A DNA stretch of 64,000 bases, from contig OZ244903.1 in NCBI GenBank assembly GCA_965221625.1, positions 644,685 to 708,684 of the forward strand. Reading direction: 5' to 3'. A program made the translations under genes and the position numbers. The stretch comes from Dehalococcoidia bacterium. Its GTDB lineage: Bacteria > Chloroflexota > Dehalococcoidia > Lucifugimonadales > Lucifugimonadaceae. Shown here piece by piece: positions 1 through 64,000 of the stretch. Position 1 is the first letter of the stretch. Every line of letters begins with the position of its first letter. Below the pieces are notes generated by a model that saw only the letters and a list, made by a program, of their open reading frames with translations, had not been told where the DNA came from and did not search any database.

Positions 1-1915
1 CCAAGATTAATCCGTCTCGCTTGACAACCCAAGTGTGTTTGAGAGCATCCTGGCCAGTTGCTGGGTTATTGAAGATGTAATCGACCCACTTTCCTGACGG
101 TCCGGCGGTCATCAACTCCAACCCGAATCGGTCGCCATCTGGCCCAGTTCCTAAACCTCCGAGTACCGATTCGCCGAGGATTGATTGGTCGGCGTGAGCA
201 ATGGTATTGTCGTTCTCGTCAATGATGAAGACGTACCACTCTCCGTCGACGGCATCGGGCGTGTTGTAGTAGTCAATCGTCGCGTCGCGCCCGTCTGCAT
301 GCAGTCTCGCGAGTGCTTCGTCAACTAAACGTTGAGCATATGCGGCAGGTTCATGGGGCGTCGGGACGTCTTCGTACCATCCGGCACCGAACAACAGTCC
401 GTTGCGGCGCACTGCCCAAGATTGCTTCTTGGCATTCATGCCGGTTGCCGGATTCACCAGATAGTAGGAGACAATGCCGCCGTCCGCACCGACAGCCGCA
501 AGTTCGTATGCGTATTTCCGGCCGGTGAAGTCGGTTCCGATCGGGCCGAACAGGCTTTCGCCGATTAAGGATTGGTCGGCGTGGGCAATGATCTCGTCTT
601 GCTCGTCGATGATGAAGACGTACCACTCGCCGTTGACAGCCTCGGGAGAGTTGTAGAACTCGAGAGTGTCTGACAGTCCGTCGCGCAGGTACTTGCCAAT
701 TGCGGCGTCTACGATCCACTTCGCATACTTCTCGTCGTCGCCAGGCACCGGAACGTCGTCGTACCATCCGGATCCGACGACGATGTCTCCGCGCCGAACT
801 GCATAGGTAAATTTCGGGGCATTCTCACCGATGGCCAAATTCGGGAATACGTATTCGCCCCACGTGCCCGTCTCAGTCGCTTGCAAGATGTCAAAGCCAA
901 ATCGCCGTCCAACGCGGTCAGTGCCGATCTCCTTGGCTACGTCAGCACCGACGGCTTCGGGATTTGCGTGGGCGACCAGCTTGTCGTCGCCGTCAATGAT
1001 GAAGATGTACCACTGACCGTCGATGCTCTCCGTCGAGTTGTAGTACTCGACGGTCGCTTCCAAACCATCGCCGTGCAACCGCGCGAGCGCGGCGTTGACA
1101 AACGCCTCAGTGTATGCCTCGGGTTCGTCTTTCGTTGGTTCATCTTCGTACCAACCGGAGCCGAATAGCAATCCGTCGCGTCTGACCGAGTAGCTGTGCT
1201 TGATGGCGAACTCGCCGGTTTCAGGATGCACGAACCGCCGACGCATCCACGTGCCGTCTTCGGAGGCGGCTAGCAACTCAATGCCGAAGCGATATCCGGT
1301 GTCGTCGATCCCGATCGCGCCTCGTGTGCTTTGGCCGATCGCATCTGGGTTGTAGTGCGAGACAACGTCGTCATTCTCGTCGACGATGTAAACGTAGTAC
1401 TGTCCGTCAAGTGCTTCCGGGCGGTTGTAGTACTCGATAGTGGCGTCGCGTCCGTCTGCTTCGTAGCGTGCTAGGGCAAGTTCGACCAGTTGCTTGGTAT
1501 AGGCCGCCGGATCATCCTTGGTTGGGGTTGGATCGTAGTAACCGGTGCCGAAAATAAGTCCATCGCGCTTTGCGGCGTATGTGTGTTTCGGTGCTTGCGC
1601 GTTGGTCTCGGGGTTGGTGAAGGGGTAGCGGAACCAACCGCCTTCTTCACCGACGGCGAGGAGCTCGAGCCCGAAGCGACGACCCGTCAAGTCGGTACCT
1701 ATCTCCCCAGCAAGCGATTGACCGATAGCGGTTTGGTCGACGTGCGCGACGATTCGATCGTCCTCACCGATGATGAACACGTACCACTGCCCGTCCACGT
1801 TTGCTCGGCCATTGTGGTACCGGAGTGTGGCATCTCGACCTGTTGCAACGTAACGATCGATCGCGTCGTTGACAAGCCACACAGCGTAGGCTTCGGGATC
1901 GGATTTGGACGGCCG
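1..1915 (-). repeat. Five tandem, diverged ~387-nt (129-aa) coding repeats (Cache-like units)
   Basis: The G(Q/E)WYVFI.D motif recurs near 1780, 1400, 1005, 615 and 225. The (D/E)P.AY unit starts recur near 1900, 1516, 1120, 735 and 345. Confidence 0.8.
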
Positions 1916-2395
1916 TGGCGATGCGGCTAGCAGTCCCTCTACTGGTTTCTCGACAACCACCGTAACGAGTTTCTCGATTTCAATCGGAACCAGTTTCTCG
2001 AACTCGATGATCTCTGGAACGACAATCTCGACTGGTTTCTCGACCTCAACGGTTACCACAACTTCTCGGATGACTTCGACCTGTTTCTCCACCTCGACAG
2101 TCCGCACGACCTCTCTGACAATCTCGACTGGGACTTCGACCTCGACCGCTCTAACCACTTCCTTTTCGACTTCAACCGGCACCATGACTTCGACTCGTTC
2201 GACGACTGGTACTTCAACTTCGTAAGCGACCGGCACCTCAACTTCTCGAACCACCTCGCGTTCGATGGGCACCTCGACGACGCGCTCGGTTTGGCATGCC
2301 GATATCGCAAACGAAAGAGAGGCGAGGAGTAATGTCGCGGCCAGAGCGGCTTTGGATAATTGACCGCGTTGACGGGGCGTATCCGAGTTGATCAT
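1..2395 (-). CDS. Lipoprotein with V/E-rich linker and >=5 tandem Cache-like (PDC-fold) modules; 3' end lies beyond the window edge
   Basis: Absent from the ORF track because it runs off the window. I hand-translated several stretches of this reverse frame from ATG (2395..2393) toward position 1 (roughly 2395-1860 and 1-60) and saw no stop there; I did not read every codon in between. The absence of any complete ORF in this frame from the track is consistent with it being open. N-terminus MINSDTPRQRGQLSKAALAATLLLASLSFAISAC is a signal peptide plus lipobox Cys. Then ~120 aa rich in V/E/P/K. Then five ~129-aa units with the pattern AY..V..A..Y..DG.DAT..YYN.P...DG(Q/E)WYVFI.D..D...AH....IG.S..G..G.D.TG..FG.EL....G.W..Y...NP.TG....KH.W.V.RDGL.FG.GWY. 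From memory this matches single-Cache (sCache_2-like) ligand-binding domains. Confidence 0.8.
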   Translation of the reverse strand, partial: MINSDTPRQRGQLSKAALAATLLLASLSFAISACQTERVVEVPIEREVVREVEVPVAYEVEVPVVERVEVMVPVEVEKEVVRAVEVEVPVEIVREVVRTVEVEKQVEVIREVVVTVEVEKPVEIVVPEIIEFEKLVPIEIEKLVTVVVEKPVEGLLAASPRPSKSDPEAYAVWLVNDAIDRYVATGRDATLRYHNGRANVDGQWYVFIIGEDDRIVAHVDQTAIGQSLAGEIGTDLTGRRFGLELLAVGEEGGWFRYPFTNPETNAQAPKHTYAAKRDGLIFGTGYYDPTPTKDDPAAYTKQLVELALARYEADGRDATIEYYNRPEALDGQYYVYIVDENDDVVSHYNPDAIGQSTRGAIGIDDTGYRFGIELLAASEDGTWMRRRFVHPETGEFAIKHSYSVRRDGLLFGSGWYEDEPTKDEPEAYTEAFVNAALARLHGDGLEATVEYYNSTESIDGQWYIFIIDGDDKLVAHANPEAVGADVAKEIGTDRVGRRFGFDILQATETGTWGEYVFPNLAIGENAPKFTYAVRRGDIVVGSGWYDDVPVPGDDEKYAKWIVDAAIGKYLRDGLSDTLEFYNSPEAVNGEWYVFIIDEQDEIIAHADQSLIGESLFGPIGTDFTGRKYAYELAAVGADGGIVSYYLVNPATGMNAKKQSWAVRRNGLLFGAGWYEDVPTPHEPAAYAQRLVDEALARLHADGRDATIDYYNTPDAVDGEWYVFIIDENDNTIAHADQSILGESVLGGLGTGPDGDRFGLELMTAGPSGKWVDYIFNNPATGQDALKHTWVVKRDGLIL
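1925..2290 (-). repeat. Low-complexity V/E/P/K-rich periodic linker coding region
   Basis: Hand translation: ERVVEVPIEREVVREVEVPVAYEVEVPVVERVEVMVPVEVEKEVVRAVEVEVPVEIVREVVRTVEVEKQVEVIREVVVTVEVEKPVEIVVPEIIEFEKLVPIEIEKLVTVVVEKPVEG. The plus-strand S/T-rich ORF 1905..2225 is its antisense shadow. Confidence 0.85.
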
Positions 2396-2478
2396 TGTTC
2401 AGATCGTTTTAACTGAGGCATTTGGTCAGCGAATCCTTCCAATTTTAAGCCTCGTACGAGCATGACCATTGGCGATCA

Positions 2479-4158
2479 CTATCTGAATGAGCCGGAACCG
2501 GAGGGGCCGCGATGTTGCGAAATGTGGTCTCGTTTGCCCTGTGTTCGCTTCGCCAAGAATCCTTCTCGCACCGGCCACGGCAAGGCACCGGCGCGATCCG
2601 CCCAAGCGTTGTACTCCGCCAACATCGATGCGACGCGTTGGGGTTCGCCGTCTGCGTGATCATGCAGTTCGGTTCGATCTTCCGGAATGTTGTAGAGCTC
2701 CCAAGGACCGTCCCATTCCGAAACCAGTTTCCAATCGCCGATGCGAATGCCGCGATTGCCTTCGTGCTCGACCGTTACCGGTTTCTCACGCAACCATTGC
2801 TTCCCTTCAATTGCCGGCACTATCGACTGGCCTTCAATGGGCGTTATCTCATTGCCGTTGAACTCCGACGGATAGGTGGCACCGATGGCGTCGTAGATCG
2901 TGGCAGAGATGTCGGTGATGTGCATCGGGACGTTGTCGACGATCGTCCCCTGCTTAATCGTGTTCGGCCAGTGGACGATGAAAGGAGTCGAGATTCCGCC
3001 TTCGTGGATCCAGCGTTTGAAGAGCCGGAATGGGGCGTTCGACACGTTCGCCCACGGCAATTCGACTGCTTGGAATGTCGTATCGGGACCCGGACGCAGT
3101 TCAGGTATGTCGCCGACGCGCACCGTTTGTCCATCCAGGGTCGGTCCAGTCTCCCACTGCGACGGGTTTGACCAATCAAGGTCTTCCTGAAACAATTCCG
3201 CGCATCCGCCATTATCGGAGAGGAACATGATTAGTGTGTTGTCGAACTGACCATGCTTCTTCAATGTTTCGATGACACGACCTACGCCGCGATCTACCTG
3301 CTCGATCATGGCGCAGTAGACAGCCATACGAATATCCTCGTACACCTTGTTCTCGACGTCTTCCCAAGGTGGTGCGTCTTCATCGCGTGGTGAGATGGGC
3401 CACTTTTCGTCGACGATGCCGATGCCTTTCTGTCGTTCGTGTCTTGATGCCCGTATCTCGTCCCATCCGCCCATGTAGTTGCCTTCGTACTTGACGATGT
3501 CGTCTTCCCACGCGTGCAAGGGCCAATGGGGTGCTGTAAAAGCGATGTACTGCACGAATGGCGAGCCGTCGTTCACCGCTTCGTCAATCTGCGTTACGGC
3601 ATAGTCGGCGATGGCATCGGTAAGGTGGAAGTCGTTCGATTCAACCTCAATTAGTTTGTCTTGCAGCATCAGACTCTTGGGGTTCCAGAACGAGTCGGCG
3701 GCTTCCAGAAGTCCGAAATATCGATCAAAACCACGCTGAGTCGGCAATGGGTGCCTGGCATCGCCGGGCGTCCATTCGTTGCGGCGTCTTCGGTCGTAAC
3801 CGCCACCTACGTGCCACTTGCCTGACATCAAAGTCCGGTACCCTGCGGTTTGCGCTACCTCCCCGAAAGTTACGGAACTGTCGTTCAGGAATCCTTGATA
3901 GGAAGGCACTCCGAGATCCGCGGTCATCTGGCCAACGCCGGCTTGGTGAGGATGGAGGCCGGTCAACAACGCGGCTCGCGACGGACAACATCGAGCACCG
4001 TTGTACATCTGGGTGAAGCGGATTCCGTTGTAACCGAGCGAATCGAGGTTCGGAGTGTTGATCTCGCCCCCGTAGCAGCCGATGTCTGAGAAACCTAGGT
4101 CGTCGACCATGATGACGATGACGTTTGGCCGATTGTCTTGTTGATGGTCAGTCGTCAT
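2479..4158 (-). CDS. Arylsulfatase (formylglycine-dependent sulfatase family)
   Basis: N-terminal NVIVIMVDDLGFSDIGCYGG and the C-x-P-x-R maturation motif (ARCCPSRAALLTG), plus GKWHVGG. Full-length at 559 aa. Confidence 0.9.
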   Translation of the reverse strand: MTTDHQQDNRPNVIVIMVDDLGFSDIGCYGGEINTPNLDSLGYNGIRFTQMYNGARCCPSRAALLTGLHPHQAGVGQMTADLGVPSYQGFLNDSSVTFGEVAQTAGYRTLMSGKWHVGGGYDRRRRNEWTPGDARHPLPTQRGFDRYFGLLEAADSFWNPKSLMLQDKLIEVESNDFHLTDAIADYAVTQIDEAVNDGSPFVQYIAFTAPHWPLHAWEDDIVKYEGNYMGGWDEIRASRHERQKGIGIVDEKWPISPRDEDAPPWEDVENKVYEDIRMAVYCAMIEQVDRGVGRVIETLKKHGQFDNTLIMFLSDNGGCAELFQEDLDWSNPSQWETGPTLDGQTVRVGDIPELRPGPDTTFQAVELPWANVSNAPFRLFKRWIHEGGISTPFIVHWPNTIKQGTIVDNVPMHITDISATIYDAIGATYPSEFNGNEITPIEGQSIVPAIEGKQWLREKPVTVEHEGNRGIRIGDWKLVSEWDGPWELYNIPEDRTELHDHADGEPQRVASMLAEYNAWADRAGALPWPVREGFLAKRTQGKRDHISQHRGPSGSGSFR

Positions 4159-4210
4159 GTTGCGTTCTCGGTTCCCCTGCGTTGATCATGAATCGCATAT
4201 TGTGATTGCG

Positions 4211-5782
4211 TTACGTGTACGTGGCGTCGGTTTCCATAGGGTAGAGTGGCACGCGTCGGCGGTGATAGGTGAAGGTCGACATATCGGCGGTCGTTACGCC
4301 GGGAGTGTTGACAAGGATTACCTTGCCGGCGATCGGTTGGTAGGCAGGACGCGGAGATACGACGCCTTTGGCAACCACGATTCGATAGCGTTCTGGGATG
4401 ATTCCGATGTGGTACATCTGGGCGCGCACTGTGTTGCCGGTGCGGGCGGAAGTTAAGACGAGTGTTTGGCCGCCTACGGTGTCGAGGCGCACAGTCACAC
4501 CCGAGTTGTAGTACCTGAAACCACCGTGAGACGGGCCGAGCTCTTCGTACTGTCCGTCGGTGATGGCGCGGACTGTGCCGGTGACGGTGACCGGTTTGCC
4601 GTGGAGGTCGTCTGTCTTGCCACCTACGTCGAGCGTGACCGTCGATCCGACACCCGCATTGACGCATGCGTCGACCGATTCGGGATCGTATAGCGTTTGG
4701 ACAAAGCTTGAAATGCCTCGCTTGACCACTTCGGCTAAGATGTGCGTCGAATCGGCCGAGGAACCGCCGCCGATGTTGTCGCCAACGTCCATCAGGACAA
4801 TCGGCCCTTTGCGCACGGCACCGTGTGCGTCAGGCATCGAAAGAGCAGTGCCGTCGGTGGCGACGTGATCCGCTTCATTGAGATCGCGTGGTGCGACATA
4901 GTTGTCGACGGCGAAGTCGAGCGCGTCGGAAATCGAAGCGACCTCCACGTTCAACTCGGCGCGTCGCTCCCATGCCTTACTTGCCATCTCCTTTGCCACC
5001 GATTTGGCGAGGTCGATGTCCCCGTTGTCGGCGATGGCGACCCAGGACATGCCCATCTCCTCGACGTCGGCATACGGGTATCCCTCCGCGACGCTGGTAT
5101 CGAGAATACCGGGCGTTTCATTCGCTGCGACACAATCGGCGACGAACGACCGCATCGGGTCTTCGCCCGTAAACTGCTTCACGATGTTGACATACATCGG
5201 AGGCATCTCGATCCACTGCGCAGGATTAATCTCGCCCTTGACGGTGCGGTAAATCAATTCGGCGGTCTTGCGCCCGCGGACCTTCGGGTCGAGATGCGGG
5301 TTGGTACGCCAAACCACGCAGACGTCGGAATGTTTGACAACCGCTTTTGATACGTTGGCATGCATATCGAGCGTGACGCCGACAGGAATGTCCGGCCCCA
5401 CAATCTCTCGCACGGCGCGACAGAACTCGCCGTCCATGTCTGGATATTCTTCACTTACGGCGGCACCGTGATTTGATATGAGCACAGCGTCCCAAGGTCC
5501 ACCGTCACGCAGCATTCCGAACATCTCGTCGCTGAGGCGGTCATAGGCGTCTTTGGTGATGGTTCCAATCGGCCCGGTTACGGCGTACATGAGAGGCACC
5601 AGCTCGAAGTCGAGTTCTTGCGCGGCCTGAATGTATCCGGAGATGGTGTAGCGTGCGTTGACGTAATGATCGAAGATTTCGTCGCCGCGCCGGATGCCGG
5701 ACCTGACGAATTGCGCGTAGTCCGCGGGAACTGAGGAGAACGTGTTGGTTTCATGGGAGATGCCCAACATCGGGATGCGCAT
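4211..5782 (-). CDS. M81 family metallopeptidase (MlrC-like)
   Basis: MRIPMLGISHETNTFS is the typical MlrC/M81 N-terminus. The second ATG (5782) is preferred because GAAGGAG lies ~7 nt upstream. The ORF track start is 5797. Confidence 0.8.
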   Translation of the reverse strand: MRIPMLGISHETNTFSSVPADYAQFVRSGIRRGDEIFDHYVNARYTISGYIQAAQELDFELVPLMYAVTGPIGTITKDAYDRLSDEMFGMLRDGGPWDAVLISNHGAAVSEEYPDMDGEFCRAVREIVGPDIPVGVTLDMHANVSKAVVKHSDVCVVWRTNPHLDPKVRGRKTAELIYRTVKGEINPAQWIEMPPMYVNIVKQFTGEDPMRSFVADCVAANETPGILDTSVAEGYPYADVEEMGMSWVAIADNGDIDLAKSVAKEMASKAWERRAELNVEVASISDALDFAVDNYVAPRDLNEADHVATDGTALSMPDAHGAVRKGPIVLMDVGDNIGGGSSADSTHILAEVVKRGISSFVQTLYDPESVDACVNAGVGSTVTLDVGGKTDDLHGKPVTVTGTVRAITDGQYEELGPSHGGFRYYNSGVTVRLDTVGGQTLVLTSARTGNTVRAQMYHIGIIPERYRIVVAKGVVSPRPAYQPIAGKVILVNTPGVTTADMSTFTYHRRRVPLYPMETDATYT

Positions 5783-5872
5783 GGATGCTCCTTCCATCAG
5801 GATTGCTGTGCAGGGATCTACGGCATAGGGTACCGCATCGAACGTCTCTGATTGAGTTATCGTTGTGAGTAG

Positions 5873-6475
5873 ATGATGTCGTCGAACGCGCCCATTCTGC
5901 GATCCCTACTGGTTCGCATTGCCGTTCTTTGTGTCGCGATGGCGACTGTTTCTATCGCCGGTGAATTTGCGAAGGCGCAACCTTTAACCCTTACCTCGGG
6001 CCCGTACGTCGTAGTCGCCGACGAGAGTGTTGGCGATTATCGGCTCATCGTGCATCAATCGCCGGAACGCGTCATCGTCGGTACTCTGACGTACGCCGTG
6101 CAGGTTCACACAAAAGATGACGACGAACCGGTGGAAGATGCGATAGTCAAGGTCTACGGCACGCCGTCCGAGCACGGCAATCGACAGGTCGCTCCGGCAC
6201 TGAACTCACCTGTAGATCGAGAGTATTACGTCGGTCGTTTGGAGATTGAAGAGACAGGCGTATGGGCTATCGACGTCGTCGTGACGCATCCGGAACTTGG
6301 TGAGGAGACGCTGGTGTTGGCGACCGAAGTGTTTGATCGCGCACGCGGTGGATCGAACTTGGTTTGGGGGACGCTGCTTTGGCTATTGGTTTCGTTAGGT
6401 TTTCTCGGAGTCGTCTTCTACCTCATCCGTAAGTCGAGAGGCGTGCGTTTGAAGCTGGAACAATCCACCGACTAA
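5873..6475 (+). CDS. Hypothetical secreted/membrane-anchored protein (N-terminal signal, C-terminal TM helix)
   Basis: Hydrophobic N-terminus LLVRIAVLCVAMATVSIAG and C-terminal LVWGTLLWLLVSLGFLGVVFYLI followed by basic residues. No recognisable catalytic motif. Confidence 0.55.
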   Translation: MMSSNAPILRSLLVRIAVLCVAMATVSIAGEFAKAQPLTLTSGPYVVVADESVGDYRLIVHQSPERVIVGTLTYAVQVHTKDDDEPVEDAIVKVYGTPSEHGNRQVAPALNSPVDREYYVGRLEIEETGVWAIDVVVTHPELGEETLVLATEVFDRARGGSNLVWGTLLWLLVSLGFLGVVFYLIRKSRGVRLKLEQSTD

Positions 6476-6520
6476 GATTGTTCACGGTATTTCGTTGCGA
6501 TGATTGCGGGAGATTGACCG

Positions 6521-7720
6521 TTGCGGATTTCGAATGTGAAGATTAGGCACGTCTTCGGCGCGCTAGAAACCGACGGTGAGTTCTGGGAAGAGCGATTGGT
6601 GATGCCGTTGGACGTCTACGAAGAGTTCAGGAACTCCAAGCAACGCACCAATGTTGTAACGGCGCAATCGTCCGACAACCGGATGGAGCACGACGCCTAC
6701 TTCATTCAGATCGAAACCGATGACGGTGCGATCGGCATCGGCGGACCAGTCGAGGAAACCGTCGCATACCTCGTTGCTACGCAGTTGGTGCCGCTCTTGC
6801 TGGATCGCGATCCATTAGCGACCGAGTTCCTATGGGACGTCATGCATCGGTCGCAGGTGCACGGACGGCACGGGCAGGCGATGATGGCAATCTCGGTAGT
6901 CGACTGCGCGCTCTGGGATTTGAAGGGCCGCGTCCTGAACGTCCCTGTCTACACCTTGCTAGGTGGTCCGACGCGAGAGCGAATCCCTGCGTACGCCTCA
7001 ATGTTGGGTTTCAACGTCACCGACATGGGTTTAGTGCGCGAACGGGCGCAGTGGGCGAAGTCTCTCGGATATACCGCGCAGAAATGGTTCTTTAGGCATG
7101 GCCCGATGTCTGGTCATATCGGACTGAAGGCAAACGTTGCCTTGGTTGAGACGGTTCGGGACGCGGTTGGCGATGATTACGACATCATGCTGGATTGCTG
7201 GCAATCGATGGACGTCAACTACGTCGTCAAGCTGGCGGGTGCAATTGAGGACTGTGCGCCCAGGTGGCTCGAAGAAGTGGCGATGCCGGATCGCATCGAT
7301 TCGTATCGAAAAATCCGCGAGAAGACTAACATTCCGATCTCAGGCGCTGAGCACGAATACACGCGATGGGGGTTCAAGCGGTTTATCGACGCGGAGGCAT
7401 TGGACATACTGCAACCTGACATTTACTGGGCGGGCGGCATCTCCGAGACATTGAAGATAATGGCCATCGCGACGGCTGCCGACCTAATCACGATTCCACA
7501 CGGTCACTCGTCGCCGGCTGGGATCCATGTTTCGGTCGCGCAATCACCGATCCACACGCCATATCAGGAATACCTGATTAAGTGGAACGCCGTGCACCAG
7601 CACTTCTTAGCCGATCCCGTTGTACCAGTCAGCGGCATGATCGAAATCCCGGACGGTCCGGGAATCGGGATGGATCTCGACGATTCGAAGATCGAGCGCG
7701 AGGAAGATCCCGTCTGGTAG
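6521..7720 (+). CDS. Enolase-superfamily dehydratase, L-rhamnonate dehydratase-like
   Basis: Collinear with E. coli RhmD as I recall it: VVDCALWDLKGRVLNVPVYTLLGG, DIMLDCWQSMDVNY, WLEE, SGAEHEYT, DILQPDIYWAGGI, IPHGHS. TTG start with GGGAGA upstream. Confidence 0.8.
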   Translation: MRISNVKIRHVFGALETDGEFWEERLVMPLDVYEEFRNSKQRTNVVTAQSSDNRMEHDAYFIQIETDDGAIGIGGPVEETVAYLVATQLVPLLLDRDPLATEFLWDVMHRSQVHGRHGQAMMAISVVDCALWDLKGRVLNVPVYTLLGGPTRERIPAYASMLGFNVTDMGLVRERAQWAKSLGYTAQKWFFRHGPMSGHIGLKANVALVETVRDAVGDDYDIMLDCWQSMDVNYVVKLAGAIEDCAPRWLEEVAMPDRIDSYRKIREKTNIPISGAEHEYTRWGFKRFIDAEALDILQPDIYWAGGISETLKIMAIATAADLITIPHGHSSPAGIHVSVAQSPIHTPYQEYLIKWNAVHQHFLADPVVPVSGMIEIPDGPGIGMDLDDSKIEREEDPVW

Positions 7721-7835
7721 GTGCCGATCGTTTGAGGCGGCAAGCAGTTTCGGACTTACCGGGTATTGGTTATGTTGTCCTAGCGGGAGCTGGTTGACAG
7801 GTACCGTAGGCGCAGGATTCTTCGGGTGGCGCGGG

Positions 7836-9095
7836 TTACCCGGTGAATTTCTCGAGAACTAGGCAGGCGTTTTGACCTCCGAAGCCGAAGCTGTTGGAAA
7901 GCGTGACGTTCACTTCGGTCTCGCGCGCTTCGTTGGGTATGTAGTCCAGGTCGCAATCGGGGTCCGGGTTGTGCAGGTTTATCGTCGGGTGGAGCACCTG
8001 ATCACGGATGCTCCCGAGGCAGGCCATCGCTTCCATCGCACCCGATGCCCCCAGCGAGTGCCCGATCATCGACTTAGTGCTGCTGATAGGGACGTTGTAC
8101 GCGTGGTCGCCAAAGGCGCGTTTGATGGCGAGAGTCTCGGACTTGTCATTCAAAGGCGTTGAAGTGCCGTGGGCGTTGATGTAGTCGATATCGCCGACGT
8201 TGCGTTCGGCGTCTTTGAGAGCCACTTTGATGGCGAGCGCAGCACCTTTGCCCTCGTCGTGCGGTTGCACGAGGTGAAATCCGTCGGATGACGCCCCCCA
8301 GCCAGTAATCTCGGCGTAGATCTCCGCGCCGCGATCCTTGGCGTGTTTGAGCGATTCGACTACGAATACGGCGGCACCTTCAGAGGGAACAAAGCCGTCG
8401 CGATCGGTATCGAACGGCGTTGAAGCTTCTTCCGGAGGGCAATCGCGCGTGGTGAGCGCGTGGATTGTCGAGAAGCCTCCCATCCCAAGTTCACAGATGC
8501 CGGCTTCGGTGCCACCAGTGAGGATGACCTCAGCTCCGCCTCGGCGGATGACCTCCGCAGCCTCTCCGATGGCTTGGGTGCTCGCCGCACATGCGGTTAC
8601 GCACGTATTGGTGTACCCGTAGATGCCGAATACCCGACTGACGTTGGCTGAGCACATGTTGACGAGCATTATCGGCACATAGAACGGACTTACGCGAAGT
8701 GCGCCGCGCCGATTCTTGACCTCCGATTGCTGGTCGGTTTCCGGCAATCCTCCGGCACCGCAACCGAGAAGAATGCCGACGCGATCGCGGTCTTCAACGT
8801 CTAGGTCTAGGTCTGCATCCTTAATCGCCTGATCCGCAGCGTGCACCGCCAGCTGCGAGAAGCGGCCCATTCGCCTCGCCTCGCGTCGATGTATCAAATC
8901 ACCTTCAGACGGGTTGAAATCTTGCACCTCGCCCGACACCTTGCACGGGAACGGCGTCGGATCGATCAACGACATCGGACGGATGCCCGAGACGCCATTC
9001 TTGAGATTGTCCCAGAACACGTCGAATGACTTGCCAAGGCATGTCATGGCACCGATGCCGGTAATCACGGGTCGGTTGTCTTCGGGATGGCGCAT
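7836..9095 (-). CDS. fabF: Beta-ketoacyl-ACP synthase II
   Basis: Conserved FabF blocks: VITGIGAMTCLG, TACAAS active-site Cys, HGTSTPLND, GHSLGASG, SNSFGFGGQNACLVL. Start set at the internal ATG (9095). The ORF track start at 9266 adds 57 non-homologous residues. Confidence 0.9.
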   Translation of the reverse strand: MRHPEDNRPVITGIGAMTCLGKSFDVFWDNLKNGVSGIRPMSLIDPTPFPCKVSGEVQDFNPSEGDLIHRREARRMGRFSQLAVHAADQAIKDADLDLDVEDRDRVGILLGCGAGGLPETDQQSEVKNRRGALRVSPFYVPIMLVNMCSANVSRVFGIYGYTNTCVTACAASTQAIGEAAEVIRRGGAEVILTGGTEAGICELGMGGFSTIHALTTRDCPPEEASTPFDTDRDGFVPSEGAAVFVVESLKHAKDRGAEIYAEITGWGASSDGFHLVQPHDEGKGAALAIKVALKDAERNVGDIDYINAHGTSTPLNDKSETLAIKRAFGDHAYNVPISSTKSMIGHSLGASGAMEAMACLGSIRDQVLHPTINLHNPDPDCDLDYIPNEARETEVNVTLSNSFGFGGQNACLVLEKFTG

Positions 9096-9301
9096 GTAGT
9101 GAAACGTTGCTGTCGATGTGAGAAAACCCCGCATTGCGTATTCTAAAAGGTGCGTTACGAACGAACACCTACACGCTTCTGAGCGACGGTTCGCCCGTGT
9201 TCCCGGCGGATTCGCGGCGCCCAGTTCAACCGAAGCCGTTTCCTGTATCATGCGATAACATCGCATCGACCTCGGAACCTCGTCGATTGGAGAACACTCG
9301 G

Positions 9302-10945
9302 ATGTACTTGCTTGAAGTCTTGAATCCAGTTGCTCAGCAACGCGGGTTGATGAACTCGTTGAAAATCAATGAACGCCCGGCTTCGTTGGACAACAAGACT
9401 CTGGGTTTGATTTGGAGCGGGACGCACGGTGGCGACGTCGCTTTGAAACGGGCGGCGGAGATGATCCAAGATAGGTTCGAGAATGTCGCCGTCAACTTCT
9501 ACACAGGCGGCAACTACCCGACCCCGCCTCCGATCGTGAAGCAAGCGGGAGAGGAGTGTGACGTCGTCATCGGCGCCACTGCCGACTGAGGGACCTGTGC
9601 GTCGTGGATGGTCCACGACATGATCGAAATCGAGAAGATGGGGAAGCCGGCCATCCCGATAGTCTCCGGCCGCTTTGAAGAGGATGCCATCGCCAGTTCG
9701 CGCGCGTTTGGCATGCCAGATTTGCAGTTCGTTATCGTCCCGCGTATCTACCGCAATCTTGCGATCGATCTTTGCGTCTCGCAGACTGAGGACGCGATCG
9801 ACGACATTATTGACGTCCTAACCGTCGACCAGCAACACGGCCGACGGGAGCGCGACGAGACGGCGGAGGTTCAACGCTTCGAGGGCGACGACCGTTGGGA
9901 CGCTATCTTGAAGATGAATGAGCAGTGGCTGATGCGGGATTGGGGAGATTCGTTCGTCTTGCACCCTCCGACAGCAGAGGCGGTCGGAGAACTGCTTGCC
10001 GGAACGTCGCTCGATCCGCAGGAACTGGTGTGCGATATGCCTCCCGGGTTTGGTCTTGCTACGGTGGAACAGATCGCCATCAACGCGGCTATGGCAGGTG
10101 CGAAATCAGAACACATGCCAGTGATCATCGCAGGTGTGAAAGCACTTTCGCAGATGGGTCGAGACGGCGGTAAGTCGCTGTTGATGTCGACGAGTCCTCA
10201 GGCACCGCTGCTGATTGTCAACGGACCAATCGCCAATGAGATCGGGATCAACGCGAGGTCGGCAATCGGACCGGGTCGTGACAACCAGGTGAACATAACG
10301 ATCGGACGCGCCTTCGCCCTTTGTTTGCGCAACATCGGGTATTGGTATCCCGGGCAGATGGATATGGACACGATCGGAACCACCCGCAAGTTCGTCCAAT
10401 GCATCGCCGAGAACGAGGACGCCAGTCCGTGGCAACCGTTCCACGTAGACCAGGGCTTCCGCGCCAGCGAGAGCACGGTCAGCGTCTTCATCACCAATGG
10501 CGAGTTGGACGTCCAGGATCAAGGCAATACGCAGGCTGAAGATCTGTTGAAGACGTTGGCCTACGGTTCTATATTCGGCACTCGCGGTTTGGGCATGCAC
10601 GGCGGTGCCGAGCGTCTCATCCTGATGCCACCAGACGTCGCCCAGCCGGTGGGTCAACAAGGTTTCTCAAAGGATGACGCAAAGGGGTTCATTCACATCA
10701 ACGCCAACCACAGTTTGGGCAAGATGATCCAATACACGCCGCTCAAAGGCGAGGCGCGAATCAGCCCGATGTGGCGATGGTTGGAAGACTTGACTGAGAA
10801 AGAACGCCTCGAGATTGAGGTCCCTTTGGTTGACGGGCCGGACAAGTGGAAGATCGTGGTTGTCGGTGCCGACCGAGCCAAGACGGCAGTCATGCCGATA
10901 GGCGACGGTGTCCAAACCGTAGGAATCGACCAGTACCGGGCATAA
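9302..10945 (+). CDS. Candidate selenoprotein: UGSC/GrdB-like redox module (D-U-G-T-C, UGA at 9587-9589) fused to a ~370-aa domain of unknown function
   Basis: ORFs 9134..9589 and 9608..10945 are in the same frame, separated only by TGA plus 18 open nt. Read-through gives CDVVIGATAD-U-GTCASWMVHDMIEIEKMGKPAIPIVSG. There is a hairpin 12 nt downstream. Start chosen at ATG 9302 (GGAGA ~10 nt upstream). Confidence 0.6.
9601..9619 (+). promoter_or_regulatory. SECIS-like stem-loop downstream of in-frame UGA
   Basis: GTCGTGG (9601-9607) pairs perfectly with CCACGAC (9613-9619). The 5-nt apical loop is AUGGU. The stem begins 12 nt after the UGA. Confidence 0.5.
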
Positions 10946-10977
10946 CTTCGGCGAGACGGAGTCGCGGTGATGCGCGG

Positions 10978-13158
10978 CTAATCCGTCTTGGCGTGCAACA
11001 ACGCAGACAGCATCTCGCGCAATGAACGCGGTGATGCGACGGCTACTTGCGCCGCCGAACTGCCTGAGCCGATCTTGACGGTGTGAACTCCCGGCGGGAC
11101 GTGCAGAAAAAGGTCTTCATCGGTACGGTCGTCACCAGTCGCGAGTTCGAAATCGAATGGACCGAAGCGGTTAACGACTAGATCGTACGCACGCGCTTTG
11201 GTGAGGCCTTGCTGCCTAACCTCGACGACCTTTGCACCGTGAAGGACTTGCACTGGTTCGGTACGGAACGTCGTCTCAAGCAGCGATACCAGTTCCAGTG
11301 CCTGCCAGTTTCCTAGATCTTCTTCCACCTGGCGGTAGTGCCACGCCAAGGAAGTCTCCTTTTCCTCAACGCGAGAACCCGGGATGCGTTCGACGAAGTC
11401 CGTTAGGAGAGACATGACCTCTGGTTTCCAACCGGTGTCCAAATCCCCGAGGGATCGCCAGTCTCCGCCCGCAGACTTCATCCAGACACCGTGCTCCGCG
11501 ATCAAATCTATCGGGACGTCTGCGAACCACTCGCCCAGTGTTTGGTAGTCGCGTCCGCTGTTGATGAAAGTTTGCACGCCTTCGCAGCGTCCGAATCCAG
11601 CGAGGATGTCGAGGATCTCTGTTGTCGGCACCGCGTCCTCGTAGCGGTCGCAGAACTCGCGGAGCGAACCGTCGTAATCGAGCATGATTAGCGACTTTTC
11701 CGCTGAAGTGAACTCAGTAGAGAGCGATTCGGCGAGAACCGATGAGGTTAGCATCGGCGGCACGGCGACATCGACTGCATCGGCGTCTTCGAGTGCTTCC
11801 ATGAATCCTAATACCCACCGATGGACGTCGTTTTGGATTACGCGACTATGCATCGGCATCATCCGCTCGTTGCGCTCGCCTAAGCTCATCTCAAGGGCAC
11901 GTTCTAACTGGTTGACCGTGCCCTCGACGTCCCACGGATTGACTCTTAGGGCTTCACCCAACTCGCTCACAGCACCGGCGAACTCGCTGATGACCAACGT
12001 GCCACCGCCATCTTCCCGGCACATCACGTACTCCTTGGCAACGAGGTTTAATCCGTCACGCACCGGGGATACGAAACAGACGTCAGCCAGGCGGTACATC
12101 GCGCCCAACTCGGCCGGCGTAACGGTTTGATAGAGATAGCGGATTGGGCTCGTCAGTGGCGAACCGTAGATTCCGTTGATTTCGCTGATGCGACGCTCAA
12201 CGTCCGACCTCAAATCTTGGTAGGTCTCAATCCCCGGGCGAGTCGGCACAGCCAATTGGATGAACAGAACTCGTTCTTGCCAACGCGGCGATCGCTCCAG
12301 CAGCTTCTCGAATGCTTGCAGCTTGAGCAACAGTCCTTTGGTGTAGTCCAAGCGATCGACACCGAGTATGACTTGACGATCACCGACGTGCCTTTTGAGT
12401 TGTGTCAGATATCGATCCGCTTCGTCCGAATGGGCAGAGTCGCGCATGGCACGGGTGTCGATTCCCAGGGGATGTGCTTGCACGCGTACTGTGTGATTCC
12501 GCAACCGCACTTTTCCAGATTGCGACTCGATACCCAAGATCCGGCGAACGGAGCGCAAGCAGTTGTCGGCGTAGTCATATGTGTGGACGCCGATGAGGTC
12601 TGCGCCGAGAAGACCGCGCAGTATCTCGACCCGTTGCGGCAGGATGCGGAAAGTTTCGTCGGCAGGAAACGGGATGTGCAAGAAAAACCCGATACGAACG
12701 TCGAGTCTTCGTTGCCGCAACATCCTCGGCAAGAGCATCAGGTGATAGTCGTGGACCCAGACAGCGTCGCCCGGTTGCGCCACTTCCGCGACTACGTCGG
12801 CAAATCGTTCGTTGACCCTCGCATAGGTTTCGAATTGCTCTGGGTCGAAGGTCGCTAGTTCCGAGAAGTAGTGGAACAACGGCCACAAGGCGTCGTTTGA
12901 GTAGCCATCGTAATAGTCCCGATAGTCATCGGGGTCGATTTCTACCGGCACCAAGTTGCGATTAGCCAACTGACTGAGGATCGCATCGCTGGGTTCAGTG
13001 CCCGGATATCCGACCCAAAGTCCGCCGGACTGTTCGTGCAATGGCCGAAGCCCGGCCACGAGTCCGCCCACGCTGTCGACCAACGTCTGATGCCCGTCCG
13101 ACGGGTTTTCCGAAATCGTGACCGGTAGGCGATTCGAGACTAAGATAGTGCGCCGCAT
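10978..13158 (-). CDS. otsA: Bifunctional trehalose-6-phosphate synthase (GT20) / trehalose-6-phosphate phosphatase (HAD) fusion
   Basis: The N-terminal ~460 aa is OtsA-like (ILVSNRLP, VWVHDYHLMLLP, GFFLHIPFP, LGVDRLDYTKG, VSPVRDGLNLVAKEY). The C-terminal part has the HAD trehalose-phosphatase motif IMLDYDGSL and GDDRTDED. Confidence 0.88.
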   Translation of the reverse strand: MRRTILVSNRLPVTISENPSDGHQTLVDSVGGLVAGLRPLHEQSGGLWVGYPGTEPSDAILSQLANRNLVPVEIDPDDYRDYYDGYSNDALWPLFHYFSELATFDPEQFETYARVNERFADVVAEVAQPGDAVWVHDYHLMLLPRMLRQRRLDVRIGFFLHIPFPADETFRILPQRVEILRGLLGADLIGVHTYDYADNCLRSVRRILGIESQSGKVRLRNHTVRVQAHPLGIDTRAMRDSAHSDEADRYLTQLKRHVGDRQVILGVDRLDYTKGLLLKLQAFEKLLERSPRWQERVLFIQLAVPTRPGIETYQDLRSDVERRISEINGIYGSPLTSPIRYLYQTVTPAELGAMYRLADVCFVSPVRDGLNLVAKEYVMCREDGGGTLVISEFAGAVSELGEALRVNPWDVEGTVNQLERALEMSLGERNERMMPMHSRVIQNDVHRWVLGFMEALEDADAVDVAVPPMLTSSVLAESLSTEFTSAEKSLIMLDYDGSLREFCDRYEDAVPTTEILDILAGFGRCEGVQTFINSGRDYQTLGEWFADVPIDLIAEHGVWMKSAGGDWRSLGDLDTGWKPEVMSLLTDFVERIPGSRVEEKETSLAWHYRQVEEDLGNWQALELVSLLETTFRTEPVQVLHGAKVVEVRQQGLTKARAYDLVVNRFGPFDFELATGDDRTDEDLFLHVPPGVHTVKIGSGSSAAQVAVASPRSLREMLSALLHAKTD

Positions 13159-13231
13159 TGGTGTTAGCTTCTACATTCTAGCGAGGTTGACGGGCGCAGC
13201 AAGCTTATTCGACCGTTTTGGGTTTGACCGA

Positions 13232-13498
13232 TTAGCATCCTCCGCCGATCGCCGGGACGAAATGGACCTCGGTGTCTGGTTCCAAAGGCTGCAAAAGACC
13301 TTGACGCGTTGCTGCGTGGCCGACAACGGCTGCCAATCCGGGTTTCAACCGCCCGTCTTGCAGTAGGTACTCTGAGATTCCGGGGTATGCTCTTTCGAGA
13401 TTTTCGACAAGCTCTCCCAAGGTTGCTCCGGCTACCTCTAACTCGCCCTTGCCATCCGTCATGCGCCTCAACTCGTACGGCAAGAACACTTTTGCCAT
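13232..13498 (-). CDS. MoaD/ThiS-family ubiquitin-like sulfur-carrier protein ending in GGGC
   Basis: 88 aa with beta-grasp-like pattern. C-terminus ...EVHFVPAIGGGC-stop was verified by hand translation of 13232-13270. Confidence 0.7.
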   Translation of the reverse strand: MAKVFLPYELRRMTDGKGELEVAGATLGELVENLERAYPGISEYLLQDGRLKPGLAAVVGHAATRQGLLQPLEPDTEVHFVPAIGGGC

Positions 13499-13587
13499 GA
13501 ATTCAACCTCCCCCGGTTAATCCTTCGGAATCGCAACCCAAACCAACGTCAAAAATCAGGATACCACCAGCTAATCGAGTCCAATTT

Positions 13588-13621
13588 ACGAAAAAGGGGG
13601 CGACCATATGGACGCCCCCTT
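13588..13621 (-). terminator. Rho-independent terminator after the Mo-hydroxylase gene
   Basis: AGGGGGCG (13595-13602) pairs with CGCCCCCT (13613-13620). On the minus strand it is followed by TTTTT (13591-13595). It lies 24 nt downstream of the stop at 13645. Confidence 0.75.
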
Positions 13622-13644
13622 GTCATCATGCGTGACGAACAGGC

Positions 13645-15933
13645 TTAACCGCCATTCTTGCTCGCAAGAGCTTCCATGATGCGGCCTGGTTTCATCGGCT
13701 GCTCTTCGAGCCTGATGCCAAGCGCGTCGTGGATAGCGTTCGGGATTGCGCCGAGCGGCGGTGCGATCGGAACTTCCCCGACGCCGCGCACACCGAACGG
13801 GTGCATCGGATTCGCGACCTCGACGATGTGCGTCTCGAGCATCGGCAAGTCGAGCGAGGTAGGCATGCGGTAGTCGAGGAAGCTGAAGTTGGCCATCGAA
13901 CCGTCTTCGTTCATGAAGTACTCTTCGTTGAGTGCCCATCCGATGCCTTGTGCTGCACCGCCTTGCATCTGATTCTCGACGTAGTCCGGGTGGATCGCCT
14001 TACCAGCGTCTTGGAACACGCTGTATCGGACAACATCCGTTTTTCCGGTTTCGACGTCTATCTCGAGGTCGCAGATGTGAAGTCCGAAGGCGTTGCCCGC
14101 GGCTGCCAGGTTGACCGACGACGTCGATGAAATCGGACCGCCGGTGTCACCGAGACGTGTAGCCAAATCCTTGAACCCGAGGTTCAATTCAGGATCCGAC
14201 TTGCTGCTGAAGACACCGTCGGCAAATTCGACATCATCCTCATCGATGCCCCAAAGCATTGCTGCACGTTTCCGCATCTCGTCGGCCATCTTCGTTGCCG
14301 CTTCCCACGCGGCATATCCTGTTGCGTAGGTAACGCGACTGCCACCGGTAGTCCCGGTGTAACCGATCTCATCCGTGCCCGGGATGCTGGGGTGGACGTC
14401 GTGGGCGTCGAGGCCCAGCACCTCGGCGGCCTGCATCGCTATCGATGCTCGCGAACCGCCGATGTCCTGCGAACCTTCGTTCATGGCGACAGTGCCATCC
14501 TCTTGAAGCATCAGGTCTACGGTTGACTTTCCGCCGCCGTTCATCCAGAAGCCGACTGCAACGCCGCGTCCGCGCTTCTTCCCCGGTGCGGCTTCCCCAA
14601 TTGCGGAGTTCCAATGATCCGAGTTGCGGGCGTCTTCCAGCATCTCAACCAATCCGATGCGGTTAAACATCACACCGTTGCCGTTGCGTGTGCCCTCTAC
14701 AGATGCGTTATCGAGGCGGAACTGAAGCTTGTCCCAACTCATCTTGTCACAGATTTCGTCGACAACCGTCTCGATTGCGAAACAGACCTGAGGCGAGCCT
14801 GGGGCCCGGTATGCAGCGGACTTGGGTTTATTGACAACGACGTCGTACGCGTCAATGCGGGAGTTCGGTACGTCGTAGGCTGCACGGATGCAGTTGACTC
14901 CGGCACCGAATGCCGAACCGGGGTATGCGCCCGCTTCGTAGCGAATTCGTGAGTCGAAAGCCTGGATCTTCCCGTCTTTCGTGACTCCCATCTTGACCCA
15001 AACCTTGCCGCCGGGTGCAGGACCGCTGGCCATGAAGACCGCAGGTCGGTCCATCACCATCTTCACGGGCAAACCGTTGGACTTCTTGGAGAGAATTGCG
15101 GCAACGGGTGCGAGATAGGTCTTGGTCTTGCCGCCGAAACCTCCGCCAATCTCCACCGACTTCGCGGTGACCGCAGAATCGGGCAGACCGACCAATGCCG
15201 CAGTCTGCTCTCGGACAGCGAACATTCCTTGTGTGCTCTCCCACACCGTGACGTGTCCGCGCTCATCCCAGACAGCAGTCGCGTTGTGCGGTTCAATGTA
15301 GCCCTGATGGACCATCTCGAGCGAGACTTCACGCTCAACGACGAGGTCGCAGTCGTTGAATGCTGCGTCCGGGTCACCAAACTCGTGTCGCACGGCGGTT
15401 GCCACGTTGGTGTTGGGCACCCGTTCGCCGAAGTGATTGCCTACGAGGTCCTCAATGAGGATCGTCGCATCGTCGGCCATCGCTTCGTCGACGTTGCGTA
15501 CCGGCGGAAGTGCTTCGTATTCGACCTTGATGCGTCGTGTTGCTTCGGTTGCAGTGTTGCGGTCCACTGCGGCAACAGCAGCGACCACGTGTCCTCGGTA
15601 AAGAACCTTGTCGGAAGCCATGACGTTGTCTTGAGTGCGTTTGAGGTTCAACACCTCTTCGCCAGTTTCGACTTCCATGTCGGCGGCCGTCGGGAAGTCC
15701 TTGTGGGTTGCGACGGCAAAGACACCGGGCATGCTCTCAGCTTCGGAAGTGTCGATGCTCAGTATGCGAGCGTGCACTTGCTCAGTCCGCAGCACGTCGC
15801 CCCAAATCAATCCGGGGAGCTTAACGTCGCCACCGTAGATGGCACGGCCGGTTACCTTCTCCAAACCGTCGTGGCGGATCGGACGCGTACCGATTACCGA
15901 AAAGTTCTTCTTCTGCTCAAAAGTGGCAACCAT
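13645..15933 (-). CDS. Xanthine dehydrogenase/aldehyde oxidase-family molybdopterin-binding large subunit
   Basis: 762 aa. N-terminal IGTRPIRHDGLEKVTGRAIYGGD, then GGGFGGK and the C-terminal Mo-cofactor domain pattern (RGVGE.P). Confidence 0.88.
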   Translation of the reverse strand: MVATFEQKKNFSVIGTRPIRHDGLEKVTGRAIYGGDVKLPGLIWGDVLRTEQVHARILSIDTSEAESMPGVFAVATHKDFPTAADMEVETGEEVLNLKRTQDNVMASDKVLYRGHVVAAVAAVDRNTATEATRRIKVEYEALPPVRNVDEAMADDATILIEDLVGNHFGERVPNTNVATAVRHEFGDPDAAFNDCDLVVEREVSLEMVHQGYIEPHNATAVWDERGHVTVWESTQGMFAVREQTAALVGLPDSAVTAKSVEIGGGFGGKTKTYLAPVAAILSKKSNGLPVKMVMDRPAVFMASGPAPGGKVWVKMGVTKDGKIQAFDSRIRYEAGAYPGSAFGAGVNCIRAAYDVPNSRIDAYDVVVNKPKSAAYRAPGSPQVCFAIETVVDEICDKMSWDKLQFRLDNASVEGTRNGNGVMFNRIGLVEMLEDARNSDHWNSAIGEAAPGKKRGRGVAVGFWMNGGGKSTVDLMLQEDGTVAMNEGSQDIGGSRASIAMQAAEVLGLDAHDVHPSIPGTDEIGYTGTTGGSRVTYATGYAAWEAATKMADEMRKRAAMLWGIDEDDVEFADGVFSSKSDPELNLGFKDLATRLGDTGGPISSTSSVNLAAAGNAFGLHICDLEIDVETGKTDVVRYSVFQDAGKAIHPDYVENQMQGGAAQGIGWALNEEYFMNEDGSMANFSFLDYRMPTSLDLPMLETHIVEVANPMHPFGVRGVGEVPIAPPLGAIPNAIHDALGIRLEEQPMKPGRIMEALASKNGG

Positions 15934-16171
15934 TCAGATGATCCTCCTGAATCGATCCGGTCGACGTTGCTCAGCGAACGCGCCGACAACCGCTTAGAAA
16001 CTTCGAATACGGCAACTGTCAGATCGCGCGATTCGCATTCCTCAATGAATGAATCATAATGCAGATTGATTGAACGAGTATGAAGTTTCAAACGCGTAGG
16101 GCGTTTTCTCAGGATCGAGGAGCGCAGAGCGACGCAATCGGGCGATCGCTCGCCACCACTCGCGCGCTCCT

Positions 16172-16603
16172 TTACTCGATCGGATGCGGATCGATGTAAA
16201 CGGTGGCTTCGCCGTTCATCACCTCTTCGTCTTCGCCGTTCTGGCAAGTTACCGCCAACTTGACGATCGGTTTGTCTTCGCGTACCGAAGTAACCTCGCA
16301 TTTTGCGGTCACCGTGTCATTAATGTGCACTGGTGCGACGAAGTTGACACTCAAGCCTAGGAAGATAATCGTCGCGTCGTCGACCGCCATCTCATCGCCG
16401 AGAACCGCAGAGACCATCCCAACCAGCAGAGCACCGTGGCCGATGCGTTGCCCGAATCGCGTGCTGGATGCATAGTCGTCGTCAAGGTGCAACGGTTGCT
16501 CATCACCGCTCAACTCGGCGAACTTGCGCACCACTTCGTCGGTGATTACCCGCGTGATCGATCCCGTTGAACCGACTGCAAAGGTTTCGGGAATGTGCGG
16601 CAT
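16172..16603 (-). CDS. MaoC-family (R)-specific enoyl-CoA hydratase, hot-dog fold
   Basis: 143 aa. F..LSGD.QPLHLD....S.RFGQRI.HG.L is typical of the MaoC dehydratase domain. Confidence 0.8.
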   Translation of the reverse strand: MPHIPETFAVGSTGSITRVITDEVVRKFAELSGDEQPLHLDDDYASSTRFGQRIGHGALLVGMVSAVLGDEMAVDDATIIFLGLSVNFVAPVHINDTVTAKCEVTSVREDKPIVKLAVTCQNGEDEEVMNGEATVYIDPHPIE

Positions 16604-16622
16604 TTCGGCGAATTCCTAGCTA

Positions 16623-17456
16623 TTAGTCGTCTTGCTGTTTGCTTTGCGCGATGTACGAACCGATTACAACCAATGCTGCACCGACCCACAGCTCGGGTCC
16701 GATTCTCTCTCCCAGTATCAACCAAGACAGTACAGCCGTCACTACCGGCGAGGCGAGCGACAGCTGTGTGACTCTGCTAGGGAGGTAGTTGCTGAGTAAC
16801 CACGTCTGACCCAAGAAGGCGAAACCCGCGATGATTACTCCTTGGTAGAAGAGTGATGCTCCCAACGAAAACGTGAAGTTGGTCACTTCCGTCTCAAACA
16901 GCATCGAGCTGGCAAGGAAGGTTGCGGATCCGAAGATGCCTTGTGCCATCAATATTTTGACTTGCGAGATGCCTTGGCCGAGCTGTGAGACATAGACTTG
17001 TCGCAATCCGAGCAGGACCGCGGAGCAGAGCACGAGCAAGTCTCCCAGCCATGGATTCTGGGCATCCAACCCGTCGGTGCCACCGAAGAGAGTTCTGACG
17101 AATAGTGCCACCACTCCGAGATAGGCCACCAAGGCACCGGTGACGCGTCGCTTCGACAGCTTGTCATTCGGGATAAAGATGTGTGCGAACACGCCGGCCC
17201 AAAGCGGAAAGGTAGTGATCACAACACCAGAATGCCCGGCCGTTGTGAGATCTTGACCGATGTTCATGAAAGCAAGTTGGATCGAGAACAACGCGCCGAG
17301 TAGAAAAAGCGGAACGATCTCGGGCCGAGTAAATTTGAGGCTCTGGCGCGCCACGATCGCCCAGACGATGACCACCAACATTCCGAGAATGAAGCGGAAG
17401 AATCCGAGCCGAAGTGGCGGTGCGTCGTCCAACCCGATCTTCGTGGCGATCGGCAA
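16623..17456 (-). CDS. EamA/DMT-family transporter (true start probably upstream of 17456, see findings)
   Basis: Multi-TM protein with two EamA-like halves. The in-frame sequence upstream of the TTG at 17456 encodes RRKPLTLGAGSFAFLLASLWAG, which looks like the missing TM1. Confidence 0.75.
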   Translation of the reverse strand: MPIATKIGLDDAPPLRLGFFRFILGMLVVIVWAIVARQSLKFTRPEIVPLFLLGALFSIQLAFMNIGQDLTTAGHSGVVITTFPLWAGVFAHIFIPNDKLSKRRVTGALVAYLGVVALFVRTLFGGTDGLDAQNPWLGDLLVLCSAVLLGLRQVYVSQLGQGISQVKILMAQGIFGSATFLASSMLFETEVTNFTFSLGASLFYQGVIIAGFAFLGQTWLLSNYLPSRVTQLSLASPVVTAVLSWLILGERIGPELWVGAALVVIGSYIAQSKQQDD

Positions 17457-17599
17457 CCCGGCCCACAGGGATGCCAGCAGGAACGCGAAGCTGCCCGCAC
17501 CTAGCGTGAGGGGCTTGCGACGATCTTCGACGGTCGATTCCGCGGTGCCAACTGGATCCGGTCCGGCAGGTCCGGAATCTTGTGTCGAGTTGCGGGAGG

Positions 17600-18535
17600 T
17601 CAGGCTTCTAACCGCTTCAGGTACTGACCTACCCAGTCAAAGTCGACCAAGTCTACGTAGGCGTCCATCAATGCTTTGGTAACCGCTCCAGGCACTTCAC
17701 CTTTGCCTACGGTCGATCCTTGCACCTTGCGCACCGGGCAGATGCAGAGCGACGTCGAGGTCAGGAAGACCTCGTCTGCGGTCGTTGCATCGAACATGTC
17801 CAAATCGGTTTCGACGACTTCCAGATCGATCTCCTCAGCGAGTTCGATAGCAGTCTCGCGTGAGATGCCACCCAAGACATACTGCGCCTTAGGCGTGTAT
17901 GCGACGCCATCCTTGATTACGAAGACGTTAGAGCCGATACCTTCTGTGAGGAAACCTCTACTGTCGAGCAAGATTGCCCATGCCTCGGGGTCGTACTCCT
18001 TGGCTTCCAAATCGGCCATGATGAGGTTCAGATAGTTGTGGGATTTGGCGCGCGGACTCAACGATTCAGGGCTGATGCGCCGCGTCGAGGGCACCCACAC
18101 GTCGATGCCGTCTCTGTACAGACGTGCGCGCGGCACTAGTGGCAAAGGCGTGCACTCAATGATGACCGTCGGACCGCCATCCGTCGACCACATGTCGCCG
18201 CCCACGAGGTCTACTCCGCGTGACACGCGTTGCCCCACCCAATAGTCATCGTCGCCGTCAATCAGCTTCAGGTTTTGCTCAACCACTTGCAACGTGGCGT
18301 CCCGCATCTCTTGCTTGCTGATGCCGGGATCGATGCGGACGTAGTCTAGCGATTTGTAGAAGCGATCGAGATGCTCATCGAGTTTGAATATGCGGTGACC
18401 GAAGGTTCGGGTCATGTCGAAGACCGCATCACCATATTTGAAGCCGCGGTCCCTGAACGGGACTACGACTTGGCTCTCCGAGACAATCTTCCCGTTGAAG
18501 TAAGCCACCCGTTCTGACGAGCCGCCGGACATCAT
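17600..18535 (-). CDS. Class IV aminotransferase (branched-chain / D-amino-acid aminotransferase family)
   Basis: RGFKYGDAVFD..R......F.LDEHLDRF..S, plus SPRAKSHNYLN and LD..GFLTEG..SNVF blocks. Confidence 0.85.
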   Translation of the reverse strand: MMSGGSSERVAYFNGKIVSESQVVVPFRDRGFKYGDAVFDMTRTFGHRIFKLDEHLDRFYKSLDYVRIDPGISKQEMRDATLQVVEQNLKLIDGDDDYWVGQRVSRGVDLVGGDMWSTDGGPTVIIECTPLPLVPRARLYRDGIDVWVPSTRRISPESLSPRAKSHNYLNLIMADLEAKEYDPEAWAILLDSRGFLTEGIGSNVFVIKDGVAYTPKAQYVLGGISRETAIELAEEIDLEVVETDLDMFDATTADEVFLTSTSLCICPVRKVQGSTVGKGEVPGAVTKALMDAYVDLVDFDWVGQYLKRLEA

Positions 18536-18603
18536 CGCGACACTCCCCTTCCTATAATTCAGTAATCTAGAGATATCTTACCGCGCTTCCGTCGCACCAC
18601 TTA

Positions 18604-21600
18604 ATGCAGGCACGCGAGCGAGCCCCTGATTCTTCCCGCTTAATGCAAGACGTACCTAAGACGGTAGAAGACGCAGACGAATCTCAGTTCGCAAACCGAG
18701 TCGATGCGACTGACGTCGGCGTCGAATCGTTGTCTCAGGCGACCAAAACCCAAGCGTCACCGGGAATCAACGTCGATTTCGTCAAGGTCGCCTTAGGTTT
18801 AATCCTCCTACTGGCACTCATGCTTCGCGTTTACGGAACGGATTGGGACCAAGGCGGACTGTTCCATCCGGATGAACGCGATTTCCTTGGGCGGGCCGAA
18901 CGCTTAGATTTCAGTCAACTTTCTGAACCAGGATTATTCTCGCGAGATTCGCGATTGAATCCGGCTTGGTTCAACTATGGATCTCTGCCTCTCTACACGT
19001 TGGCGTTCGTCAAAGCAATTGCGGCTCCCTTCACCGAGCGTGATTGGAATGTGTTTGACCTCAGGTTTCCCGGACGTAATCTCACTGCGATTTCGGATAC
19101 GGCTACGGTTTTCTTCGTCTATCTGCTCGCAACAACCCTTTGGGCTGATCGCCGCGCGGGGTTAATAGCCGCGTTGCTAGCTGCGCTCGCGGTCATCCAC
19201 ATCCAAAACGCGCACTACACGGCAGTCGACGCGCCGATGACGATGTTCATCACCGCAACGATCTACTTTTCGACGCGTTTGGTGCAAGAACCGCGCACCA
19301 GATATGCGGTGTTGACAGGTGCCATGTTCGGGCTGGCCTTGGCGACCAAGTTCTCGGCGGCACCGGTCGGAATCGCCATCGCTAGTGCTTACCTGTTGCT
19401 CTTGCTTAAACCTGGAACGACCGACAATCGACTGTTTGCCGGAACCGTCACCAAATACGCGCTGATTTCCGCTGCGACGGTCATCGCGATACTGCTGGTC
19501 GCGCAACCGTTCATGTTCATCGACCGGGAGACCTATGTGGGGCACATTCTCACGCAGTCTGAGATGGTGCGCAGGATTGCGGATTTCCCATTCACCCGCC
19601 AATACATCGACACGACGCCATACCTTTACCAGTTCCGACAACTCTCGACCTGGGGTCTGGGCATTGCCCTCGGAGTCTCGGTGTGGATCGCAACAATCTG
19701 GGCTATCGGACGAACCATCGTGTGCCGTCAGCTCTTTTTGCTGGTACCGTTGTCATTCCTCGTCGTTTATCTGCTTCTGAATGGGCAGTTTGACGTGAAG
19801 TTCCTCCGGTACATGCTGCCAGTTGTGCCCGTACTGTTGGCGTTCACCGGTGGCATGGTTTGGTGGGCATACCGTTACTTTCTACCGAACGTCCATCGCG
19901 TTGTCAGATTTGGCGCATACGCCATCGGTGCATTGGCATTCCTGCTCACGGTGCACTATTCGCTCGCATACCTCAACGTGTTCAGGGGCGATCATCCGGC
20001 GCAAGAGATATCTCAGTGGTTGCGTGACAATGCCGAAACTGGTGACGTCATCATCAAGGAGCACTGGGAGGAAGGCATACCCAATGTTCCCGGTTTGCAG
20101 ATGCACGGGAACGAACTCCCGATGTACGAATCGGACGGCATAGCGAAGTTCGACCGCGTTGCAGATCTGATGGAGCGAGGCGACTATCTTGTCCTCTACA
20201 GCAACCGACTGGCCGCGACAATACCGCGACTGCCGGAGCGTTATCCCATCTCCACGCGCTTCTACGAGTTGCTGTTCAACGGCGGTTTGGGTTACGAGGT
20301 CGTACACACGTCGGTGCGAGTGCCTCAGTTCCTCGGGATCACTTACTGGGATGACCCGTATGCGCGCGTCGACTTTGCGTTGCCGGAGGGATATCGGAAA
20401 CCGGAGGCATCCCTCTACAGTTGGGATTGGTACGGTTGGGCGGACGAAAGCTTCACTGTTTACGAGCATCCGCATGCGATTCTTTTCAAGAACGTCGAGG
20501 AACTCGATCGGGCGGAGATATTCGAGGTGTTGGACATCGACAACTCGATCGCGGACAGTTTGCGCGTTATCGACGAAATCGGTCTGATTTACAGCGAAGC
20601 TGATGCTCAAATTCAGCGAAACGGCGATAACTGGAATGAGATCTATTTTCTGAGAAACCTTCCTAACGGTGCTGCCTGGTTGGTTTGGTTGATCGCGGTG
20701 CAAGTCATCGCACTCTTGGCATTGCCACTGACCTACGTAGTGTTCCGACCGTTCCCTGACCGCGGCTATCTCTTCTCCAAACCGATCGGCTTGTTGCTCG
20801 TCGCCACTTTAGCTTGGTTGATGGCAAGCACTGGCATTCTAGGATTCAGTGCATTCAGCGTTGCCCTATCGATCTTTCTACTCGCCCTCGTCTCGGGAAC
20901 CATCTTTTGGAAACTGCGGGAAGAGATGCTCTACTTCCTCAAGGGTCATTTGAAGACGATTGGAATTGCAGAGGCCATATTCATAGTCGCTTTCTTCGGG
21001 TTCTTCGCGGTCAGGTTGGCGAATCCCGACCTTTGGCATGCTTGGCGCGGCGGAGAGAAGCCGATGGACTTTGCCTACCTGAACGCCATCACTAGATCCA
21101 CGATCATGCCGCCTTACGATCCGTGGTTCGCCGGTGGCTATCTCAACTACTACTACTACGGTCAGTTCATCGTATCCACGCTCATCCGCATCACCGGCAT
21201 CATCCCAACTGTCGCCTACAACCTCGCGATTCCGCTTATCTTTGCCCTCACCGCCGGGTCGGTATACACCGTGGCATACAACATAGTCGCGATGGCGCAA
21301 AGGGTCAACGGATTCACTCCGCGGACGACTTCACGAGGGTTCGTTTCACTCTCGCCCAAACCCATCGTGTTCGGAATAGTCGCAGCCATACTCACGGTGA
21401 TTGCCGGCAATATCGATGGATTGATTCAGGTCGTCTCGGCATTTTACGACGCTTTCATCACAGGTCAAGACATCCGGGATTTCGACTACTGGCGCAGTAC
21501 TCGCGTGTTTGACGGCTCATTGGGAGGCAACGAGATTACGGAGTTCCCGTCCTTTACGTTCCTTTACGCCGATCTCCACGCCCACATGATCGCGTTGCCA

Positions 21601-23028
21601 TTTGCCATGCTTGCGCTTGGACTATCGATTTCCGCGTTTATGCGGGCGGGAATGGAGCGATTGCTACGGGTCGAGGCGGTAGCGTCACTGGGACTGCTCG
21701 GGATCGCGATTGGGTCGCTTCGCCTCATCAACTCATGGGACTTTCCGACCCAACTGTTAATCGCATTCGCCCTCATCTTCACTGGCGAGGTACTGTTCGG
21801 ACATCGAGGCCCTAAGTGGGGATTCGTCCATGCGCTCGTTAAGTCCGGTTTTGTGGCGATGATCGGTTACGTCGTGTACCTGCCGTTCCACCAAAACTTC
21901 GAACTGTTCAACAGTTCGGTCGAGTTGAGCAAGTTCCAGACCTCCTTGTGGCGATATCTCTTGATTCACTCAATATTCGTATTCGCCATTGCATCTTGGA
22001 TCGTCATGGAGTGGCACCGAGGGACTCTCCGATTGGGTGCCACGATTGACATCGCTACTGAGCAGTACGGGTATCCGAAATGGTCGATTCCCGTGGCGTT
22101 TGCTTCGTTGGGTTTGGCGATGGCGGCATTCATGTACGCGTATCCGCACTACGTCACTGTAGCGGTGACGCTTGCAGCCGCGGGAATCGTTGGACTAACC
22201 GCATTGCTGGCGTACCTGCGACGGCATCGAGAGCAGCGATACATATTGATCGCGGCGACCCTGGTCATGATGTCGCTGTTCATCGCTGCGGGGGTGGACG
22301 TGATCACGGTGTCGAACGACATTGGGCGTCAGAACACGATCTTCAAGTTCTACATCCAAGCGTGGTGGCTCCTTGCCATCGCCGCGTCGTTCGCCATCTG
22401 GAAGCTGTGGGAAGCGCGGGCATTCGACATTCGAAACCTCACGCGTCTGAGAGCCGTCTGGTTGGCCACCTTCGTTGTTCTTGGGGTGGGAGTGCTCGTC
22501 TATCCCGTGATGTCAACCGAGTTCAGAATGGATGAACGCTTCAATGTCATCGGCCCCGGCGTCGACGGTGAGGCGTACATGGATCATGCGGTTTACCGCC
22601 ACCAAGGAATAACCCTCGAATTGGCTACCGATCGTGCTGGCATCAATTGGCTGCGCAACAACGTCGAAGGCTCGCCGGTGATCGTCGAAGGTCAATGGGA
22701 TCTATACACCTGGGCGAACCGTATCGCGATCTATACCGGGCTTCCAACAATCGTCGGATGGGACTGGCACCAGACACAGCAACGACATGACTATCGTTGG
22801 GCAGTTCAACAACGTCGCAACGATGTCAACGAGTTTTACACCACCGGCGATCCGCTACGAGCGAAGCGATTCCTTGATGAGCACCGCGTCAAATACGTGT
22901 ATGTCGGACAGCTGGAGCGGAACCGCTACCCGGCGAGCGGAATTGAGAAGTTCGAGACATCGTCGATACTCAATCTCCAACCCGTATTCGAGGATGGCGT
23001 GGTTACGATTTACGAATACCGAGGCTGA
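18604..23028 (+). CDS. Giant polytopic membrane protein: GT-C (ArnT/PMT-like) glycosyltransferase region plus DUF2298 / 'Chlor_Arch_YYY' region
   Basis: 1474 aa and very hydrophobic. The first loop is LRVYGTDWDQGGLFHPDERDF. GGYLNYYYYGQF has YYYY at 21148-21159. The soluble C-terminal tail ends at 23028. Confidence 0.75.
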   Translation: MQARERAPDSSRLMQDVPKTVEDADESQFANRVDATDVGVESLSQATKTQASPGINVDFVKVALGLILLLALMLRVYGTDWDQGGLFHPDERDFLGRAERLDFSQLSEPGLFSRDSRLNPAWFNYGSLPLYTLAFVKAIAAPFTERDWNVFDLRFPGRNLTAISDTATVFFVYLLATTLWADRRAGLIAALLAALAVIHIQNAHYTAVDAPMTMFITATIYFSTRLVQEPRTRYAVLTGAMFGLALATKFSAAPVGIAIASAYLLLLLKPGTTDNRLFAGTVTKYALISAATVIAILLVAQPFMFIDRETYVGHILTQSEMVRRIADFPFTRQYIDTTPYLYQFRQLSTWGLGIALGVSVWIATIWAIGRTIVCRQLFLLVPLSFLVVYLLLNGQFDVKFLRYMLPVVPVLLAFTGGMVWWAYRYFLPNVHRVVRFGAYAIGALAFLLTVHYSLAYLNVFRGDHPAQEISQWLRDNAETGDVIIKEHWEEGIPNVPGLQMHGNELPMYESDGIAKFDRVADLMERGDYLVLYSNRLAATIPRLPERYPISTRFYELLFNGGLGYEVVHTSVRVPQFLGITYWDDPYARVDFALPEGYRKPEASLYSWDWYGWADESFTVYEHPHAILFKNVEELDRAEIFEVLDIDNSIADSLRVIDEIGLIYSEADAQIQRNGDNWNEIYFLRNLPNGAAWLVWLIAVQVIALLALPLTYVVFRPFPDRGYLFSKPIGLLLVATLAWLMASTGILGFSAFSVALSIFLLALVSGTIFWKLREEMLYFLKGHLKTIGIAEAIFIVAFFGFFAVRLANPDLWHAWRGGEKPMDFAYLNAITRSTIMPPYDPWFAGGYLNYYYYGQFIVSTLIRITGIIPTVAYNLAIPLIFALTAGSVYTVAYNIVAMAQRVNGFTPRTTSRGFVSLSPKPIVFGIVAAILTVIAGNIDGLIQVVSAFYDAFITGQDIRDFDYWRSTRVFDGSLGGNEITEFPSFTFLYADLHAHMIALPFAMLALGLSISAFMRAGMERLLRVEAVASLGLLGIAIGSLRLINSWDFPTQLLIAFALIFTGEVLFGHRGPKWGFVHALVKSGFVAMIGYVVYLPFHQNFELFNSSVELSKFQTSLWRYLLIHSIFVFAIASWIVMEWHRGTLRLGATIDIATEQYGYPKWSIPVAFASLGLAMAAFMYAYPHYVTVAVTLAAAGIVGLTALLAYLRRHREQRYILIAATLVMMSLFIAAGVDVITVSNDIGRQNTIFKFYIQAWWLLAIAASFAIWKLWEARAFDIRNLTRLRAVWLATFVVLGVGVLVYPVMSTEFRMDERFNVIGPGVDGEAYMDHAVYRHQGITLELATDRAGINWLRNNVEGSPVIVEGQWDLYTWANRIAIYTGLPTIVGWDWHQTQQRHDYRWAVQQRRNDVNEFYTTGDPLRAKRFLDEHRVKYVYVGQLERNRYPASGIEKFETSSILNLQPVFEDGVVTIYEYRG

Positions 23029-23049
23029 CCACTTGTCCCGCAACAGTCG

Positions 23050-23778
23050 ATGGATCTGAGACTAACCGAGGCCGCGACTCGCGTCGCGAAATCCGCTTTC
23101 GATTTCCTGTTGCCGTTAGTTTGTGTCCATTGCGGCAACGATGGCAGGCTACTGTGTGAAGAGTGCATTCGTGATGCGCCGTCACCGAATCGGGTGGCGT
23201 GCCAGAAGTGTGGCGAACCGGTGGGCGAGTACGCTTCCTTGTGCGGAGAATGTGTGGCTCTCCCGCCACCACTTGATCGGTTTGTACCCATCTTCCGCTA
23301 CGGCGGGCCAGCTCGAAGTGCTGTTCTTGCACTGAAGTACCGAGGCGTCACTGCACTGGCATCGGAGATGGGGCAAGCTATTGCCGACCATCCTTTCGCA
23401 GCACGTGCGCGCAACGACTGCATCGCGCCGGTACCGATGCACCGCGACCGTCTCCGTGAGCGAGGTTACAACCAAGCGGAGCTCATCGCTAGAAGTGTCG
23501 CCGAGTCAATAGAAGTTCCATTCATCTCCCACGCCATTGAGAAGGTGCGGTCGACGCCGTCCCAGGTGCATCTGACGCGCCAAGAGCGATCGAAATCGCT
23601 TGCTGGGGCGTTCGTTGCAAACTTCGATTTTGAAGGTGCGCATGTGTTGCTCGTTGATGATGTTTGCACCACCGGGAACACGCTGATGAATTGCGCTTCG
23701 GCACTAAAGCGCGCGGGAGCCCGTCGCGTCTCCGCGGTCGTCTTCGCGAAGGAGATGCTAGAACCGAGTTCGGATTAG
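23050..23778 (+). CDS. comF: ComF-family protein (phosphoribosyltransferase domain)
   Basis: N-terminal double CxxC zinc-finger pattern (CVHCG..LCEEC, CQKCG..LCGEC) and PRTase motif VLLVDDVCTTGNT. Confidence 0.85.
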   Translation: MDLRLTEAATRVAKSAFDFLLPLVCVHCGNDGRLLCEECIRDAPSPNRVACQKCGEPVGEYASLCGECVALPPPLDRFVPIFRYGGPARSAVLALKYRGVTALASEMGQAIADHPFAARARNDCIAPVPMHRDRLRERGYNQAELIARSVAESIEVPFISHAIEKVRSTPSQVHLTRQERSKSLAGAFVANFDFEGAHVLLVDDVCTTGNTLMNCASALKRAGARRVSAVVFAKEMLEPSSD

Positions 23779-23783
23779 GTGAC

Positions 23784-24503
23784 GTGAATCTGCCACGGAA
23801 AATCGACGCGATCCTTTTCGACGTCTACGGTACGTTGGCGACTTGGAAGCCGGACCGGTACACATTGCACGCGAGGGCCGCATCGAAGTTCGGGTTGAAT
23901 GTAACGCAGCAAGGCGTCGACCAAGGGTACGCCGCCGCCGAAGTGTTCATGACGCACCAGAACACGCAACAACCGATCCGAAGCATGACCGCCGAAGAGC
24001 GCGACGGCTTCTTCGCACGCTTCGAGCAGATCGTGCTTGAGGGATGCGGGATCAACGTCGACCTTGAACTCGCCGATCGCATCTGGCACGCCGTCGCTAC
24101 GCAGGAGTACGAGTTGGCTTTGTACGATGATGTACTGGACAACCTCAAAAGCTTGCGGCACCGCGGATTTCTCGTTGGCGTGGTTTCAAACGTGCCCATG
24201 AACAGCGATCAACTGATTAAGGACCTCGAGTTGTCGAGTTGCGTCGACTTTGCCGTAACCAGTCAGGAGGTCGGCGTTGAGAAGCCCCGCAGGGGCATTT
24301 TCAACGAGGCATTGCGCAGAGCGAACGGCACGCCGCCTGCAAAGGCATTGATGGTAGGAGACCAGCTCGAATCGGACATTGACGGTGCTTTGAATGCAGG
24401 GATCAACCCCGTGCTTTTGGACCGCAACAACCTACATCCGGATTTCGCTGATGCCCCTCGTTTTCGTGGACTCGCGCAACTGGTGTCTGCCATCGACGAC
24501 TAG
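23784..24503 (+). CDS. HAD-superfamily hydrolase
   Basis: Motif I ILFDVYGTL, motif II VGVVSN, motif IV MVGDQLESDIDGA. A GTG start at 23784 avoids the 115-nt overlap with comF implied by the ORF-track start at 23664. Confidence 0.8.
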   Translation: MNLPRKIDAILFDVYGTLATWKPDRYTLHARAASKFGLNVTQQGVDQGYAAAEVFMTHQNTQQPIRSMTAEERDGFFARFEQIVLEGCGINVDLELADRIWHAVATQEYELALYDDVLDNLKSLRHRGFLVGVVSNVPMNSDQLIKDLELSSCVDFAVTSQEVGVEKPRRGIFNEALRRANGTPPAKALMVGDQLESDIDGALNAGINPVLLDRNNLHPDFADAPRFRGLAQLVSAIDD

Positions 24504-24534
24504 GTATCCGAAAATTGGGAATTCACCTTAAAGA

Positions 24535-25209
24535 ATGTTGAACAAGACGCAACGACTCCAATCTTGGACTGACCAGAAGGGTGACGCCGACAGTCTGCTC
24601 TTCGGCGAATTCATGCATCTTGGGGCCAATCAAACGATCCTGACGGTCGGTTTGCAGGGCATTGAACCCAATAGAGATGCAGTGGTGCTTGACATGGCGT
24701 GCGCGGTTGGCGGTAATGCGCGCTGGTTAGCGTCGTTGTACGGATGCAAGGTCATCGGCAACGACATCGACGCGGCGGCGATCAAAACAGCCAACGATTT
24801 GGCGGAGATTGAGGACATCGACGAACTTTGCGACTTCATCGTCGCCCCGGTCGAGGACACCGGTTTGGAGCGTAACGCCTGCGATTTGGTTCTCTCGACC
24901 GACGTGTTTGATATCAACGAGGTAGTGAGGGTACTCAAGCCAGGTGGGAGATTCCTGTTGAGCGCGCTGTTTCGGCAGGGGAGTCCCTCGCCGGAGGAGA
25001 TTGCTTCGGGACACGGACTTGAGATCGAGTTGAGGCGTGATGTCACGGAGTTGGCGCAGACCTTTCTCCACTCCAAAGAAGCGGAAGCGAGGTTGCTCAA
25101 CAAGTCAGGGATCATCAGCAACCGTCAACTGGTCGACGTAATCAACAACGCTCTTCGAAGGCGGGGTGGACATCACCTGTTAGTCCGTTGGCGGAAGCCG
25201 GTCAATTGA
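24535..25209 (+). CDS. Class I SAM-dependent methyltransferase
   Basis: SAM-binding motif VLDMACAVGGN and the downstream acidic loop GNDID. LKPGGRF is motif post-II. Confidence 0.75.
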   Translation: MLNKTQRLQSWTDQKGDADSLLFGEFMHLGANQTILTVGLQGIEPNRDAVVLDMACAVGGNARWLASLYGCKVIGNDIDAAAIKTANDLAEIEDIDELCDFIVAPVEDTGLERNACDLVLSTDVFDINEVVRVLKPGGRFLLSALFRQGSPSPEEIASGHGLEIELRRDVTELAQTFLHSKEAEARLLNKSGIISNRQLVDVINNALRRRGGHHLLVRWRKPVN

Positions 25210-25331
25210 CCAATACTTGCATTGAGCGACATTCAGCGACGCATCCTCGCTCGTTGATCGCAATTGCTCTGACGGGTTCTGATCAATCGCGTAACGAGCT
25301 GTGAAGAACGCCTGACCGGCGTTTCAGAGCC

Positions 25332-26438
25332 ATGACTGCCAAATCGTCCATCCTTGATCTTTCTCGAACCGACCTCGAGACTGAGGTCGTCGAAAATCTC
25401 GGGCAATCTCGCTACCGGTCGCAACAGATTTGGCAGGCATTGCATCGAGACGGCGCGGACGAGTTCGATGGCATCACAACCTTACCGAAGACATTGCGTG
25501 CACAGTTGGATGCGAAGTTCATCGCCAAGCCGATCGATCAGGTAATGCAACTCACCTCGGCCGATGGCTCAACCGAGAAGGTTCTATTTCGTCTGCGGGA
25601 TGGCGAGTTGATCGAGACTGTTTTGATGCGATACCGACCTGACGGCCATCGCAAGGCACGGAAGACTGTGTGTGTGTCGACCCAAGCCGGCTGTGCCCTA
25701 GGGTGTACCTTCTGTGCCACCGGGCAGCAAGGCTTCCGACGGCAACTCTCGACTGGCGAGATCGTCGCCCAGATCATCCACATGGCCAACGTGGCACGCG
25801 CTGAAGATATGGTTGAGGTTTCGGCCGGCGAGCGAGAGCGTGGCAGCGTTCAAGGAGTTACCAATGTCGTGTTCATGGGAATGGGCGAGCCGTTGGCGAA
25901 CTACGACAACACGTTGTCAGCAATCCGGGCCATCAACGACCCGCACGGGTTGGCAATCGGCGCGCGTCATATCACACTCTCGACGGTAGGACTCGCACCA
26001 CAGATTGTTCAGTTGGCGCACGAGGACCTGCAGATAAACCTGGCCGTCTCGCTGCATGCACCTGACGACGAGACGCGCCGGCAAACGATGCCGATAAATC
26101 GACGTTATCCAATCTCAGTCCTGCTAGACGCGTGTCGAAAATACGTCGGTATCACCAACCGTCGCATCTTTTTTGAATACGTCCTTTTGAAAGATCAAAA
26201 CGACACTCTCGACCATGCGAGCCGATTGGGTCAACGCCTAAATGGTCTGATGTGCCACGTCAATCTCATCCCTGTCAACCCGACGGAAGAAGGGCCCTAC
26301 GACCGGACCAGTCGGAGCGAGGCAACCGCATTCCAAGCCGAGCTTCGAAAGTACGGCGTACCTTCAACGGTGCGAATCGAGAAGGGCATTGACATCGCAG
26401 CCGGTTGTGGACAGCTCAGGGCCCGAGCTCTCGCTTAG
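25332..26438 (+). CDS. rlmN: 23S rRNA (adenine2503-C2)-methyltransferase, radical SAM
   Basis: YR..QIW.......F...T.LPK..R; radical-SAM cluster motif GCALGCTFCATG; MGMGEPL.N; conserved C-terminal GIDI.AACGQL-like block (DIAAGCGQL). Confidence 0.92.
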   Translation: MTAKSSILDLSRTDLETEVVENLGQSRYRSQQIWQALHRDGADEFDGITTLPKTLRAQLDAKFIAKPIDQVMQLTSADGSTEKVLFRLRDGELIETVLMRYRPDGHRKARKTVCVSTQAGCALGCTFCATGQQGFRRQLSTGEIVAQIIHMANVARAEDMVEVSAGERERGSVQGVTNVVFMGMGEPLANYDNTLSAIRAINDPHGLAIGARHITLSTVGLAPQIVQLAHEDLQINLAVSLHAPDDETRRQTMPINRRYPISVLLDACRKYVGITNRRIFFEYVLLKDQNDTLDHASRLGQRLNGLMCHVNLIPVNPTEEGPYDRTSRSEATAFQAELRKYGVPSTVRIEKGIDIAAGCGQLRARALA

Positions 26439-26541
26439 TCTTAGAAGCCGACTCGCGCGGAAGCCGAAGGTGGCAGACTTTTGGGCTAAAATCCTCCCGT
26501 CACCTGAGTGTCGCCGCACGCCATCACGGTTTGGATGCTAG

Positions 26542-28986
26542 TCACTCTAGGTCAGCGACGGTGACACCGTTTCCGCCTTCGTTCTGCGGTGCCGGGCGAA
26601 AGCGTTCAACGTGGCGTTCACGAGAAAGGACGTCGCGCACCGCTTCACGCAAAGCACCGGTTCCCTCGCCGTGGATTATGCGGATTGCCGTCAAACCGTC
26701 CATGAAAGCGCGATCGATGAATTGCGGAACGACCGAGTCAACGCTGTGCGCGCGTGATCCTCGGATGTCCAACTCGCCCATCGAAACGACGGTGCTCGCT
26801 TCTTGCCGCGGTTGGGAGCGTAAGGACGACTCGTCAACGCCGCCGCCGGCTTCGTCGCGTTCGACGAGCTCCATCATGTGGGGTCGTGCTTCGAAACGCA
26901 TGCTGCCGGCGAGTATCACGGCACGATTGGACCGATCCAACTCGACAATCTTGCCAGACAATCCCAACGTGGGAACTTTGACTGTGTCGCCAACTAGGAA
27001 CTTCGACCGATCTTCGGCGGGTTGCGACGATTGGCGAACTTTGGCTTCAACGTCATTTTGGGACATCCAACTCGCGTCGCCGATGGTGCGGCCGATAGTC
27101 GATGCGGATTGTCGAGCTTCCTCCCACGCCTGATCGCGTCTTGCCTCACGCATCAATCGCCGAAGTTGCCGCCGAACGCGTTGCACCTCGCGTTTCAACG
27201 CTTCTTGGACGGAGGCGATCTCGCGCTCGCGGTCTTCCATCGCTTTCAGCTTCTCAGACTCGACGTCGGACCTAGTGTGTGCCACTTCTGCAAGTTCTGC
27301 AGTTAGTCGCTCCTGAAGTTCGCGCGTTTCGTCGCGGTCACGTTGCAACGCTTTGAGGAGTGCCTCGGCTTCTACTCGCGTCGGGTCCAGCATCGTCTCA
27401 GCGGTTTCTAAGATCGACGTTTCCAAGCCGAGTCGAGCGGCGACTTGCATGGCGTAGCTCTGGCCGGGAACGTCCATCACCAAGCGGTAGTTGGGCAGCA
27501 ACGTGTCGGTGTCGAGGATTACGGACGCATTGCGCAAGTTGCGATGTTTGGCGGCAAACTGTGCTACTGCACGATGATGAGTTGTCACGCACAACCACGC
27601 ACCTTTGGCTGCGAGCCGATCCAATATCGCACGCGCAATCGCAGAACCTTCCTCGGGATCCGTACCGGTCCCCAATTCGTCAAGCAGAACCAGCGAGTGC
27701 CCTTGAACTCTGCGCAGGATGCGGATGACGCGTTCCATGTGCGATGAGAACGTGGAGACGGAACGATCGATGCTTTGCGAATCCCCGATGTCGGCAAACA
27801 CGGTGTCGAAAATCGGCAGAGTCGAACCCTCCCTCGCAGGTATCTGGATGCCTGCTTGATGCATCAAAGCCAACAATCCCAACGTCTTCAGGGCAACCGT
27901 CTTTCCACCGGTATTCGGTCCCGTGATCACCAGTCCGCGTTGGACTTCATTGAGCTGCAATGAGATGGGTACTACTTCGTCACCCAACAGAGGATGACGC
28001 GCCTCGACCAGTACGACGCCGATGTCACCTTCGGCGTCGGTTTCTGCACGAAAACCACCTATCTTCAACGACAAACGGCCTCGTGCATATATCGAATCGA
28101 GTTTGGACGCTGCTTCAATCGATGCCAGCGCATACTCGCCGTGTTCCGCCACCATCCGCGACAACCCACGCAGAACCCGCTCCTCTTCCTTCTCGGCTTC
28201 GTAAGCGGCCTTGCGCCATTCGTTCGTTGAACTCACCGCTTGGAACGGTTCGATGAATGCCGTTTGCCCACTCGCCGACACACCGTGCACGATGCCAGGA
28301 ACGAACTGGCGGTGCGACGACTTCACTTCCAAGACTAGCCGGTCGGAGCGTGAGGCAATCACGGTGGATTGCAACGCAGGTTTCACCTCATCGCGACGGG
28401 TGAAATGCTCCAAGAGGCGCATCGATTGGCGGTATGAATGTCTAGACTTTTCTCGCAGTTGTGCCAACCGCGGCGTCGCCGAATCGAGTACCGTTCCCGA
28501 GTCTGAAAGTACCTCGAAAATCTGACCTCTGACCAACCTTAGGTCGCGGATCCCCTTCGCGGTTTCCGCGAGCAGCGGTGCTTCGATTTCCAATGTCAGT
28601 ACCTGCGCCCGCGCCGTCCACATCGAAGTGAACAGTTCGGCCAGAATCAGCAGATCGATCCCTGATAAAACGCCGCCTAGCATCGCCCTGCGCAACGATT
28701 CGCGCACGTCCCGCATCCCTGACATTCCGATGTCGCCGACTCTTCGAAGCAGCAGGACTGCCTCCGCGGTCTCGTCCTGCAACAACTCAACCTCGTCAAC
28801 AGTTCGCCCTGGCCGCGATGCCAACACCGCCTCGCGAGACAGATAGAAGCGCGCTTCGTCGGCGACCATCTCCCGAACGCGGTCGAACTCCAAGAGGGTC
28901 TCAGCCTCTTTTAGCATTGAGTCAACTTCTGGTTGCCAATCCGAATCCGAGCCGCGAATTTTGGTTTGTGCCGCACTTTCTGACAT
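26542..28986 (-). CDS. mutS2: Endonuclease MutS2 (MutS ATPase plus C-terminal Smr domain)
   Basis: Walker A ITGPNTGGKT, LLDELGTGTDP, and C-terminal Smr domain (LDIRG....., IIHGEGTGALR). The start could instead be the M at 28917 (MLKEAETLLEFD). Confidence 0.9.
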   Translation of the reverse strand: MSESAAQTKIRGSDSDWQPEVDSMLKEAETLLEFDRVREMVADEARFYLSREAVLASRPGRTVDEVELLQDETAEAVLLLRRVGDIGMSGMRDVRESLRRAMLGGVLSGIDLLILAELFTSMWTARAQVLTLEIEAPLLAETAKGIRDLRLVRGQIFEVLSDSGTVLDSATPRLAQLREKSRHSYRQSMRLLEHFTRRDEVKPALQSTVIASRSDRLVLEVKSSHRQFVPGIVHGVSASGQTAFIEPFQAVSSTNEWRKAAYEAEKEEERVLRGLSRMVAEHGEYALASIEAASKLDSIYARGRLSLKIGGFRAETDAEGDIGVVLVEARHPLLGDEVVPISLQLNEVQRGLVITGPNTGGKTVALKTLGLLALMHQAGIQIPAREGSTLPIFDTVFADIGDSQSIDRSVSTFSSHMERVIRILRRVQGHSLVLLDELGTGTDPEEGSAIARAILDRLAAKGAWLCVTTHHRAVAQFAAKHRNLRNASVILDTDTLLPNYRLVMDVPGQSYAMQVAARLGLETSILETAETMLDPTRVEAEALLKALQRDRDETRELQERLTAELAEVAHTRSDVESEKLKAMEDREREIASVQEALKREVQRVRRQLRRLMREARRDQAWEEARQSASTIGRTIGDASWMSQNDVEAKVRQSSQPAEDRSKFLVGDTVKVPTLGLSGKIVELDRSNRAVILAGSMRFEARPHMMELVERDEAGGGVDESSLRSQPRQEASTVVSMGELDIRGSRAHSVDSVVPQFIDRAFMDGLTAIRIIHGEGTGALREAVRDVLSRERHVERFRPAPQNEGGNGVTVADLE

Positions 28987-29038
28987 CGCGCTTTAGATTC
29001 TAGAACTCCGTTCTCAAGTTCACTGGTAGGGTGGTGAG

Positions 29039-29986
29039 TTGGCGATGCAAACCCTTGACGCGTTGAAAGTGCGCAATGACGCAAGCGTCGACGCCATCCA
29101 AGTCGCAGGTAGCGAACTGATGTCGTTCTCAGGCATCCGCTACGAGGGCCGATTCCTCGACGTTCCCAGCTACACCAACGTGTACACCAACGTGCACGTG
29201 ATGGAGTTCGGCGCAGGGCCGCCACTGGTGTTGGTTCATGGCGCATCAGGCGGCGGTGCGATTTGGCATCGACAGATCGCCGAATTGATGCAGTATCGGC
29301 GCGTCATAGTTCCCGACATCCCGCTATTCGGATTGTCGGACATGCCCACCAATATTGTTAATGTCCGCTCTCAGTTGGCCGAAGTCGTTTTGGGCGTAAT
29401 GGACGAATTCGGGATTGCGCGGGCGAGCATCGCTGGGCACTCGCTCGGAGGTTTTGCCGTGGCCGGAGCGTTAATCGAAGCACCAGAGAGGTTCGATCGC
29501 GCGGCATTGGTTTCGCCTGCCGGGTTTGGTCAGGGAATTGAGTTCGGCGTCCGCTTCGCCGCTTCCCCGTTGCTGGGATACTTCACACGACACGACATCG
29601 ACATAGTCCACAGCGTCTACTTCGATCGGATCGAAGCTCAAACCTCGCCCCCATCGCCCGAACGCGATGCCGTGAAGCACTACGGGTTGAATGTCAACCG
29701 ACGATCAGGTCGATTGCAGCGGTTTCGGAAGGGCATCCGGCGTTTCGCATCGTTGCGTGGCCAGACCGACGTCATCGACTCAGCTTCCGCATCTGCGATT
29801 TCGGCAGAAACGTTGATCATCTGGGGTAGCGAGGATCGCGTAATCCCAGCGAGTCACGCACACTACGCACTTGACATCGTGCCGAATTCGACAGCGGAAT
29901 TCATACCGAATCGCGGTCACCTCTTGCAGGTGGAGGCACCAACTCGCCTGACGCAGTTGTTCAACGACTGGTTCGTCATCAGCTGA
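29039..29986 (+). CDS. Alpha/beta-fold hydrolase
   Basis: HG.SGGG oxyanion region (LVLVHGASGGG), nucleophile elbow GHSLGG, C-terminal His region (NRGHL). Confidence 0.8.
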   Translation: MAMQTLDALKVRNDASVDAIQVAGSELMSFSGIRYEGRFLDVPSYTNVYTNVHVMEFGAGPPLVLVHGASGGGAIWHRQIAELMQYRRVIVPDIPLFGLSDMPTNIVNVRSQLAEVVLGVMDEFGIARASIAGHSLGGFAVAGALIEAPERFDRAALVSPAGFGQGIEFGVRFAASPLLGYFTRHDIDIVHSVYFDRIEAQTSPPSPERDAVKHYGLNVNRRSGRLQRFRKGIRRFASLRGQTDVIDSASASAISAETLIIWGSEDRVIPASHAHYALDIVPNSTAEFIPNRGHLLQVEAPTRLTQLFNDWFVIS

Positions 29987-30884
29987 ACTGTGTCCCGGTT
30001 GGAATCCCGGCTTCGGCTGCGGCAATTTTGTCTCCTTGCCCGATCCGTACTCGTTTGATACGTACCGCCCCGTCACGCGCCGCTATCGTCACTCCGGTTT
30101 CGTCTACACCTAAAACAGTGCCCGGCTGGTGCGTAGACTTGCCATCACAAACCGCACTGCCGTAAAACGAAGTCTTGATACCCTCGAGTTCGGCCCACGC
30201 GCCGGGTTGAGGATCGCAGCCGCGTATCAGGTTGTGCAGCGACGTTGGCGGTTGATCCCAATCTATGCGAGATTCGTCGACTCCGCACCATCCTTCGTAT
30301 GTAGCCTCTGACTCGTCCTGAGCGATTTTCGGTGCCTCACCGCCTTCGACTAGGGCGACAGAGTCGACAAGTGCCGCGACGCCCATTGGGAACAGATGCC
30401 CGAAGTAGATCGATCCCACTGTGTCGTTTGCTCCGACGTCGACACGTTTCTGCATCAAGATGGGACCAGTGTCCAGACCTTCGTCGGGCCAAAAGATCGT
30501 CAAGCCGGTTTCGGTATCACCGTTAATCAGTGCCCAGTTGATTGAACTCGGTCCTCGGTGGCGAGGCAGAAGCGACGGATGATATTGGATTGTGCCTTGC
30601 GTCGGTGATTCGATGATGTCGGACGGAACGATATCGGTTACATATGCCATCACGCACAGATCTGCGTTGAGACCTTGGAAGACGTCGATGCATTCACGAT
30701 CCCGCATTCTGGGGAATTGCCAGAGTGGCAAATCCAGCTCCGTCGCGGTTTCGGCCAACGGTTCTCGTCCACGTCGACCGTCGGGCGCGGCGAAGACGCC
30801 AACGATTTCGTGGTCGCCCGTCGCCGTCAGAGCCTCCAAAACCGCTTTGCCGAAAGCAGACTGCCCGATGATCGCTAGCTTCAT
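29979..30884 (-). CDS. Formyltransferase-family protein resembling the N-terminal 10-formyl-THF hydrolase domain of FDH / Fmt
   Basis: MKLAIIGQSAFG..., YHPSLLPRHRGPSSINWALINGDTETGLTIFW.DEGLDTGPIL. Its 3' end overlaps the convergent hydrolase gene by 8 nt. Confidence 0.75.
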   Translation of the reverse strand: MKLAIIGQSAFGKAVLEALTATGDHEIVGVFAAPDGRRGREPLAETATELDLPLWQFPRMRDRECIDVFQGLNADLCVMAYVTDIVPSDIIESPTQGTIQYHPSLLPRHRGPSSINWALINGDTETGLTIFWPDEGLDTGPILMQKRVDVGANDTVGSIYFGHLFPMGVAALVDSVALVEGGEAPKIAQDESEATYEGWCGVDESRIDWDQPPTSLHNLIRGCDPQPGAWAELEGIKTSFYGSAVCDGKSTHQPGTVLGVDETGVTIAARDGAVRIKRVRIGQGDKIAAAEAGIPTGTQFS

Positions 30885-30960
30885 CGACGTATCCTCTAAT
30901 GTGAGCCGTTCAACACCATGAATCTATCGGATTGTAGGGATCCGACGTTTTTTCGACCGC

Positions 30961-31341
30961 ATGCCTGAACCCAGCACAGCCTCAGAATACTTTGACCGAG
31001 GTTTGAAATCGGCACAACTCGGCCAACCAGATGCCGCTGCGAAAGACTTCGAGGAGGCGGCTTGGCTCGACCCGGACAATCCCGAAATCCAGTTCAATCT
31101 CGGCACCGCATATCTGAGTATGGGATTCTTCGAACAGGCCGTCGTCAATCTCGATCGGGCGGTGGCGTTGTTGCCTGACAGTTCGGATGCGCTTGGCAAT
31201 CGCGCCGTCGCCTACACCGCGCTGGGGCGAGACGATTTGGCGCAGCAAGACATCGCACGCGCAATCGAACTCGGTGCCCCACCCGATGGCATCCGCGCCA
31301 TTGTCGAGTACGTCAAGGACCGCCGCCGGCCCGCGAATTAG
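30961..31341 (+). CDS. TPR-repeat protein
   Basis: Three TPR-like units (A..DFEEA..LDP.N, FNLG.AY...G....A, A..NRA.AY..LG....A..D...A). Confidence 0.7.
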   Translation: MPEPSTASEYFDRGLKSAQLGQPDAAAKDFEEAAWLDPDNPEIQFNLGTAYLSMGFFEQAVVNLDRAVALLPDSSDALGNRAVAYTALGRDDLAQQDIARAIELGAPPDGIRAIVEYVKDRRRPAN

Positions 31342-31350
31342 ATTCGTACG
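31280..31350 (+). repeat. Left direct repeat (3' end of TPR gene plus stop codon)
   Basis: cacccgatggcatccgcgccattgtcgagtacgtcaaggaccgcc... recurs at 33755. There are 2 mismatches in the first 46 nt, then a more diverged ~25 nt that keeps the in-frame TAG. Confidence 0.85.
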
Positions 31351-31621
31351 TTCCGGTATATTCAGTTTCCAGCAAGTCGAATACGAACGTCAGCCGAACA
31401 CGAACCGGCGGGTTATGTGACCCTCGAATTTTTATCGATCCGTAGGTTGACGCAGATGCCGAGGTATTGGCGCAGCGTGCAATGTAAGCATAATGACCAG
31501 AATTTTCGGCAAGGCGAAAACGTCAAATGCGGCCGTATCAGGGTTCCGAGAAGGCGCGAATCGATGAGAGTAAGATCGCTGCACCACGCACGATCCCGTG
31601 TATGTTCGTGCAATCGGTGCG

Positions 31622-32578
31622 TTAAACGAGCATCGGTTCAGGCTTCATGACGCTCTGTACTCTACTGCGAGCCGCTACAACGTATTCGTCGTTGATGTCA
31701 TACCCGACGTAGTGACGTCCCGATTCGCTTGCCGCAACTGCGGTTGTCCCAGAACCAATGAAAGGGTCCAGAATAACGTCGTCAACGTAGGAATAAAGGT
31801 GGATAAGGCGAAGAGGTAGCTCCAAAGGAAAAGGTGCAGGGTGATTGACTTTCTTGGCACTGGCGGATGGGAAACGCCAAATGCTCTTCGTGCTCTCGAG
31901 GAAGTCATCCCTACCTATGCTGTTCTGCCTTACAGGGTGACGCTTGAATGTTCCTTTCGAAAAGACAAGAATGTACTCGTGTACGTCGCGTAGGACAGGG
32001 TTGCTTGCAGATTGCCAACTTCCCCAAGCACAGGATGTTCCTGCACTGGCACCTTTGTCCCAGATAATCTCGCCGCGCATCAAAAAGCCATTCGTGTGGG
32101 CGATTTCGGTCAGATACAGGTGGAGAGGGATGTAGGGGGAACGTCCGACATTCGCGATGTTGATGCAAGCCCTTCCGCCGTCGACCAAGACCCTGTACAC
32201 CTCGGACATGACCCCTGAAAGCAGGTCCATGTATTCTGGCAAGGTGAGATCCGCGTCGTAGTCCTTTCCAACGTTGTATGGCGGGCTTGTGATCATGAGA
32301 TGTACGGAGTTGTTCGGTAACTGATCCATGTTCCTGCTGTCGCCTACGTGGATTACATCCAACTCGCCGGGAGTGCGCTCCGGTTGGGCAGTTGCGTTCG
32401 CCGGTGTTTCTGGCAGCTCTTGATACAAACGCTGCCCGTAAAATTTGCTGGCGTCGTGGCCGAACCGACCACTCGTACCGAAACTGGATGTTTCGGTTCG
32501 CTTTACAGGCTGTCCCACAACTCGATCCATCTTTGGTACAAAGTCCTTTCCGTCAATAACGTCGGGTCCCGATTCCAA
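31622..32578 (-). CDS. Type II DNA methyltransferase, beta-class; SPPY motif suggests N4-cytosine specificity
   Basis: Motif IV ITSPPYNVG precedes motif I DPFIGSGTT (beta permutation). HPAPFPLELP block also present. Confidence 0.85.
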   Translation of the reverse strand: MESGPDVIDGKDFVPKMDRVVGQPVKRTETSSFGTSGRFGHDASKFYGQRLYQELPETPANATAQPERTPGELDVIHVGDSRNMDQLPNNSVHLMITSPPYNVGKDYDADLTLPEYMDLLSGVMSEVYRVLVDGGRACINIANVGRSPYIPLHLYLTEIAHTNGFLMRGEIIWDKGASAGTSCAWGSWQSASNPVLRDVHEYILVFSKGTFKRHPVRQNSIGRDDFLESTKSIWRFPSASAKKVNHPAPFPLELPLRLIHLYSYVDDVILDPFIGSGTTAVAASESGRHYVGYDINDEYVVAARSRVQSVMKPEPMLV

Positions 32579-32628
32579 CTGATTGGCAAGGTCCTAGTGT
32601 TTTCATTCGCCAACAGCAGTTCCAACGC

Positions 32629-33192
32629 TCAAGCCGAAATCTCAACTCCACGGGGGTTAGTGCCCCTGCGCGGAGGTTTCGTGTACCCATTCTTGCCAAC
32701 TCGATCCAGAACCTGTACTTGTGCGTCTAGCGGGATCAAAGCGAACTTGCCTTGCTTTCCCCAGAGAATGTTGACGTACATCATGTGGCTGGACGGTTGA
32801 CAACTGGCAACGAATGCGTCAATGCGATCCCAGTTAACTGTCCAAAATAGCTTGACTCCGCTTGTACCCGATGTCGATTTCGTCTTGATTGATAGGGGAT
32901 GATGGTTAACGCGGACGTCCAACTCGTGCGAAGTCGAAGGCGGAGAGTCGATCGCGCCAACACCATATAAGTACATGAGAAGGGCTATCAAAACCCTTTC
33001 CCTTGCTGTTCCAACCTCCATGCCCAGTTTCTTGCCTCGTCGGTTTTCCAACTCAACCATGTTGAATAGCGTAGGTAGCACTCGAACGATGCGATCTCGG
33101 TACGGCGGTTCGAATAGTTCGGCGACGAACCGGAGTTCGTGTTTATCTCCCAGTAAGCGTCCTGCGGGAACAGCCATGTCCTCGTTTGCCAT
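32629..33192 (-). CDS. Putative type II restriction endonuclease partner
   Basis: Immediately upstream of and co-oriented with the MTase. No family recognised. Possible PD-(D/E)XK-like stretch SHELDVRVNHHPLSIKTKS. ATG at 33192 preferred over the ORF-track start at 33297. Confidence 0.45.
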   Translation of the reverse strand: MANEDMAVPAGRLLGDKHELRFVAELFEPPYRDRIVRVLPTLFNMVELENRRGKKLGMEVGTARERVLIALLMYLYGVGAIDSPPSTSHELDVRVNHHPLSIKTKSTSGTSGVKLFWTVNWDRIDAFVASCQPSSHMMYVNILWGKQGKFALIPLDAQVQVLDRVGKNGYTKPPRRGTNPRGVEISA

Positions 33193-33754
33193 GTGTATTC
33201 GGTCCGTCCGCGATTTCGCCACCTTTTGGACAGGCAGTGCAGTCAGGTTGCAGAAACGCGGCGTCGGGTACCGTGAATTCCTGGTTTGGTGCCCCAATCA
33301 AGAGCCCTGCGACTTCGAAGATTAGTCCATTTTTCTCGCTCTCAACCGCATCAGAGTCTAGCGACGCTCGACCAATGCCTACTCGTCCGTCTAGGATACG
33401 CCGATTTGTGATTGACAGGTTGAACAAGTGTCAATCCGCAATGCAAGCTCGCGTCGCGGCACTGTAGGGAACTAAGTGGCAACGCGTCACCAGGTTTTGC
33501 CTCCCGGAAGCAGTGCGGTCTTGAGATTTGCTTTCCCAATCTGGTGACGTCAAGATCACACGGGGTCGCCCAAATGTGACCTCACTCAAGTGACATAGAA
33601 ACCTGACCAGAAGAGCAGTCGACATGTCCCGGTACGCTACAGGATTCGCGTTCGACTCATAGCATTAGGTCAGGCGAAAGCTAGTTCGAGCTTTCGAGGA
33701 TCCGGCGACTGTTTTGGTTGGATAGGGCGAGCGATGACGAATATTACTCCAAGT

Positions 33755-33826
33755 CACCCGACGGCATCCGCGCCGTTGTCGAGTACGTCAAGGACCGCCA
33801 TCGGCCTGCCAGATAGAATCGTAGAC
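33755..33826 (+). repeat. Right direct repeat (second copy of TPR-gene 3' end)
   Basis: Encodes PDGIRAVVEYVKDRHRPAR-stop, versus PDGIRAIVEYVKDRRRPAN-stop in the intact gene. Confidence 0.85.
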
Positions 33827-33862
33827 ACGCCGCAATCGAGTGTTTAGCTAGAGCGGAGAGGT

Positions 33863-34894
33863 ATGCAGATGGCCAAGACGCGTGTCGGCATCATCAACGT
33901 GACCGGCTATGCCGGGGCAGAGCTTGCACGCATCCTCCACCGACACCCGGATATTGAGATTTCGCAGGTTACCGGGCGTTCGGCTGCGGGGAAGCAACTG
34001 AGCGACGTCTATCCGCATCTATTCGACGTCGACTTTGAGATTTCTCCGGCTATCGACGAACCGATAGACTTTCTCTTCTCAGCGTTGCCCCATGCCGCAA
34101 GTGCCGAGGCGATGCAGCCGTTCATTGAGGAGGACATCCCCTCAGTCGACATCAGTGCCGATTTCCGCATCAAGGATCTCGATACGTATGCGCACTGGTA
34201 CAACGTCGAACATCCCTGCCCGCAGTTCATTGAGAACGCAGTTTACGGATTACCGGAGTTGCACCGCGCCGACATCAAACGGAGCAAGCTGGTCGCAAAT
34301 CCCGGATGTTACCCGACGGGGACGGTGTTAGGTCTCGCACCGGCAATCGATGCGGGAATTGTGAGGCCGGATGTGATTAGCGATTCCAAGTCAGGGACGT
34401 CGGGTGCCGGGCGCAAGGCCGACGTCGGGTTCAATTTCGCCGAAGTGAACGACAACATGTCGGCCTACGGGTTGTCCGGGCACCGCCACATGCCGGAGAT
34501 GGAGCAAGAGCTTTCGTCGCTCTCACGCAACGGAGACGTGTCGGTAACTTTCGTTCCTCATCTCGCACCAATGACGCGGGGAATTCTTGGCACGCACTAC
34601 GCCACGCTGAAGGATGGCGTGTCGACTGAGCGTGTCGACGAGATCTACCGTGATTTCTACGCTGATGAACCTTTCGTCAAGGTGACCGAGAATGCGCCGT
34701 CGACGAAGCAAACTTGGGGCAGCAACCACGTCTTGGTCAATGTCAACGTGGATGCGCGCTCCGGACGGCTGATCGTCATCACTGCGCTCGACAATCTCGT
34801 CAAAGGTGCCGCCGGTGCTGCCGTTCAAAACATGAACCTCATGCTCGGACTTGAGGAGGACGCGGGACTGCAGGCTGTAGCCATCTATCCCTGA
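33863..34894 (+). CDS. argC: N-acetyl-gamma-glutamyl-phosphate reductase
   Basis: GIINVTGYAGAEL.R.L..HP, active-site region LVANPGCYPT, and C-terminal DNL.KGAAG.AVQN.NLM.G. Confidence 0.93.
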   Translation: MQMAKTRVGIINVTGYAGAELARILHRHPDIEISQVTGRSAAGKQLSDVYPHLFDVDFEISPAIDEPIDFLFSALPHAASAEAMQPFIEEDIPSVDISADFRIKDLDTYAHWYNVEHPCPQFIENAVYGLPELHRADIKRSKLVANPGCYPTGTVLGLAPAIDAGIVRPDVISDSKSGTSGAGRKADVGFNFAEVNDNMSAYGLSGHRHMPEMEQELSSLSRNGDVSVTFVPHLAPMTRGILGTHYATLKDGVSTERVDEIYRDFYADEPFVKVTENAPSTKQTWGSNHVLVNVNVDARSGRLIVITALDNLVKGAAGAAVQNMNLMLGLEEDAGLQAVAIYP

Positions 34895-34929
34895 TCCTCC
34901 GCGTGCCGGGCGTCGCTAGCCTTGGCTAC

Positions 34930-37449
34930 TTACGAGAAGCGTGATACGGCACGCCCAATTGCACGTATCGCCTCTCGGCGCAACAGCCGGTGCTCGGGCA
35001 GTGTCAAGTCAGCGTCTCGCTTCAACAGACGGTCGGCGGTCGAACGCGCTTGTCCCAATAGTTCCAGATCGTCGAATCTAGCGAAACGCCATCCGCTCCA
35101 ACCGCTCTGGACTTCTGCGAGGTTTCGGCCCGGTCCGCGCAACTCGAGATCACGTTCCGCAAGCTTGAAACCGTCAGCATGTTCGACCAACGCGTTCAAT
35201 CGCATTTCTGCGTTTTCGCCATCGGTATCGGAAATCAATATGCATCTGCTTGCGTGTTCGCCTCTTCCGACTCGCCCGCGAATTTGGTGCAACTGCGACA
35301 GTCCGAATTGATGTGCCGACATGATAACCATGACGGTTGCGTTGGGAACGTCGACACCGACCTCGATAACCTGCGTTGCCGCCAAGACGTCAATATCGCC
35401 TTGCCTAAATCTGTCCATGACGCTTCGCTTTTCGGACAGACTCATCCTGCCATGGAGCATTCCGATCTTCAATTTCGGAAACACATCTGTCCGCAATCGC
35501 TCGTACTCCGTGGTGACGGGAACCGCGTCCAGAGTGTCAGACGGGTCGATTATCGGGCAGACGATGAATGCCTGGCGTCCTTTGCCAATCTCTGACCGCA
35601 CTGTCTGGTACGCTTCGTGGACGTCCATCGGCGTGCGCGCCCACACCGTCTCGATCGGGATTCGCCCGCGCGGCATGGTTCGGAGCGTCGAAAGCTCCAT
35701 CTCGCCGTACATCGTCATGTGCAACGTGCGTGGAATCGGAGTCGCCGACATCGAGAGCATGTGCGGGCGAGGGTTGCGATTGGTCAACACTGCGCGCTGT
35801 TCGGTTCCGAATCGATGTTGCTCATCGACGACAACCAGTGCCAGGTCCGCGAAGTCGACTCCTTCTTGCAGCAGAGCATGCGTGCCGACTACCAGATCCA
35901 CCTCTCCGGCAGCGCACATTTCTTGCATCAACCGTTTGTCACGCTCGCGCATGCTCCCTGTCAACAACCCGATCCTGACGTTGCGCCCACGCCCCGCAAC
36001 CTCGAATATCTGCGATTCGTACACCGGTCCGTAGGTGCTCATGGCTTCGGCACCCCTTAACTGCTCGAGCATGCTGAGGAAGTGCTGTTCCGCCAAGACC
36101 TCGGTCGGCACCATCATCGCCGATTGCTTGACGTTGCGACCGGAAACCGACAACATCGCGCCGATGGCAACCACCGTCTTCCCACTCCCGACTTCGCCTT
36201 GCAGCAAACGGGCCATCGCATGCTCTGCGCTCATGTCCGCCAGGATCCCATCGAGGCTTTCTTGCTGGTCGACGGTCAAAACGAAACCTAAAGACTCCAG
36301 ATACTGGTCGACCAACACCCGGTCTGGATCGATGTTGACGGCTTCGATCTCTTTGCGCCACCGTTCACGGCGGCGGATTGCGGCGATTTGGTTGTAAAGG
36401 AACTCGTCGAATGCCAACCTGCGTTTTGCTGCCCATAGTTGCTGGGCGCGCTGGTTGGCGTCGTTTGGCGGGCGGTGGATCGCAGTAATCGCATCTGCCA
36501 ACGGGATCAAACCATTCTTGGATATGAGATCTCGGGGCAGCGGGTCCTCGACCAACGGGATGCCGTTATCAAGGCATTGCATCACCCCATTCCGTACGGT
36601 GCGTTGGTTTAAGCCGGAGCTCAACGGGTAAACGGGCACCACCGCGCCAGCGTGGATATTGCCTCGCGGGTTCTCTCGACCTCCGCGCGTTACGTCGTCG
36701 TATTCTGGGTTCTCCATTGTGGGGCGACCGCGAAACTCGCTGATTTTGCCACTCACTACGATTCGGTCGCCACGTTGCCAACGGTCGGCGAGATACGGCA
36801 TGTTGAACCAAGTTATTGTCATCACCTCTGTGCCGTCAGAGATGCGGACGCGTGAGTGTCTGTTGCGACCGCCGAATCTCGAAACCTGCGAACTCAGCAC
36901 CTCGCCTACCACAGTGGCATCGTCGCCTACTGATAGTTCGAGGATTTTCGACGTTCGAGAATAGTCGATATGTCGCAGCGGGAAGTGTCGCAACACGTCG
37001 CCGAGAGTCGCCAGACCGAGTTGTTGAAATGCTTGTTTGGCGGCGCGATGCAAGAACCGCAGATCTGCGACTTCTCTGTCGAGGCCAGTCTTGGGAGACT
37101 TGCGTGACGGTTGGCTGCGAGTGGAGTTGGGTTGCCGACGCACTGGTCTGGGAGCGCGTGGCGTTTCTTTCGGTTTCGGAGTTTGAACCAGCGTTGCCGG
37201 ATGCGTGCTGCTCTGCAAAGTGTGCAAGACCGCCGTTCGCCAAGCCTTTCGTTCGCCGACGCTCAATGAGGAGTAACGTCGGCCATTCATCGGCGGAAGG
37301 TTGCGTACGGCGGCGAGACCAGACAGGTTACTCAGCATGCCGTCTAAACCGGAGCCGATGACGGCTCCGTTGTTGAATCCGAGGCGCGCTTCGAGATTGA
37401 GAACGTCGACTAGCGTTTTGGTTTGACGATCAGCATCTTGTTCGATCAT
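34930..37449 (-). CDS. recG: ATP-dependent DNA helicase RecG (with long N-terminal extension)
   Basis: Wedge/OB region, helicase motif I GEVGSGKT, DEQHRFG, SATPIPRT, and HQLRGRVGRG near the C-terminus. Confidence 0.92.
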   Translation of the reverse strand: MIEQDADRQTKTLVDVLNLEARLGFNNGAVIGSGLDGMLSNLSGLAAVRNLPPMNGRRYSSLSVGERKAWRTAVLHTLQSSTHPATLVQTPKPKETPRAPRPVRRQPNSTRSQPSRKSPKTGLDREVADLRFLHRAAKQAFQQLGLATLGDVLRHFPLRHIDYSRTSKILELSVGDDATVVGEVLSSQVSRFGGRNRHSRVRISDGTEVMTITWFNMPYLADRWQRGDRIVVSGKISEFRGRPTMENPEYDDVTRGGRENPRGNIHAGAVVPVYPLSSGLNQRTVRNGVMQCLDNGIPLVEDPLPRDLISKNGLIPLADAITAIHRPPNDANQRAQQLWAAKRRLAFDEFLYNQIAAIRRRERWRKEIEAVNIDPDRVLVDQYLESLGFVLTVDQQESLDGILADMSAEHAMARLLQGEVGSGKTVVAIGAMLSVSGRNVKQSAMMVPTEVLAEQHFLSMLEQLRGAEAMSTYGPVYESQIFEVAGRGRNVRIGLLTGSMRERDKRLMQEMCAAGEVDLVVGTHALLQEGVDFADLALVVVDEQHRFGTEQRAVLTNRNPRPHMLSMSATPIPRTLHMTMYGEMELSTLRTMPRGRIPIETVWARTPMDVHEAYQTVRSEIGKGRQAFIVCPIIDPSDTLDAVPVTTEYERLRTDVFPKLKIGMLHGRMSLSEKRSVMDRFRQGDIDVLAATQVIEVGVDVPNATVMVIMSAHQFGLSQLHQIRGRVGRGEHASRCILISDTDGENAEMRLNALVEHADGFKLAERDLELRGPGRNLAEVQSGWSGWRFARFDDLELLGQARSTADRLLKRDADLTLPEHRLLRREAIRAIGRAVSRFS

Positions 37450-37477
37450 GCCGACAAACGCCTATCGAGGCGAGCGT

Positions 37478-38326
37478 TCACCAAACCATTCCGACGCCGA
37501 TGGAGCCGGGTCCGAGATGTGCGCCCAGCGCGGTCCCCATGATTCCGCATATTGTTTCGCCGTCTGGGGTGACCAAATCTGAGAAATCATCCAACAATTC
37601 TCGCGCCTCATCTTCCGCGACGCCGCCAGTGTGCATCGCTGCCAAACCGCTCAGCGGTGCCCGTTCCTCGGCGACGGATCGCAACTTCGCAACCGCTTTC
37701 CGATGCGACCGCGGCTTTGCGACCACTTCGACAGCACCGTCTTCCATCGCGATGACAGGTCGGATGTGCAGAATGTTGCTGACGAGTGCACGGGCGCCAG
37801 TCAACCGACCGCCGCGTTGCAGGTACTCCAGAGACTCCGGAGTTCCCCCAAACCAGACCCGGGTCACGAGGTCCGAAGCTGCCGCGTGAACGTCAGCCAA
37901 GCTGCCACCGTCTTCAATCACTTTCTGAGCGCGCAGCACGATCCAACCGGTGCCCATCGAAACTGTCTTGGAGTCGACGAGTTTGATTCGCTCGCCACTG
38001 GGGTCGGCGAGTGCCGCGCCAGAAACCGCAGACGAGTATGTCCCGCTTACCGTTGACGAGATGTGGATCGAGACTATCGAGTCATGGGACGCTAAGAGTC
38101 GCTCGTACTCGGCTTGAAAATCCCCGGCCGAGGCTTGAGAAGTAGTGGGAAATACGTCCTTGTCGCGCTCCAAACGCTCGTAGAACTCGGACGTGGTGAT
38201 CGTCTTGCCGTCTCGAAACTCCTCTTCGCCGAATCTCACAAAGGAGGAAACCGCTGTGATGCCATGCTTGTCCAGCAATTCTTCGGGGATATCTGCCGGC
38301 GTATCCGTTACCAAAGCGATGCTCAT
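37478..38326 (-). CDS. DegV-family fatty-acid-binding protein
   Basis: IALVTD...D.P.E........V....V.F......D; TSQ.S.G.F; 282 aa is typical DegV length. Confidence 0.85.
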   Translation of the reverse strand: MSIALVTDTPADIPEELLDKHGITAVSSFVRFGEEEFRDGKTITTSEFYERLERDKDVFPTTSQASAGDFQAEYERLLASHDSIVSIHISSTVSGTYSSAVSGAALADPSGERIKLVDSKTVSMGTGWIVLRAQKVIEDGGSLADVHAAASDLVTRVWFGGTPESLEYLQRGGRLTGARALVSNILHIRPVIAMEDGAVEVVAKPRSHRKAVAKLRSVAEERAPLSGLAAMHTGGVAEDEARELLDDFSDLVTPDGETICGIMGTALGAHLGPGSIGVGMVW

Positions 38327-38483
38327 TTATCAACTCCTAGTACCACAAAGTGCGGCACGATTGTCTAGCTTTACTGCAACTAAGTTACACCATGCGCCAG
38401 TCTCAAGCAGAAGCGTTGGCTAACATCTTCAGTATCTGACGACGACACATCCAACTCCCAGCAAGTTCACGTAGACACTTTCG

Positions 38484-39851
38484 ATGCTGCGCATCCGACA
38501 ATTGCTTCCGGTCGGGGGAAGACGCTCGCTGAGTTACCGCGAGGTTGTCAAGGTGAGGCGCGCCAATCGGATGCGGCGCGGACGCTTGAAGCGATCGTTC
38601 GTAAGGTCGATGCTGTGGGTGCCCGGCATTTTCGTAGCAGCACTTGGCATCGTCGCCATCGCTCTGCCGGTTGGTGATCGTCGCGTCTTCACTCACGTCG
38701 AACTCGCAACCGCCGGAAGCCGGTACGATCTGACTTCGTTTGAGCTGCAGAACCTGCCGGATAAGTGGTTGCACAAGATCATTACGTCACTTCCGTGGAA
38801 TGCAATTGACGAGAAAGAGCATCGGCAGTTACTCGACCGATATCTGGCACTCGCTCCCGAGTTGCGGGTTGCACGATCCGAGCTTGAGAATGCACTCGCG
38901 GTGCGTGATCCGATCCTTATTGCCAAGGCCCAGTTGAGGCTTGACTCGCTCATCGCAGAGCGTAACGAATTCCGCGATCCAGTAGAGGAGTTCCTTGAGT
39001 CGGCTATCTCTGCCCAGATCGTCGAGTTGAATCTCCACAAGTTCGGAGATTTCATTTGGCCGCCGGTCGATTTTCGGATAGATGATGCCCCGCATCTGCT
39101 GGTTACCTCGCTTAGGAATGTAATCGAGCGAAAAAACTCGATTCTCCTGTCGCCGGTCATGGACGAACCGACAAAACTCGCTATTGAAAATCAGATTGTC
39201 GAGAGTGCGGATCTATCGGCCGCGGTTTTTCCCATCGGAGGTCTCGCGTCTTTCCCGAATTTGGTAACTCACAGCTACGATCTAACTTCGCTTCTTGAGA
39301 TCGCAGCCCACGAGTGGATCCATGCATATCTGCTATTTCAACCTCTCGGTCGTGCTTACTGGGCGAACGGCGACATGACTTCGCTCAACGAGACGCTCGC
39401 AACCATTGCTGGCGATGAAATCGGTCGGATGGCATACAACTACATCACCGGCGAAGCGATCGAGACGTCGGTAAAGCCGCGTTTCAAAGACGAAGCGGAG
39501 GAGATCGAAATCGATCCTGATGCGTTCGACTTCAATCGTTTCATGCGCGAAACCCGGGTGCAAACCGATGAACTCCTCGAACGCGGCGAGATTTTGGAGG
39601 CTGAGGAGTACATGGAGCGACGGCAAGTGGAACTGATCGACCATGGATACAACATCCGCAAACTGAATCAGGCTTACTTTGCGTTCTATGGCACATATGC
39701 CACGGGTCCGGCATCGACAAGCCCTTTGGCCCGGCAGCTGTGGGAGTTGCGGGTCCAATCGGATAACGCGGGACATTTCATCAAGACGCTACAGACGATC
39801 TCGAACTACGACCAATTCCTTGAGCTGTTAGAGCAGCGCGAAATAGATTGA
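38484..39851 (+). CDS. Membrane-anchored hypothetical protein with gluzincin-like HExxH...NE signature
   Basis: N-terminal TM helix MLWVPGIFVAALGIVAIALPV. AAHEWIHAYL followed 23 residues later by NETLA. The start codon is uncertain (several in-frame Met in the first 45 codons). Confidence 0.5.
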   Translation: MLRIRQLLPVGGRRSLSYREVVKVRRANRMRRGRLKRSFVRSMLWVPGIFVAALGIVAIALPVGDRRVFTHVELATAGSRYDLTSFELQNLPDKWLHKIITSLPWNAIDEKEHRQLLDRYLALAPELRVARSELENALAVRDPILIAKAQLRLDSLIAERNEFRDPVEEFLESAISAQIVELNLHKFGDFIWPPVDFRIDDAPHLLVTSLRNVIERKNSILLSPVMDEPTKLAIENQIVESADLSAAVFPIGGLASFPNLVTHSYDLTSLLEIAAHEWIHAYLLFQPLGRAYWANGDMTSLNETLATIAGDEIGRMAYNYITGEAIETSVKPRFKDEAEEIEIDPDAFDFNRFMRETRVQTDELLERGEILEAEEYMERRQVELIDHGYNIRKLNQAYFAFYGTYATGPASTSPLARQLWELRVQSDNAGHFIKTLQTISNYDQFLELLEQREID

Positions 39852-39870
39852 GGTCCGCATCGGTGAGTCG

Positions 39871-40713
39871 ATGGGGTCCGAGATTAACGATAGACTTCAA
39901 TCAGGGGATCCAAGCAGCAGACTACGGAGATTTGCTATGCAGGAAGTAACTAGATCCAACAATGGCGCGCCAGGAGCGGCGATCATGTCCCTTGGGGATG
40001 CCGAGGCGAATCGTGCATCATCCGCCAGCCCCGCCGTCTGGTTGGCCGGTGACCCGGAGGACCTGAAGCCGTGGATGGAACGTGGTGCCGCCGGCATCGT
40101 GACCAATACTGTCGTGCTAAACGAGATGGTCCAGAAGTACGGACAGATGACAGACGTCATCCAGCGTTACCTTGACATCACTGACAAGAAGGTGGCGGTG
40201 GAGATAGACGGGCATTCGACGCAAGAGTTGCTTGACGTCGGTGAGGTGTTCACGAAGATGTCCGATCGCGTGATCCTTAAGGTCCCGTGCTCAGTGCATG
40301 CACTCGGTGCCTTTGCGGAGTTAAAAAAAGCAGGCGTCGAGACGTTCTGTACTACAGTGTTCACGCTCAACCAAGCGGTTGCGGTCGCCCAAGCCGGCGT
40401 GTCCCACGTTTTGCCGTTCTGCGAACCCTACCGCGATGTTTCCGGAGATCCGACGGCACTGATTCGCGACCTCAGAGACGTCTTCGCCGATTGGGCACAC
40501 CGGCCATACATCACTGCCGCTTTGGTTCGATCCACGGCTACCGCTGAAGCGGCACTGAGGGACGGTGCCGATGGGATTATCGTGTTTTGGCCCATTTTTG
40601 AAGAGATGCTACAGAGCAAACTCACCCACGAATGGAACACAATCTTCCTCAACGAGTGGGATGCCATGGACGATGCAGGACTATTGGAAGGCGTCCCATA
40701 TACGCGCCACTGA
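39871..40713 (+). CDS. Transaldolase / fructose-6-phosphate aldolase-family protein
   Basis: AAGIVTNTVVL; the Schiff-base Lys context ILKVP; AG.ETFCTTVF...QA..VAQAG..HVLPF is collinear with the TalC/FSA pattern. The N-terminal ~45 aa may not be translated. Confidence 0.7.
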   Translation: MGSEINDRLQSGDPSSRLRRFAMQEVTRSNNGAPGAAIMSLGDAEANRASSASPAVWLAGDPEDLKPWMERGAAGIVTNTVVLNEMVQKYGQMTDVIQRYLDITDKKVAVEIDGHSTQELLDVGEVFTKMSDRVILKVPCSVHALGAFAELKKAGVETFCTTVFTLNQAVAVAQAGVSHVLPFCEPYRDVSGDPTALIRDLRDVFADWAHRPYITAALVRSTATAEAALRDGADGIIVFWPIFEEMLQSKLTHEWNTIFLNEWDAMDDAGLLEGVPYTRH

Positions 40714-40785
40714 TCGCAACACCGCAATCCCGCAATCGAAGCTTCGCGGCGGTTGGTAACCCCAAACGCTGAAAACGGACTCGCT

Positions 40786-41385
40786 TCAGTCGATTGAGTG
40801 CTCCATATGGAGGTATCCCTTCGATCCCGTTGCGAAGCGAACGAAAACGTCGTCGTGCTTGCTGAGGACCCGGTAGCCCAAGCGTTGGTATAGCAGTTGC
40901 GCGCCTTTGTTCTCCAAGATTACCCCGAGCGTCATTCGCTTCTTGCCCATCGCCATTGCGAGTTCCTTTGCCTTGAGCATCAATGCTGTCCCGACACCCA
41001 TTCCGCGTGTTGACGGCGAAACCACGATTGTCTCCAAGACGAATTGATCCGCCGCGACGCGGTCGTCAAGCATCAGCAGGTTAATCAACATCAATGTCGC
41101 GCGCACGGGATTGAATCGTCCCAACAGCGATCTGAAGCTAAGTCGGTAGAACTCACGCTTCGTAGTCCGGAACGTCAGCATCCCCAATAGGCGACCATCC
41201 TCAGACGCTGCGGTGATGCAGCTAGAACGATCGACCGCATCGGCGAACAATTGAACGTAGTCGTCGGCGTTGCGAAAACCGATCCTGAACTTCTTCGCGA
41301 ATGCCTCGTGAGCCATCCGCAACCCATCATCAACGAGACACTCGTCAATGCCGACCTCAACGATGACGTTTTGGATCGACGACAC
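40786..41385 (-). CDS. GNAT-family N-acetyltransferase
   Basis: Acetyl-CoA motif A: IVVSPSTRGMGVGTALM. A GTG at 41385 avoids the 47-nt overlap with fabI implied by the ORF-track start at 41451. No clear SD either way. Confidence 0.7.
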   Translation of the reverse strand: MSSIQNVIVEVGIDECLVDDGLRMAHEAFAKKFRIGFRNADDYVQLFADAVDRSSCITAASEDGRLLGMLTFRTTKREFYRLSFRSLLGRFNPVRATLMLINLLMLDDRVAADQFVLETIVVSPSTRGMGVGTALMLKAKELAMAMGKKRMTLGVILENKGAQLLYQRLGYRVLSKHDDVFVRFATGSKGYLHMEHSID

Positions 41386-41404
41386 CGGAGGGATGCGATT
41401 GACG

Positions 41405-42181
41405 CTACAGAGCGATGATGCCGTAACCGGCGTCGACGGGGATGACGGCACCGGTGATGCCGCTTGCCATTTCGCTCAACAGGAACAGAGCGGTGTCGCC
41501 AACTTCACGATGTGTGATGTTGCGCTGCAAAGGTGAGCGTTCACGGTGGGCGCGGGTCATCTCCCGGAACCCTGGAATACTGCGCGCGGCGAGGGTAGGC
41601 AGCGGGCCTGCCGAGATGGCATTCAACCGCACATTGCGGTCCCCGAACTCCGCCGCCAGTTGGCGGACTTCATTCTCCAAAGCAGCCTTAGCAGTCCCCA
41701 TGATGTTGTATCCGGGGTAGACCCGTTGCGATGCGTCGAACGTCATCGTCAATGCGGCACCACCGTTCGGCATCAGCGGCACGGCTTTGGAAACCACGGG
41801 CATCAGCGTATACGCACTCGTCTCCAGCGCGGTACGGAATCCTTGGCGTCCGGTAGTCGAAAAATCCCCGCCCAAGTCGTCGCGTTCGGCGTATGCGACG
41901 GAATGAACCACGAAGTCTATGTTGCCCCAACGATCGCCGATCTGGTTGTAAACGGATTGCACGTCGCCGTCATCGGTGGCATCGCACTCAATCAAAACCG
42001 GATCGTGCAGATCCGACAGAGTCTTCTGCACCGGTCCCAAGAGTCGTTCGTTGAGGTAGGTGAAGGCGAGTTCAGCACCAGCTTCGATAAGCTTTTCTGA
42101 GATTGCCCAGGCGATACTTCGCTGGTTCGCAACGCCGAAGACGACGCCCCTCTTGCCCGAAAGATCAATTTGAACCGCCAT
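41405..42181 (-). CDS. fabI: Enoyl-ACP reductase (NADH), FabI
   Basis: GKRGVVFGVAN.RSIAW, VHS.A, Y.....AKAALE catalytic Tyr/Lys spacing, NAISAGP..T.A. 258 aa. Confidence 0.92.
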   Translation of the reverse strand: MAVQIDLSGKRGVVFGVANQRSIAWAISEKLIEAGAELAFTYLNERLLGPVQKTLSDLHDPVLIECDATDDGDVQSVYNQIGDRWGNIDFVVHSVAYAERDDLGGDFSTTGRQGFRTALETSAYTLMPVVSKAVPLMPNGGAALTMTFDASQRVYPGYNIMGTAKAALENEVRQLAAEFGDRNVRLNAISAGPLPTLAARSIPGFREMTRAHRERSPLQRNITHREVGDTALFLLSEMASGITGAVIPVDAGYGIIAL

Positions 42182-42347
42182 CTAGCTCCTCGCCCTTAGT
42201 CTCCAATCTGCGAGCTACACCGAGATCGGTATCGCCAACCTAAGACTATAAACCGGCTGAGGGCACCGACCGGTGCGCGCTGGTTCAACGATAGCAATGG
42301 AGACTACAGATGGAAGCCTCCCCCTTCAAGGGTCGGATGCGCAGATT

Positions 42348-42364
42348 TTCACAGCATCTTCACA
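42348..42364 (+). promoter_or_regulatory. Direct hexamer repeat TTCACA-N5-TTCACA (response-regulator-type box, speculative)
   Basis: Exact hexamer repeat with 11-bp periodicity, ~113 nt upstream of the 42477 start codon, in a 295-nt intergenic region. Confidence 0.25.
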
Positions 42365-42476
42365 ATTTCTCGGATGGTTCTCCACATTCGAAACCTAAAA
42401 CTGAATCGTGAAGCAGACGGAAATGCCGTCCGCACGGAAACAGAAGACGGTCTAACGACCGCGTAAGGAAACGAAA

Positions 42477-43139
42477 ATGCCCAAACTTAGAAAGCTCAAG
42501 ATTCTCGTGGCGAGTGCCTCAATCGCAGTCATCGCCGTAGTCGGCACCACTGTTGGTGTAGTCGCGGCCCAGTCCGAAGAAGACGGTTCTTCCTCAACCT
42601 TTGCAGAACGAGTTGCCTCGATCTTGGGAGTCTCGACTTCTGAAGTCGAATCGGCCTTCGATCAGGCGAAGGATGCGATCCGAGACGAAGCGACGGCCAG
42701 CAAATTGGCCGCTTTGGTTGCAGCAGGGACAATCACACAAGAGGATTCCGATGCCATCACGGCGTGGCTCGAAGATCGTCCCGAGATCGCAATCGATAGC
42801 TCGGTTCACAGCGGTAAGTTTGGACGTTGGGGTCGAGGGCATGGCGGTCTTGGTCATGGACCATTTGGATTCGACAGCTCTGGTGACAGGCTCGCATCAT
42901 TGGTCGAGAAAGGCACCATCTCGCAGGAAGACGCAGAGTCGCTGACTGAGTGGTACGACGACGCGCCTGAAGTCGTATCTGAACTTGGCGGGAGTCACGG
43001 CAGTTCGAAGTTCAGTCACCGCGGAGGACACCGGTTCGGTGGATTTAAATCTCGCGGCGATCGGTTTGGCTGGTCGTCTCAGCAATCAGGATCGACTACC
43101 ACCGAGTCGACGCTAGATCCCGCTTCCTACTCGAACTGA
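42477..43139 (+). CDS. Secreted protein with two internal repeats and Gly/His/Arg-rich segments
   Basis: Signal-like N-terminus KILVASASIAVIAVVGTTVGVVAAQ. Repeats LAALVAAGTITQEDSDAITAWLEDRPE and LASLVEKGTISQEDAESLTEWYDDAPE, each followed by a GKFGRWGRGHGGLGHG- or SKFSHRGGHRFGGFKSRGDRFG-type segment. Confidence 0.6.
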   Translation: MPKLRKLKILVASASIAVIAVVGTTVGVVAAQSEEDGSSSTFAERVASILGVSTSEVESAFDQAKDAIRDEATASKLAALVAAGTITQEDSDAITAWLEDRPEIAIDSSVHSGKFGRWGRGHGGLGHGPFGFDSSGDRLASLVEKGTISQEDAESLTEWYDDAPEVVSELGGSHGSSKFSHRGGHRFGGFKSRGDRFGWSSQQSGSTTTESTLDPASYSN

Positions 43140-43167
43140 TCCAGTAACGAAGACTATCCCTCCATCC

Positions 43168-43197
43168 GAGACCGCCGGTTACCTCCCCGGCGGTCTC
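43168..43197. terminator. Strong hairpin between convergent genes (no clear U-tract)
   Basis: GAGACCGCCGG (43168-43178) pairs perfectly with CCGGCGGTCTC (43187-43197), with an 8-nt loop. Confidence 0.5.
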
Positions 43198-43231
43198 TAC
43201 GCGTCTGACCATTTCAGAACGACCTAAGCGA

Positions 43232-44308
43232 TTACGTTGTCACCTCGTAAGGCGAAACCGGTCGATTCTCCCTAGCCGCGAGCTGCCCGGCACGTGCAAA
43301 ACGATAAACCTCTCGGGATTCCTCCCCCGTCATCGTTGGAGCGTTGCCGTCACGAATGTTCTCTAAGAACTCAGCGGTGCATCGCACGAACGACATCCCC
43401 CAATCAACATCGATCTCGTCTTCGCTCACGCGCGTCATTACACCGTCGGCGTAAACGGCCAACGGCACTGTGTCGTACAGCATCTTCGCCGTGCATCGAT
43501 TTACCCAGATGATGCCCCGCGTGCCGCTGAGTTCGAACCACTCGTCGCCAGCGTAGTAGTCAGATCTGACGATCATCCGATCGTCGCCGTGCAACTCCCA
43601 AGATCCGTGACGTTTGCCACCTTCGTAAGTCCACGCCATCAACAACGGTGAATCGCGCTCGAACCCCATCTCGTTGATCGAAGTTCGGATCCACGCGAAC
43701 ACCTGTTCTGGCGATCCCAAGAACCACTTTGCCATCGCAAAGACGTGATAGCCGTAATCAAGGACTGCGTGACTGCCGCCACTAATGGCATCATCGGAAC
43801 GCCACTCCAATGACGCGTCCGGGATGTCCCAACCGTACCTCCTTGCGCCGTTGATCGTCTTGATGCGCATTGAGACGGGATCGCCGATGATGCCGTCGTC
43901 CAGCATCTGCTTGGCACGCACTAACGGTTCGTAGTACATGAAGTTCTCGAAGACGCGCAGATGGCCATTCGATTTCGACGCCGTTTCGACCATGGCGTCG
44001 CACTCTTGGAGCGTAATCGCCATCGGTTTCTGAACGCTTACGTGCTTGCCAGCATCAAGTGCGTCAATCACAATTTGGGCGTGCGACGAATGGGGCGTCA
44101 GAACCTCAACGGCGTCAATCTTCGGGTCTTCAAGCAGATCCCGATAGTCAGTGAAGCTGCGTTCGGCACCCCACTCCTGTGCCCGACTCGCGGCAACGCC
44201 GTCACCAGTGTCGGCGACCGCGTAGATGCGAGCGTCATCTCGGCCGAGATAACCGGGTGCATGCAAGTCGGCAATCTTGCCGGCACCTATGAAACCAACG
44301 TTGAGCAT
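43232..44308 (-). CDS. Gfo/Idh/MocA-family oxidoreductase
   Basis: N-terminal Rossmann motif VGFIGAGKIA and the EKP-like motif (VQKPMA). Confidence 0.85.
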   Translation of the reverse strand: MLNVGFIGAGKIADLHAPGYLGRDDARIYAVADTGDGVAASRAQEWGAERSFTDYRDLLEDPKIDAVEVLTPHSSHAQIVIDALDAGKHVSVQKPMAITLQECDAMVETASKSNGHLRVFENFMYYEPLVRAKQMLDDGIIGDPVSMRIKTINGARRYGWDIPDASLEWRSDDAISGGSHAVLDYGYHVFAMAKWFLGSPEQVFAWIRTSINEMGFERDSPLLMAWTYEGGKRHGSWELHGDDRMIVRSDYYAGDEWFELSGTRGIIWVNRCTAKMLYDTVPLAVYADGVMTRVSEDEIDVDWGMSFVRCTAEFLENIRDGNAPTMTGEESREVYRFARAGQLAARENRPVSPYEVTT

Positions 44309-44341
44309 AGAAAGCCTCCTACGCCGATTGCAGTCTCACTT

Positions 44342-45505
44342 TTACCAGTTCGTGTGCGAGCCGTCTCGGCGGTGCAGATGCGGCGCCTCCCAAAACTGGA
44401 ACGGCTCCGTCAAACTCGCCTCGTCGACCTCAACGCCTAAACCGGGTTGGTCATCGTCCAAAACAACGCGCCCCGGTTGAATGTCTGGCTGCACCGGGAA
44501 CACCTCGCTCTGATAGAAGTTCAGATCCGGTTCGCCGATTGAAGCACGAATTTCCAACCACGAAAAGTTAGCGACAGCCGTCGCCATGTGCGAAGTCGCC
44601 GCGACGCAGATCGGGCCAAGCGGGTTGTGCGGCATCAGATCGATGTAGTGCGCCTCCGCCCAACCAGCAACCTTCATCGCTTCGGTGAAACCGCCGACGT
44701 TGCAGATGTCCAAACGGGCATAGTTAGTCAACCCCTTCTCGATGTAAGGGAGGAACTGCCACTTCGAAGCGAACTCTTCGCCGATTGCGAATGGGATCGG
44801 CGTCAGTTTCCGCAGTTCTTCGTATGCCTCGGGGCATTCATCGCGGATCGGCTCTTCAATGAAGTCTAAGGTGTGCGCTGGCATCATCTGGCAAAACGAA
44901 GCCGACTCGGCAACGGAAAGACGGTGATGGTAGTCAATTCCGATGACCGGTTCCAAACCGAGTGCTTCACGCGCTTTGATGAGTGCTTCCGCAGTCGGGG
45001 CGATCGATTCACGGGGTTCGAAAAGTGTAGGGTCGTCTTCCTCGCCAATCGTCTGCAGATTGAGTCGCATCGCCTTGTAGCCGTCGGCCCAAATCGCTTT
45101 ACCGATCTCAGCAACCTCCTCTGGCGTGGAGCCGCCACCTGATGCGAACGTCGGCACCCAGTCTCGCTGCTTGCCTCCGAGTAGCTCGTAGACAGGGACA
45201 CCCAGTTTCTTGCCTGCGATGTCGTGCAGTGCAATGTCGATCGCCGAGATCGCCCCGGTAATCGTTCGTCCGCCTTCGAAATACTGACCGCGGTACATCT
45301 CCTGCCACAGTCGACCTCGTTGCATCGGGTTTCGCCCGACCAAGAATTCACGGAAGTGGTCAACCATCCCGCTAACCGCGAGCTCGCGACCGGAGAAGCC
45401 TGATTCGCCCCAACCGTATATGCCTTCGTCGGTCTCAATCTTCACCAGCATCTGGTTGCGGTGCCCGACCCAGACTGGATAGTTCTTCACATCGGTAATC
45501 TTCAT
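44342..45505 (-). CDS. Enolase-superfamily dehydratase (D-galactonate/D-mannonate dehydratase-like)
   Basis: MKITDVK......N....VKIETDEGIYGWGE; AISAIDIALHDIAGKKLGVPVYELLGG; FIEEP; IGEE; HNPLGP. ATG at 45505 has AGGAG 5 nt upstream. The ORF-track start at 45601 adds 32 non-homologous aa. Confidence 0.88.
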   Translation of the reverse strand: MKITDVKNYPVWVGHRNQMLVKIETDEGIYGWGESGFSGRELAVSGMVDHFREFLVGRNPMQRGRLWQEMYRGQYFEGGRTITGAISAIDIALHDIAGKKLGVPVYELLGGKQRDWVPTFASGGGSTPEEVAEIGKAIWADGYKAMRLNLQTIGEEDDPTLFEPRESIAPTAEALIKAREALGLEPVIGIDYHHRLSVAESASFCQMMPAHTLDFIEEPIRDECPEAYEELRKLTPIPFAIGEEFASKWQFLPYIEKGLTNYARLDICNVGGFTEAMKVAGWAEAHYIDLMPHNPLGPICVAATSHMATAVANFSWLEIRASIGEPDLNFYQSEVFPVQPDIQPGRVVLDDDQPGLGVEVDEASLTEPFQFWEAPHLHRRDGSHTNW

Positions 45506-45608
45506 TGACGCTCCTGCCTTGGAGTGCTGATTGCGAAACGCGATACAAAGTCTAGCACCAAACGCATCAATCGCATGGTGCAAGTTTGAGGGATTGAACA
45601 AACGAATA

Positions 45609-45635
45609 CGCCTCGCACCGCAAAGGTCCGAGGCG
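45609..45635 (-). terminator. Putative terminator hairpin downstream of glnA
   Basis: CGCCTCG (45609-45615) pairs with CGAGGCG (45629-45635), plus an inner ACC/GGT extension. On the minus strand it is followed by TATTCGTTTGTT. Confidence 0.45.
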
Positions 45636-45663
45636 CATCGATTGCTCGCGTTTCAGTCGCTGA

Positions 45664-47082
45664 CTAGGCGTCGTAGCTGAGGAAGAACTCGTGCGGGTGC
45701 GGGCGTAGCCGAACCGCGTCTACTTCGTGCTCGCGCTTGAACGCGATGTATGCTTCGAGCAGATCCGGTGTGAACACGCCGCCCTTGAGCAGGAAGTCGT
45801 GGTCTGCCTCGAGTGCGTCGAGTGCTTCGGACAAACTTCCCGGCACTTGGGTCAGGAGTGCGGGATCGACTTCGTACAGGTCTTCCTGCATCGGCTCTCC
45901 GGGGTCGGCACCAGTGTCGATACCGTCGAGGCCGGCCATCAACATCGCCGAGAATGCGAGGTACGGGTTGCAAGTTGGGTCCGGGGGTCGAAACTCGATG
46001 CGTTTCGAGTTTGGAGAGTTCGAGTACATCGGGATGCGAGCAGCTGCCGAACGGTTGCGGGCTGATAGCGCAAGGATCGTCGGTGCCTCGAATCCGGGGA
46101 CCAATCGTTTGTACGAGTTGCTGCTTGGTGCGACTAGAGCCATCAATGCGGCACCGTGCTTCAACAACCCTCCCGTATACGCCAGTGCCATTTCGCTCAA
46201 CCCTACGTAGCCGTCGCCTGCGAATTGAGGTTTGCCGTGTTTCCAGATCGACTGGTGCGTGTGCATTCCGGTACCGTTGTCCTCAAACAGCGGTTTCGGC
46301 ATAAACGTAGCGGTCTTCCCGTACTTCCTCGCCGTATTCTTGAGGCAGTACTTGTATGCCATCACCTTGTCCGCGGCAGACTTCAGTGGGCTTGCGTGCC
46401 AGTTAATCTCGCCTTGTCCGGCGGTGGCGACTTCGTGGTGATGCTTTTCGATTTCGATGCCAAACGCCGCCATGTGTTCGCAAGCCTCGGCTCGGATCTC
46501 AGTCTGCGTGTCGGTTGGGGGTACCGGGAAGTAACCGCCCTTGTAGCGAACTTTGTGGCCGAGATTTGGACCGTCGCCCATCAAATCAGTAGCGTTGCCG
46601 GTGTTCCATATCGCTTCTTCCGAGTCGACGACATAGTGCGCCGAGTTCGATGAACCTCCATAGGAGACACTGTCGAAAATGAAGAACTCCGCTTCTGGTC
46701 CCCAGAGCGATTCATCACCGTAACCGGTCGACTTGAGGTACGCTTCAGCCTTGGCAGCAACGTGGCGCGGGTCTCGATCGTAGTTCTCCAAGGTGATCGG
46801 GTCGCGCACGTCGGCGATAACCGACACAGTCGACGGAATGATTGGATCCACCGTAGCCGTGTCGGCGTCGGGGAAGAGCAACATGTCGGATTCGTTGATC
46901 GTCTGGAATCCGCGAAGGCTGGATCCGTCGAAACCAGTACCTCCCGAGAATAATCCTTCGGTGACCTCGCTTTTCGGGAAAGATACGTGATGCCAAGTCC
47001 CTGGCACATCAGTGCATCGGATGTCCAACCACTTGGATCCCGACTCCTCCATCAACTTGATCACATCATCGACTGTCGCCAT
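45664..47082 (-). CDS. glnA: Glutamine synthetase, type I
   Basis: D.RF.D..G.W-type N-terminal beta-grasp; ATP-binding signature KPLFEDNGTGMHTHQS; NSYKRLVPG.EAP; 472 aa. Confidence 0.95.
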   Translation of the reverse strand: MATVDDVIKLMEESGSKWLDIRCTDVPGTWHHVSFPKSEVTEGLFSGGTGFDGSSLRGFQTINESDMLLFPDADTATVDPIIPSTVSVIADVRDPITLENYDRDPRHVAAKAEAYLKSTGYGDESLWGPEAEFFIFDSVSYGGSSNSAHYVVDSEEAIWNTGNATDLMGDGPNLGHKVRYKGGYFPVPPTDTQTEIRAEACEHMAAFGIEIEKHHHEVATAGQGEINWHASPLKSAADKVMAYKYCLKNTARKYGKTATFMPKPLFEDNGTGMHTHQSIWKHGKPQFAGDGYVGLSEMALAYTGGLLKHGAALMALVAPSSNSYKRLVPGFEAPTILALSARNRSAAARIPMYSNSPNSKRIEFRPPDPTCNPYLAFSAMLMAGLDGIDTGADPGEPMQEDLYEVDPALLTQVPGSLSEALDALEADHDFLLKGGVFTPDLLEAYIAFKREHEVDAVRLRPHPHEFFLSYDA

Positions 47083-47306
47083 CGTTTCGTCTACTCCTGA
47101 ATCTCAGCAACCATTGTGCAGGCGCGTCAGCGCAACACAGTCTAAAGATAACGCTTAGATGTTTCATAATTGTTTCCCTTTCGACCTACGTTTAGTTGAC
47201 CCATGACCGACTTGGTTAGAACGTCCCAAGCCCACCTGTCGAGTAACATTTCTGCATTGCCTAAGGACGACTACGGTAATCGTGGTCGCTAAGCCGGTAC
47301 AACAAA

Positions 47307-47717
47307 TTGAACTCTCTTCATTTGCAGGCAGTCAAGATGGGCGCGCACGCTGTCGATCACTGGCGCGCGGAGAACCCGGCTGCGAGACTAGACCTGACCG
47401 GTGCCGACCTGTCCGGCATGAACTTCGATGGTTGGAACCTTTCTCGGGCTATCCTCGACAATGCGAGTCTCGTCGGAGCCAAACTACGCGGTACAGATCT
47501 GTCGGAGTGTTGGGCGAGGCGTACCGATTTCTCGGACGCGGATCTGACGAAGGCATCACTATTTAGAGCTAGCCTCGCCGATGCCAACCTCCAAGACGCA
47601 AATCTGAGCCACACGAACATGTACCGATGCATCCTACGCGGTGCCACTCTCGCCGACACTGTGCTTGACAACGCTTGGACGGCGAAGGTCATTTGGCCTG
47701 ATACCAACCAGACTTGA
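47307..47717 (+). CDS. Pentapeptide-repeat protein
   Basis: Consecutive A(D/N)LxG/A-type pentads: ADLSGMNFDGWNLSRAILDNASLVGAKLRGTDLSECWARRTDFSDADLTKASLFRASLADANLQDANLSHTNM. Confidence 0.85.
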   Translation: MNSLHLQAVKMGAHAVDHWRAENPAARLDLTGADLSGMNFDGWNLSRAILDNASLVGAKLRGTDLSECWARRTDFSDADLTKASLFRASLADANLQDANLSHTNMYRCILRGATLADTVLDNAWTAKVIWPDTNQT

Positions 47718-47744
47718 CGTGCGCCAGAACTAAGGAGGCAGAAA

Positions 47745-48671
47745 ATGCAGACAGTCCAATTTGGCAACACCGGCTATGAGGTTTCGCGACTCGGGGCAGG
47801 TTTGGCGGAGATTGGCTCGGAGCTCGATTTCGACGACGTCGAGCAAGCCGGCGAGGTACTGAACAATGCCATAGACATGGGCATCAACTTTCTCGATACT
47901 GCCGCATGTTACGGCATCTCAGAAGAACTGATCGGCAGAACGGTCGCGCATCGACGCGACGAATACACGCTTGTCACCAAAGCCGGACATGCGAGGGGCG
48001 AAGGTCTCAACGGCAGTGACTGGAGCTATGAAACCGTACGCGACTCGATTGACCGCAGTCTGCGACGGCTCAAGACCGATTACGTCGACTTGGTGCAAAT
48101 TCACTCGTGTGGCATTGATGACCTTGAGCGTGGGGAGACGATTCGTGCACTCGAAGAAGCGAGGGATGCCGGCAAGACGCGCATGATCGGCTACTCAGGT
48201 GACAACGAGGCCGCGCATTGGGCTGTCGATTCAGGGATCTTCGCAACCTTGCAGACGAGCTTCAACCTAGTAGAGCAGCGCGCATACACCTCCGGATTGT
48301 TGAAGAAGTGCGCCGACAAAGGCATCGGCGTCATCGTGAAACGACCCATCGCCGGCGCGACATGGGGTATGGCGAAATCCGGACTCACTGGTTCGCGACG
48401 CGGCTACGACAACACCTACTTCGACCGTTGCAGAAAAGTACTCGACCACGGCGATGTACCGGGAGATCCTGACGATCCGATAGTCGCCGCAATGGGCTTC
48501 ACGCTCGCCCATCCTGAGATTCACGTTGCCATCATTGGAACCAAGAATCCTCGACACATGACGTCGAACATTGAAACTTTGGAAGAAGCTCTCAATATCG
48601 ACGGCACATTCGTCGATGCGATGCACGAACGTTTCGCTGAGCTGGACGACGGATGGCGGCAGCTCACGTAA
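47745..48671 (+). CDS. Aldo/keto reductase
   Basis: G.G......G; INFLDTAACYG.SEE.IG; DYVDLVQIHS; MIGYSG. Confidence 0.88.
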   Translation: MQTVQFGNTGYEVSRLGAGLAEIGSELDFDDVEQAGEVLNNAIDMGINFLDTAACYGISEELIGRTVAHRRDEYTLVTKAGHARGEGLNGSDWSYETVRDSIDRSLRRLKTDYVDLVQIHSCGIDDLERGETIRALEEARDAGKTRMIGYSGDNEAAHWAVDSGIFATLQTSFNLVEQRAYTSGLLKKCADKGIGVIVKRPIAGATWGMAKSGLTGSRRGYDNTYFDRCRKVLDHGDVPGDPDDPIVAAMGFTLAHPEIHVAIIGTKNPRHMTSNIETLEEALNIDGTFVDAMHERFAELDDGWRQLT

Positions 48672-49570
48672 CCCCATCAAAGAGTAGCCTTGAAAATCTA
48701 ATCGGTCTTCGGGGGCACGGCAAAAAATCGCAGTTGACCGACCTGCTTTCGCGCGCGTGGAATCCGGCACCTTGGAGCGAGGGCGACAACATTCCGTGGC
48801 ATGATCCCGAGTTCAGCACACGGATGTTGCTCGAACATCTGGACCAGTCGCACGACCTCGCAAGCCGAAGATTCGAAAAGATCGACGCGCACGTCAATTG
48901 GATCCATCGCAAACTATTACTGTGTCGTGCCGATGGCGTGCTCGATCTGGGCTGTGGACCTGGCCTCTATGCAAACCGGTTGGCGGAACTAGGGCACCAA
49001 TGCGTGGGCATCGACTACTCTCCGGCGTCCATCGCGTACGCGCAGGAGCAGGCACTCGAGCTCGAGCTGCGGTGCCGTTACATTCACGAAGACATCCGTA
49101 GTGCAGAGTACGGCTCCGACTTCGCAATCGCGATGCTCATATACGGTGAGTTCAACGTCTTCAAACCATCCGATGCGTTAACGATTTTGGCTAAAGCGTG
49201 GGACGCGCTCCGGGCCGACGGAGTTTTGCTGCTGGAGGCGCACACCTACGCAACCGTCCGTGATGTCGGGTTGGCATCGCCTACGTGGCGGTTGCTCCCT
49301 GAAGGTCTTTTCTCAAATGCGCCGCATCTCTACTTGCAGGAGAATGCCTGGGATGAGGAGGTTGCTGCCGCAACAACAAGATATCTGATCGTCGACGCCG
49401 CCTCCGGGGAAGTTACGCGCTTCGCCCAATCCTTTCAGGCATATACCGAAACGCAGTATCGATCCGTACTTGAAAACGCCGGTTTCAAAGGAGTGCACTT
49501 CCTCCCTTCGCTGACTGGCAGCAGGGAAGACGCGCATCCCGGTTTGATGGTGATTACAGCGCACAAATGA
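48653..49570 (+). CDS. Class I SAM-dependent methyltransferase
   Basis: VLDLGCGPGLY SAM motif; GIDYSP; typical length. ATG 48653 overlaps the AKR stop by 19 nt. Confidence 0.78.
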   Translation: MAAAHVTPSKSSLENLIGLRGHGKKSQLTDLLSRAWNPAPWSEGDNIPWHDPEFSTRMLLEHLDQSHDLASRRFEKIDAHVNWIHRKLLLCRADGVLDLGCGPGLYANRLAELGHQCVGIDYSPASIAYAQEQALELELRCRYIHEDIRSAEYGSDFAIAMLIYGEFNVFKPSDALTILAKAWDALRADGVLLLEAHTYATVRDVGLASPTWRLLPEGLFSNAPHLYLQENAWDEEVAAATTRYLIVDAASGEVTRFAQSFQAYTETQYRSVLENAGFKGVHFLPSLTGSREDAHPGLMVITAHK

Positions 49571-49758
49571 CTAGGCTCATCCTCCCCCAATCGAGACGTT
49601 CACAACAGCTGACGAGTTGACGGCGATCACCTCAGCGCGTCGTAGCTGTGCGGCAAGGCCGGAACTACCACCTTGAATCTTGTAGACTACCCTCACCGGA
49701 CGCGTCATCACGCAATGTCGCCTGACGGTTGCTAGATTCCCAAGTCCAACGCCTATCA

Positions 49759-50922
49759 ATGAAGATCGAACGGATCGAAGTCCATCCACTCGTCGGCAAA
49801 CTAAATCAACCGTTCGGTTGGTCGCAGCGATGGACCGATGAGCGTGCCACGCAGGTTGTCAAGGTGATCGCCGATGACGGGACTTATGGCTGGGGCGAAA
49901 CGGGTGTGGATTCAAGATCGATCGCAGTTATGTCGCAATCGCTGATCGGACGAAATCCCGAACACTTCGGTGCCATCGCTCAGTCACTCATCAACCCGAG
50001 GTACCAGAGCGGAGGATACGCCGGAGCGGTCTCCAACGTCGTTAGTGCCATCGATATGGCTCTACACGATCTCGTCGGCCGCGCCCGTGGCCGGCCCGTA
50101 TACGAGCTGCTCGGCGGCAAGGTGCGAGACCGCATCTGCACCTACGCTACCGGGCTTTACTACGTTCCGTCAGATCTCGAAGATGAATCTTGGACCGATT
50201 TCAGAGCGGAGGCAGGAGGATACGTTGAGCAAGGCTTCACCGGCATGAAGATGAAGATCGGCGGATTGACGACTGCACAGGACATTGATCGAGTTCGCGC
50301 CCTCCGTCGCACCGTGGGCGACAACATCCGAATCATGGTTGACGCAAACGAAGCCTATGACCCAATGACTGCTTTGCAGGTTTCGAAGAAGATTGCTAAC
50401 GCCGACGTCACTTGGTTCGAGGAGCCATGTTCTTCGCGCGCTGATGAGGACAATCTGTTGGTCACGAATCGGTCTCCGGTGCCAACTTCAGGTGGCGAAT
50501 CTGCGAGTACTCGCCGTGAGGTCGCGCGGCTCTTGCGCACCCGCGTATTCGACATCATCCAGCCTGAAATCGTGAACGTCGGTGGCATTTCTGAACTGCG
50601 TCTGGCAGCGCAGATGGCTGAAGCCTGCAACGTGCGCTTCGTACCCCATTTCTGGAATACGGGCATCAGTTTCTCCGCCATTCTCCACACGCTCGCCACG
50701 GTTTCTCAATCACCACCGGCCTATCCGAAAGAACCGTACGTCAACGAACCTGTTACGGAGTTCGACCAGACCCCCCATCCAATCCGAGAGAATCTGACCG
50801 ATCCCGTCTTCAAGCAAGTCGACAGTCACGTCGAGGTCCCTAATGCCCCTGGCCTCGGCGTGGAGGTTGACGCCGACGCACTTGACCACTTCCGTCTTGG
50901 CGATCCAATCGTCGTGAAGTAA
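49759..50922 (+). CDS. Enolase-superfamily enzyme, mandelate-racemase subgroup (acid-sugar dehydratase-like), tandem copy 1
   Basis: MKIERIEVHPL; KxK motif GMKMKIGG; metal ligands in MVDANEAY, WFEEP, GGES; IIQPE; VPHFW. Confidence 0.88.
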   Translation: MKIERIEVHPLVGKLNQPFGWSQRWTDERATQVVKVIADDGTYGWGETGVDSRSIAVMSQSLIGRNPEHFGAIAQSLINPRYQSGGYAGAVSNVVSAIDMALHDLVGRARGRPVYELLGGKVRDRICTYATGLYYVPSDLEDESWTDFRAEAGGYVEQGFTGMKMKIGGLTTAQDIDRVRALRRTVGDNIRIMVDANEAYDPMTALQVSKKIANADVTWFEEPCSSRADEDNLLVTNRSPVPTSGGESASTRREVARLLRTRVFDIIQPEIVNVGGISELRLAAQMAEACNVRFVPHFWNTGISFSAILHTLATVSQSPPAYPKEPYVNEPVTEFDQTPHPIRENLTDPVFKQVDSHVEVPNAPGLGVEVDADALDHFRLGDPIVVK

Positions 50923-50950
50923 ACGCCGTGTGGAAGCGGTATCGCATGCC

Positions 50951-52114
50951 ATGAAGATTGAGCGCATCGAGTTACACCCACTTTCGGGCAAACTCTCGAA
51001 ACCGTACAAGTCTTCGATGCAGTGGAAGACTAGCCGTGACACTCTTGCGGTGCGGGTTGTTGGCGACGACGGCACGTACGGATGGGGAGAAACGGGAGCA
51101 GACGCGCAGACGTTCGCGGGTTCGGTTCAGCACCTCATCGGTGAAAACCCGGAGCGGTTCGGTGCCATCTGGCAGTCCATCGTCAACACTCGATACCAAG
51201 GAGGAGGATATGCCGGCAGCGCGTCGAACGTCGCGAGTGCGATCGACATGGCATTGCACGACCTCGTCGGAAAGACGCGTGGATTGCCCGTCCATGAGCT
51301 CCTCGGAGGCAAAGTCCGGGACAAGATCGCGGTCTACGCGACCGGTCTCTTCTACGACGAAGACAACATGAATGATCCGACGTGGTCGGGCCTGATCGAC
51401 GAGGCGCAAGTTTACGCTGAAGCCGGTTTCAGAGCGATGAAGATGAAGGTGGGCGGCCTCACGCTCGACGAAGACGCTGATCGCGTGCAAGCGATCCGGC
51501 GGGCCGTCGGGGATAACGTCCGCATCATGGTCGACGCCAATGAAGCGTACGAGCCGGTGTCAGCAATCACATTCGCACGGAAGATTGCGGACTCCGACGT
51601 TTCGTGGTTTGAGGAACCGGTCGCTTCGATGGATCTGGCAGGCAATTCGTTGGTCACTCAACGATCACCAGTCCCGACCGCGGGTGGGGAATCCGCCAGC
51701 ACCAGACGCGATATCGGAAGGTTGCTCCGCCAACGGACATTCGACTTCATCCAACCGGAGATTGTCGTGGTTGGCGGCGTGTCGGAACTGAAGCTCTGCG
51801 CTTCGATGGCTGAGGCGTTCAACGTAGGCTTTTGCCCACACTTCTTCAACACTCACATCAGCCTGGCTGCCACTCTGCACGTTCTCGCCACGATTTCGCA
51901 GGCACCCCCGGCGTACATCAAAGAGCCGTTCGTCAACGAACCGGTAACTGAGTTCGACCAGACAGAGCACCCGGTCCGTGAGGTGCTGACCGATCCGTTC
52001 TTCCGGCAGAGCGATAGCCATATCGCAGTATCAGATTCGCCTGGTCTCGGCATCGAAATCAACGAAGATGCCCTGAACTATTTCCGACAAGGCCCACCGA
52101 TTGTGGTCGAATGA
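50951..52114 (+). CDS. Enolase-superfamily enzyme, mandelate-racemase subgroup, tandem copy 2 (close paralog of 49759..50922)
   Basis: MKIERIELHPL; AMKMKVGG; MVDANEAY; WFEEP; GGES; FIQPE; CPHFF. Collinear with copy 1 along its full length. Confidence 0.88.
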   Translation: MKIERIELHPLSGKLSKPYKSSMQWKTSRDTLAVRVVGDDGTYGWGETGADAQTFAGSVQHLIGENPERFGAIWQSIVNTRYQGGGYAGSASNVASAIDMALHDLVGKTRGLPVHELLGGKVRDKIAVYATGLFYDEDNMNDPTWSGLIDEAQVYAEAGFRAMKMKVGGLTLDEDADRVQAIRRAVGDNVRIMVDANEAYEPVSAITFARKIADSDVSWFEEPVASMDLAGNSLVTQRSPVPTAGGESASTRRDIGRLLRQRTFDFIQPEIVVVGGVSELKLCASMAEAFNVGFCPHFFNTHISLAATLHVLATISQAPPAYIKEPFVNEPVTEFDQTEHPVREVLTDPFFRQSDSHIAVSDSPGLGIEINEDALNYFRQGPPIVVE

Positions 52115-52150
52115 TAGATCGCCCGATCGCAGCGAGACCGGAATAGCCGA

Positions 52151-53296
52151 ATGAAGATCACCGACGTGAAGCTGTCAATCCTTGAGATGGACGGCTCCGA
52201 CCAGTATTACGACCTCGTTAAGTTAGAAGGTCAACGGCGCGAGCGTTGGCTGCATCACACTGTTCCGGCGCAGGCAAAGAACCGATACGAGTACGTGCTG
52301 CACGTCGAAACCGACGAAGGGTTAACGGGCGTCTGCACCACGCCGGGGGACGGTCACACGGGTTTACACCCCTCCGATCTGCCGCAACTCAAGGCTCTAG
52401 TCGTGGGCGAAGATCCTCTCAAACGCGAGTTTCTTTACCAAAAGCTGCATCAGGGCACTCGCTGGGTATACCGGTCGCAGAGTTGGTTCGGTGGATTCGA
52501 CAACTGTCTCTGGGACATCGCGGGAAAGGCAGCGAACCTGCCGGTGTACTCGCTCCTAGGTAAGGTGAGAGACGATATTCATGCCTACTACAACACGCGC
52601 GGTGCGACTATTGAGGAAGCAGTCGAGGATGCGCAAAGGGCAATGGATCTCGGATTCGTCGCCGTCAAAGACCACTTCTATCACCCAGTCGACGAGAACA
52701 TTCGTTGGTTGACCGCAATCCGCGAAGGGGTAGGCGAACAGATCGACTGCATGCACGATCCGGTGGCGATCTACACCTTCGAAGAAGCTCTAAAGGTTGG
52801 ACGAGCTCTTGAGGAGCTGGATTATCGGTGGTTTGAGGAACCGATTCCTGAGCGTCAGCACAACAAACTGGTTGCACTCGCCAAGAATCTCGACATCCCG
52901 ATAATGGCAACCGAGACGTTCATGTACGACACCGATCTCTGTGCTCAATACCTAATTTCAGGTGCCACCGACCTTATTCGCCAAAACGCTCGTCATGGCA
53001 CCACGGCACTGATGAAGTTGGCGCACCTCGCCGAATTGCACGGCACGAACGTCGAACTCAACGGCCCAGGCGGACTGTACGGGCTGGTACACGCCCATCT
53101 GCTTTGCGCCATCCAAAATACTTCGTACTACGAATGCTTCCCCGGCGGACGGCACGACGTCGACGGCCTCCAAATCGGACTGCAAAACCCTGTGGCACCG
53201 ATCGACGGCAAAATTCGCCCTCCCGATACACCGGGTTGGGGTGCCGAATGGGACTGGAATCAGTTCGACCGAAGGACAGTCGAGACGATCTCTTAA
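52151..53296 (+). CDS. Enolase-superfamily enzyme (divergent member), third gene of the tandem
   Basis: MKITDVK; CLWDIAGKAANLPVYSLLG; HDP...Y; WFEEP; ATE. 36 nt downstream of copy 2. Confidence 0.8.
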   Translation: MKITDVKLSILEMDGSDQYYDLVKLEGQRRERWLHHTVPAQAKNRYEYVLHVETDEGLTGVCTTPGDGHTGLHPSDLPQLKALVVGEDPLKREFLYQKLHQGTRWVYRSQSWFGGFDNCLWDIAGKAANLPVYSLLGKVRDDIHAYYNTRGATIEEAVEDAQRAMDLGFVAVKDHFYHPVDENIRWLTAIREGVGEQIDCMHDPVAIYTFEEALKVGRALEELDYRWFEEPIPERQHNKLVALAKNLDIPIMATETFMYDTDLCAQYLISGATDLIRQNARHGTTALMKLAHLAELHGTNVELNGPGGLYGLVHAHLLCAIQNTSYYECFPGGRHDVDGLQIGLQNPVAPIDGKIRPPDTPGWGAEWDWNQFDRRTVETIS

Positions 53297-53985
53297 CAGA
53301 GCCGCCGGAGCTTGTCGGCGACCAAGTTTACGCCTTTAGCGAACTCACTTGCGCCACCGAACGACGGATGACGGATTCCGATTGAGGCGACGCCTATGGA
53401 GTTGCAGGCGTCTTGGGCGACGCGACCAACGGCTACCGGTAACAGCTCCGGGAACATCGCCACGATCTTGCGCAACCACTTGGTGCCTTTCTTCAACTCG
53501 TGCTTCGTCGGCTTCCGATTCGACTCCTCGCCTCCATGATCGACTTCAATCGGCCAAAACGGATACGCGTTCCAGGTGAGTGGAGGCGGCAGGTCCTTGA
53601 AGGCGAATGAGACGTGTCGCCAGAAGATTGTGGCAGTAGCTTCCCTATGCTGAGGATCAACTTCAGACGGGACGCGATACGAACCATAGGTAAGTTGCCA
53701 CAGTTCCGAGTCGAGTGAGGTCATGAGATTCGGCGACACGAACGGGATGCCCGTCAGTGCCGCCCCATGCTTCCCCGGTGCCTCGCCGATGAACAACGCG
53801 GTGACGGATGACTGGTCAACCAATGCAAGCCAACGACGTAAATTCTCTGCGCGTACAGGATCTGCGTAAGGATTAATGGCACGGTGATCGCCCATTTTGG
53901 CGTCGATGAGTGACTGGACGAACGCGTCAACCGAAGGATTCAACGAAGCACCTTGCGCGTCAACATCTGGGGTAAGGCATGGCAA
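53293..53985 (-). CDS. Uracil-DNA glycosylase-superfamily protein
   Basis: Motif A FIGEAPG....ALTGIPF and motif B IRHPS. Confidence 0.65.
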   Translation of the reverse strand: MPCLTPDVDAQGASLNPSVDAFVQSLIDAKMGDHRAINPYADPVRAENLRRWLALVDQSSVTALFIGEAPGKHGAALTGIPFVSPNLMTSLDSELWQLTYGSYRVPSEVDPQHREATATIFWRHVSFAFKDLPPPLTWNAYPFWPIEVDHGGEESNRKPTKHELKKGTKWLRKIVAMFPELLPVAVGRVAQDACNSIGVASIGIRHPSFGGASEFAKGVNLVADKLRRLC

Positions 53986-54001
53986 TGCTTAGAATCTGTG
54001 C

Positions 54002-55105
54002 ATGAGTTCCGCTAAAGTCCGCGATCCGAAACGCTACGAGCGGACGAAGCTCTTACTCGGATTTGTCGCACCTTCGATATTCGTCATACTTGCGTGTTTA
54101 GTGCTCGTCACGGGTTTCTCTGCGACTATCCGAGACGCCATCTCAGATCTGAACGACAATATCATTCTCGGTGCGGTCGTCTACGCCGTCGTCGGCTCGA
54201 TTGTCATCGAGATAATTACGCTTCCGTTCGACTTTTACGGTGGGCACGTCGTCGAGCGTCGGTACGCACTGACCAAGCGAACTGTACCCGGTTGGTTGCT
54301 GGATTGGTTGAAATCTCTGGGGGTTCAAACCGCGTTGCTTGCGGCATTCATCGCAATCGTATACGCGGTGCTTTACTTTGATCCGACTTGGTGGTGGCTC
54401 TGGGCGTCTATGCTCCTGACGATCCTCTCCGTCGTGATGGCTGCCATCGTACCAGTTGTGCTGCTGCCGATATTCTTCAAGTTCGAACCACTGCCCGACG
54501 GCGATCTCAAGGAACGTCTCGTTCGGTTGTCCGAACGCCTTGGCACGCAAGTTCAAGGTGCGTACATCTGGAAACTAGGGGAGCGTACGGTGAAAGCGAA
54601 CGCGGCGTTGACGGGATGGGGCAAGACGCGCAGGATCATCATCTCCGACACGCTGATCGAGAGCCACGAACCAGACGAGATTGAGGTGATCATCGCCCAC
54701 GAACTCGGACACCACGTCAACGGTGACATCTGGCGAGGCGTCGCCGCCCAAACCGTTCTGATCTTCGTTTCGATGTACGCGATCAACGTTGCTTTGAATG
54801 CATGGTCAAGCAGTTTCGGCATCAACGGGGCACTTCACGATTACGCTAATCTGCCGTTGCTGGCGTTGATCATCATGGTCGTCGGTTTCATTGCGCTCCC
54901 GCTCGCAAACACTTACTCGCGTCGCCGTGAAACCGCTGCCGATAACTTCGCCATCGAAACGACCGACATGCGAGACGAGTTCATCTCCGCGATGGAGAAG
55001 TTAGGTTTAGTGAACCTGTCCGATGCCAATCCGCATCCGCTCATCGAGACGATGTTTCACAGCCATCCGAGCATCAATCGACGCATCGCCAACGTGCGGC
55101 GATGA
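54002..55105 (+). CDS. M48-family zinc metallopeptidase (Ste24/HtpX-like), polytopic
   Basis: Several N-terminal TM helices; HExxH in IIAHELGHHVNGD; C-terminal HPS...R. Confidence 0.85.
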   Translation: MSSAKVRDPKRYERTKLLLGFVAPSIFVILACLVLVTGFSATIRDAISDLNDNIILGAVVYAVVGSIVIEIITLPFDFYGGHVVERRYALTKRTVPGWLLDWLKSLGVQTALLAAFIAIVYAVLYFDPTWWWLWASMLLTILSVVMAAIVPVVLLPIFFKFEPLPDGDLKERLVRLSERLGTQVQGAYIWKLGERTVKANAALTGWGKTRRIIISDTLIESHEPDEIEVIIAHELGHHVNGDIWRGVAAQTVLIFVSMYAINVALNAWSSSFGINGALHDYANLPLLALIIMVVGFIALPLANTYSRRRETAADNFAIETTDMRDEFISAMEKLGLVNLSDANPHPLIETMFHSHPSINRRIANVRR

Positions 55106-55112
55106 AGAGTCG

Positions 55113-55901
55113 TTACCAGACTGAATAACCACCGTCGACGGCGATCGCGGTTCCAGTCACAAAGTCGGATGCCGAGGACGCGAGGAATACAGCGGTACCG
55201 GCAAGGTCATTGGGCACGCCCCAACGATCGGCCGGCGTTCGAGATTGCACCAGCTGGTATCGCTCCGGGAACAACTCCTTGAACTGATTGGTCATCTCAG
55301 TCACGATCCAACCCGGCAAGATTGCGTTCGCCTGAACGTTGTGCTTGGCCCAAGCAACGGCACACGACTTGGTGTACTGGACGACTCCGCCTTTTGATGC
55401 AGCATATGCGGCGGCGTAAGCGGTCCCGAATATCGACATCATGGAGCCGATGTTGATGTACTTGCCGGCACCTTTGTCTCGCATGTGATCGAATGTCAGC
55501 GATGCGACGTGGTGCATCGAGGTTAAGTTCGTATCGATGACGTATCGCCAATCTTCATCCGAGAGATTCTGAGGTTCGTCTGACCTGCGGTTGGTTCCGG
55601 CATTGTTGACGACGATGTCCCATCCGCCCAACTTTGCCATCGTCTCGTCGAGTGCCGCCTGTATCGAATCGCGCTCGGTTACGTCACACGCCAATGCCAA
55701 GACGCGCGACGCGTCGCCACCAGCCGCGGACACGAGTGTGTCAACGGCACTTCCCAGCTTTTCTGCATTGCGAGCGGCGATAGCGACCGATGCGCCGTGC
55801 TGAACAAAACCTTCGGCGATGCCGAGACCTATCCCGCCGTTGCCGCCGGTTACGAAGCCTACCTTGCCGGTGAGGTCAAACAGTGAATTGGACGATGCCA
55901 T
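55113..55901 (-). CDS. SDR-family oxidoreductase
   Basis: TGGNGGIG cofactor motif, NNAG, and catalytic Y....K (YAASKGG). Confidence 0.88.
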   Translation of the reverse strand: MASSNSLFDLTGKVGFVTGGNGGIGLGIAEGFVQHGASVAIAARNAEKLGSAVDTLVSAAGGDASRVLALACDVTERDSIQAALDETMAKLGGWDIVVNNAGTNRRSDEPQNLSDEDWRYVIDTNLTSMHHVASLTFDHMRDKGAGKYINIGSMMSIFGTAYAAAYAASKGGVVQYTKSCAVAWAKHNVQANAILPGWIVTEMTNQFKELFPERYQLVQSRTPADRWGVPNDLAGTAVFLASSASDFVTGTAIAVDGGYSVW

Positions 55902-55970
55902 CCTTGTCCTTTCTCGAGATGTTGGCCAGGAAGATCTCGCATATTCGGGATACTCCGAGGTGCTCCGAGT

Positions 55971-57176
55971 TTACTCTTCGTCATCGCCGAATGATCCGTA
56001 CCAATCGGTGCGTTGCGCTTCTGGCGCGTCGACGTCGATGCTGAACTCGTCCAGTGCATCCGGGTTTGGCTCGATTCCCAATCCCGGGCGACCATTCGGG
56101 TGGATGTGCCCGTTTCGGACGTCGAACATCGGCTCGATCAACTGCTCAAAGGTTGAGAACCAGTGGTGAACGCACTCCTCGCGATAGAGGTTAGGCATCG
56201 CCATGCACGCTTGGAAACTAGCAGCGATGGCTATCGGCCCGAGTGCGTCATGCGGACTGATGCGGATGTATGCCACCTCGGCCATGGCACCGATCCTGCG
56301 CAACTCGCTTATTCCTCCGCACCAAGCGACGTCAGGCATGATGTAGTCGACCAACCGATCGTTGATGATTTGCCAGTAATCCCAACGCGTGAAGTGGCGT
56401 TCACCGACACACAAGGGAACATTCACGTTCTCCCGAACCTGTTTCAGTGCGTTGTGGTTTTCTACGTGGATCGGCTCCTCGAGCCACACCAAGTTGATGT
56501 GCTCGAGCGCGCGGCATGCTTCGATGGCAGAGGCGACGTCGAAGCGTCCGTGGGCGTCGACCATCAGTTCATATTCGTCGCCGACCGCTTCTCGCAGTCC
56601 GTCCATCCATTCGACAGCTTGCGCGATCGCCGAAGGGTCGAGACGTTCAACCATGAACGCACCGCGGAATCTACCGTATTGCCTTCTCGAAGGAAATGGA
56701 TCGGTCTTGATCGCTTCAAAACCCATCTCTTTGGTGCGACGCGCGTCCGCCATCATACCTGCGAGATGCTCATCAAACGTCGTTCCTTGACTGGTGTCGC
56801 TGACGTGCGTGTAAAGCGGTACCGAGGCCCGAACTGGGCCGCCAAGCAGGTCGTAGATTGGGCGATTCAGCTCTTTGCCTTTGATGTCCCACAGGGCGAT
56901 GTCGATTGCGCTGATGAGGTGCGAGACGAATCCGCGTCCGTTGAGATCGGAGTAGAGATGGAATATGCGTTGCCAAATTTCCTCAATATGGGAAGCGTCG
57001 ACGCCGATGACGAAAGGTTTGACCGCCTCGATTCCTCTAACAAGCTGCGGATTGGCGATGTAGTCGGTGCACTCACCCCAACCGGTGATGCCCTCGTCCG
57101 TTTCGACGCTCACGAGTACCCACGGCATCGTTGTCGGCATCTTCACGACGTGAGACTTGACATCGGTGATCTTCAT
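55971..57176 (-). CDS. Enolase-superfamily dehydratase, D-galactonate dehydratase-like
   Basis: MKITDVK...., VSVETDEGITGWGE, SAIDIALWDIKGKELNRPIYDLLGG, VDAHGRF, WLEEP, VGER, MPDVAWCGGI, PHD.LGPIA. Confidence 0.88.
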   Translation of the reverse strand: MKITDVKSHVVKMPTTMPWVLVSVETDEGITGWGECTDYIANPQLVRGIEAVKPFVIGVDASHIEEIWQRIFHLYSDLNGRGFVSHLISAIDIALWDIKGKELNRPIYDLLGGPVRASVPLYTHVSDTSQGTTFDEHLAGMMADARRTKEMGFEAIKTDPFPSRRQYGRFRGAFMVERLDPSAIAQAVEWMDGLREAVGDEYELMVDAHGRFDVASAIEACRALEHINLVWLEEPIHVENHNALKQVRENVNVPLCVGERHFTRWDYWQIINDRLVDYIMPDVAWCGGISELRRIGAMAEVAYIRISPHDALGPIAIAASFQACMAMPNLYREECVHHWFSTFEQLIEPMFDVRNGHIHPNGRPGLGIEPNPDALDEFSIDVDAPEAQRTDWYGSFGDDEE

Positions 57177-57258
57177 GGCAACAGACCCCAGAAACTTCGG
57201 GATGGTGATGGTGTTGCGGATAGTTTACTGCGCGTCATACGGGCTAGAATGCGTTGAA

Positions 57259-58188
57259 TCAGTTAATCTGTCGCAATCTCGGATCGAGGTAATCGCGCAA
57301 CCAATCACCGATGAAGTTAAAGGCGAAGACGGTGAGGAAGATGGCGATTCCCGGCATCACTGGTACCCACCATGCAGTAGTGATGAACTCTCGACCGTCT
57401 GCAACCATGCTCCCCCATGCTGGTTGAGGTGCCGGGATGCCAACGCCGAGATACGAGAGCACCGATTCGGTCAATATCAACGAACCGATCTGCAGCGTTG
57501 CGATGACGACGATGGTGTTGAAAACCCCGGGCAGTATGTGATTGAAAGCGATACGGATGCCAGACGCCCCGGCGACGCGGGAGCTGGCTACGTAGTCCAT
57601 GTTCTTGAGTTGTAGTGTGAGCCCACGCGTTTGGCGAGCGAATATCGGCCACGAAAAGATGGTCAGCAGTATCAAAACTAACCGGAAGCTCGCACCGAAG
57701 ACGACTGCGGCCACCAAGGCTATCAATAGGAAAGGAATGGCGTACACGAGGTCGACGAGCCGCATCGCGATCTCATCCCATAACCCGCCGGCCATTCCCG
57801 ACGCGATGCCGACGGCACTGCCGATGATGCTTCCACAGATGATGACGATGAAGGCGACCGAGAGCGAGATTCGAGAACCATGGATGATCCTGCTGAGTAA
57901 ATCCCGGCCGATTTTGTCAGCCCCGAGTACGTAGTCCCACGTACCACCTTCGAGCCAGACTGGAGGTGCAGCCAACTTGTCGAGGTCGCTTTCGAGGGGA
58001 TGGTTTGGTGCGACCCAAGGCGCGAACAGTGCCATGACAGCTAGTCCGATGGCAATCGTAACTGGCAGCACCGGGTACCGCCTTACCCAACGGTAAGCGG
58101 TTTTTGGTACCGCAATCCAGGCAGTGTCAGCAGGTTGTGCGGTTCGACCGGACGAGGCGATCACCTGTTCCTCGGTGTTTTGGATCAT
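57259..58188 (-). CDS. ABC transporter permease (DppC/OppC-type)
   Basis: Polytopic, with EAA-like loop VASSRVAGASGIRIAFNHILP. ATG at 58188 leaves a 46-nt gap after the upstream permease. The ORF-track start at 58314 would overlap it by 80 nt. Confidence 0.85.
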   Translation of the reverse strand: MIQNTEEQVIASSGRTAQPADTAWIAVPKTAYRWVRRYPVLPVTIAIGLAVMALFAPWVAPNHPLESDLDKLAAPPVWLEGGTWDYVLGADKIGRDLLSRIIHGSRISLSVAFIVIICGSIIGSAVGIASGMAGGLWDEIAMRLVDLVYAIPFLLIALVAAVVFGASFRLVLILLTIFSWPIFARQTRGLTLQLKNMDYVASSRVAGASGIRIAFNHILPGVFNTIVVIATLQIGSLILTESVLSYLGVGIPAPQPAWGSMVADGREFITTAWWVPVMPGIAIFLTVFAFNFIGDWLRDYLDPRLRQIN

Positions 58189-58234
58189 CGGACGTGGTGC
58201 GTGGGTGCGCTGTCGGTTAGTCGAGAGTTCCCGC

Positions 58235-59164
58235 TCAGAAGATGCGAATACGGGGATCGATATAGGCGTACAGCAGATCGGCGATGAGACTCGAGACAAG
58301 GAACATGGCGGCAAAAATGACCGTGATGCCGGTTACCAACGGGAAGTCGTTGTTCCGCGTCGCGTCGACAGCTAGTCTCCCAAGTCCCGGCCATGCGAAG
58401 ACGGTTTCCACGACTACGGTTCCGGTGAGGAAGCTGGCGAGCAGGATGGCTGCGACGGTGAGTGGGGGCACCAGCGCGTTTTTCAGTCCGTGTTTCAAGA
58501 TAACCCGTGTCCCAGAAACGCCCTTCGCCCGAGCCAGCTTGATGAACTCGCTATCCAAGACTTCCAGCAGCGATGATCGGGTAAGGCGTGTCAAACCAGC
58601 CGAACCCAACCACGCCAGAGTCACTGCGGGCAGCACGAAATGCGTCCAATCTCCGCGCCGAGAAGTCGGGAACCAGTCGAGATACACCGCGAAGATGTAG
58701 ATCATCACTAGTGCCAACCAGAACGGCGGTGCCGCTTGCCCGACCAGAGCAAACGAGCGCACTCCCAAATCGATGAAGCTGCCTCGCGTAACTGCGGAAA
58801 TCGTTCCTAGCGTGATGCCGATTCCGATCGCCATCAGATAGGCGATGCCCGATAGTTGGATGGTTGCCGGCACCTTCGACATGATGACGTCAAGCGAGTT
58901 GCGTTTGTGCCAGAGCGACTGTCCGAAATCACCTTGCACCGCATTGCCCGCCCAGACGAGATACTGCACCACCATCGGTTTGTCGAGCCCGAGTTCACGT
59001 CCTCTTGCATCCCACACCTCCTGCGACCAACGGGTACCGGGCGTCATGTAGAGCAGACGCGGGTCGCCAGCCAGCCGCGACAACCCGAACACGATCATCG
59101 AGATGCCGACCATCACGGCGATCATGTAGATGGTGCGTCTTAGCAGGAATCTAGCCACTAGCAC
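58235..59164 (-). CDS. ABC transporter permease (DppB/OppB-type)
   Basis: FLLRR....I.V..G.S...F.L..L.GDP N-terminus; FIKLARAKGVS..RV..KH.L.NAL.P. GTG start. Confidence 0.88.
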   Translation of the reverse strand: MLVARFLLRRTIYMIAVMVGISMIVFGLSRLAGDPRLLYMTPGTRWSQEVWDARGRELGLDKPMVVQYLVWAGNAVQGDFGQSLWHKRNSLDVIMSKVPATIQLSGIAYLMAIGIGITLGTISAVTRGSFIDLGVRSFALVGQAAPPFWLALVMIYIFAVYLDWFPTSRRGDWTHFVLPAVTLAWLGSAGLTRLTRSSLLEVLDSEFIKLARAKGVSGTRVILKHGLKNALVPPLTVAAILLASFLTGTVVVETVFAWPGLGRLAVDATRNNDFPLVTGITVIFAAMFLVSSLIADLLYAYIDPRIRIF

Positions 59165-59279
59165 CTTTCAATGGTTGAACTGCCACGGTGCCACATTGGG
59201 TGCGACGCGAATTCTGGTTCGAGTGAACCGGGTGAAGTTGCGGATATTCTACCGCAAAAGCCCCGGCGCGCGGCGATTC

Positions 59280-59320
59280 CTCCTCCTCCCGACGCCTTAA
59301 GTGGCGAAAAGGAGGAGGAG
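59280..59320 (-). promoter_or_regulatory. Intercistronic polypyrimidine/polypurine stem-loop between the substrate-binding protein (SBP) and permease genes
   Basis: CTCCTCCTCC (59280-59289) pairs perfectly with GGAGGAGGAG (59311-59320), with a 21-nt loop. It starts 16 nt downstream of the SBP stop codon on the transcript. Confidence 0.55.
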
Positions 59321-59335
59321 AAATCGATGATCGAA

Positions 59336-61108
59336 TCATTCAGAATCGACGAGAACTATCGATTCCGGTCGGTTCGGAAGGACGTCCTGCGAGTTGTACG
59401 GATCCCACGACGCGACGGTTCCGGCGACTGCGAAAAGGTTTGCGCTGTGCTGGAACATCGGCAAGAACAGCATCTGATGCGAGAGGTAGTCTTGCACCGC
59501 GATGTTGTTCGAGATCCGCTGGGCCAGCGAGCGTTCGGTAGCATTCGACAGTCCAATGTCGCAGTATCGCTGCTCCATCGTGAAACCGACGATGTGTCCG
59601 GCGGCAGCGCAGATGTAACGAGCCGAGGTCGCTCCGGGTATCCAGTTAATGCCGTGGGTGAACGGCACGTTGATCGTCTTGTCCACGGTTTGTGGTCGGC
59701 GTGCTGCGTATTCGGTGCGATCGATCGTCACGTCGATGCCGAGTTGACTGCGCCACATCTCGGCGACAGCTTCGGCGGCTGCGATCGTCCCCGGTGAGAA
59801 GGTACTCGGCACCCAGATCTCCATGTCGAAACCATCGGGGTATCCCGCTTCAGCCATGTACTGCCTCGCCATGTCGACGTCGTGTGGAATCACCCACTCG
59901 GACTTGTGAGTCGGGTCGTCAGGCAGGATGTTCTGCCAGGCGTAGATGACGCGGCCGAGTCCGTCAAGCACGTTCTCAATGATCGACTCGCGATCGACCG
60001 CCATCGCCATCGCCCATCGAACCTTGCGAGCATTCTCCATGGACGTTGCATCGGTCGGGTCGCCGATCCAAGGATACCCTTCGCTGATACCTTCGTCCCA
60101 GCCGGGTCGAGGCATCACGCCACCTTCACAATCCGAGCACGTGGTCGACCAGTAGTTGCCGGCCATCTGGAATCCTTGCGGACGGGCGATACCGATTTCT
60201 TGTACCGAGCCTCCGATGTCGCTGGCAACGGCGTTGATGACCTGAGGGCTGAGTTCACCAATGTCAATCTCGCCAGCTCTCAACGCGGCTTCTCGGGACG
60301 CCGCTTCGGGCATGTGGACGATCGTCACGGTTCCAACTGATGGTTGGTCTCCAGTCCAGTGGTCAGCCACCGAGTGCAAAACCACCTGGTCGTCGGCCAC
60401 CCACTCTGAAACTCGATACTTACCGGTGCCTACCGCATTGGTTCCGAAACCGTCAGCACCGAGTTCGTCGAAAGCCATCTTGCTGACGATCACGATGCCG
60501 TTGAATCCCGCATTTCCTTGCAGCCAAGCCCACGTCGGGTCGAAACCTCCCGGTTCGATATTCTGGCGGACAGTTCGTTCGTCAATGACGTCAAATCCCA
60601 ACTTCATCTCCGGTCCGATCTCTTCGGCCCCATTGTTGACCGAATCTGGGGCGAACGCGGAGTTGAAGCTCCATGCAACGTCCTCGGCAGTCAAGTTACC
60701 CCAATCGCCGCCGTTGTTGTGCCACGGAATGTCTTCTCGGATCGTGAAGTTGATGCTGTTGAAATCGGCTGCGACCTCCCAAGACTCGGCAAGACCGAGG
60801 TCTCTTGGCGAGTAGGCGGTGTGATCTTGCGGCGGCGGATTAGGTGGTGCAACGTGCGGCGCACGCACGATCGTTTCGAATACCGAAAGGTCCTTGCCGA
60901 TGCCTCCAGTCGCCCGGATGTCGCGGCGCGGCTCCTGAATTAGCGGAGGCACCTCGCCAACCGCGATGGTGACGTTGCCGGAGGTAGAAGGCCCGGAGTC
61001 GTCACCGCCGAGGCAAGCGACGGCTGCTAGGGCCAGAGGTATCAGCAGGGTTGACATCAACACCCAAAACGCGTCTTTTCGGTGTTGCCGAATTCTCGAT
61101 AACATCAC
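59336..61108 (-). CDS. ABC transporter substrate-binding protein, family 5 (peptide/nickel/opine type), probable lipoprotein
   Basis: Signal peptide with LALAAVAC Cys. 590 aa, consistent with family-5 SBP length and blocks. First gene of the SBP-permease-permease array. Confidence 0.85.
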   Translation of the reverse strand: MMLSRIRQHRKDAFWVLMSTLLIPLALAAVACLGGDDSGPSTSGNVTIAVGEVPPLIQEPRRDIRATGGIGKDLSVFETIVRAPHVAPPNPPPQDHTAYSPRDLGLAESWEVAADFNSINFTIREDIPWHNNGGDWGNLTAEDVAWSFNSAFAPDSVNNGAEEIGPEMKLGFDVIDERTVRQNIEPGGFDPTWAWLQGNAGFNGIVIVSKMAFDELGADGFGTNAVGTGKYRVSEWVADDQVVLHSVADHWTGDQPSVGTVTIVHMPEAASREAALRAGEIDIGELSPQVINAVASDIGGSVQEIGIARPQGFQMAGNYWSTTCSDCEGGVMPRPGWDEGISEGYPWIGDPTDATSMENARKVRWAMAMAVDRESIIENVLDGLGRVIYAWQNILPDDPTHKSEWVIPHDVDMARQYMAEAGYPDGFDMEIWVPSTFSPGTIAAAEAVAEMWRSQLGIDVTIDRTEYAARRPQTVDKTINVPFTHGINWIPGATSARYICAAAGHIVGFTMEQRYCDIGLSNATERSLAQRISNNIAVQDYLSHQMLFLPMFQHSANLFAVAGTVASWDPYNSQDVLPNRPESIVLVDSE

Positions 61109-61336
61109 TCAGCTCCCTTCCGTGATGCGAGTTTACTTGGGTTGCAGATTATCGAAGTGATTTGCGGCTGTCAAGAGAAAGACGCAGTATCGAGGCACCA
61201 AATATACGAATTACGCATTCAACTCGAGATTGGAAACGCGACAAACGTAACGAATTGCGAGAAGCGTGGATTTCGCCCGCGATCTTAGGTCATCTAACAC
61301 GTCATCCATTGCGTACCATGAGAAAGCGAAACCGAG

Positions 61337-63004
61337 ATGAGCACCGTCTTCTACAGAAAGTGGCGTCCGACTAGGTTCAGTGACGTAGTCGGCCAGCAAC
61401 ACGTAACCGAGACTTTGCGTCGCGCCGTGCAGACGGACCGCGTCGCCCATGCCTATCTCTTCACCGGTCCACGCGGCGTTGGCAAGACCTCTACCGCGCG
61501 CATCCTCGCCAAAGCTCTCAACGCAGAACTCGATGAGAACGGCGATCCCAAATCCGACACCGAAACCGCCATCGCGATCGATGAAGGTCGCTACATGGAC
61601 TTAATCGAGATTGACGGCGCGTCGAACCGTAGCGTGAACGACGTCCGGGACTTGCGCGAACGCGTGCTGCTGCGCCCATCAATCGGCGACTACAAGGTCT
61701 ACATCATCGACGAAGTCCACATGCTTACGACGGAGGCATTCAACGCCTTGCTGAAGACGTTGGAGGAACCGCCGCCGCAGGTTGTGATGATCCTAGCGAC
61801 GACAGACATTCATCGCGTGCCGGCGACAATCATCAGTCGTTGCCAGCGATTCGATTTCCGTCGTTTGTCGTCGGATGACGTTATCTCCCGCTTGGTTCTA
61901 ATCTGCGACGAAGAGGGGATTGAGTGCGAACCGAGCGTGCTTGAGTTAGTGGCGCGGGCTGCATGGGGTTCGTTGAGGGACGCCGAAAACCTGTTGGAGC
62001 AGTTGGCGGTCTCCTACGGTGACGGCAACGAGATTACAGAAGATCAGGCGCGCGAGTTGCTCGGCATCGGCGACGAATCTACGGCGCGCGAGTTGGCGAG
62101 TGCGGTATTGCGCAAAGACGCGAAGCGCGCACTTGAAATTGTCGAAGAAGAAGCCGCGCGCGGCACCGAATTGCGGGGGTTGCGTGATGGTACGATCGCA
62201 GCACTTCGCGGCGCGTTGCTCAAGAAACACGGCGTTGAGGCATCGTTCGGCGACCAAGTCGACACCACGGAGCTTGAAGCAGATGCGATGTCTGCTTCAT
62301 CGGAGCAGATACTACACGCCATCACCGCTTTCGGTCGCAACGAACGCTTTGCCGACGCGTCGTCACCTCTCACGCTCGAAGTCGCCGTAGTGAAGGCGAT
62401 TGCTGGACCGCCCGCCGTCAACGTTGTTGCGCCAAGAACCGCGCGTCAAGCGACACCTTCAGGTGCTCGACAACCGCAACCAAGCGGGGCGTCCCGCGCT
62501 CCCCGCGGCAGGTCGGGTCAGGCTTCTACTGCATCGCCGCGCGGCGATGACAACCGATGGAGCAGATTCTTGGAGGGCGTGGATCTGGCACTCGGGTCCG
62601 ACGCCAAGGCGGTCTTCGCTGCCATGGTCGTCACGGGCCCGGCGGACGGTCGGTTGACGTTGCGGCCGCGAGACAGTGCGGTAGACGACAAGTTCCGCGC
62701 AATTTGGGGAGACGATGCGAACCGCGCCAAGTTGAGACCGCACTTCCAGGACGTCTACGGCTCCAGCACCAGGCTTCAGTTAATGTCGGCGACGACGCAG
62801 GCGGGAGTTGATGCGACCAGTACGGCGAACGAAAACCCAGGGGTTACGCCTGCGACACACAGCGATGCTTCTGATGCCGATGGCGCGGAACGAAGTGGAT
62901 CGATAGTGGTTCCCGAGGAGGTCGACTCAGATCCACTCGTCCAACGATTGCGGAATGTTGGCGGAAGGGTCGTGTCGGTCGAAGACGTCGCCGACAGCGA
63001 TTGA
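61337..63004 (+). CDS. dnaX: DNA polymerase III subunit gamma/tau
   Basis: YRKWRP..F.DVVGQ.HV...L......R..HAYLF.GPRGVGKT; IDEVHMLT; SRCQRFDF. Low-complexity C-terminal half. Confidence 0.93.
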   Translation: MSTVFYRKWRPTRFSDVVGQQHVTETLRRAVQTDRVAHAYLFTGPRGVGKTSTARILAKALNAELDENGDPKSDTETAIAIDEGRYMDLIEIDGASNRSVNDVRDLRERVLLRPSIGDYKVYIIDEVHMLTTEAFNALLKTLEEPPPQVVMILATTDIHRVPATIISRCQRFDFRRLSSDDVISRLVLICDEEGIECEPSVLELVARAAWGSLRDAENLLEQLAVSYGDGNEITEDQARELLGIGDESTARELASAVLRKDAKRALEIVEEEAARGTELRGLRDGTIAALRGALLKKHGVEASFGDQVDTTELEADAMSASSEQILHAITAFGRNERFADASSPLTLEVAVVKAIAGPPAVNVVAPRTARQATPSGARQPQPSGASRAPRGRSGQASTASPRGDDNRWSRFLEGVDLALGSDAKAVFAAMVVTGPADGRLTLRPRDSAVDDKFRAIWGDDANRAKLRPHFQDVYGSSTRLQLMSATTQAGVDATSTANENPGVTPATHSDASDADGAERSGSIVVPEEVDSDPLVQRLRNVGGRVVSVEDVADSD

Positions 63005-63121
63005 CACCGGCTACAGATTCGTGCGTCGAACGGACGTATCTTGACCGGAAACTGCCATCAAGTTCGGACTGTAGAATCGCACTAGTCACCCCCACATCGC
63101 TAGACAGGCGGCAGTTTCGAC

Positions 63122-63433
63122 ATGATGAATCGCAATATGCTCAAGCAAGCGCAGGAGATGCAGCGCAAGATCCAGCTTGTGCAGCAGGAGATCGCGGAAG
63201 CTACGTCTGAGGCGTCGGTAGGCGGCGGTGCCGTTAAAGCGGTCGTGATAGGCGGTGCGAAAGTCGAACGTATTGAGATATCACCGGACGTGGTGGACCC
63301 GGAGGACGTTGAGATGCTCGAGGATTTGGTAATGGCCGCAGTTAACGAGGCGATGGATGCCGCACAGGAAGAAGCGGCAAAGAAGATGCAGGCGATTACG
63401 GGTGGACTAAACCTGCCAGGCTTGGGTCTTTAG
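63122..63433 (+). CDS. ybaB: YbaB/EbfC-family nucleoid-associated protein
   Basis: 103 aa; MLKQAQEMQ..........E; GGGAVK....G......I.I......D.EMLEDL...A.N.A; conserved dnaX-ybaB-recR order. Confidence 0.9.
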   Translation: MMNRNMLKQAQEMQRKIQLVQQEIAEATSEASVGGGAVKAVVIGGAKVERIEISPDVVDPEDVEMLEDLVMAAVNEAMDAAQEEAAKKMQAITGGLNLPGLGL

Positions 63434-63473
63434 CAGTCCTAGACGATCCCAAGTGTCGGGTTAGTCTAGGGAC

Positions 63474-64000
63474 ATGGCAGCGTTCCGACCCGATCCACCG
63501 CGACGATTTTCCTCGGCTAGGCAACAGGCCGATGCGCCGCGCGGCATCGTCGCACCATTGGCCCGCGTCATCGAATCCTTGCGACGACTTCCCGGCATCG
63601 GGCCGAAGAGCGCGCAACGATTGGCATACTATCTAATCCGGATGCCCGAAGAGGATGCGAGCGAGCTGTCAGAAGCGATCTTGGGCATCAAGCAACGTAT
63701 CATCCTTTGTGAGCGATGTGCCGACATCACCGAGGAACCAGTCTGCGCCATCTGTATGGACCCGCGCCGCGACAGAACGCTAATCTGCGTGGTCGAGGAA
63801 CCGTTGGACGTCGTTGCATTTGAACGGACCCGTAGGTACCACGGTCTCTATCACGTACTACACGGTGCCATTTCGCCAACCGGCGGCATCGGTGCGTCGG
63901 ACTTGAAGATTAAGGAACTGCTGGAGCGGATCAAGGACGAATCCGTCAAGGAAGTGATTGTCGCAACCAATACCAATCTCGACGGTGAAGCGACTGCGAT
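63474..64000 (+). CDS. recR: Recombination protein RecR (3' end beyond window)
   Basis: Not in the ORF track (runs off the edge). Hand translation gives LRRLPGIGPKSAQRLAYYLI, zinc finger CERCADITEEPVCAIC, and Toprim LICVVEEP.DV.A.ERT..Y.G.YHVL.G.ISP. The start could be a downstream TTG instead. Confidence 0.88.
   Translation, partial: MAAFRPDPPRRFSSARQQADAPRGIVAPLARVIESLRRLPGIGPKSAQRLAYYLIRMPEEDASELSEAILGIKQRIILCERCADITEEPVCAICMDPRRDRTLICVVEEPLDVVAFERTRRYHGLYHVLHGAISPTGGIGASDLKIKELLERIKDESVKEVIVATNTNLDGEATA

What the first reader, a model, noticed from the sequence alone, without database searches (positions are those of the whole stretch)
9302..10945. In-frame UGA joins two ORFs into a candidate selenoprotein with a D-U-G-T-C redox motif
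Seen in the sequence:
- ORFs 9134..9589 and 9608..10945 are in the same reading frame.
- Only TGA 9587-9589 plus 18 nt without further stops separates them.
- Reading through gives ...EECDVVIGATAD-[UGA]-GTCASWMVHDMIEIEKMGKPAIPIVSGRFEEDAIASSRAFGMPDLQFVIVP...
- The UGA therefore sits two residues before a Cys (U-x-x-C), inside what reads as one continuous small alpha/beta domain.

A U-x-x-C pair is the classic selenylsulfide redox arrangement.

From memory, the context resembles two things. One is the 'UGSC-containing' selenoprotein family reported from marine metagenomes and named 'UGSC family (seleno)protein' in RefSeq. The other is the region around Sec in glycine/betaine reductase protein B. 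I cannot verify either here.

Automated callers would split this into a 95-151-aa ORF and a 445-aa ORF and miss the protein.
Basis: partly seen in the sequence, partly recalled or inferred. Interest (0 to 1): 0.85.

Follow-up and report, generated by a model that had tools for sequence, protein, structure and literature searches.

The report
Mis-split UGSC-family selenoprotein gene
The two adjacent ORFs are one 547-codon gene whose in-frame UGA encodes selenocysteine, in a known but functionally uncharacterised selenoprotein family (UGSC) that gene callers split in two in every genome examined.

Summary
Window 9302-10945 (+) is a single gene. TGA 9587-9589 is codon 96 of a 547-residue protein with the motif D-U-G-T-C.

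Evidence for selenocysteine recoding:
- The Pfam UGSC model (PF24696) matches end-to-end across the UGA.
- The TGA is at the same codon in 81/81 close loci, with a coding signature on both sides, and in 71/80 distant family members. Seven distant members have Cys there.
- An 8-bp hairpin starts 11 nt after the UGA (9601-9619). Its synonymous sites are frozen in the close clade, and it shows compensatory changes across the family.
- Two distant UGA-form relatives lie next to tRNA-Sec plus SelB or SelA.

Other findings:
- The UGSC domain is a remote relative of the Sec region of glycine/proline-reductase protein B (GrdB/PrdB).
- It is fused to a ~350-residue domain with no Pfam, NCBIfam or PDB relative.
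- In other organisms that domain is a separate gene adjacent to a stand-alone UGSC gene.

The family was published in 2007-2008, and a "UGSC/Unknown_1" fusion was published in 2008. I therefore rate this a new member of a known kind, of moderate interest. The function and the Sec machinery of this genome remain untested.

The parts
9289..9292 (+). Shine-Dalgarno-like GGAG, 9 nt upstream of the start codon
   Evidence: Read directly from the sequence.
9302..10945 (+). Complete selenoprotein gene: 547 codons plus TAA. ATG 9302 is the conserved start (M[HY]LLEVLNP).
   Evidence: Translation. Start and upstream stops are conserved in 81 loci. Public gene calls split it into 95 + 445 aa.
9317..9823 (+). 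UGSC domain (residues 6-174), an alpha/beta domain that spans the UGA
   Evidence: PF24696 scores 99.9 bits over profile positions 2-171 of 172. NF041046 scores 90-94 bits. In the AF2 model of homologue P0125 the Sec-column Cys sits between a beta-strand and the N-terminus of a helix. The only Foldseek PDB matches, weak and about one domain long (150-195 columns), are flavodoxin-like/Rossmann-like.
9587..9589 (+). In-frame UGA, read as selenocysteine 96
   Evidence: TGA in 81/81 close loci and 71/80 distant loci, with a Cys codon in 7. Full-length Cys homologues align across it.
9596..9598 (+). TGT, Cys99: the resolving cysteine of the U-x-x-C pair
   Evidence: Invariant in the 81 close loci. 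Conserved in at least 90% of 40 UGSC domains.
9601..9619 (+). SECIS-type hairpin GUCGUGGA-UGG-UCCACGAC: 8 bp, G-containing apical loop, starting 11 nt after the UGA
   Evidence: Present in the centroid fold at -12.6 kcal/mol. Synonymous codon entropy is 0.039 here against 1.2-1.3 in the flanks, and 5/5 degenerate codons are frozen. Across 75 distinct family sequences, 7/7 pairs show double-sided changes and 83% of cells are paired against 72.7% in shuffles (0/500). The covariation score is 0.277 against at most 0.13 in slid registers.
9884..10942 (+). C-terminal domain of about 350 residues (roughly 195-547) with unknown function. Family motifs: W-x-D-G-x-P-x-x-P-P-T, A-I-N-A-x-M-A-G-[CA], V-N-G-P, I-G-R-A, A-E-N-E-x-x-S-P-W.
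   Evidence: 3794 representative clusters have E <= 1e-3. No Pfam, NCBIfam or PDB relative was found. The AF2 model has pLDDT 93.4. The domain occurs alone, duplicated, or next to a stand-alone UGSC gene.
10100..10102 (+). GCG (Ala267) at the family's mostly-Cys 'MAGC' column
   Evidence: Alignment A2. Across the family the column is Cys in 51 and Ala in 28 of 79 loci.
10406..10417 (+). A-E-N-E motif, containing family-invariant Glu370 and near-invariant Glu372
   Evidence: Invariant or near-invariant columns in A2, A3 and A4.

Best explanation
Window 9302-10945 encodes one 547-residue selenoprotein.

Shown here:
- UGA 9587-9589 lies inside a single conserved UGSC domain.
- That codon is kept as TGA, or replaced by a Cys codon, across the family.
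- It is followed at a fixed distance by a hairpin that is under selection as RNA.

Inferred from the established bacterial Sec pathway:
- SelB carrying Sec-tRNA(Sec) binds the hairpin at 9601-9619 and inserts selenocysteine at codon 96.

Inferred from motif geometry and remote homology to GrdB/PrdB:
- Sec96 sits at the N-terminus of a helix, three residues before Cys99.
- Together they form a selenol/thiol pair that cycles to a selenenylsulfide.
- Sec acts as the attacking or reducing nucleophile, and Cys99 resolves the intermediate.
- A thioredoxin- or glutaredoxin-type system re-reduces the pair.

Inferred from fusion/fission and confident inter-domain packing:
- The redox module works on a substrate or reaction centre held by the fused ~350-residue C-terminal domain.
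- That domain is an uncharacterised enzyme-like domain with invariant Asp, Arg and Glu residues.

The substrate is unknown.
For: Single gene and Sec recoding:
- PF24696 matches residues 6-174 across the UGA.
- 81/81 close loci keep the TGA. The upstream 95 codons have codon-position entropies of 0.37/0.23/1.17.
- Of 80 distant loci, 71 have TGA and 7 have Cys. Full-length Cys forms align across the junction.
- The Met at 9608 is not conserved outside the close clade (for example TSWLVHDM, TSWSVHDS), so re-initiation there cannot be general.

SECIS:
- The hairpin starts 11 nt after the UGA.
- Its synonymous sites are frozen.
- It shows covariation, with shuffle and slid-register controls.
- A subclade with a different sequence still has a hairpin at the same offset.

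Sec machinery beside relatives:
- L133 carries tRNA-Sec and SelB (351 bits, cut-off 242).
- L160 carries SelA (560 bits, cut-off 268) and tRNA-Sec.

Redox chemistry:
- U-x-x-C lies at a strand-to-helix junction in the AF2 model.
- There are GrdB/GrdF/GrdH/PrdB HMM hits, and HHalign puts U on U and C on C.
- Published PrdB-like reads show the same local pattern.

Coupling of the two domains:
- They are fused in 67 and adjacent as separate co-directional genes in 13 of 80 loci.
- Genes encoding only the C-domain lie next to stand-alone UGSC Sec genes.
- The full-length model has pTM 0.93.
- Occasional neighbours or fusions include TrxR-like, Trx, Grx and FtrB.
Against: - No selA, selB, selD or tRNA-Sec lies in the 64-kb window, so Sec decoding in this genome is inferred, not shown.
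- There is no protein-level evidence of selenium incorporation.
- The hairpin arms encode conserved S-W and H-D residues, so part of their conservation is protein constraint. The frozen third positions and the compensatory changes argue for an RNA constraint on top of that.
- The GrdB/PrdB relationship is weak: probability 66%, the window's own sequence does not hit those models at E <= 0.05, and no GrdE/PrdA-type pyruvoyl partner was seen.
- The window clade lacks the family's 'MAGC' cysteine (Ala267). A simple Sec-to-Cys relay onto that residue therefore cannot be the general mechanism.
- There is no conserved operon context and no structural relative for the C-domain, so nothing is known about the substrate.
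Confidence: 0.85

Rival explanations
1. The TGA is a true stop. Either the locus holds two genes (a 95-aa and a 445-aa product, the second starting at ATG 9608) that may assemble as a split protein, or it is a pseudogene.
For: This is how every public gene call treats it. An ATG lies 6 codons after the TGA in the close clade. No Sec machinery is present in the window.
Against: - The TGA is kept at exactly this codon in 81/81 and 71/80 loci. Purifying selection acts on both sides and on the 6 intervening codons. A pseudogene would not show this.
- The stop falls in the middle of one folded domain, between a strand and its helix.
- The downstream Met is absent in most distant UGA forms, and there is no Shine-Dalgarno sequence before 9608.
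- Cys-containing homologues are single polypeptides.
Confidence: 0.03
2. The UGA is read through, but not as selenocysteine. Near-cognate tRNA would insert Cys, Trp or Arg, or the lineage would have reassigned UGA.
For: Sec-decoding genes were not found in the window. Cys works at this position in 7 of 80 relatives.
Against: - UGA ends many ordinary genes in this window, so the codon is not reassigned.
- A structured element at SECIS distance is under RNA-level selection. Leaky read-through would not need it.
- UGA-form relatives lie beside tRNA-Sec, SelA and SelB.
- The family is a curated selenoprotein family (NF041046; PMC2398784, PMC13188914).
Confidence: 0.04
3. Same gene and same Sec recoding, but a different role for the UGSC domain. 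It would be a thioredoxin-like electron carrier that only re-reduces a catalytic centre of the C-terminal enzyme domain. Sec would not be the nucleophile that attacks the substrate.
For: - The literature treats the UGSC family as a putative thiol oxidoreductase (PMC2398784).
- Most family members have a conserved Cys in the C-domain ('MAGC', 51/79) that could be the redox partner.
- There are occasional links to TrxR, Trx, Grx and FtrB.
Against: - The window clade and 28/79 family members have Ala at that Cys.
- The nearest detectable relatives are GrdB/PrdB, in which (from the literature, not tested here) Sec is proposed to attack the substrate directly.
- Foldseek found flavodoxin-like domains rather than thioredoxin-fold domains in its top 50 hits.
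Confidence: 0.3

Closest known systems
UGSC-containing selenoprotein family (Zhang & Gladyshev 2007/2008; Pfam PF24696; NCBIfam NF041046 'UGSC family (seleno)protein')
   Same: - It has the same domain, with a full-length Pfam match across the UGA.
- Sec is at the same column in a U-G-x-C motif, and rare Cys forms exist.
- Sec dominates over Cys: 71 to 7 here, and 255 to 21 in GOS.
- The hairpin sits at the same offset in stand-alone UGSC genes.
   Different: - The motif is U-G-T-C rather than U-G-S-C.
- The protein is 547 aa with a ~350-aa C-terminal extension, whereas the stand-alone form modelled by NF041046 is ~175 aa.
- It scores 90-94 bits, below that model's 125-bit cut-off. Two stand-alone forms score 138 and 123.
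'UGSC/Unknown_1 fusion' reported from the Global Ocean Sampling metagenome (PMC2398784, Fig. S1A)
   Same: A UGSC selenoprotein domain is fused to a conserved domain of unknown function that also exists on its own in some aquatic organisms. The C-domain here likewise occurs alone.
   Different: I could not verify that the two are identical. The figure is held only as an image, and the UGSC sequences lie beyond the stored part of the dataset.
Selenoprotein B of glycine/sarcosine/betaine reductase and D-proline reductase (GrdB, GrdF, GrdH, PrdB; TIGR01917, TIGR01918, TIGR04483)
   Same: - The local architecture around Sec matches: hydrophobic strand, U-x-x-C, helix, then E-x-x-G-(I/K)-P-(T/A)-(V/I) strand.
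- 14 of 40 UGSC domains hit GrdB.
- HHalign aligns U to U and C to C.
- A selenol/thiol pair that ends as a selenenylsulfide is the mechanism proposed in the literature for those enzymes.
   Different: - The similarity covers only about 68 columns and lies far below the family cut-offs.
- The window sequence itself gives no hit.
- Neither the rest of GrdB/PrdB nor a GrdE/PrdA pyruvoyl subunit is present.
- The host clade is Dehalococcoidia/SAR202 and Entotheonella MAGs, not an amino-acid-fermenting clostridium.

Membership tests
Pfam PF24696 (UGSC family) | HMM score above the gathering threshold, with near-complete model coverage | tested here: met
   99.9 bits against a gathering score of 25. 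Residues 6-174 match profile positions 2-171 of 172. All 40 diverse domains match.
Pfam PF24696 (UGSC family) | Sec or Cys at the U column, followed by G-x-C | tested here: met
   The window has D-U-G-T-C. The U/C and G columns are invariant and the second Cys is at least 90% conserved in A6.
NCBIfam NF041046 (UGSC family (seleno)protein, equivalog) | Whole-protein score at or above the curated cut-off of 125 bits | tested here: not met
   90.0 bits for the full protein and 93.6-93.7 bits for the N-domain alone. Other fused forms score 92.6 and 110.3. Stand-alone forms score 138.3 and 123.1.
Bacterial selenoprotein gene (SelB/SECIS-dependent UGA recoding) | In-frame UGA conserved among orthologues, with coding constraint on both sides | tested here: met
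   TGA in 81/81 loci. Codon-position entropies are 0.37/0.23/1.17 upstream and 0.18/0.10/1.21 downstream.
Bacterial selenoprotein gene (SelB/SECIS-dependent UGA recoding) | Homologues with Cys aligned to the UGA | tested here: met
   7 of 80 distant loci carry TGC/TGT. P0125, P0127, P0133 and others carry ..DCGSC...
Bacterial selenoprotein gene (SelB/SECIS-dependent UGA recoding) | Stem-loop shortly downstream of the UGA with a G-containing apical loop, conserved as a structure | tested here: met
   The hairpin is at 9601-9619. Its synonymous sites are frozen. Covariation was tested against controls. No dedicated bacterial SECIS predictor was available, and Rfam gave no hit.
Bacterial selenoprotein gene (SelB/SECIS-dependent UGA recoding) | selA, selB, selD and tRNA-Sec in the same genome | not testable with these tools
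   None lie in the 64-kb window, and the rest of the genome could not be read. In two distant UGA-form relatives the gene lies beside tRNA-Sec with SelB (L133) or SelA (L160).
Bacterial selenoprotein gene (SelB/SECIS-dependent UGA recoding) | Selenium physically present in the protein | not testable with these tools
   This needs 75Se labelling or mass spectrometry.
GrdB/PrdB selenoprotein B family (TIGR01917, TIGR01918, TIGR04483) | HMM score above the curated cut-off over the full ~430-residue protein | tested here: not met
   The window sequence gives no hit at E <= 0.05. Relatives hit only profile positions ~335-401, at 17-20 bits against cut-offs of 602-800.
GrdB/PrdB selenoprotein B family (TIGR01917, TIGR01918, TIGR04483) | Sec and resolving Cys at homologous columns | tested here: met
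   HHalign of A6 against A7 aligns DCGSC with ICPVC (E 5.5e-5, probability 66%, 68 columns).
GrdB/PrdB selenoprotein B family (TIGR01917, TIGR01918, TIGR04483) | Partner pyruvoyl proprotein (GrdE/PrdA) and GrdA/Trx-system genes in the same locus | tested here: not met
   The window neighbours are fabF, an enolase-superfamily gene and otsA/B. The gene calls of the related loci examined list no GrdE/PrdA-type gene. The recurrent neighbour clusters that were identified do not include one, though not every cluster was annotated.
Thioredoxin-fold thiol oxidoreductases (fold suggested for UGSC in PMC2398784) | Thioredoxin fold | tested here: inconclusive
   The model of Cys homologue P0125 is confident (pLDDT 92.7). 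Its top 50 Foldseek PDB hits are flavodoxin-like/Rossmann-like domains (WrbA, flavorubredoxin, cindoxin, B12-binding) at E 6e-4 to 2e-2, and none is a thioredoxin-fold protein. The matches are weak, and I could not inspect the topology directly.

The most novel reading that the evidence does not exclude
The UGSC domain and the ~350-residue partner domain may together be a widespread, unrecognised two-module selenoenzyme. It has thousands of sequence clusters in marine, soil and sponge-associated bacteria.
- Its Sec module would descend from the same ancestor as glycine/proline-reductase protein B.
- Its partner domain would be a fold with no solved relative that binds the substrate.
- It would catalyse a Sec-dependent reductive cleavage of an as-yet-unknown small molecule, in organisms such as SAR202 that are not amino-acid fermenters.
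Probability: 0.3. Interest if true: 0.7.

Novelty: new member of a known kind. Interest (0 to 1): 0.35.

Why it matters
**Annotation.** The top 120 database homologues, and the gene calls of every UGA-form locus examined, are truncated or split at the UGA. Most carry no name or "hypothetical protein". The real product is a 547-aa selenoprotein, so selenoproteome and selenium-use estimates for Dehalococcoidia/SAR202 and Entotheonella-type genomes are too low.

[quoted passage not shown] This analysis adds three testable handles:
- a remote link to the Sec site of GrdB/PrdB;
- an obligate-looking partnership, by fusion or adjacency, with a large uncharacterised domain that has no solved structural relative;
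- a flavodoxin-like rather than thioredoxin-like fold prediction.

None of this overturns current understanding. It sharpens an open question rather than revealing a new kind of system.

Tried and rejected
- I used the 445-aa window segment and the Cys homologue P0125 instead.
- **Rfam and tRNA scans of the window** found nothing.
- **Sec machinery in the window.** A Pfam scan of 19 of the larger ORFs found none. Not every ORF was scanned.
- **Possible paralogue.** The 455-aa ORF at 38484-39848 with no Pfam hit is not one.
- **Conserved operon.** The best neighbour occurs in 21 of 81 close loci, and nothing exceeds 6 of 86 distant loci.
- **C-domain identity.** Tested by PDB sequence search with a single sequence and with profiles, by Foldseek with two models, and by Pfam/NCBIfam scans of 104 members. 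Nothing was significant. The cyanuric-acid-hydrolase 'Toblerone' hits (E 0.03, probability 0.25, TM 0.18) were rejected as evidence.
- **UGSC-domain profile against PDB sequences** found nothing.
- **Matching 'Unknown_1' to this C-domain** through the paper's supplement failed, because the figure is an image and the file is truncated.
- **Promoter and terminator scan.** The number of sites was close to the shuffle expectation and none lies in a position that would delimit the gene, so the scan was not used.
- **Model coordinates** are not exposed, so the distance from Sec96 to the C-domain residues could not be measured.
Full report
**Observation**

- ORFs 9134..9589 and 9608..10945 share a frame. 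Only TGA 9587-9589 and 18 stop-free bases separate them.
- Read-through gives ...GATAD-U-GTCASWMVHDM...
- The biological start is ATG 9302, with GGAG 9 nt upstream. In 81 related loci conservation begins at M[HY]LLEVLNP, and stops often lie just upstream.
- The product is 547 residues, with Sec at 96 and Cys at 99.
- A TGA joining two open segments is not rare in this G+C-rich window: about 60 such pairs have at least 60 codons on each side. The evidence therefore has to come from homology across the junction.

**One domain spans the stop**

With U replaced by C, Pfam PF24696 (UGSC family) matches residues 6-174 over essentially its whole model, at 99.9 bits against a gathering score of 25. 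NCBIfam NF041046 'UGSC family (seleno)protein' matches residues 31-174 at 90 bits, below its equivalog cut-off of 125. Public gene calls on the source contig list a 95-aa ORF and a 445-aa ORF, both with UGSC hits. The 120 best database homologues are nearly all 438-446 aa and begin just after the UGA.

**Conservation of the UGA**
- In 80 genomes the homologous codon is TGA in every case. Most are Dehalococcoidia/SAR202 or other Chloroflexota MAGs, and two are Candidatus Entotheonella.
- The 95 upstream codons have position entropies of 0.37/0.23/1.17, a coding signature under purifying selection. The six codons between the UGA and the next ATG are conserved as protein.
- An exhaustive representative search shows a large family: 3794 clusters at E <= 1e-3. 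It includes proteins of ~550-580 aa that carry Cys at this column (..DCGSCTSW..), proteins of ~340-360 aa with only the C-terminal domain, and tandem duplicates of that domain.
- Among 80 diverse metagenomic loci the column is TGA in 71, a Cys codon in 7 and Asp in 1.
- The Met at 9608 is not conserved outside the close clade. A second start there cannot explain the family.

**SECIS**
- An 8-bp hairpin, GUCGUGGA-UGG-UCCACGAC, starts 11 nt after the UGA at 9601-9619. It is the only element kept in the centroid fold.
- In the close clade the five degenerate codons inside it are frozen. Their synonymous codon entropy is 0.039, against 1.21 upstream (2 of 69 codons frozen) and 1.28 downstream (0 of 41).
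- Across 75 distinct family sequences aligned from the UGA, all 7 tested pairs show double-sided changes.
- 83% of cells pair, against 72.7 +/- 0.9% in shuffles (0/500).
- The covariation score is 0.277, against 0.142 in shuffles (0/500) and at most 0.13 in slid registers.
- Stand-alone UGSC genes have the hairpin at the same offset.
- A UGSCTK[FY]L subclade replaces it with a longer stem of different sequence at the same offset.
- The arms also encode conserved S-W and H-D residues, so protein constraint contributes. The frozen third positions and the compensatory changes that accompany amino-acid changes (for example L100) show an RNA constraint as well.

**Sec machinery**
- The window has no tRNA, no Rfam hit and no selA, selB or selD among the ORFs scanned. 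The rest of the genome could not be read.
- An ARAGORN scan of all fetched DNA (1.67 Mb) found tRNA-Sec in two loci, each 2-3 kb from a UGA-form family member.
- In L133 it is followed by SelB (TIGR00475, 351 bits, cut-off 242). In L160 it is preceded by SelA (TIGR00474, 560 bits, cut-off 268).
- This shows that UGA-form members of the family live in Sec-decoding organisms. For the window's own genome it remains an inference.
- Chloroflexi are reported to contain selenoproteins (PMC1794560).

**What the protein is**

The AF2 model of the closest full-length Cys form, P0125, is very confident (pLDDT 92.7, pTM 0.93). It places the Sec-column Cys between a beta-strand and the N-terminus of a helix. 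Foldseek against the PDB returns only weak hits about one domain long (150-195 columns), to flavodoxin-like/Rossmann-like domains. There is no thioredoxin-fold hit and no match of the length of the C-terminal domain.

The window's own 445-aa segment also models confidently (pLDDT 93.4) and has no significant PDB match. Its best hit has E 0.03, probability 0.25 and TM 0.18. Profile searches of PDB sequences, Pfam and NCBIfam find nothing recurrent for this domain. Its family-invariant residues include Asp216, Arg336 and Glu370, as expected for an enzyme. The family's common 'MAGC' cysteine is Ala267 in the window clade.

**The two domains work together**
- They are fused in 67 of 80 diverse loci. 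They are separate, adjacent and co-directional in 13.
- Genes encoding only the C-domain lie beside stand-alone UGSC genes that are themselves interrupted by UGA (L088, L089, L091).
- No other neighbour is conserved.
- Low-frequency neighbours include TrxR-like, thioredoxin, glutaredoxin, CoA-transferase III and Opp/Dpp-type transporter genes.
- One relative carries an extra FtrB domain.

**Link to GrdB/PrdB**
- Of 40 diverse UGSC domains, 14 hit TIGR01917 (glycine reductase selenoprotein B; best E 2.3e-5). Others hit the GrdF, GrdH, PrdB and TIGR01918 models. No unrelated family recurs.
- The match in one stand-alone protein covers GrdB profile positions 335-395 of 431, which I believe from memory is the Sec region.
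- Published PrdB/GrdB-like selenoprotein reads show the same pattern: strand, U-x-x-C, helix, E-x-x-G-I-x-T-V (PMC2398784 supplement).
- HHalign of the two profiles aligns U with U and C with C over 68 columns (E 5.5e-5, probability 66%).
- This supports 'works like the Sec site of protein B' but not membership. The scores are far below the cut-offs, the window sequence itself does not hit, and no GrdE/PrdA partner is present.

**Comparison with what is known**

The UGSC-containing selenoprotein family was described from marine metagenomes. It is listed as a major but functionally unknown family, with 255 Sec and 21 Cys sequences in GOS. A 'UGSC/Unknown_1' fusion was reported in 2008 (PMC2398784; PMC1976440; PMC13188914). 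I could not confirm that Unknown_1 is this C-domain.

**Verdict**

The finding is a correctly recognised, mis-annotated member of a known selenoprotein family. It is worth fixing in annotation and moderately interesting for the functional leads, but it is not a new kind of system.

Noticed in passing
L133:5001-11494: A selenium-related gene cluster in a distant relative. In order: a UGA-form UGSC+C-domain gene, a rhodanese-related (seleno)protein-like gene, a second UGSC paralogue with a lipoprotein-type signal peptide (..ASQCD-U-GHCTSW..), a DoxX-like membrane protein, tRNA-Sec (9310-9407) and SelB (9593-11494).
   Followed up: partly
L160:3159-6734: A UGA-form family member is followed directly by SelA (5018-6469) and tRNA-Sec (6641-6734).
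   Followed up: partly
window 10100-10102: The window clade has Ala (GCG) where most of the family has the Cys of the 'AINAVMAGC' motif (Cys 51, Ala 28 of 79 loci). All 7 Cys-for-Sec forms keep that Cys.
   Followed up: partly
L121, L136, L138, L147, L151, L153, L156, L171 (UGA +14 to +58): A UGSCTK[FY]L subclade lacks the short hairpin but has a longer stem (..AAAGUUCCUCG...CGAGGACUUU..) starting at the same distance from the UGA. The family therefore has at least two SECIS shapes.
   Followed up: partly
alignment A4 (one of 104 members; not identified individually): One relative of the C-terminal domain also carries a ferredoxin:thioredoxin reductase catalytic-chain domain (PF02943, E 1e-16; NF041072 'FtrB family double-selenoprotein', E 1.4e-12).
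   Followed up: no
P0195, P0226, P0251: Proteins of 713-741 aa made of two tandem copies of the uncharacterised C-terminal domain, without a UGSC domain.
   Followed up: no
L086:1-6030 and L087: A distant UGA-form gene sits directly after an Opp/Dpp-type ABC transporter (binding protein and two permeases) on the same strand and is followed by a glutaredoxin gene.
   Followed up: no
L091:2147-6041 and L092:2283-9384: CoA-transferase family III genes lie immediately downstream of both a split C-domain/UGSC pair and a fused Cys form. Thioredoxin-reductase-like genes are nearby, and thioredoxin, SDR and CMD genes are also present in L092.
   Followed up: no
window 38484-39848 (+): A 455-aa ORF with no Pfam family at E <= 1e-5. 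It is not a paralogue of the gene studied.
   Followed up: partly
window 6521-7720, 44345-45601, 49729-50919, 50930-52111, 52151-53293, 55974-57176: Six enolase-superfamily (mandelate racemase/muconate lactonising enzyme) paralogues lie within 64 kb, three of them in tandem. A sulfatase (2482-4158) and an M81/MlrC peptidase (4214-5797) are also present.
   Followed up: no
window 18604-23025 (+): A 1474-aa membrane protein that combines PMT_2/PMT glycosyltransferase-like and DUF2298 regions.
   Followed up: no

What the first reader, a model, noticed from the sequence alone, without database searches (positions are those of the whole stretch)
31280..33826. Restriction-modification islet inserted at a TPR gene 3' end, bracketed by ~70-bp direct repeats that duplicate the stop-codon region
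The last ~60 nt of the TPR gene plus ~10 nt downstream (31280-31350) recur at 33755-33826. There are only 2 mismatches in the first 46 nt.

The second copy keeps the reading frame and an in-frame TAG at the same position: PDGIRAVVEYVKDRHRPAR-stop versus PDGIRAIVEYVKDRRRPAN-stop.

The 2.4 kb between the copies contains only a DNA methyltransferase, a small co-oriented ORF and ~740 nt of non-coding DNA. By eye it is more AT-rich than the flanks. There is no integrase, transposase or tRNA.

This is the footprint of an insertion with a long target duplication, or an att-like duplication. That mode has been described for mobile R-M units in comparative genomics of other bacteria.
Basis: partly seen in the sequence, partly recalled or inferred. 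Interest (0 to 1): 0.65.

Follow-up and report, generated by a model that had tools for sequence, protein, structure and literature searches.

The report
Restriction-modification islet with duplicated target
A 2.4-kb foreign DNA piece carrying a restriction enzyme gene (now broken) and its partner methylase gene sits between two neighbouring genes of a Dehalococcoidia bacterium, flanked by a 69-base duplicate of the insertion site; this way for such gene pairs to move is already described, and the case is a clean but ordinary example.

Summary
Bases 31280-31348 and 33755-33823 are a 69-nt direct repeat (60/69 identical) that occurs nowhere else in the window.

The 2406 nt between the copies is a minus-strand Type II restriction-modification (R-M) operon:
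An in-frame TGA cuts off its last 42 codons.
- An intact N4/N6 amino-methyltransferase gene.

The islet is the most deviant stretch of the window in composition: GC 52.7% against 56.9±1.0% (z −4.1), tetranucleotide z +6.2.

Three related Dehalococcoidia genomes (ArgC 69-77% identical) have the empty site. There, one TPR gene stop is followed about 60 nt later by argC. The two window copies are each other's closest relatives.

No integrase, transposase, tRNA, terminal inverted repeats or hidden gene was found.

Homologous ThaI-like R-M pairs elsewhere are bracketed by unrelated target-derived repeats of about 50, 126 and about 240 nt. Counting the window, that is 4 of 7 independent contexts.

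This meets every criterion of "insertion with long target duplication" (Nobusato 2000; Furuta 2010). It is an old, decaying insertion and a new member of a known kind. The insertion chemistry is still unknown.

The parts
30961..31341 (+). TPR-repeat protein gene (126 aa), the target gene. It is intact because the duplicated segment includes its stop codon.
   Evidence: Pfam TPR_1/TPR_2 and related families. Orthologues next to the formyltransferase gene in 38 loci. 78-82% identical orthologues in the empty-site genomes.
31280..31348 (.). Left copy of the 69-nt direct repeat: the last 59 coding nt of the TPR gene, its TAG, and 7 nt beyond.
31349..33754 (.). Inserted islet, 2406 nt, foreign in composition (GC 52.7%).
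   Evidence: Absent from L002, L162-164 and L165. GC z -4.1 and tetranucleotide z +6.2.
31622..32530 (-). Intact beta-class N4/N6 DNA amino-methyltransferase gene (302 aa). Motif IV is SPPY and motif I is DPFIGSGTT.
   Evidence: PF01555, 153 bits. 77% identical over 288 aa to the L169 methylase. PDB relatives 2zie and 8s9m, an N4-cytosine methyltransferase.
32503..33192 (-). ThaI-family Type II restriction endonuclease gene. Read through, it is 229 codons, and its natural end overlaps the methylase start by 28 nt.
   Evidence: PF15514, 135 bits. Homologues 66-71% identical and about 210 aa long. Read-through translation restores the conserved C-terminus ...RWIELWDSL. Aligns to ThaI structure 3NDH residues 30-223.
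32629..32631 (-). Premature in-frame TGA at codon 188 of the endonuclease gene, where homologues and ThaI have Glu. It removes the last 42 residues.
   Evidence: The same base is present in contigs of two independent runs, word depth about 200 and about 8.
33193..33754 (.). 562 nt upstream of the endonuclease gene with no recognisable gene or RNA. Presumed promoter region or decayed cargo.
   Evidence: No Pfam hit at E<=1 for any ORF. No Rfam hit. No homology to the upstream regions of other units.
33755..33823 (.). Right copy of the 69-nt direct repeat. It is a displaced TPR 3' end at the ancestral distance (71 nt) from the argC start and lies in only a 32-codon ORF.
33869..34894 (+). argC (N-acetyl-gamma-glutamyl-phosphate reductase), the gene that directly follows the TPR gene in empty-site genomes.
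   Evidence: Pfam. Gene calls. Synteny in L002, L162 and L165.

Best explanation
A minimal Type II restriction-modification unit entered the chromosome of a Dehalococcoidia lineage by horizontal transfer. It consists of a ThaI-like endonuclease gene followed by an overlapping amino-methyltransferase gene, with no mobility gene.

It inserted at the 3' end of a conserved TPR gene, just upstream of argC. The insertion duplicated 69 bp of the target, including the stop codon, so the TPR gene stayed whole and a spare copy of its 3' end was left next to argC. This is the mode known as 'insertion with long target duplication'.

The insertion is old. The two copies have drifted to 87% identity, and the endonuclease gene has since acquired a nonsense codon, so the locus now most likely works only as a solitary methyltransferase. 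From family membership, its target is probably m4C at CGCG.

What is shown: the insertion, the duplication, the foreign origin, the absence of a recombinase, the nonsense codon, and recurrence of the same footprint in homologous units.

What is inferred: the chemistry. The most likely route is illegitimate joining of a linear or circular R-M fragment at a widely staggered break (or at a replication fork), followed by fill-in of the single-stranded overhangs. That would account for long, variable duplications with no sequence specificity. Selection then keeps only insertions at gene ends.
For: - Repeat confirmed and unique.
- R and M identified.
- Three empty-site genomes have a single target copy, and both window copies align to it.
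- The copies are sisters: 87% to each other against 67-71% to the outgroups, with 7 shared derived positions.
- Composition is an outlier.
- No integrase, transposase, tRNA, Pfam or Rfam hit in the islet, and no terminal inverted repeats.
- Homologous R-M pairs are bracketed by unrelated target-derived repeats: L169 49-52 nt at 94%, L176 126 nt at 95%, L179 about 240 nt at about 94%. The inserts are 1565-2259 nt, hold only R and M, and each has lower GC than its flanks.
- Insert ends are not conserved between units.
- The nonsense codon is present in two independent runs.
- All criteria of Furuta et al. 2010 (PMC2853133) are met. That paper also notes that such repeats often span a stop codon and so leave the target gene intact.
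Against: - The repeats are only 87% identical, so the duplication was not seen fresh. Identity at the time of insertion is assumed.
- No genome closer than 77% ArgC identity is available, so the timing is coarse, and no empty or occupied polymorphism within the species could be seen. Only assembled contigs were available for the runs that hold it.
- The joining mechanism has no direct evidence, here or in the literature.
- Junctions do not coincide with CGCG sites, so the unit's own enzyme is not implicated by sequence.
- 3 of 7 homologous contexts have no flanking repeat.
Confidence: 0.82

Rival explanations
1. Campbell-type integration. A circular molecule carrying the R-M pair and one copy of the TPR 3' end (for example, excised earlier from a related strain by recombination between its repeats) integrated by a single homologous crossover at the resident TPR 3' end. 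This regenerates two non-identical direct repeats at once.
For: The repeats are 87% rather than 100% identical, and all four repeat pairs found are 87-95% identical, as expected if donor and recipient copies already differed. This corresponds to the re-invasion step of the life cycle hypothesised in PMC2853133.
Against: It still needs an original insertion with duplication to create the first repeat. A 69-bp, roughly 90% identical substrate is a poor one for homologous recombination. Derived changes are spread about evenly over both copies (3 against 2, with 4 ambiguous), as expected from drift in place. No donor lineage is known.
Confidence: 0.1
2. Site-specific (att-type) integration of an island whose integrase acts in trans or has since been deleted. 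The 69-nt repeat would then be attL/attR.
For: Integrative elements commonly carry a replacement for the 3' end of the target gene. About 830 nt of the islet has no recognisable function and could be decayed cargo.
Against: No integrase or remnant in or beside the islet, and no tRNA. Homologous units sit in four unrelated targets with repeat lengths from about 50 to about 240 nt and no common core or conserved ends. The L179 insert is 1565 nt, leaving no room for anything but R and M. The TPR 3' end is not duplicated in 36 other loci that carry the orthologue.
Confidence: 0.05
3. The R-M pair is ancestral at this position, and the three relatives lost it independently by recombination between the repeats.
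For: Direct repeats do promote deletion. All relatives available are fairly distant (ArgC 69-77%).
Against: It needs three independent precise losses. The islet is compositionally foreign. The two copies share 7 derived positions against all outgroups, so the duplication post-dates the split from them. The closest R-M homologues (66-71%) lie in unrelated genomes and contexts.
Confidence: 0.02
4. Assembly artefact or chance similarity.
For: The source contig is a long-read metagenome assembly at about 8x depth.
Against: An identical 3.3-kb sequence is held in contigs of two independent runs, one at word depth about 200. Chance expectation for the repeat is zero in 100 shuffles.
Confidence: 0.01

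Closest known systems
R-M 'insertion with long target duplication' (Nobusato et al. 2000, Gene 259:99; Furuta, Abe & Kobayashi 2010, NAR 38:2428, PMC2853133)
   Same: An R plus M gene pair alone in a small insert. Long (>30 bp) direct repeats derived from a target that is single-copy in an empty-site genome. No mobility genes. Deviant GC. The repeat spans a stop codon so the target gene stays intact, as in the H. influenzae 46-bp cases that overlap gene 3' ends.
   Different: The host phylum (Chloroflexota, Dehalococcoidia) and the R-M family (ThaI-like) are not among the published cases: neither 'ThaI' nor 'Chloroflexi' appears in that paper. The repeats are more diverged (87% against mostly 93-100%) and the R gene is already inactivated, so this is an older, decaying example. 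Here the same footprint recurs in 4 of 7 contexts of a single R-M family.
ThaI restriction endonuclease (Thermoplasma acidophilum; PDB 3NDH; Pfam PF15514). From my own knowledge it recognises CG^CG.
   Same: Clear sequence homology over nearly the whole fold (E 2e-41 to 3NDH residues 30-223). Paired with a cytosine-compatible amino-methyltransferase.
   Different: Distant from ThaI itself. The gene is cut by a TGA 42 codons before its end. Specificity is not tested.
Integrative islands with att repeats at gene 3' ends (tRNA or tmRNA type)
   Same: Direct repeats that duplicate a gene's 3' end and keep the gene intact.
   Different: No integrase, a protein-coding target, and no conserved core among homologous units.
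Solitary (orphan) DNA methyltransferases derived from decayed R-M systems
   Same: Intact M next to an R gene with a nonsense mutation.
   Different: Activity of M and loss of R activity are inferred, not measured.

Membership tests
R-M insertion with long target duplication (criteria of Furuta et al. 2010) | Both an R and an M gene homologue lie in the inserted sequence | tested here: met
   PF15514 ThaI, 135 bits, and PF01555, 153 bits
R-M insertion with long target duplication (criteria of Furuta et al. 2010) | Insert shorter than 20 kb | tested here: met
   2406 nt between the repeats
R-M insertion with long target duplication (criteria of Furuta et al. 2010) | Target duplication longer than 30 bp | tested here: met
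   69 nt, 60/69 identical
R-M insertion with long target duplication (criteria of Furuta et al. 2010) | Both repeats align to one copy at an empty site in a related genome | tested here: met
   L002, L162-164 and L165: TPR stop, then about 60 nt, then argC
R-M insertion with long target duplication (criteria of Furuta et al. 2010) | No mobility-related genes in or beside the unit, and no tRNA target | tested here: met
   Neighbours are mutS2, a hydrolase, a formyltransferase, TPR, argC, recG and degV. No Pfam hits in the non-coding parts. No tRNA.
R-M insertion with long target duplication (criteria of Furuta et al. 2010) | The repeat is not a multi-copy genomic element | tested here: inconclusive
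   Only two copies in the 64-kb window, and not duplicated in 36 other loci. The rest of the 1.2-Mb contig could not be scanned.
ThaI-family Type IIP restriction endonuclease (PF15514 / 3NDH) | Sequence match above the family threshold | tested here: met
   135.4 bits against a cut-off of 25. E 2e-41 to 3NDH.
ThaI-family Type IIP restriction endonuclease (PF15514 / 3NDH) | Complete open reading frame covering the fold | tested here: not met
   TGA at 32629-32631 removes 42 conserved C-terminal residues, including the invariant Trp of the homologue alignment
ThaI-family Type IIP restriction endonuclease (PF15514 / 3NDH) | Cleavage at CG^CG | not testable with these tools
   Needs an enzyme assay. 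There is no CGCG avoidance in the host (O/E 0.92, against 0.94-1.03 in relatives).
Beta-class N4/N6 DNA amino-methyltransferase (PF01555) | Family match, with motif IV (S/D/N)PP(Y/F) ahead of the AdoMet motif FxGxG | tested here: met
   153 bits. SPPY and DPFIGSGTT are visible in the alignment. Full length compared with homologues.
Beta-class N4/N6 DNA amino-methyltransferase (PF01555) | Base modified (m4C or m6A) and target site | not testable with these tools
   m4C is inferred from the SPPY motif and from pairing with a CGCG-type enzyme (my own knowledge). PDB relatives include N4-cytosine methyltransferases.
Site-specific integrative island | Integrase or recombinase gene, and a conserved att core shared by family members | tested here: not met
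   No such gene. Four homologous units have unrelated repeats and unrelated ends.
Transposon-like R-M unit / IS composite | Terminal inverted repeats, a transposase, and a short fixed-length target duplication | tested here: not met
   No inverted repeat pairs the islet ends. No transposase. The duplications are long and variable.

The most novel reading that the evidence does not exclude
ThaI-like R-M pairs may be self-sufficient minimal mobile elements. On this reading the R and/or M proteins themselves, or the chromosome breaks they provoke, drive integration with long, variable target duplications at gene 3' ends. The high hit rate in this one family (4 of 7 independent contexts, with inserts as small as 1565 nt holding nothing but R and M) would then make it a workable model for settling a mechanism that has been open since 2000.
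Probability: 0.2. Interest if true: 0.7.

Novelty: new member of a known kind. Interest (0 to 1): 0.35.

Why it matters
This is a well-documented example of a restriction-modification gene pair moving on its own, in a phylum (uncultured Dehalococcoidia) and an enzyme family (ThaI-like) where this had not been recorded. It shows the late stage of the cycle: drifting repeats, a broken nuclease gene and a surviving methylase.

The more useful by-product is that homologous units in other genomes carry the same kind of footprint with different targets and lengths. That points to a property of the unit or of its way of entry, not of the site. It also offers a compact family in which to test how long target duplications arise.

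For genome annotation, it explains the stray TPR 3' end upstream of argC, and it flags the endonuclease gene as a pseudogene.

Tried and rejected
- **Searches for closer relatives or within-species polymorphism.**
  - No ArgC between 77% and 100% identity exists in the protein collection.
  - The runs that hold the sequence are available only as contigs and show no empty-site joint.
  - A Hi-C run from the same study had no reads on the region.
- **Wider survey of R-M homologue contexts.**
  - The viral-contig scan gave only 6 distant hits (28-33% identity), which were not informative.
  - tblastn against plasmids found nothing.
  - The quota of contig look-ups limited the survey to 7 independent contexts. 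L180 turned out to be the same insertion as L168, and L177 is a sub-fragment of L176.
- **Hidden genes or RNAs in the roughly 830 nt of non-coding islet DNA.**
  - No Pfam hit at E<=1 and no Rfam hit.
  - No similarity to the HTH or small ORFs found upstream of R in L168 and L169.
- **Promoter and terminator scan.** The counts are no higher than in shuffled sequence.
- **Conserved insert ends or junction motifs.**
  - None were found.
  - CGCG sites do not mark the junctions, and L169 has none nearby.
- **CGCG avoidance in the host as a trace of past restriction.** There is none: O/E 0.92, the same as in relatives without the system. The O/E values printed for other sites came from a script slip and are superseded.
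- **The TPR 3' end as a recurrent hot spot.** It is not duplicated in 36 other loci.
- **A HicA identity for the L169 target.** The evidence is weak (Pfam E 0.008, below threshold). It is supported only by the reconstructed C-terminus and is kept as a remark.
Full report
**Observation**

The window carries a 69-nt direct repeat at 31280-31348 and 33755-33823. It is 60/69 identical, with a start-to-start spacing of 2475. A 37-nt core of it matches only these two places in 64 kb, and matched nowhere in 100 dinucleotide-preserving shuffles. In the whole window only one other direct-repeat family of 35 nt or more lies within 6 kb, and that is a tandem coding repeat at 170-1822.

The left copy is the last 59 coding nt and the TAG of a 126-aa TPR gene (30961-31341), plus 7 nt. 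The right copy keeps the frame and the stop, but lies in only a 32-codon ORF. One small correction: there are 2 mismatches in the first 45 nt, and 3 in the first 46.

**What lies between the copies**

The 2406 nt hold a minus-strand operon of two genes.

- **The endonuclease gene.** The upstream gene (ATG at 33192) matches Pfam PF15514, restriction endonuclease ThaI, at 135 bits.
  - Its homologues in the 5.8-billion-protein collection are about 210 aa long and 66-71% identical. They all continue past the window protein's end, with a conserved tail ...W.RD.SLL.ER.LY.RWIELWD.L.
  - Translating through the window's TGA at 32629-32631 restores exactly this tail (...ISWNRDPTLLTERTLYQRWIELWDSL) and runs to a natural stop at about 32503.
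  - The read-through protein aligns to the solved ThaI structure 3NDH over residues 30-223 of 225. The stop falls where ThaI and the homologues have Glu.
  - The same sequence, without a single difference over 3.3 kb, is held in contigs of two independent public runs, at word depths of about 200 and about 8. The stop is therefore not an assembly error of the 8x source contig.
- **The methyltransferase gene.** The downstream gene (32530-31622) overlaps the natural end of the first by 28 nt.
  - It is an intact PF01555 amino-methyltransferase (153 bits), 77% identical over 288 aa to a homologue's partner methylase.
  - Motif IV is SPPY and motif I is DPFIGSGTT.
  - Its PDB relatives include N4-cytosine methyltransferases.
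- **The rest of the islet.** The remaining 271 + 562 nt give no Pfam hit at E<=1 in any ORF, no Rfam hit, no tRNA and no excess of promoter- or terminator-like sites.

**Host and empty sites**

The window comes from a 1.22-Mb contig of an ENA metagenome assembly. By ArgC similarity the organism is a Dehalococcoidia bacterium. The protein collection holds no relative between 77% and 100% ArgC identity.

Three relatives were read:
- L002 (a 2.7-Mb MAG chromosome, ArgC 75%);
- L162-164 (ArgC 77%);
- L165 (ArgC 69%).

All have formyltransferase(-), TPR(+), argC(+), with 57-61 nt between the TPR stop and the argC start and no R-M genes.

In a five-way alignment the left window copy continues the TPR gene, and the right copy continues into the argC leader. 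Both align to the single copy of the relatives. Over the 69 nt the two window copies are 87% identical to each other and 67-71% identical to the outgroups. They share 7 positions that differ from all three outgroups. The duplication therefore arose in the window's lineage after it split from these relatives.

Derived changes are spread over both copies: 3 in the left, 2 in the right, and 4 ambiguous.

**Composition**

The islet has GC 52.7%, against 56.9±1.0% for 568 same-sized windows. This is z −4.1 and the lowest of all. Its tetranucleotide distance from the rest is z +6.2, the highest of all. GC3 of both R-M genes (0.58-0.59) is below that of six of the seven neighbouring genes (0.64-0.70). 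The formyltransferase gene is about the same, at 0.60.

**The same footprint in homologous units**

Contexts of eight homologous endonucleases were fetched. They represent six further independent insertions.

With long repeats:

| Locus | Repeat | Position | Context |
|---|---|---|---|
| L169 | 49-52 nt, 94% | 5811-5859 / 7608-7656 | Between a prophage terminase and portal gene |
| L176 | 126 nt, 95% | 3267-3392 / 5652-5777 | Two DCC1-like gene fragments flank the pair |
| L179 | about 240 nt, about 94% | 3820 to ~4065 / 5597 to ~5840 | Covers the 3' end of a portal gene and the following spacer |

- In L169, joining the upstream flank to the downstream flank restores a plausible HicA-like C-terminus.
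- In L176, removing the insert and one repeat restores a 108-aa ORF.
- L179.

Without long repeats:
- L167, in an IS-rich region;
- L168/L180, one vertically inherited insertion that also carries an HTH gene;
- L178, after an ATP synthase operon.

Counting the window, 4 of 7 independent contexts show long direct repeats that bracket only R and M. The repeats are unrelated in sequence, differ in length from about 50 to about 240 nt, and in every case lie at or near the 3' end of a host gene. The inserts are 1565-2406 nt, each has lower GC than its flanks, and their ends share no motif. Orientation relative to the target gene varies.

**Mechanism**

These features fit the class that Kobayashi's group defined by genome comparison as 'insertion with long target duplication'. 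Its criteria are: R and M both in the insert; an insert under 20 kb; a duplication over 30 bp; no mobility genes; and repeats that align to a single copy at an empty site (PMC2853133). All are met here. The one reservation is that repeat copy number could be checked only in the window, not in the whole genome.

That paper also reports that such repeats often span a start or stop codon, which leaves the target gene intact, and that the mechanism is unknown. It suggests a property shared by all R-M types, such as double-strand breakage.

My reading has two layers.
- **Shown:** a horizontally acquired, recombinase-free R-M unit inserted with a 69-bp duplication of its target.
- **Inferred:** joining happened at a widely staggered break or a fork, with fill-in of the overhangs, and selection kept insertions that spare genes.

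The unit's own canonical cleavage is not implicated. CGCG sites do not mark the junctions, and L169 has none nearby.

**Age and present function**

- The 13% divergence between the copies is a little under half of the divergence from genus-level relatives in the same segment, so the insertion is old.
- This fits with the nonsense codon in R and an apparently intact M. The locus most likely survives as a solitary methyltransferase.
- The three homologous units with 94-95% identical repeats all have full-length R genes. With n = 4, this is only suggestive of a decay series.
- The host shows no CGCG avoidance: O/E 0.92, against 0.94-1.03 in relatives without the system.

**Rivals**

- **Campbell-type crossover.** A circle carrying the unit plus one diverged repeat would explain the non-identical repeats and cannot be excluded (about 0.1). 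It presupposes an earlier insertion of the same kind.
- **att-type integration.** This is disfavoured by the lack of any recombinase or tRNA, by the unrelated targets and repeat lengths in homologous units, and by the 1565-nt L179 insert, which has no room for other genes.
- **Ancestral presence with three losses.** This is contradicted by the shared derived positions and by the composition.
- **Artefact or chance.** This is excluded.

**Verdict**

Both the observation and the interpretation hold. This is a new member of a known kind: a clean but old and decaying example, in a new phylum and a new enzyme family.

The recurrence of the footprint within this one R-M family is the most useful lead, and is worth a systematic survey. 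Interest is modest (0.35).

Noticed in passing
window 34895-34930 (just downstream of argC), compared with L002 9024-12600 and L162 6027-8240: Gene order breaks right after argC. In L002 and L162, argC is followed by methyltransferase(-), HAD hydrolase(-) and phosphoribosyltransferase(-). In the window that block lies upstream of rlmN in the opposite orientation, and argC is followed by recG(-) and degV(-). A rearrangement breakpoint therefore lies about 1 kb from the R-M islet. RecG is not found upstream of rlmN in L002, so this is not a simple inversion.
   Followed up: partly
window 170-1822: Five head-to-tail copies of a 387-nt unit, 63-82% identical to the reference copy. Probably a repeated protein domain.
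   Followed up: no
window, whole: GGCC is strongly under-represented (O/E 0.58) and GATC moderately so (0.74), while CGCG is not (0.92). This may reflect other restriction systems in this genome.
   Followed up: no
L168 5594-7595 and L180 3528-5505: The same ThaI-like R-M pair, with a divergent HTH_3 gene (controller-like), sits between a PALP enzyme gene and a 2-hydroxyacid dehydrogenase gene in two different assemblies. This is one vertically inherited insertion without flanking repeats.
   Followed up: partly
L179 4001-4066: The endonuclease ORF as called (232 aa) starts at an ATG inside the target-derived repeat, so its first 22 or so codons come from duplicated host sequence and not from the R-M unit.
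   Followed up: partly
window 32145-32167 and 32256-32278: In runs X1 and X2 a second, unrelated contig shares two 23-nt stretches with the methylase gene. This points to a related methylase in another organism of the same samples.
   Followed up: no
homologue list: About 15 of the 119 listed ThaI-like homologues are clearly short (108-191 aa, against about 210). This hints that truncation of the endonuclease is common in this family, although some may simply be cut by contig ends.
   Followed up: no
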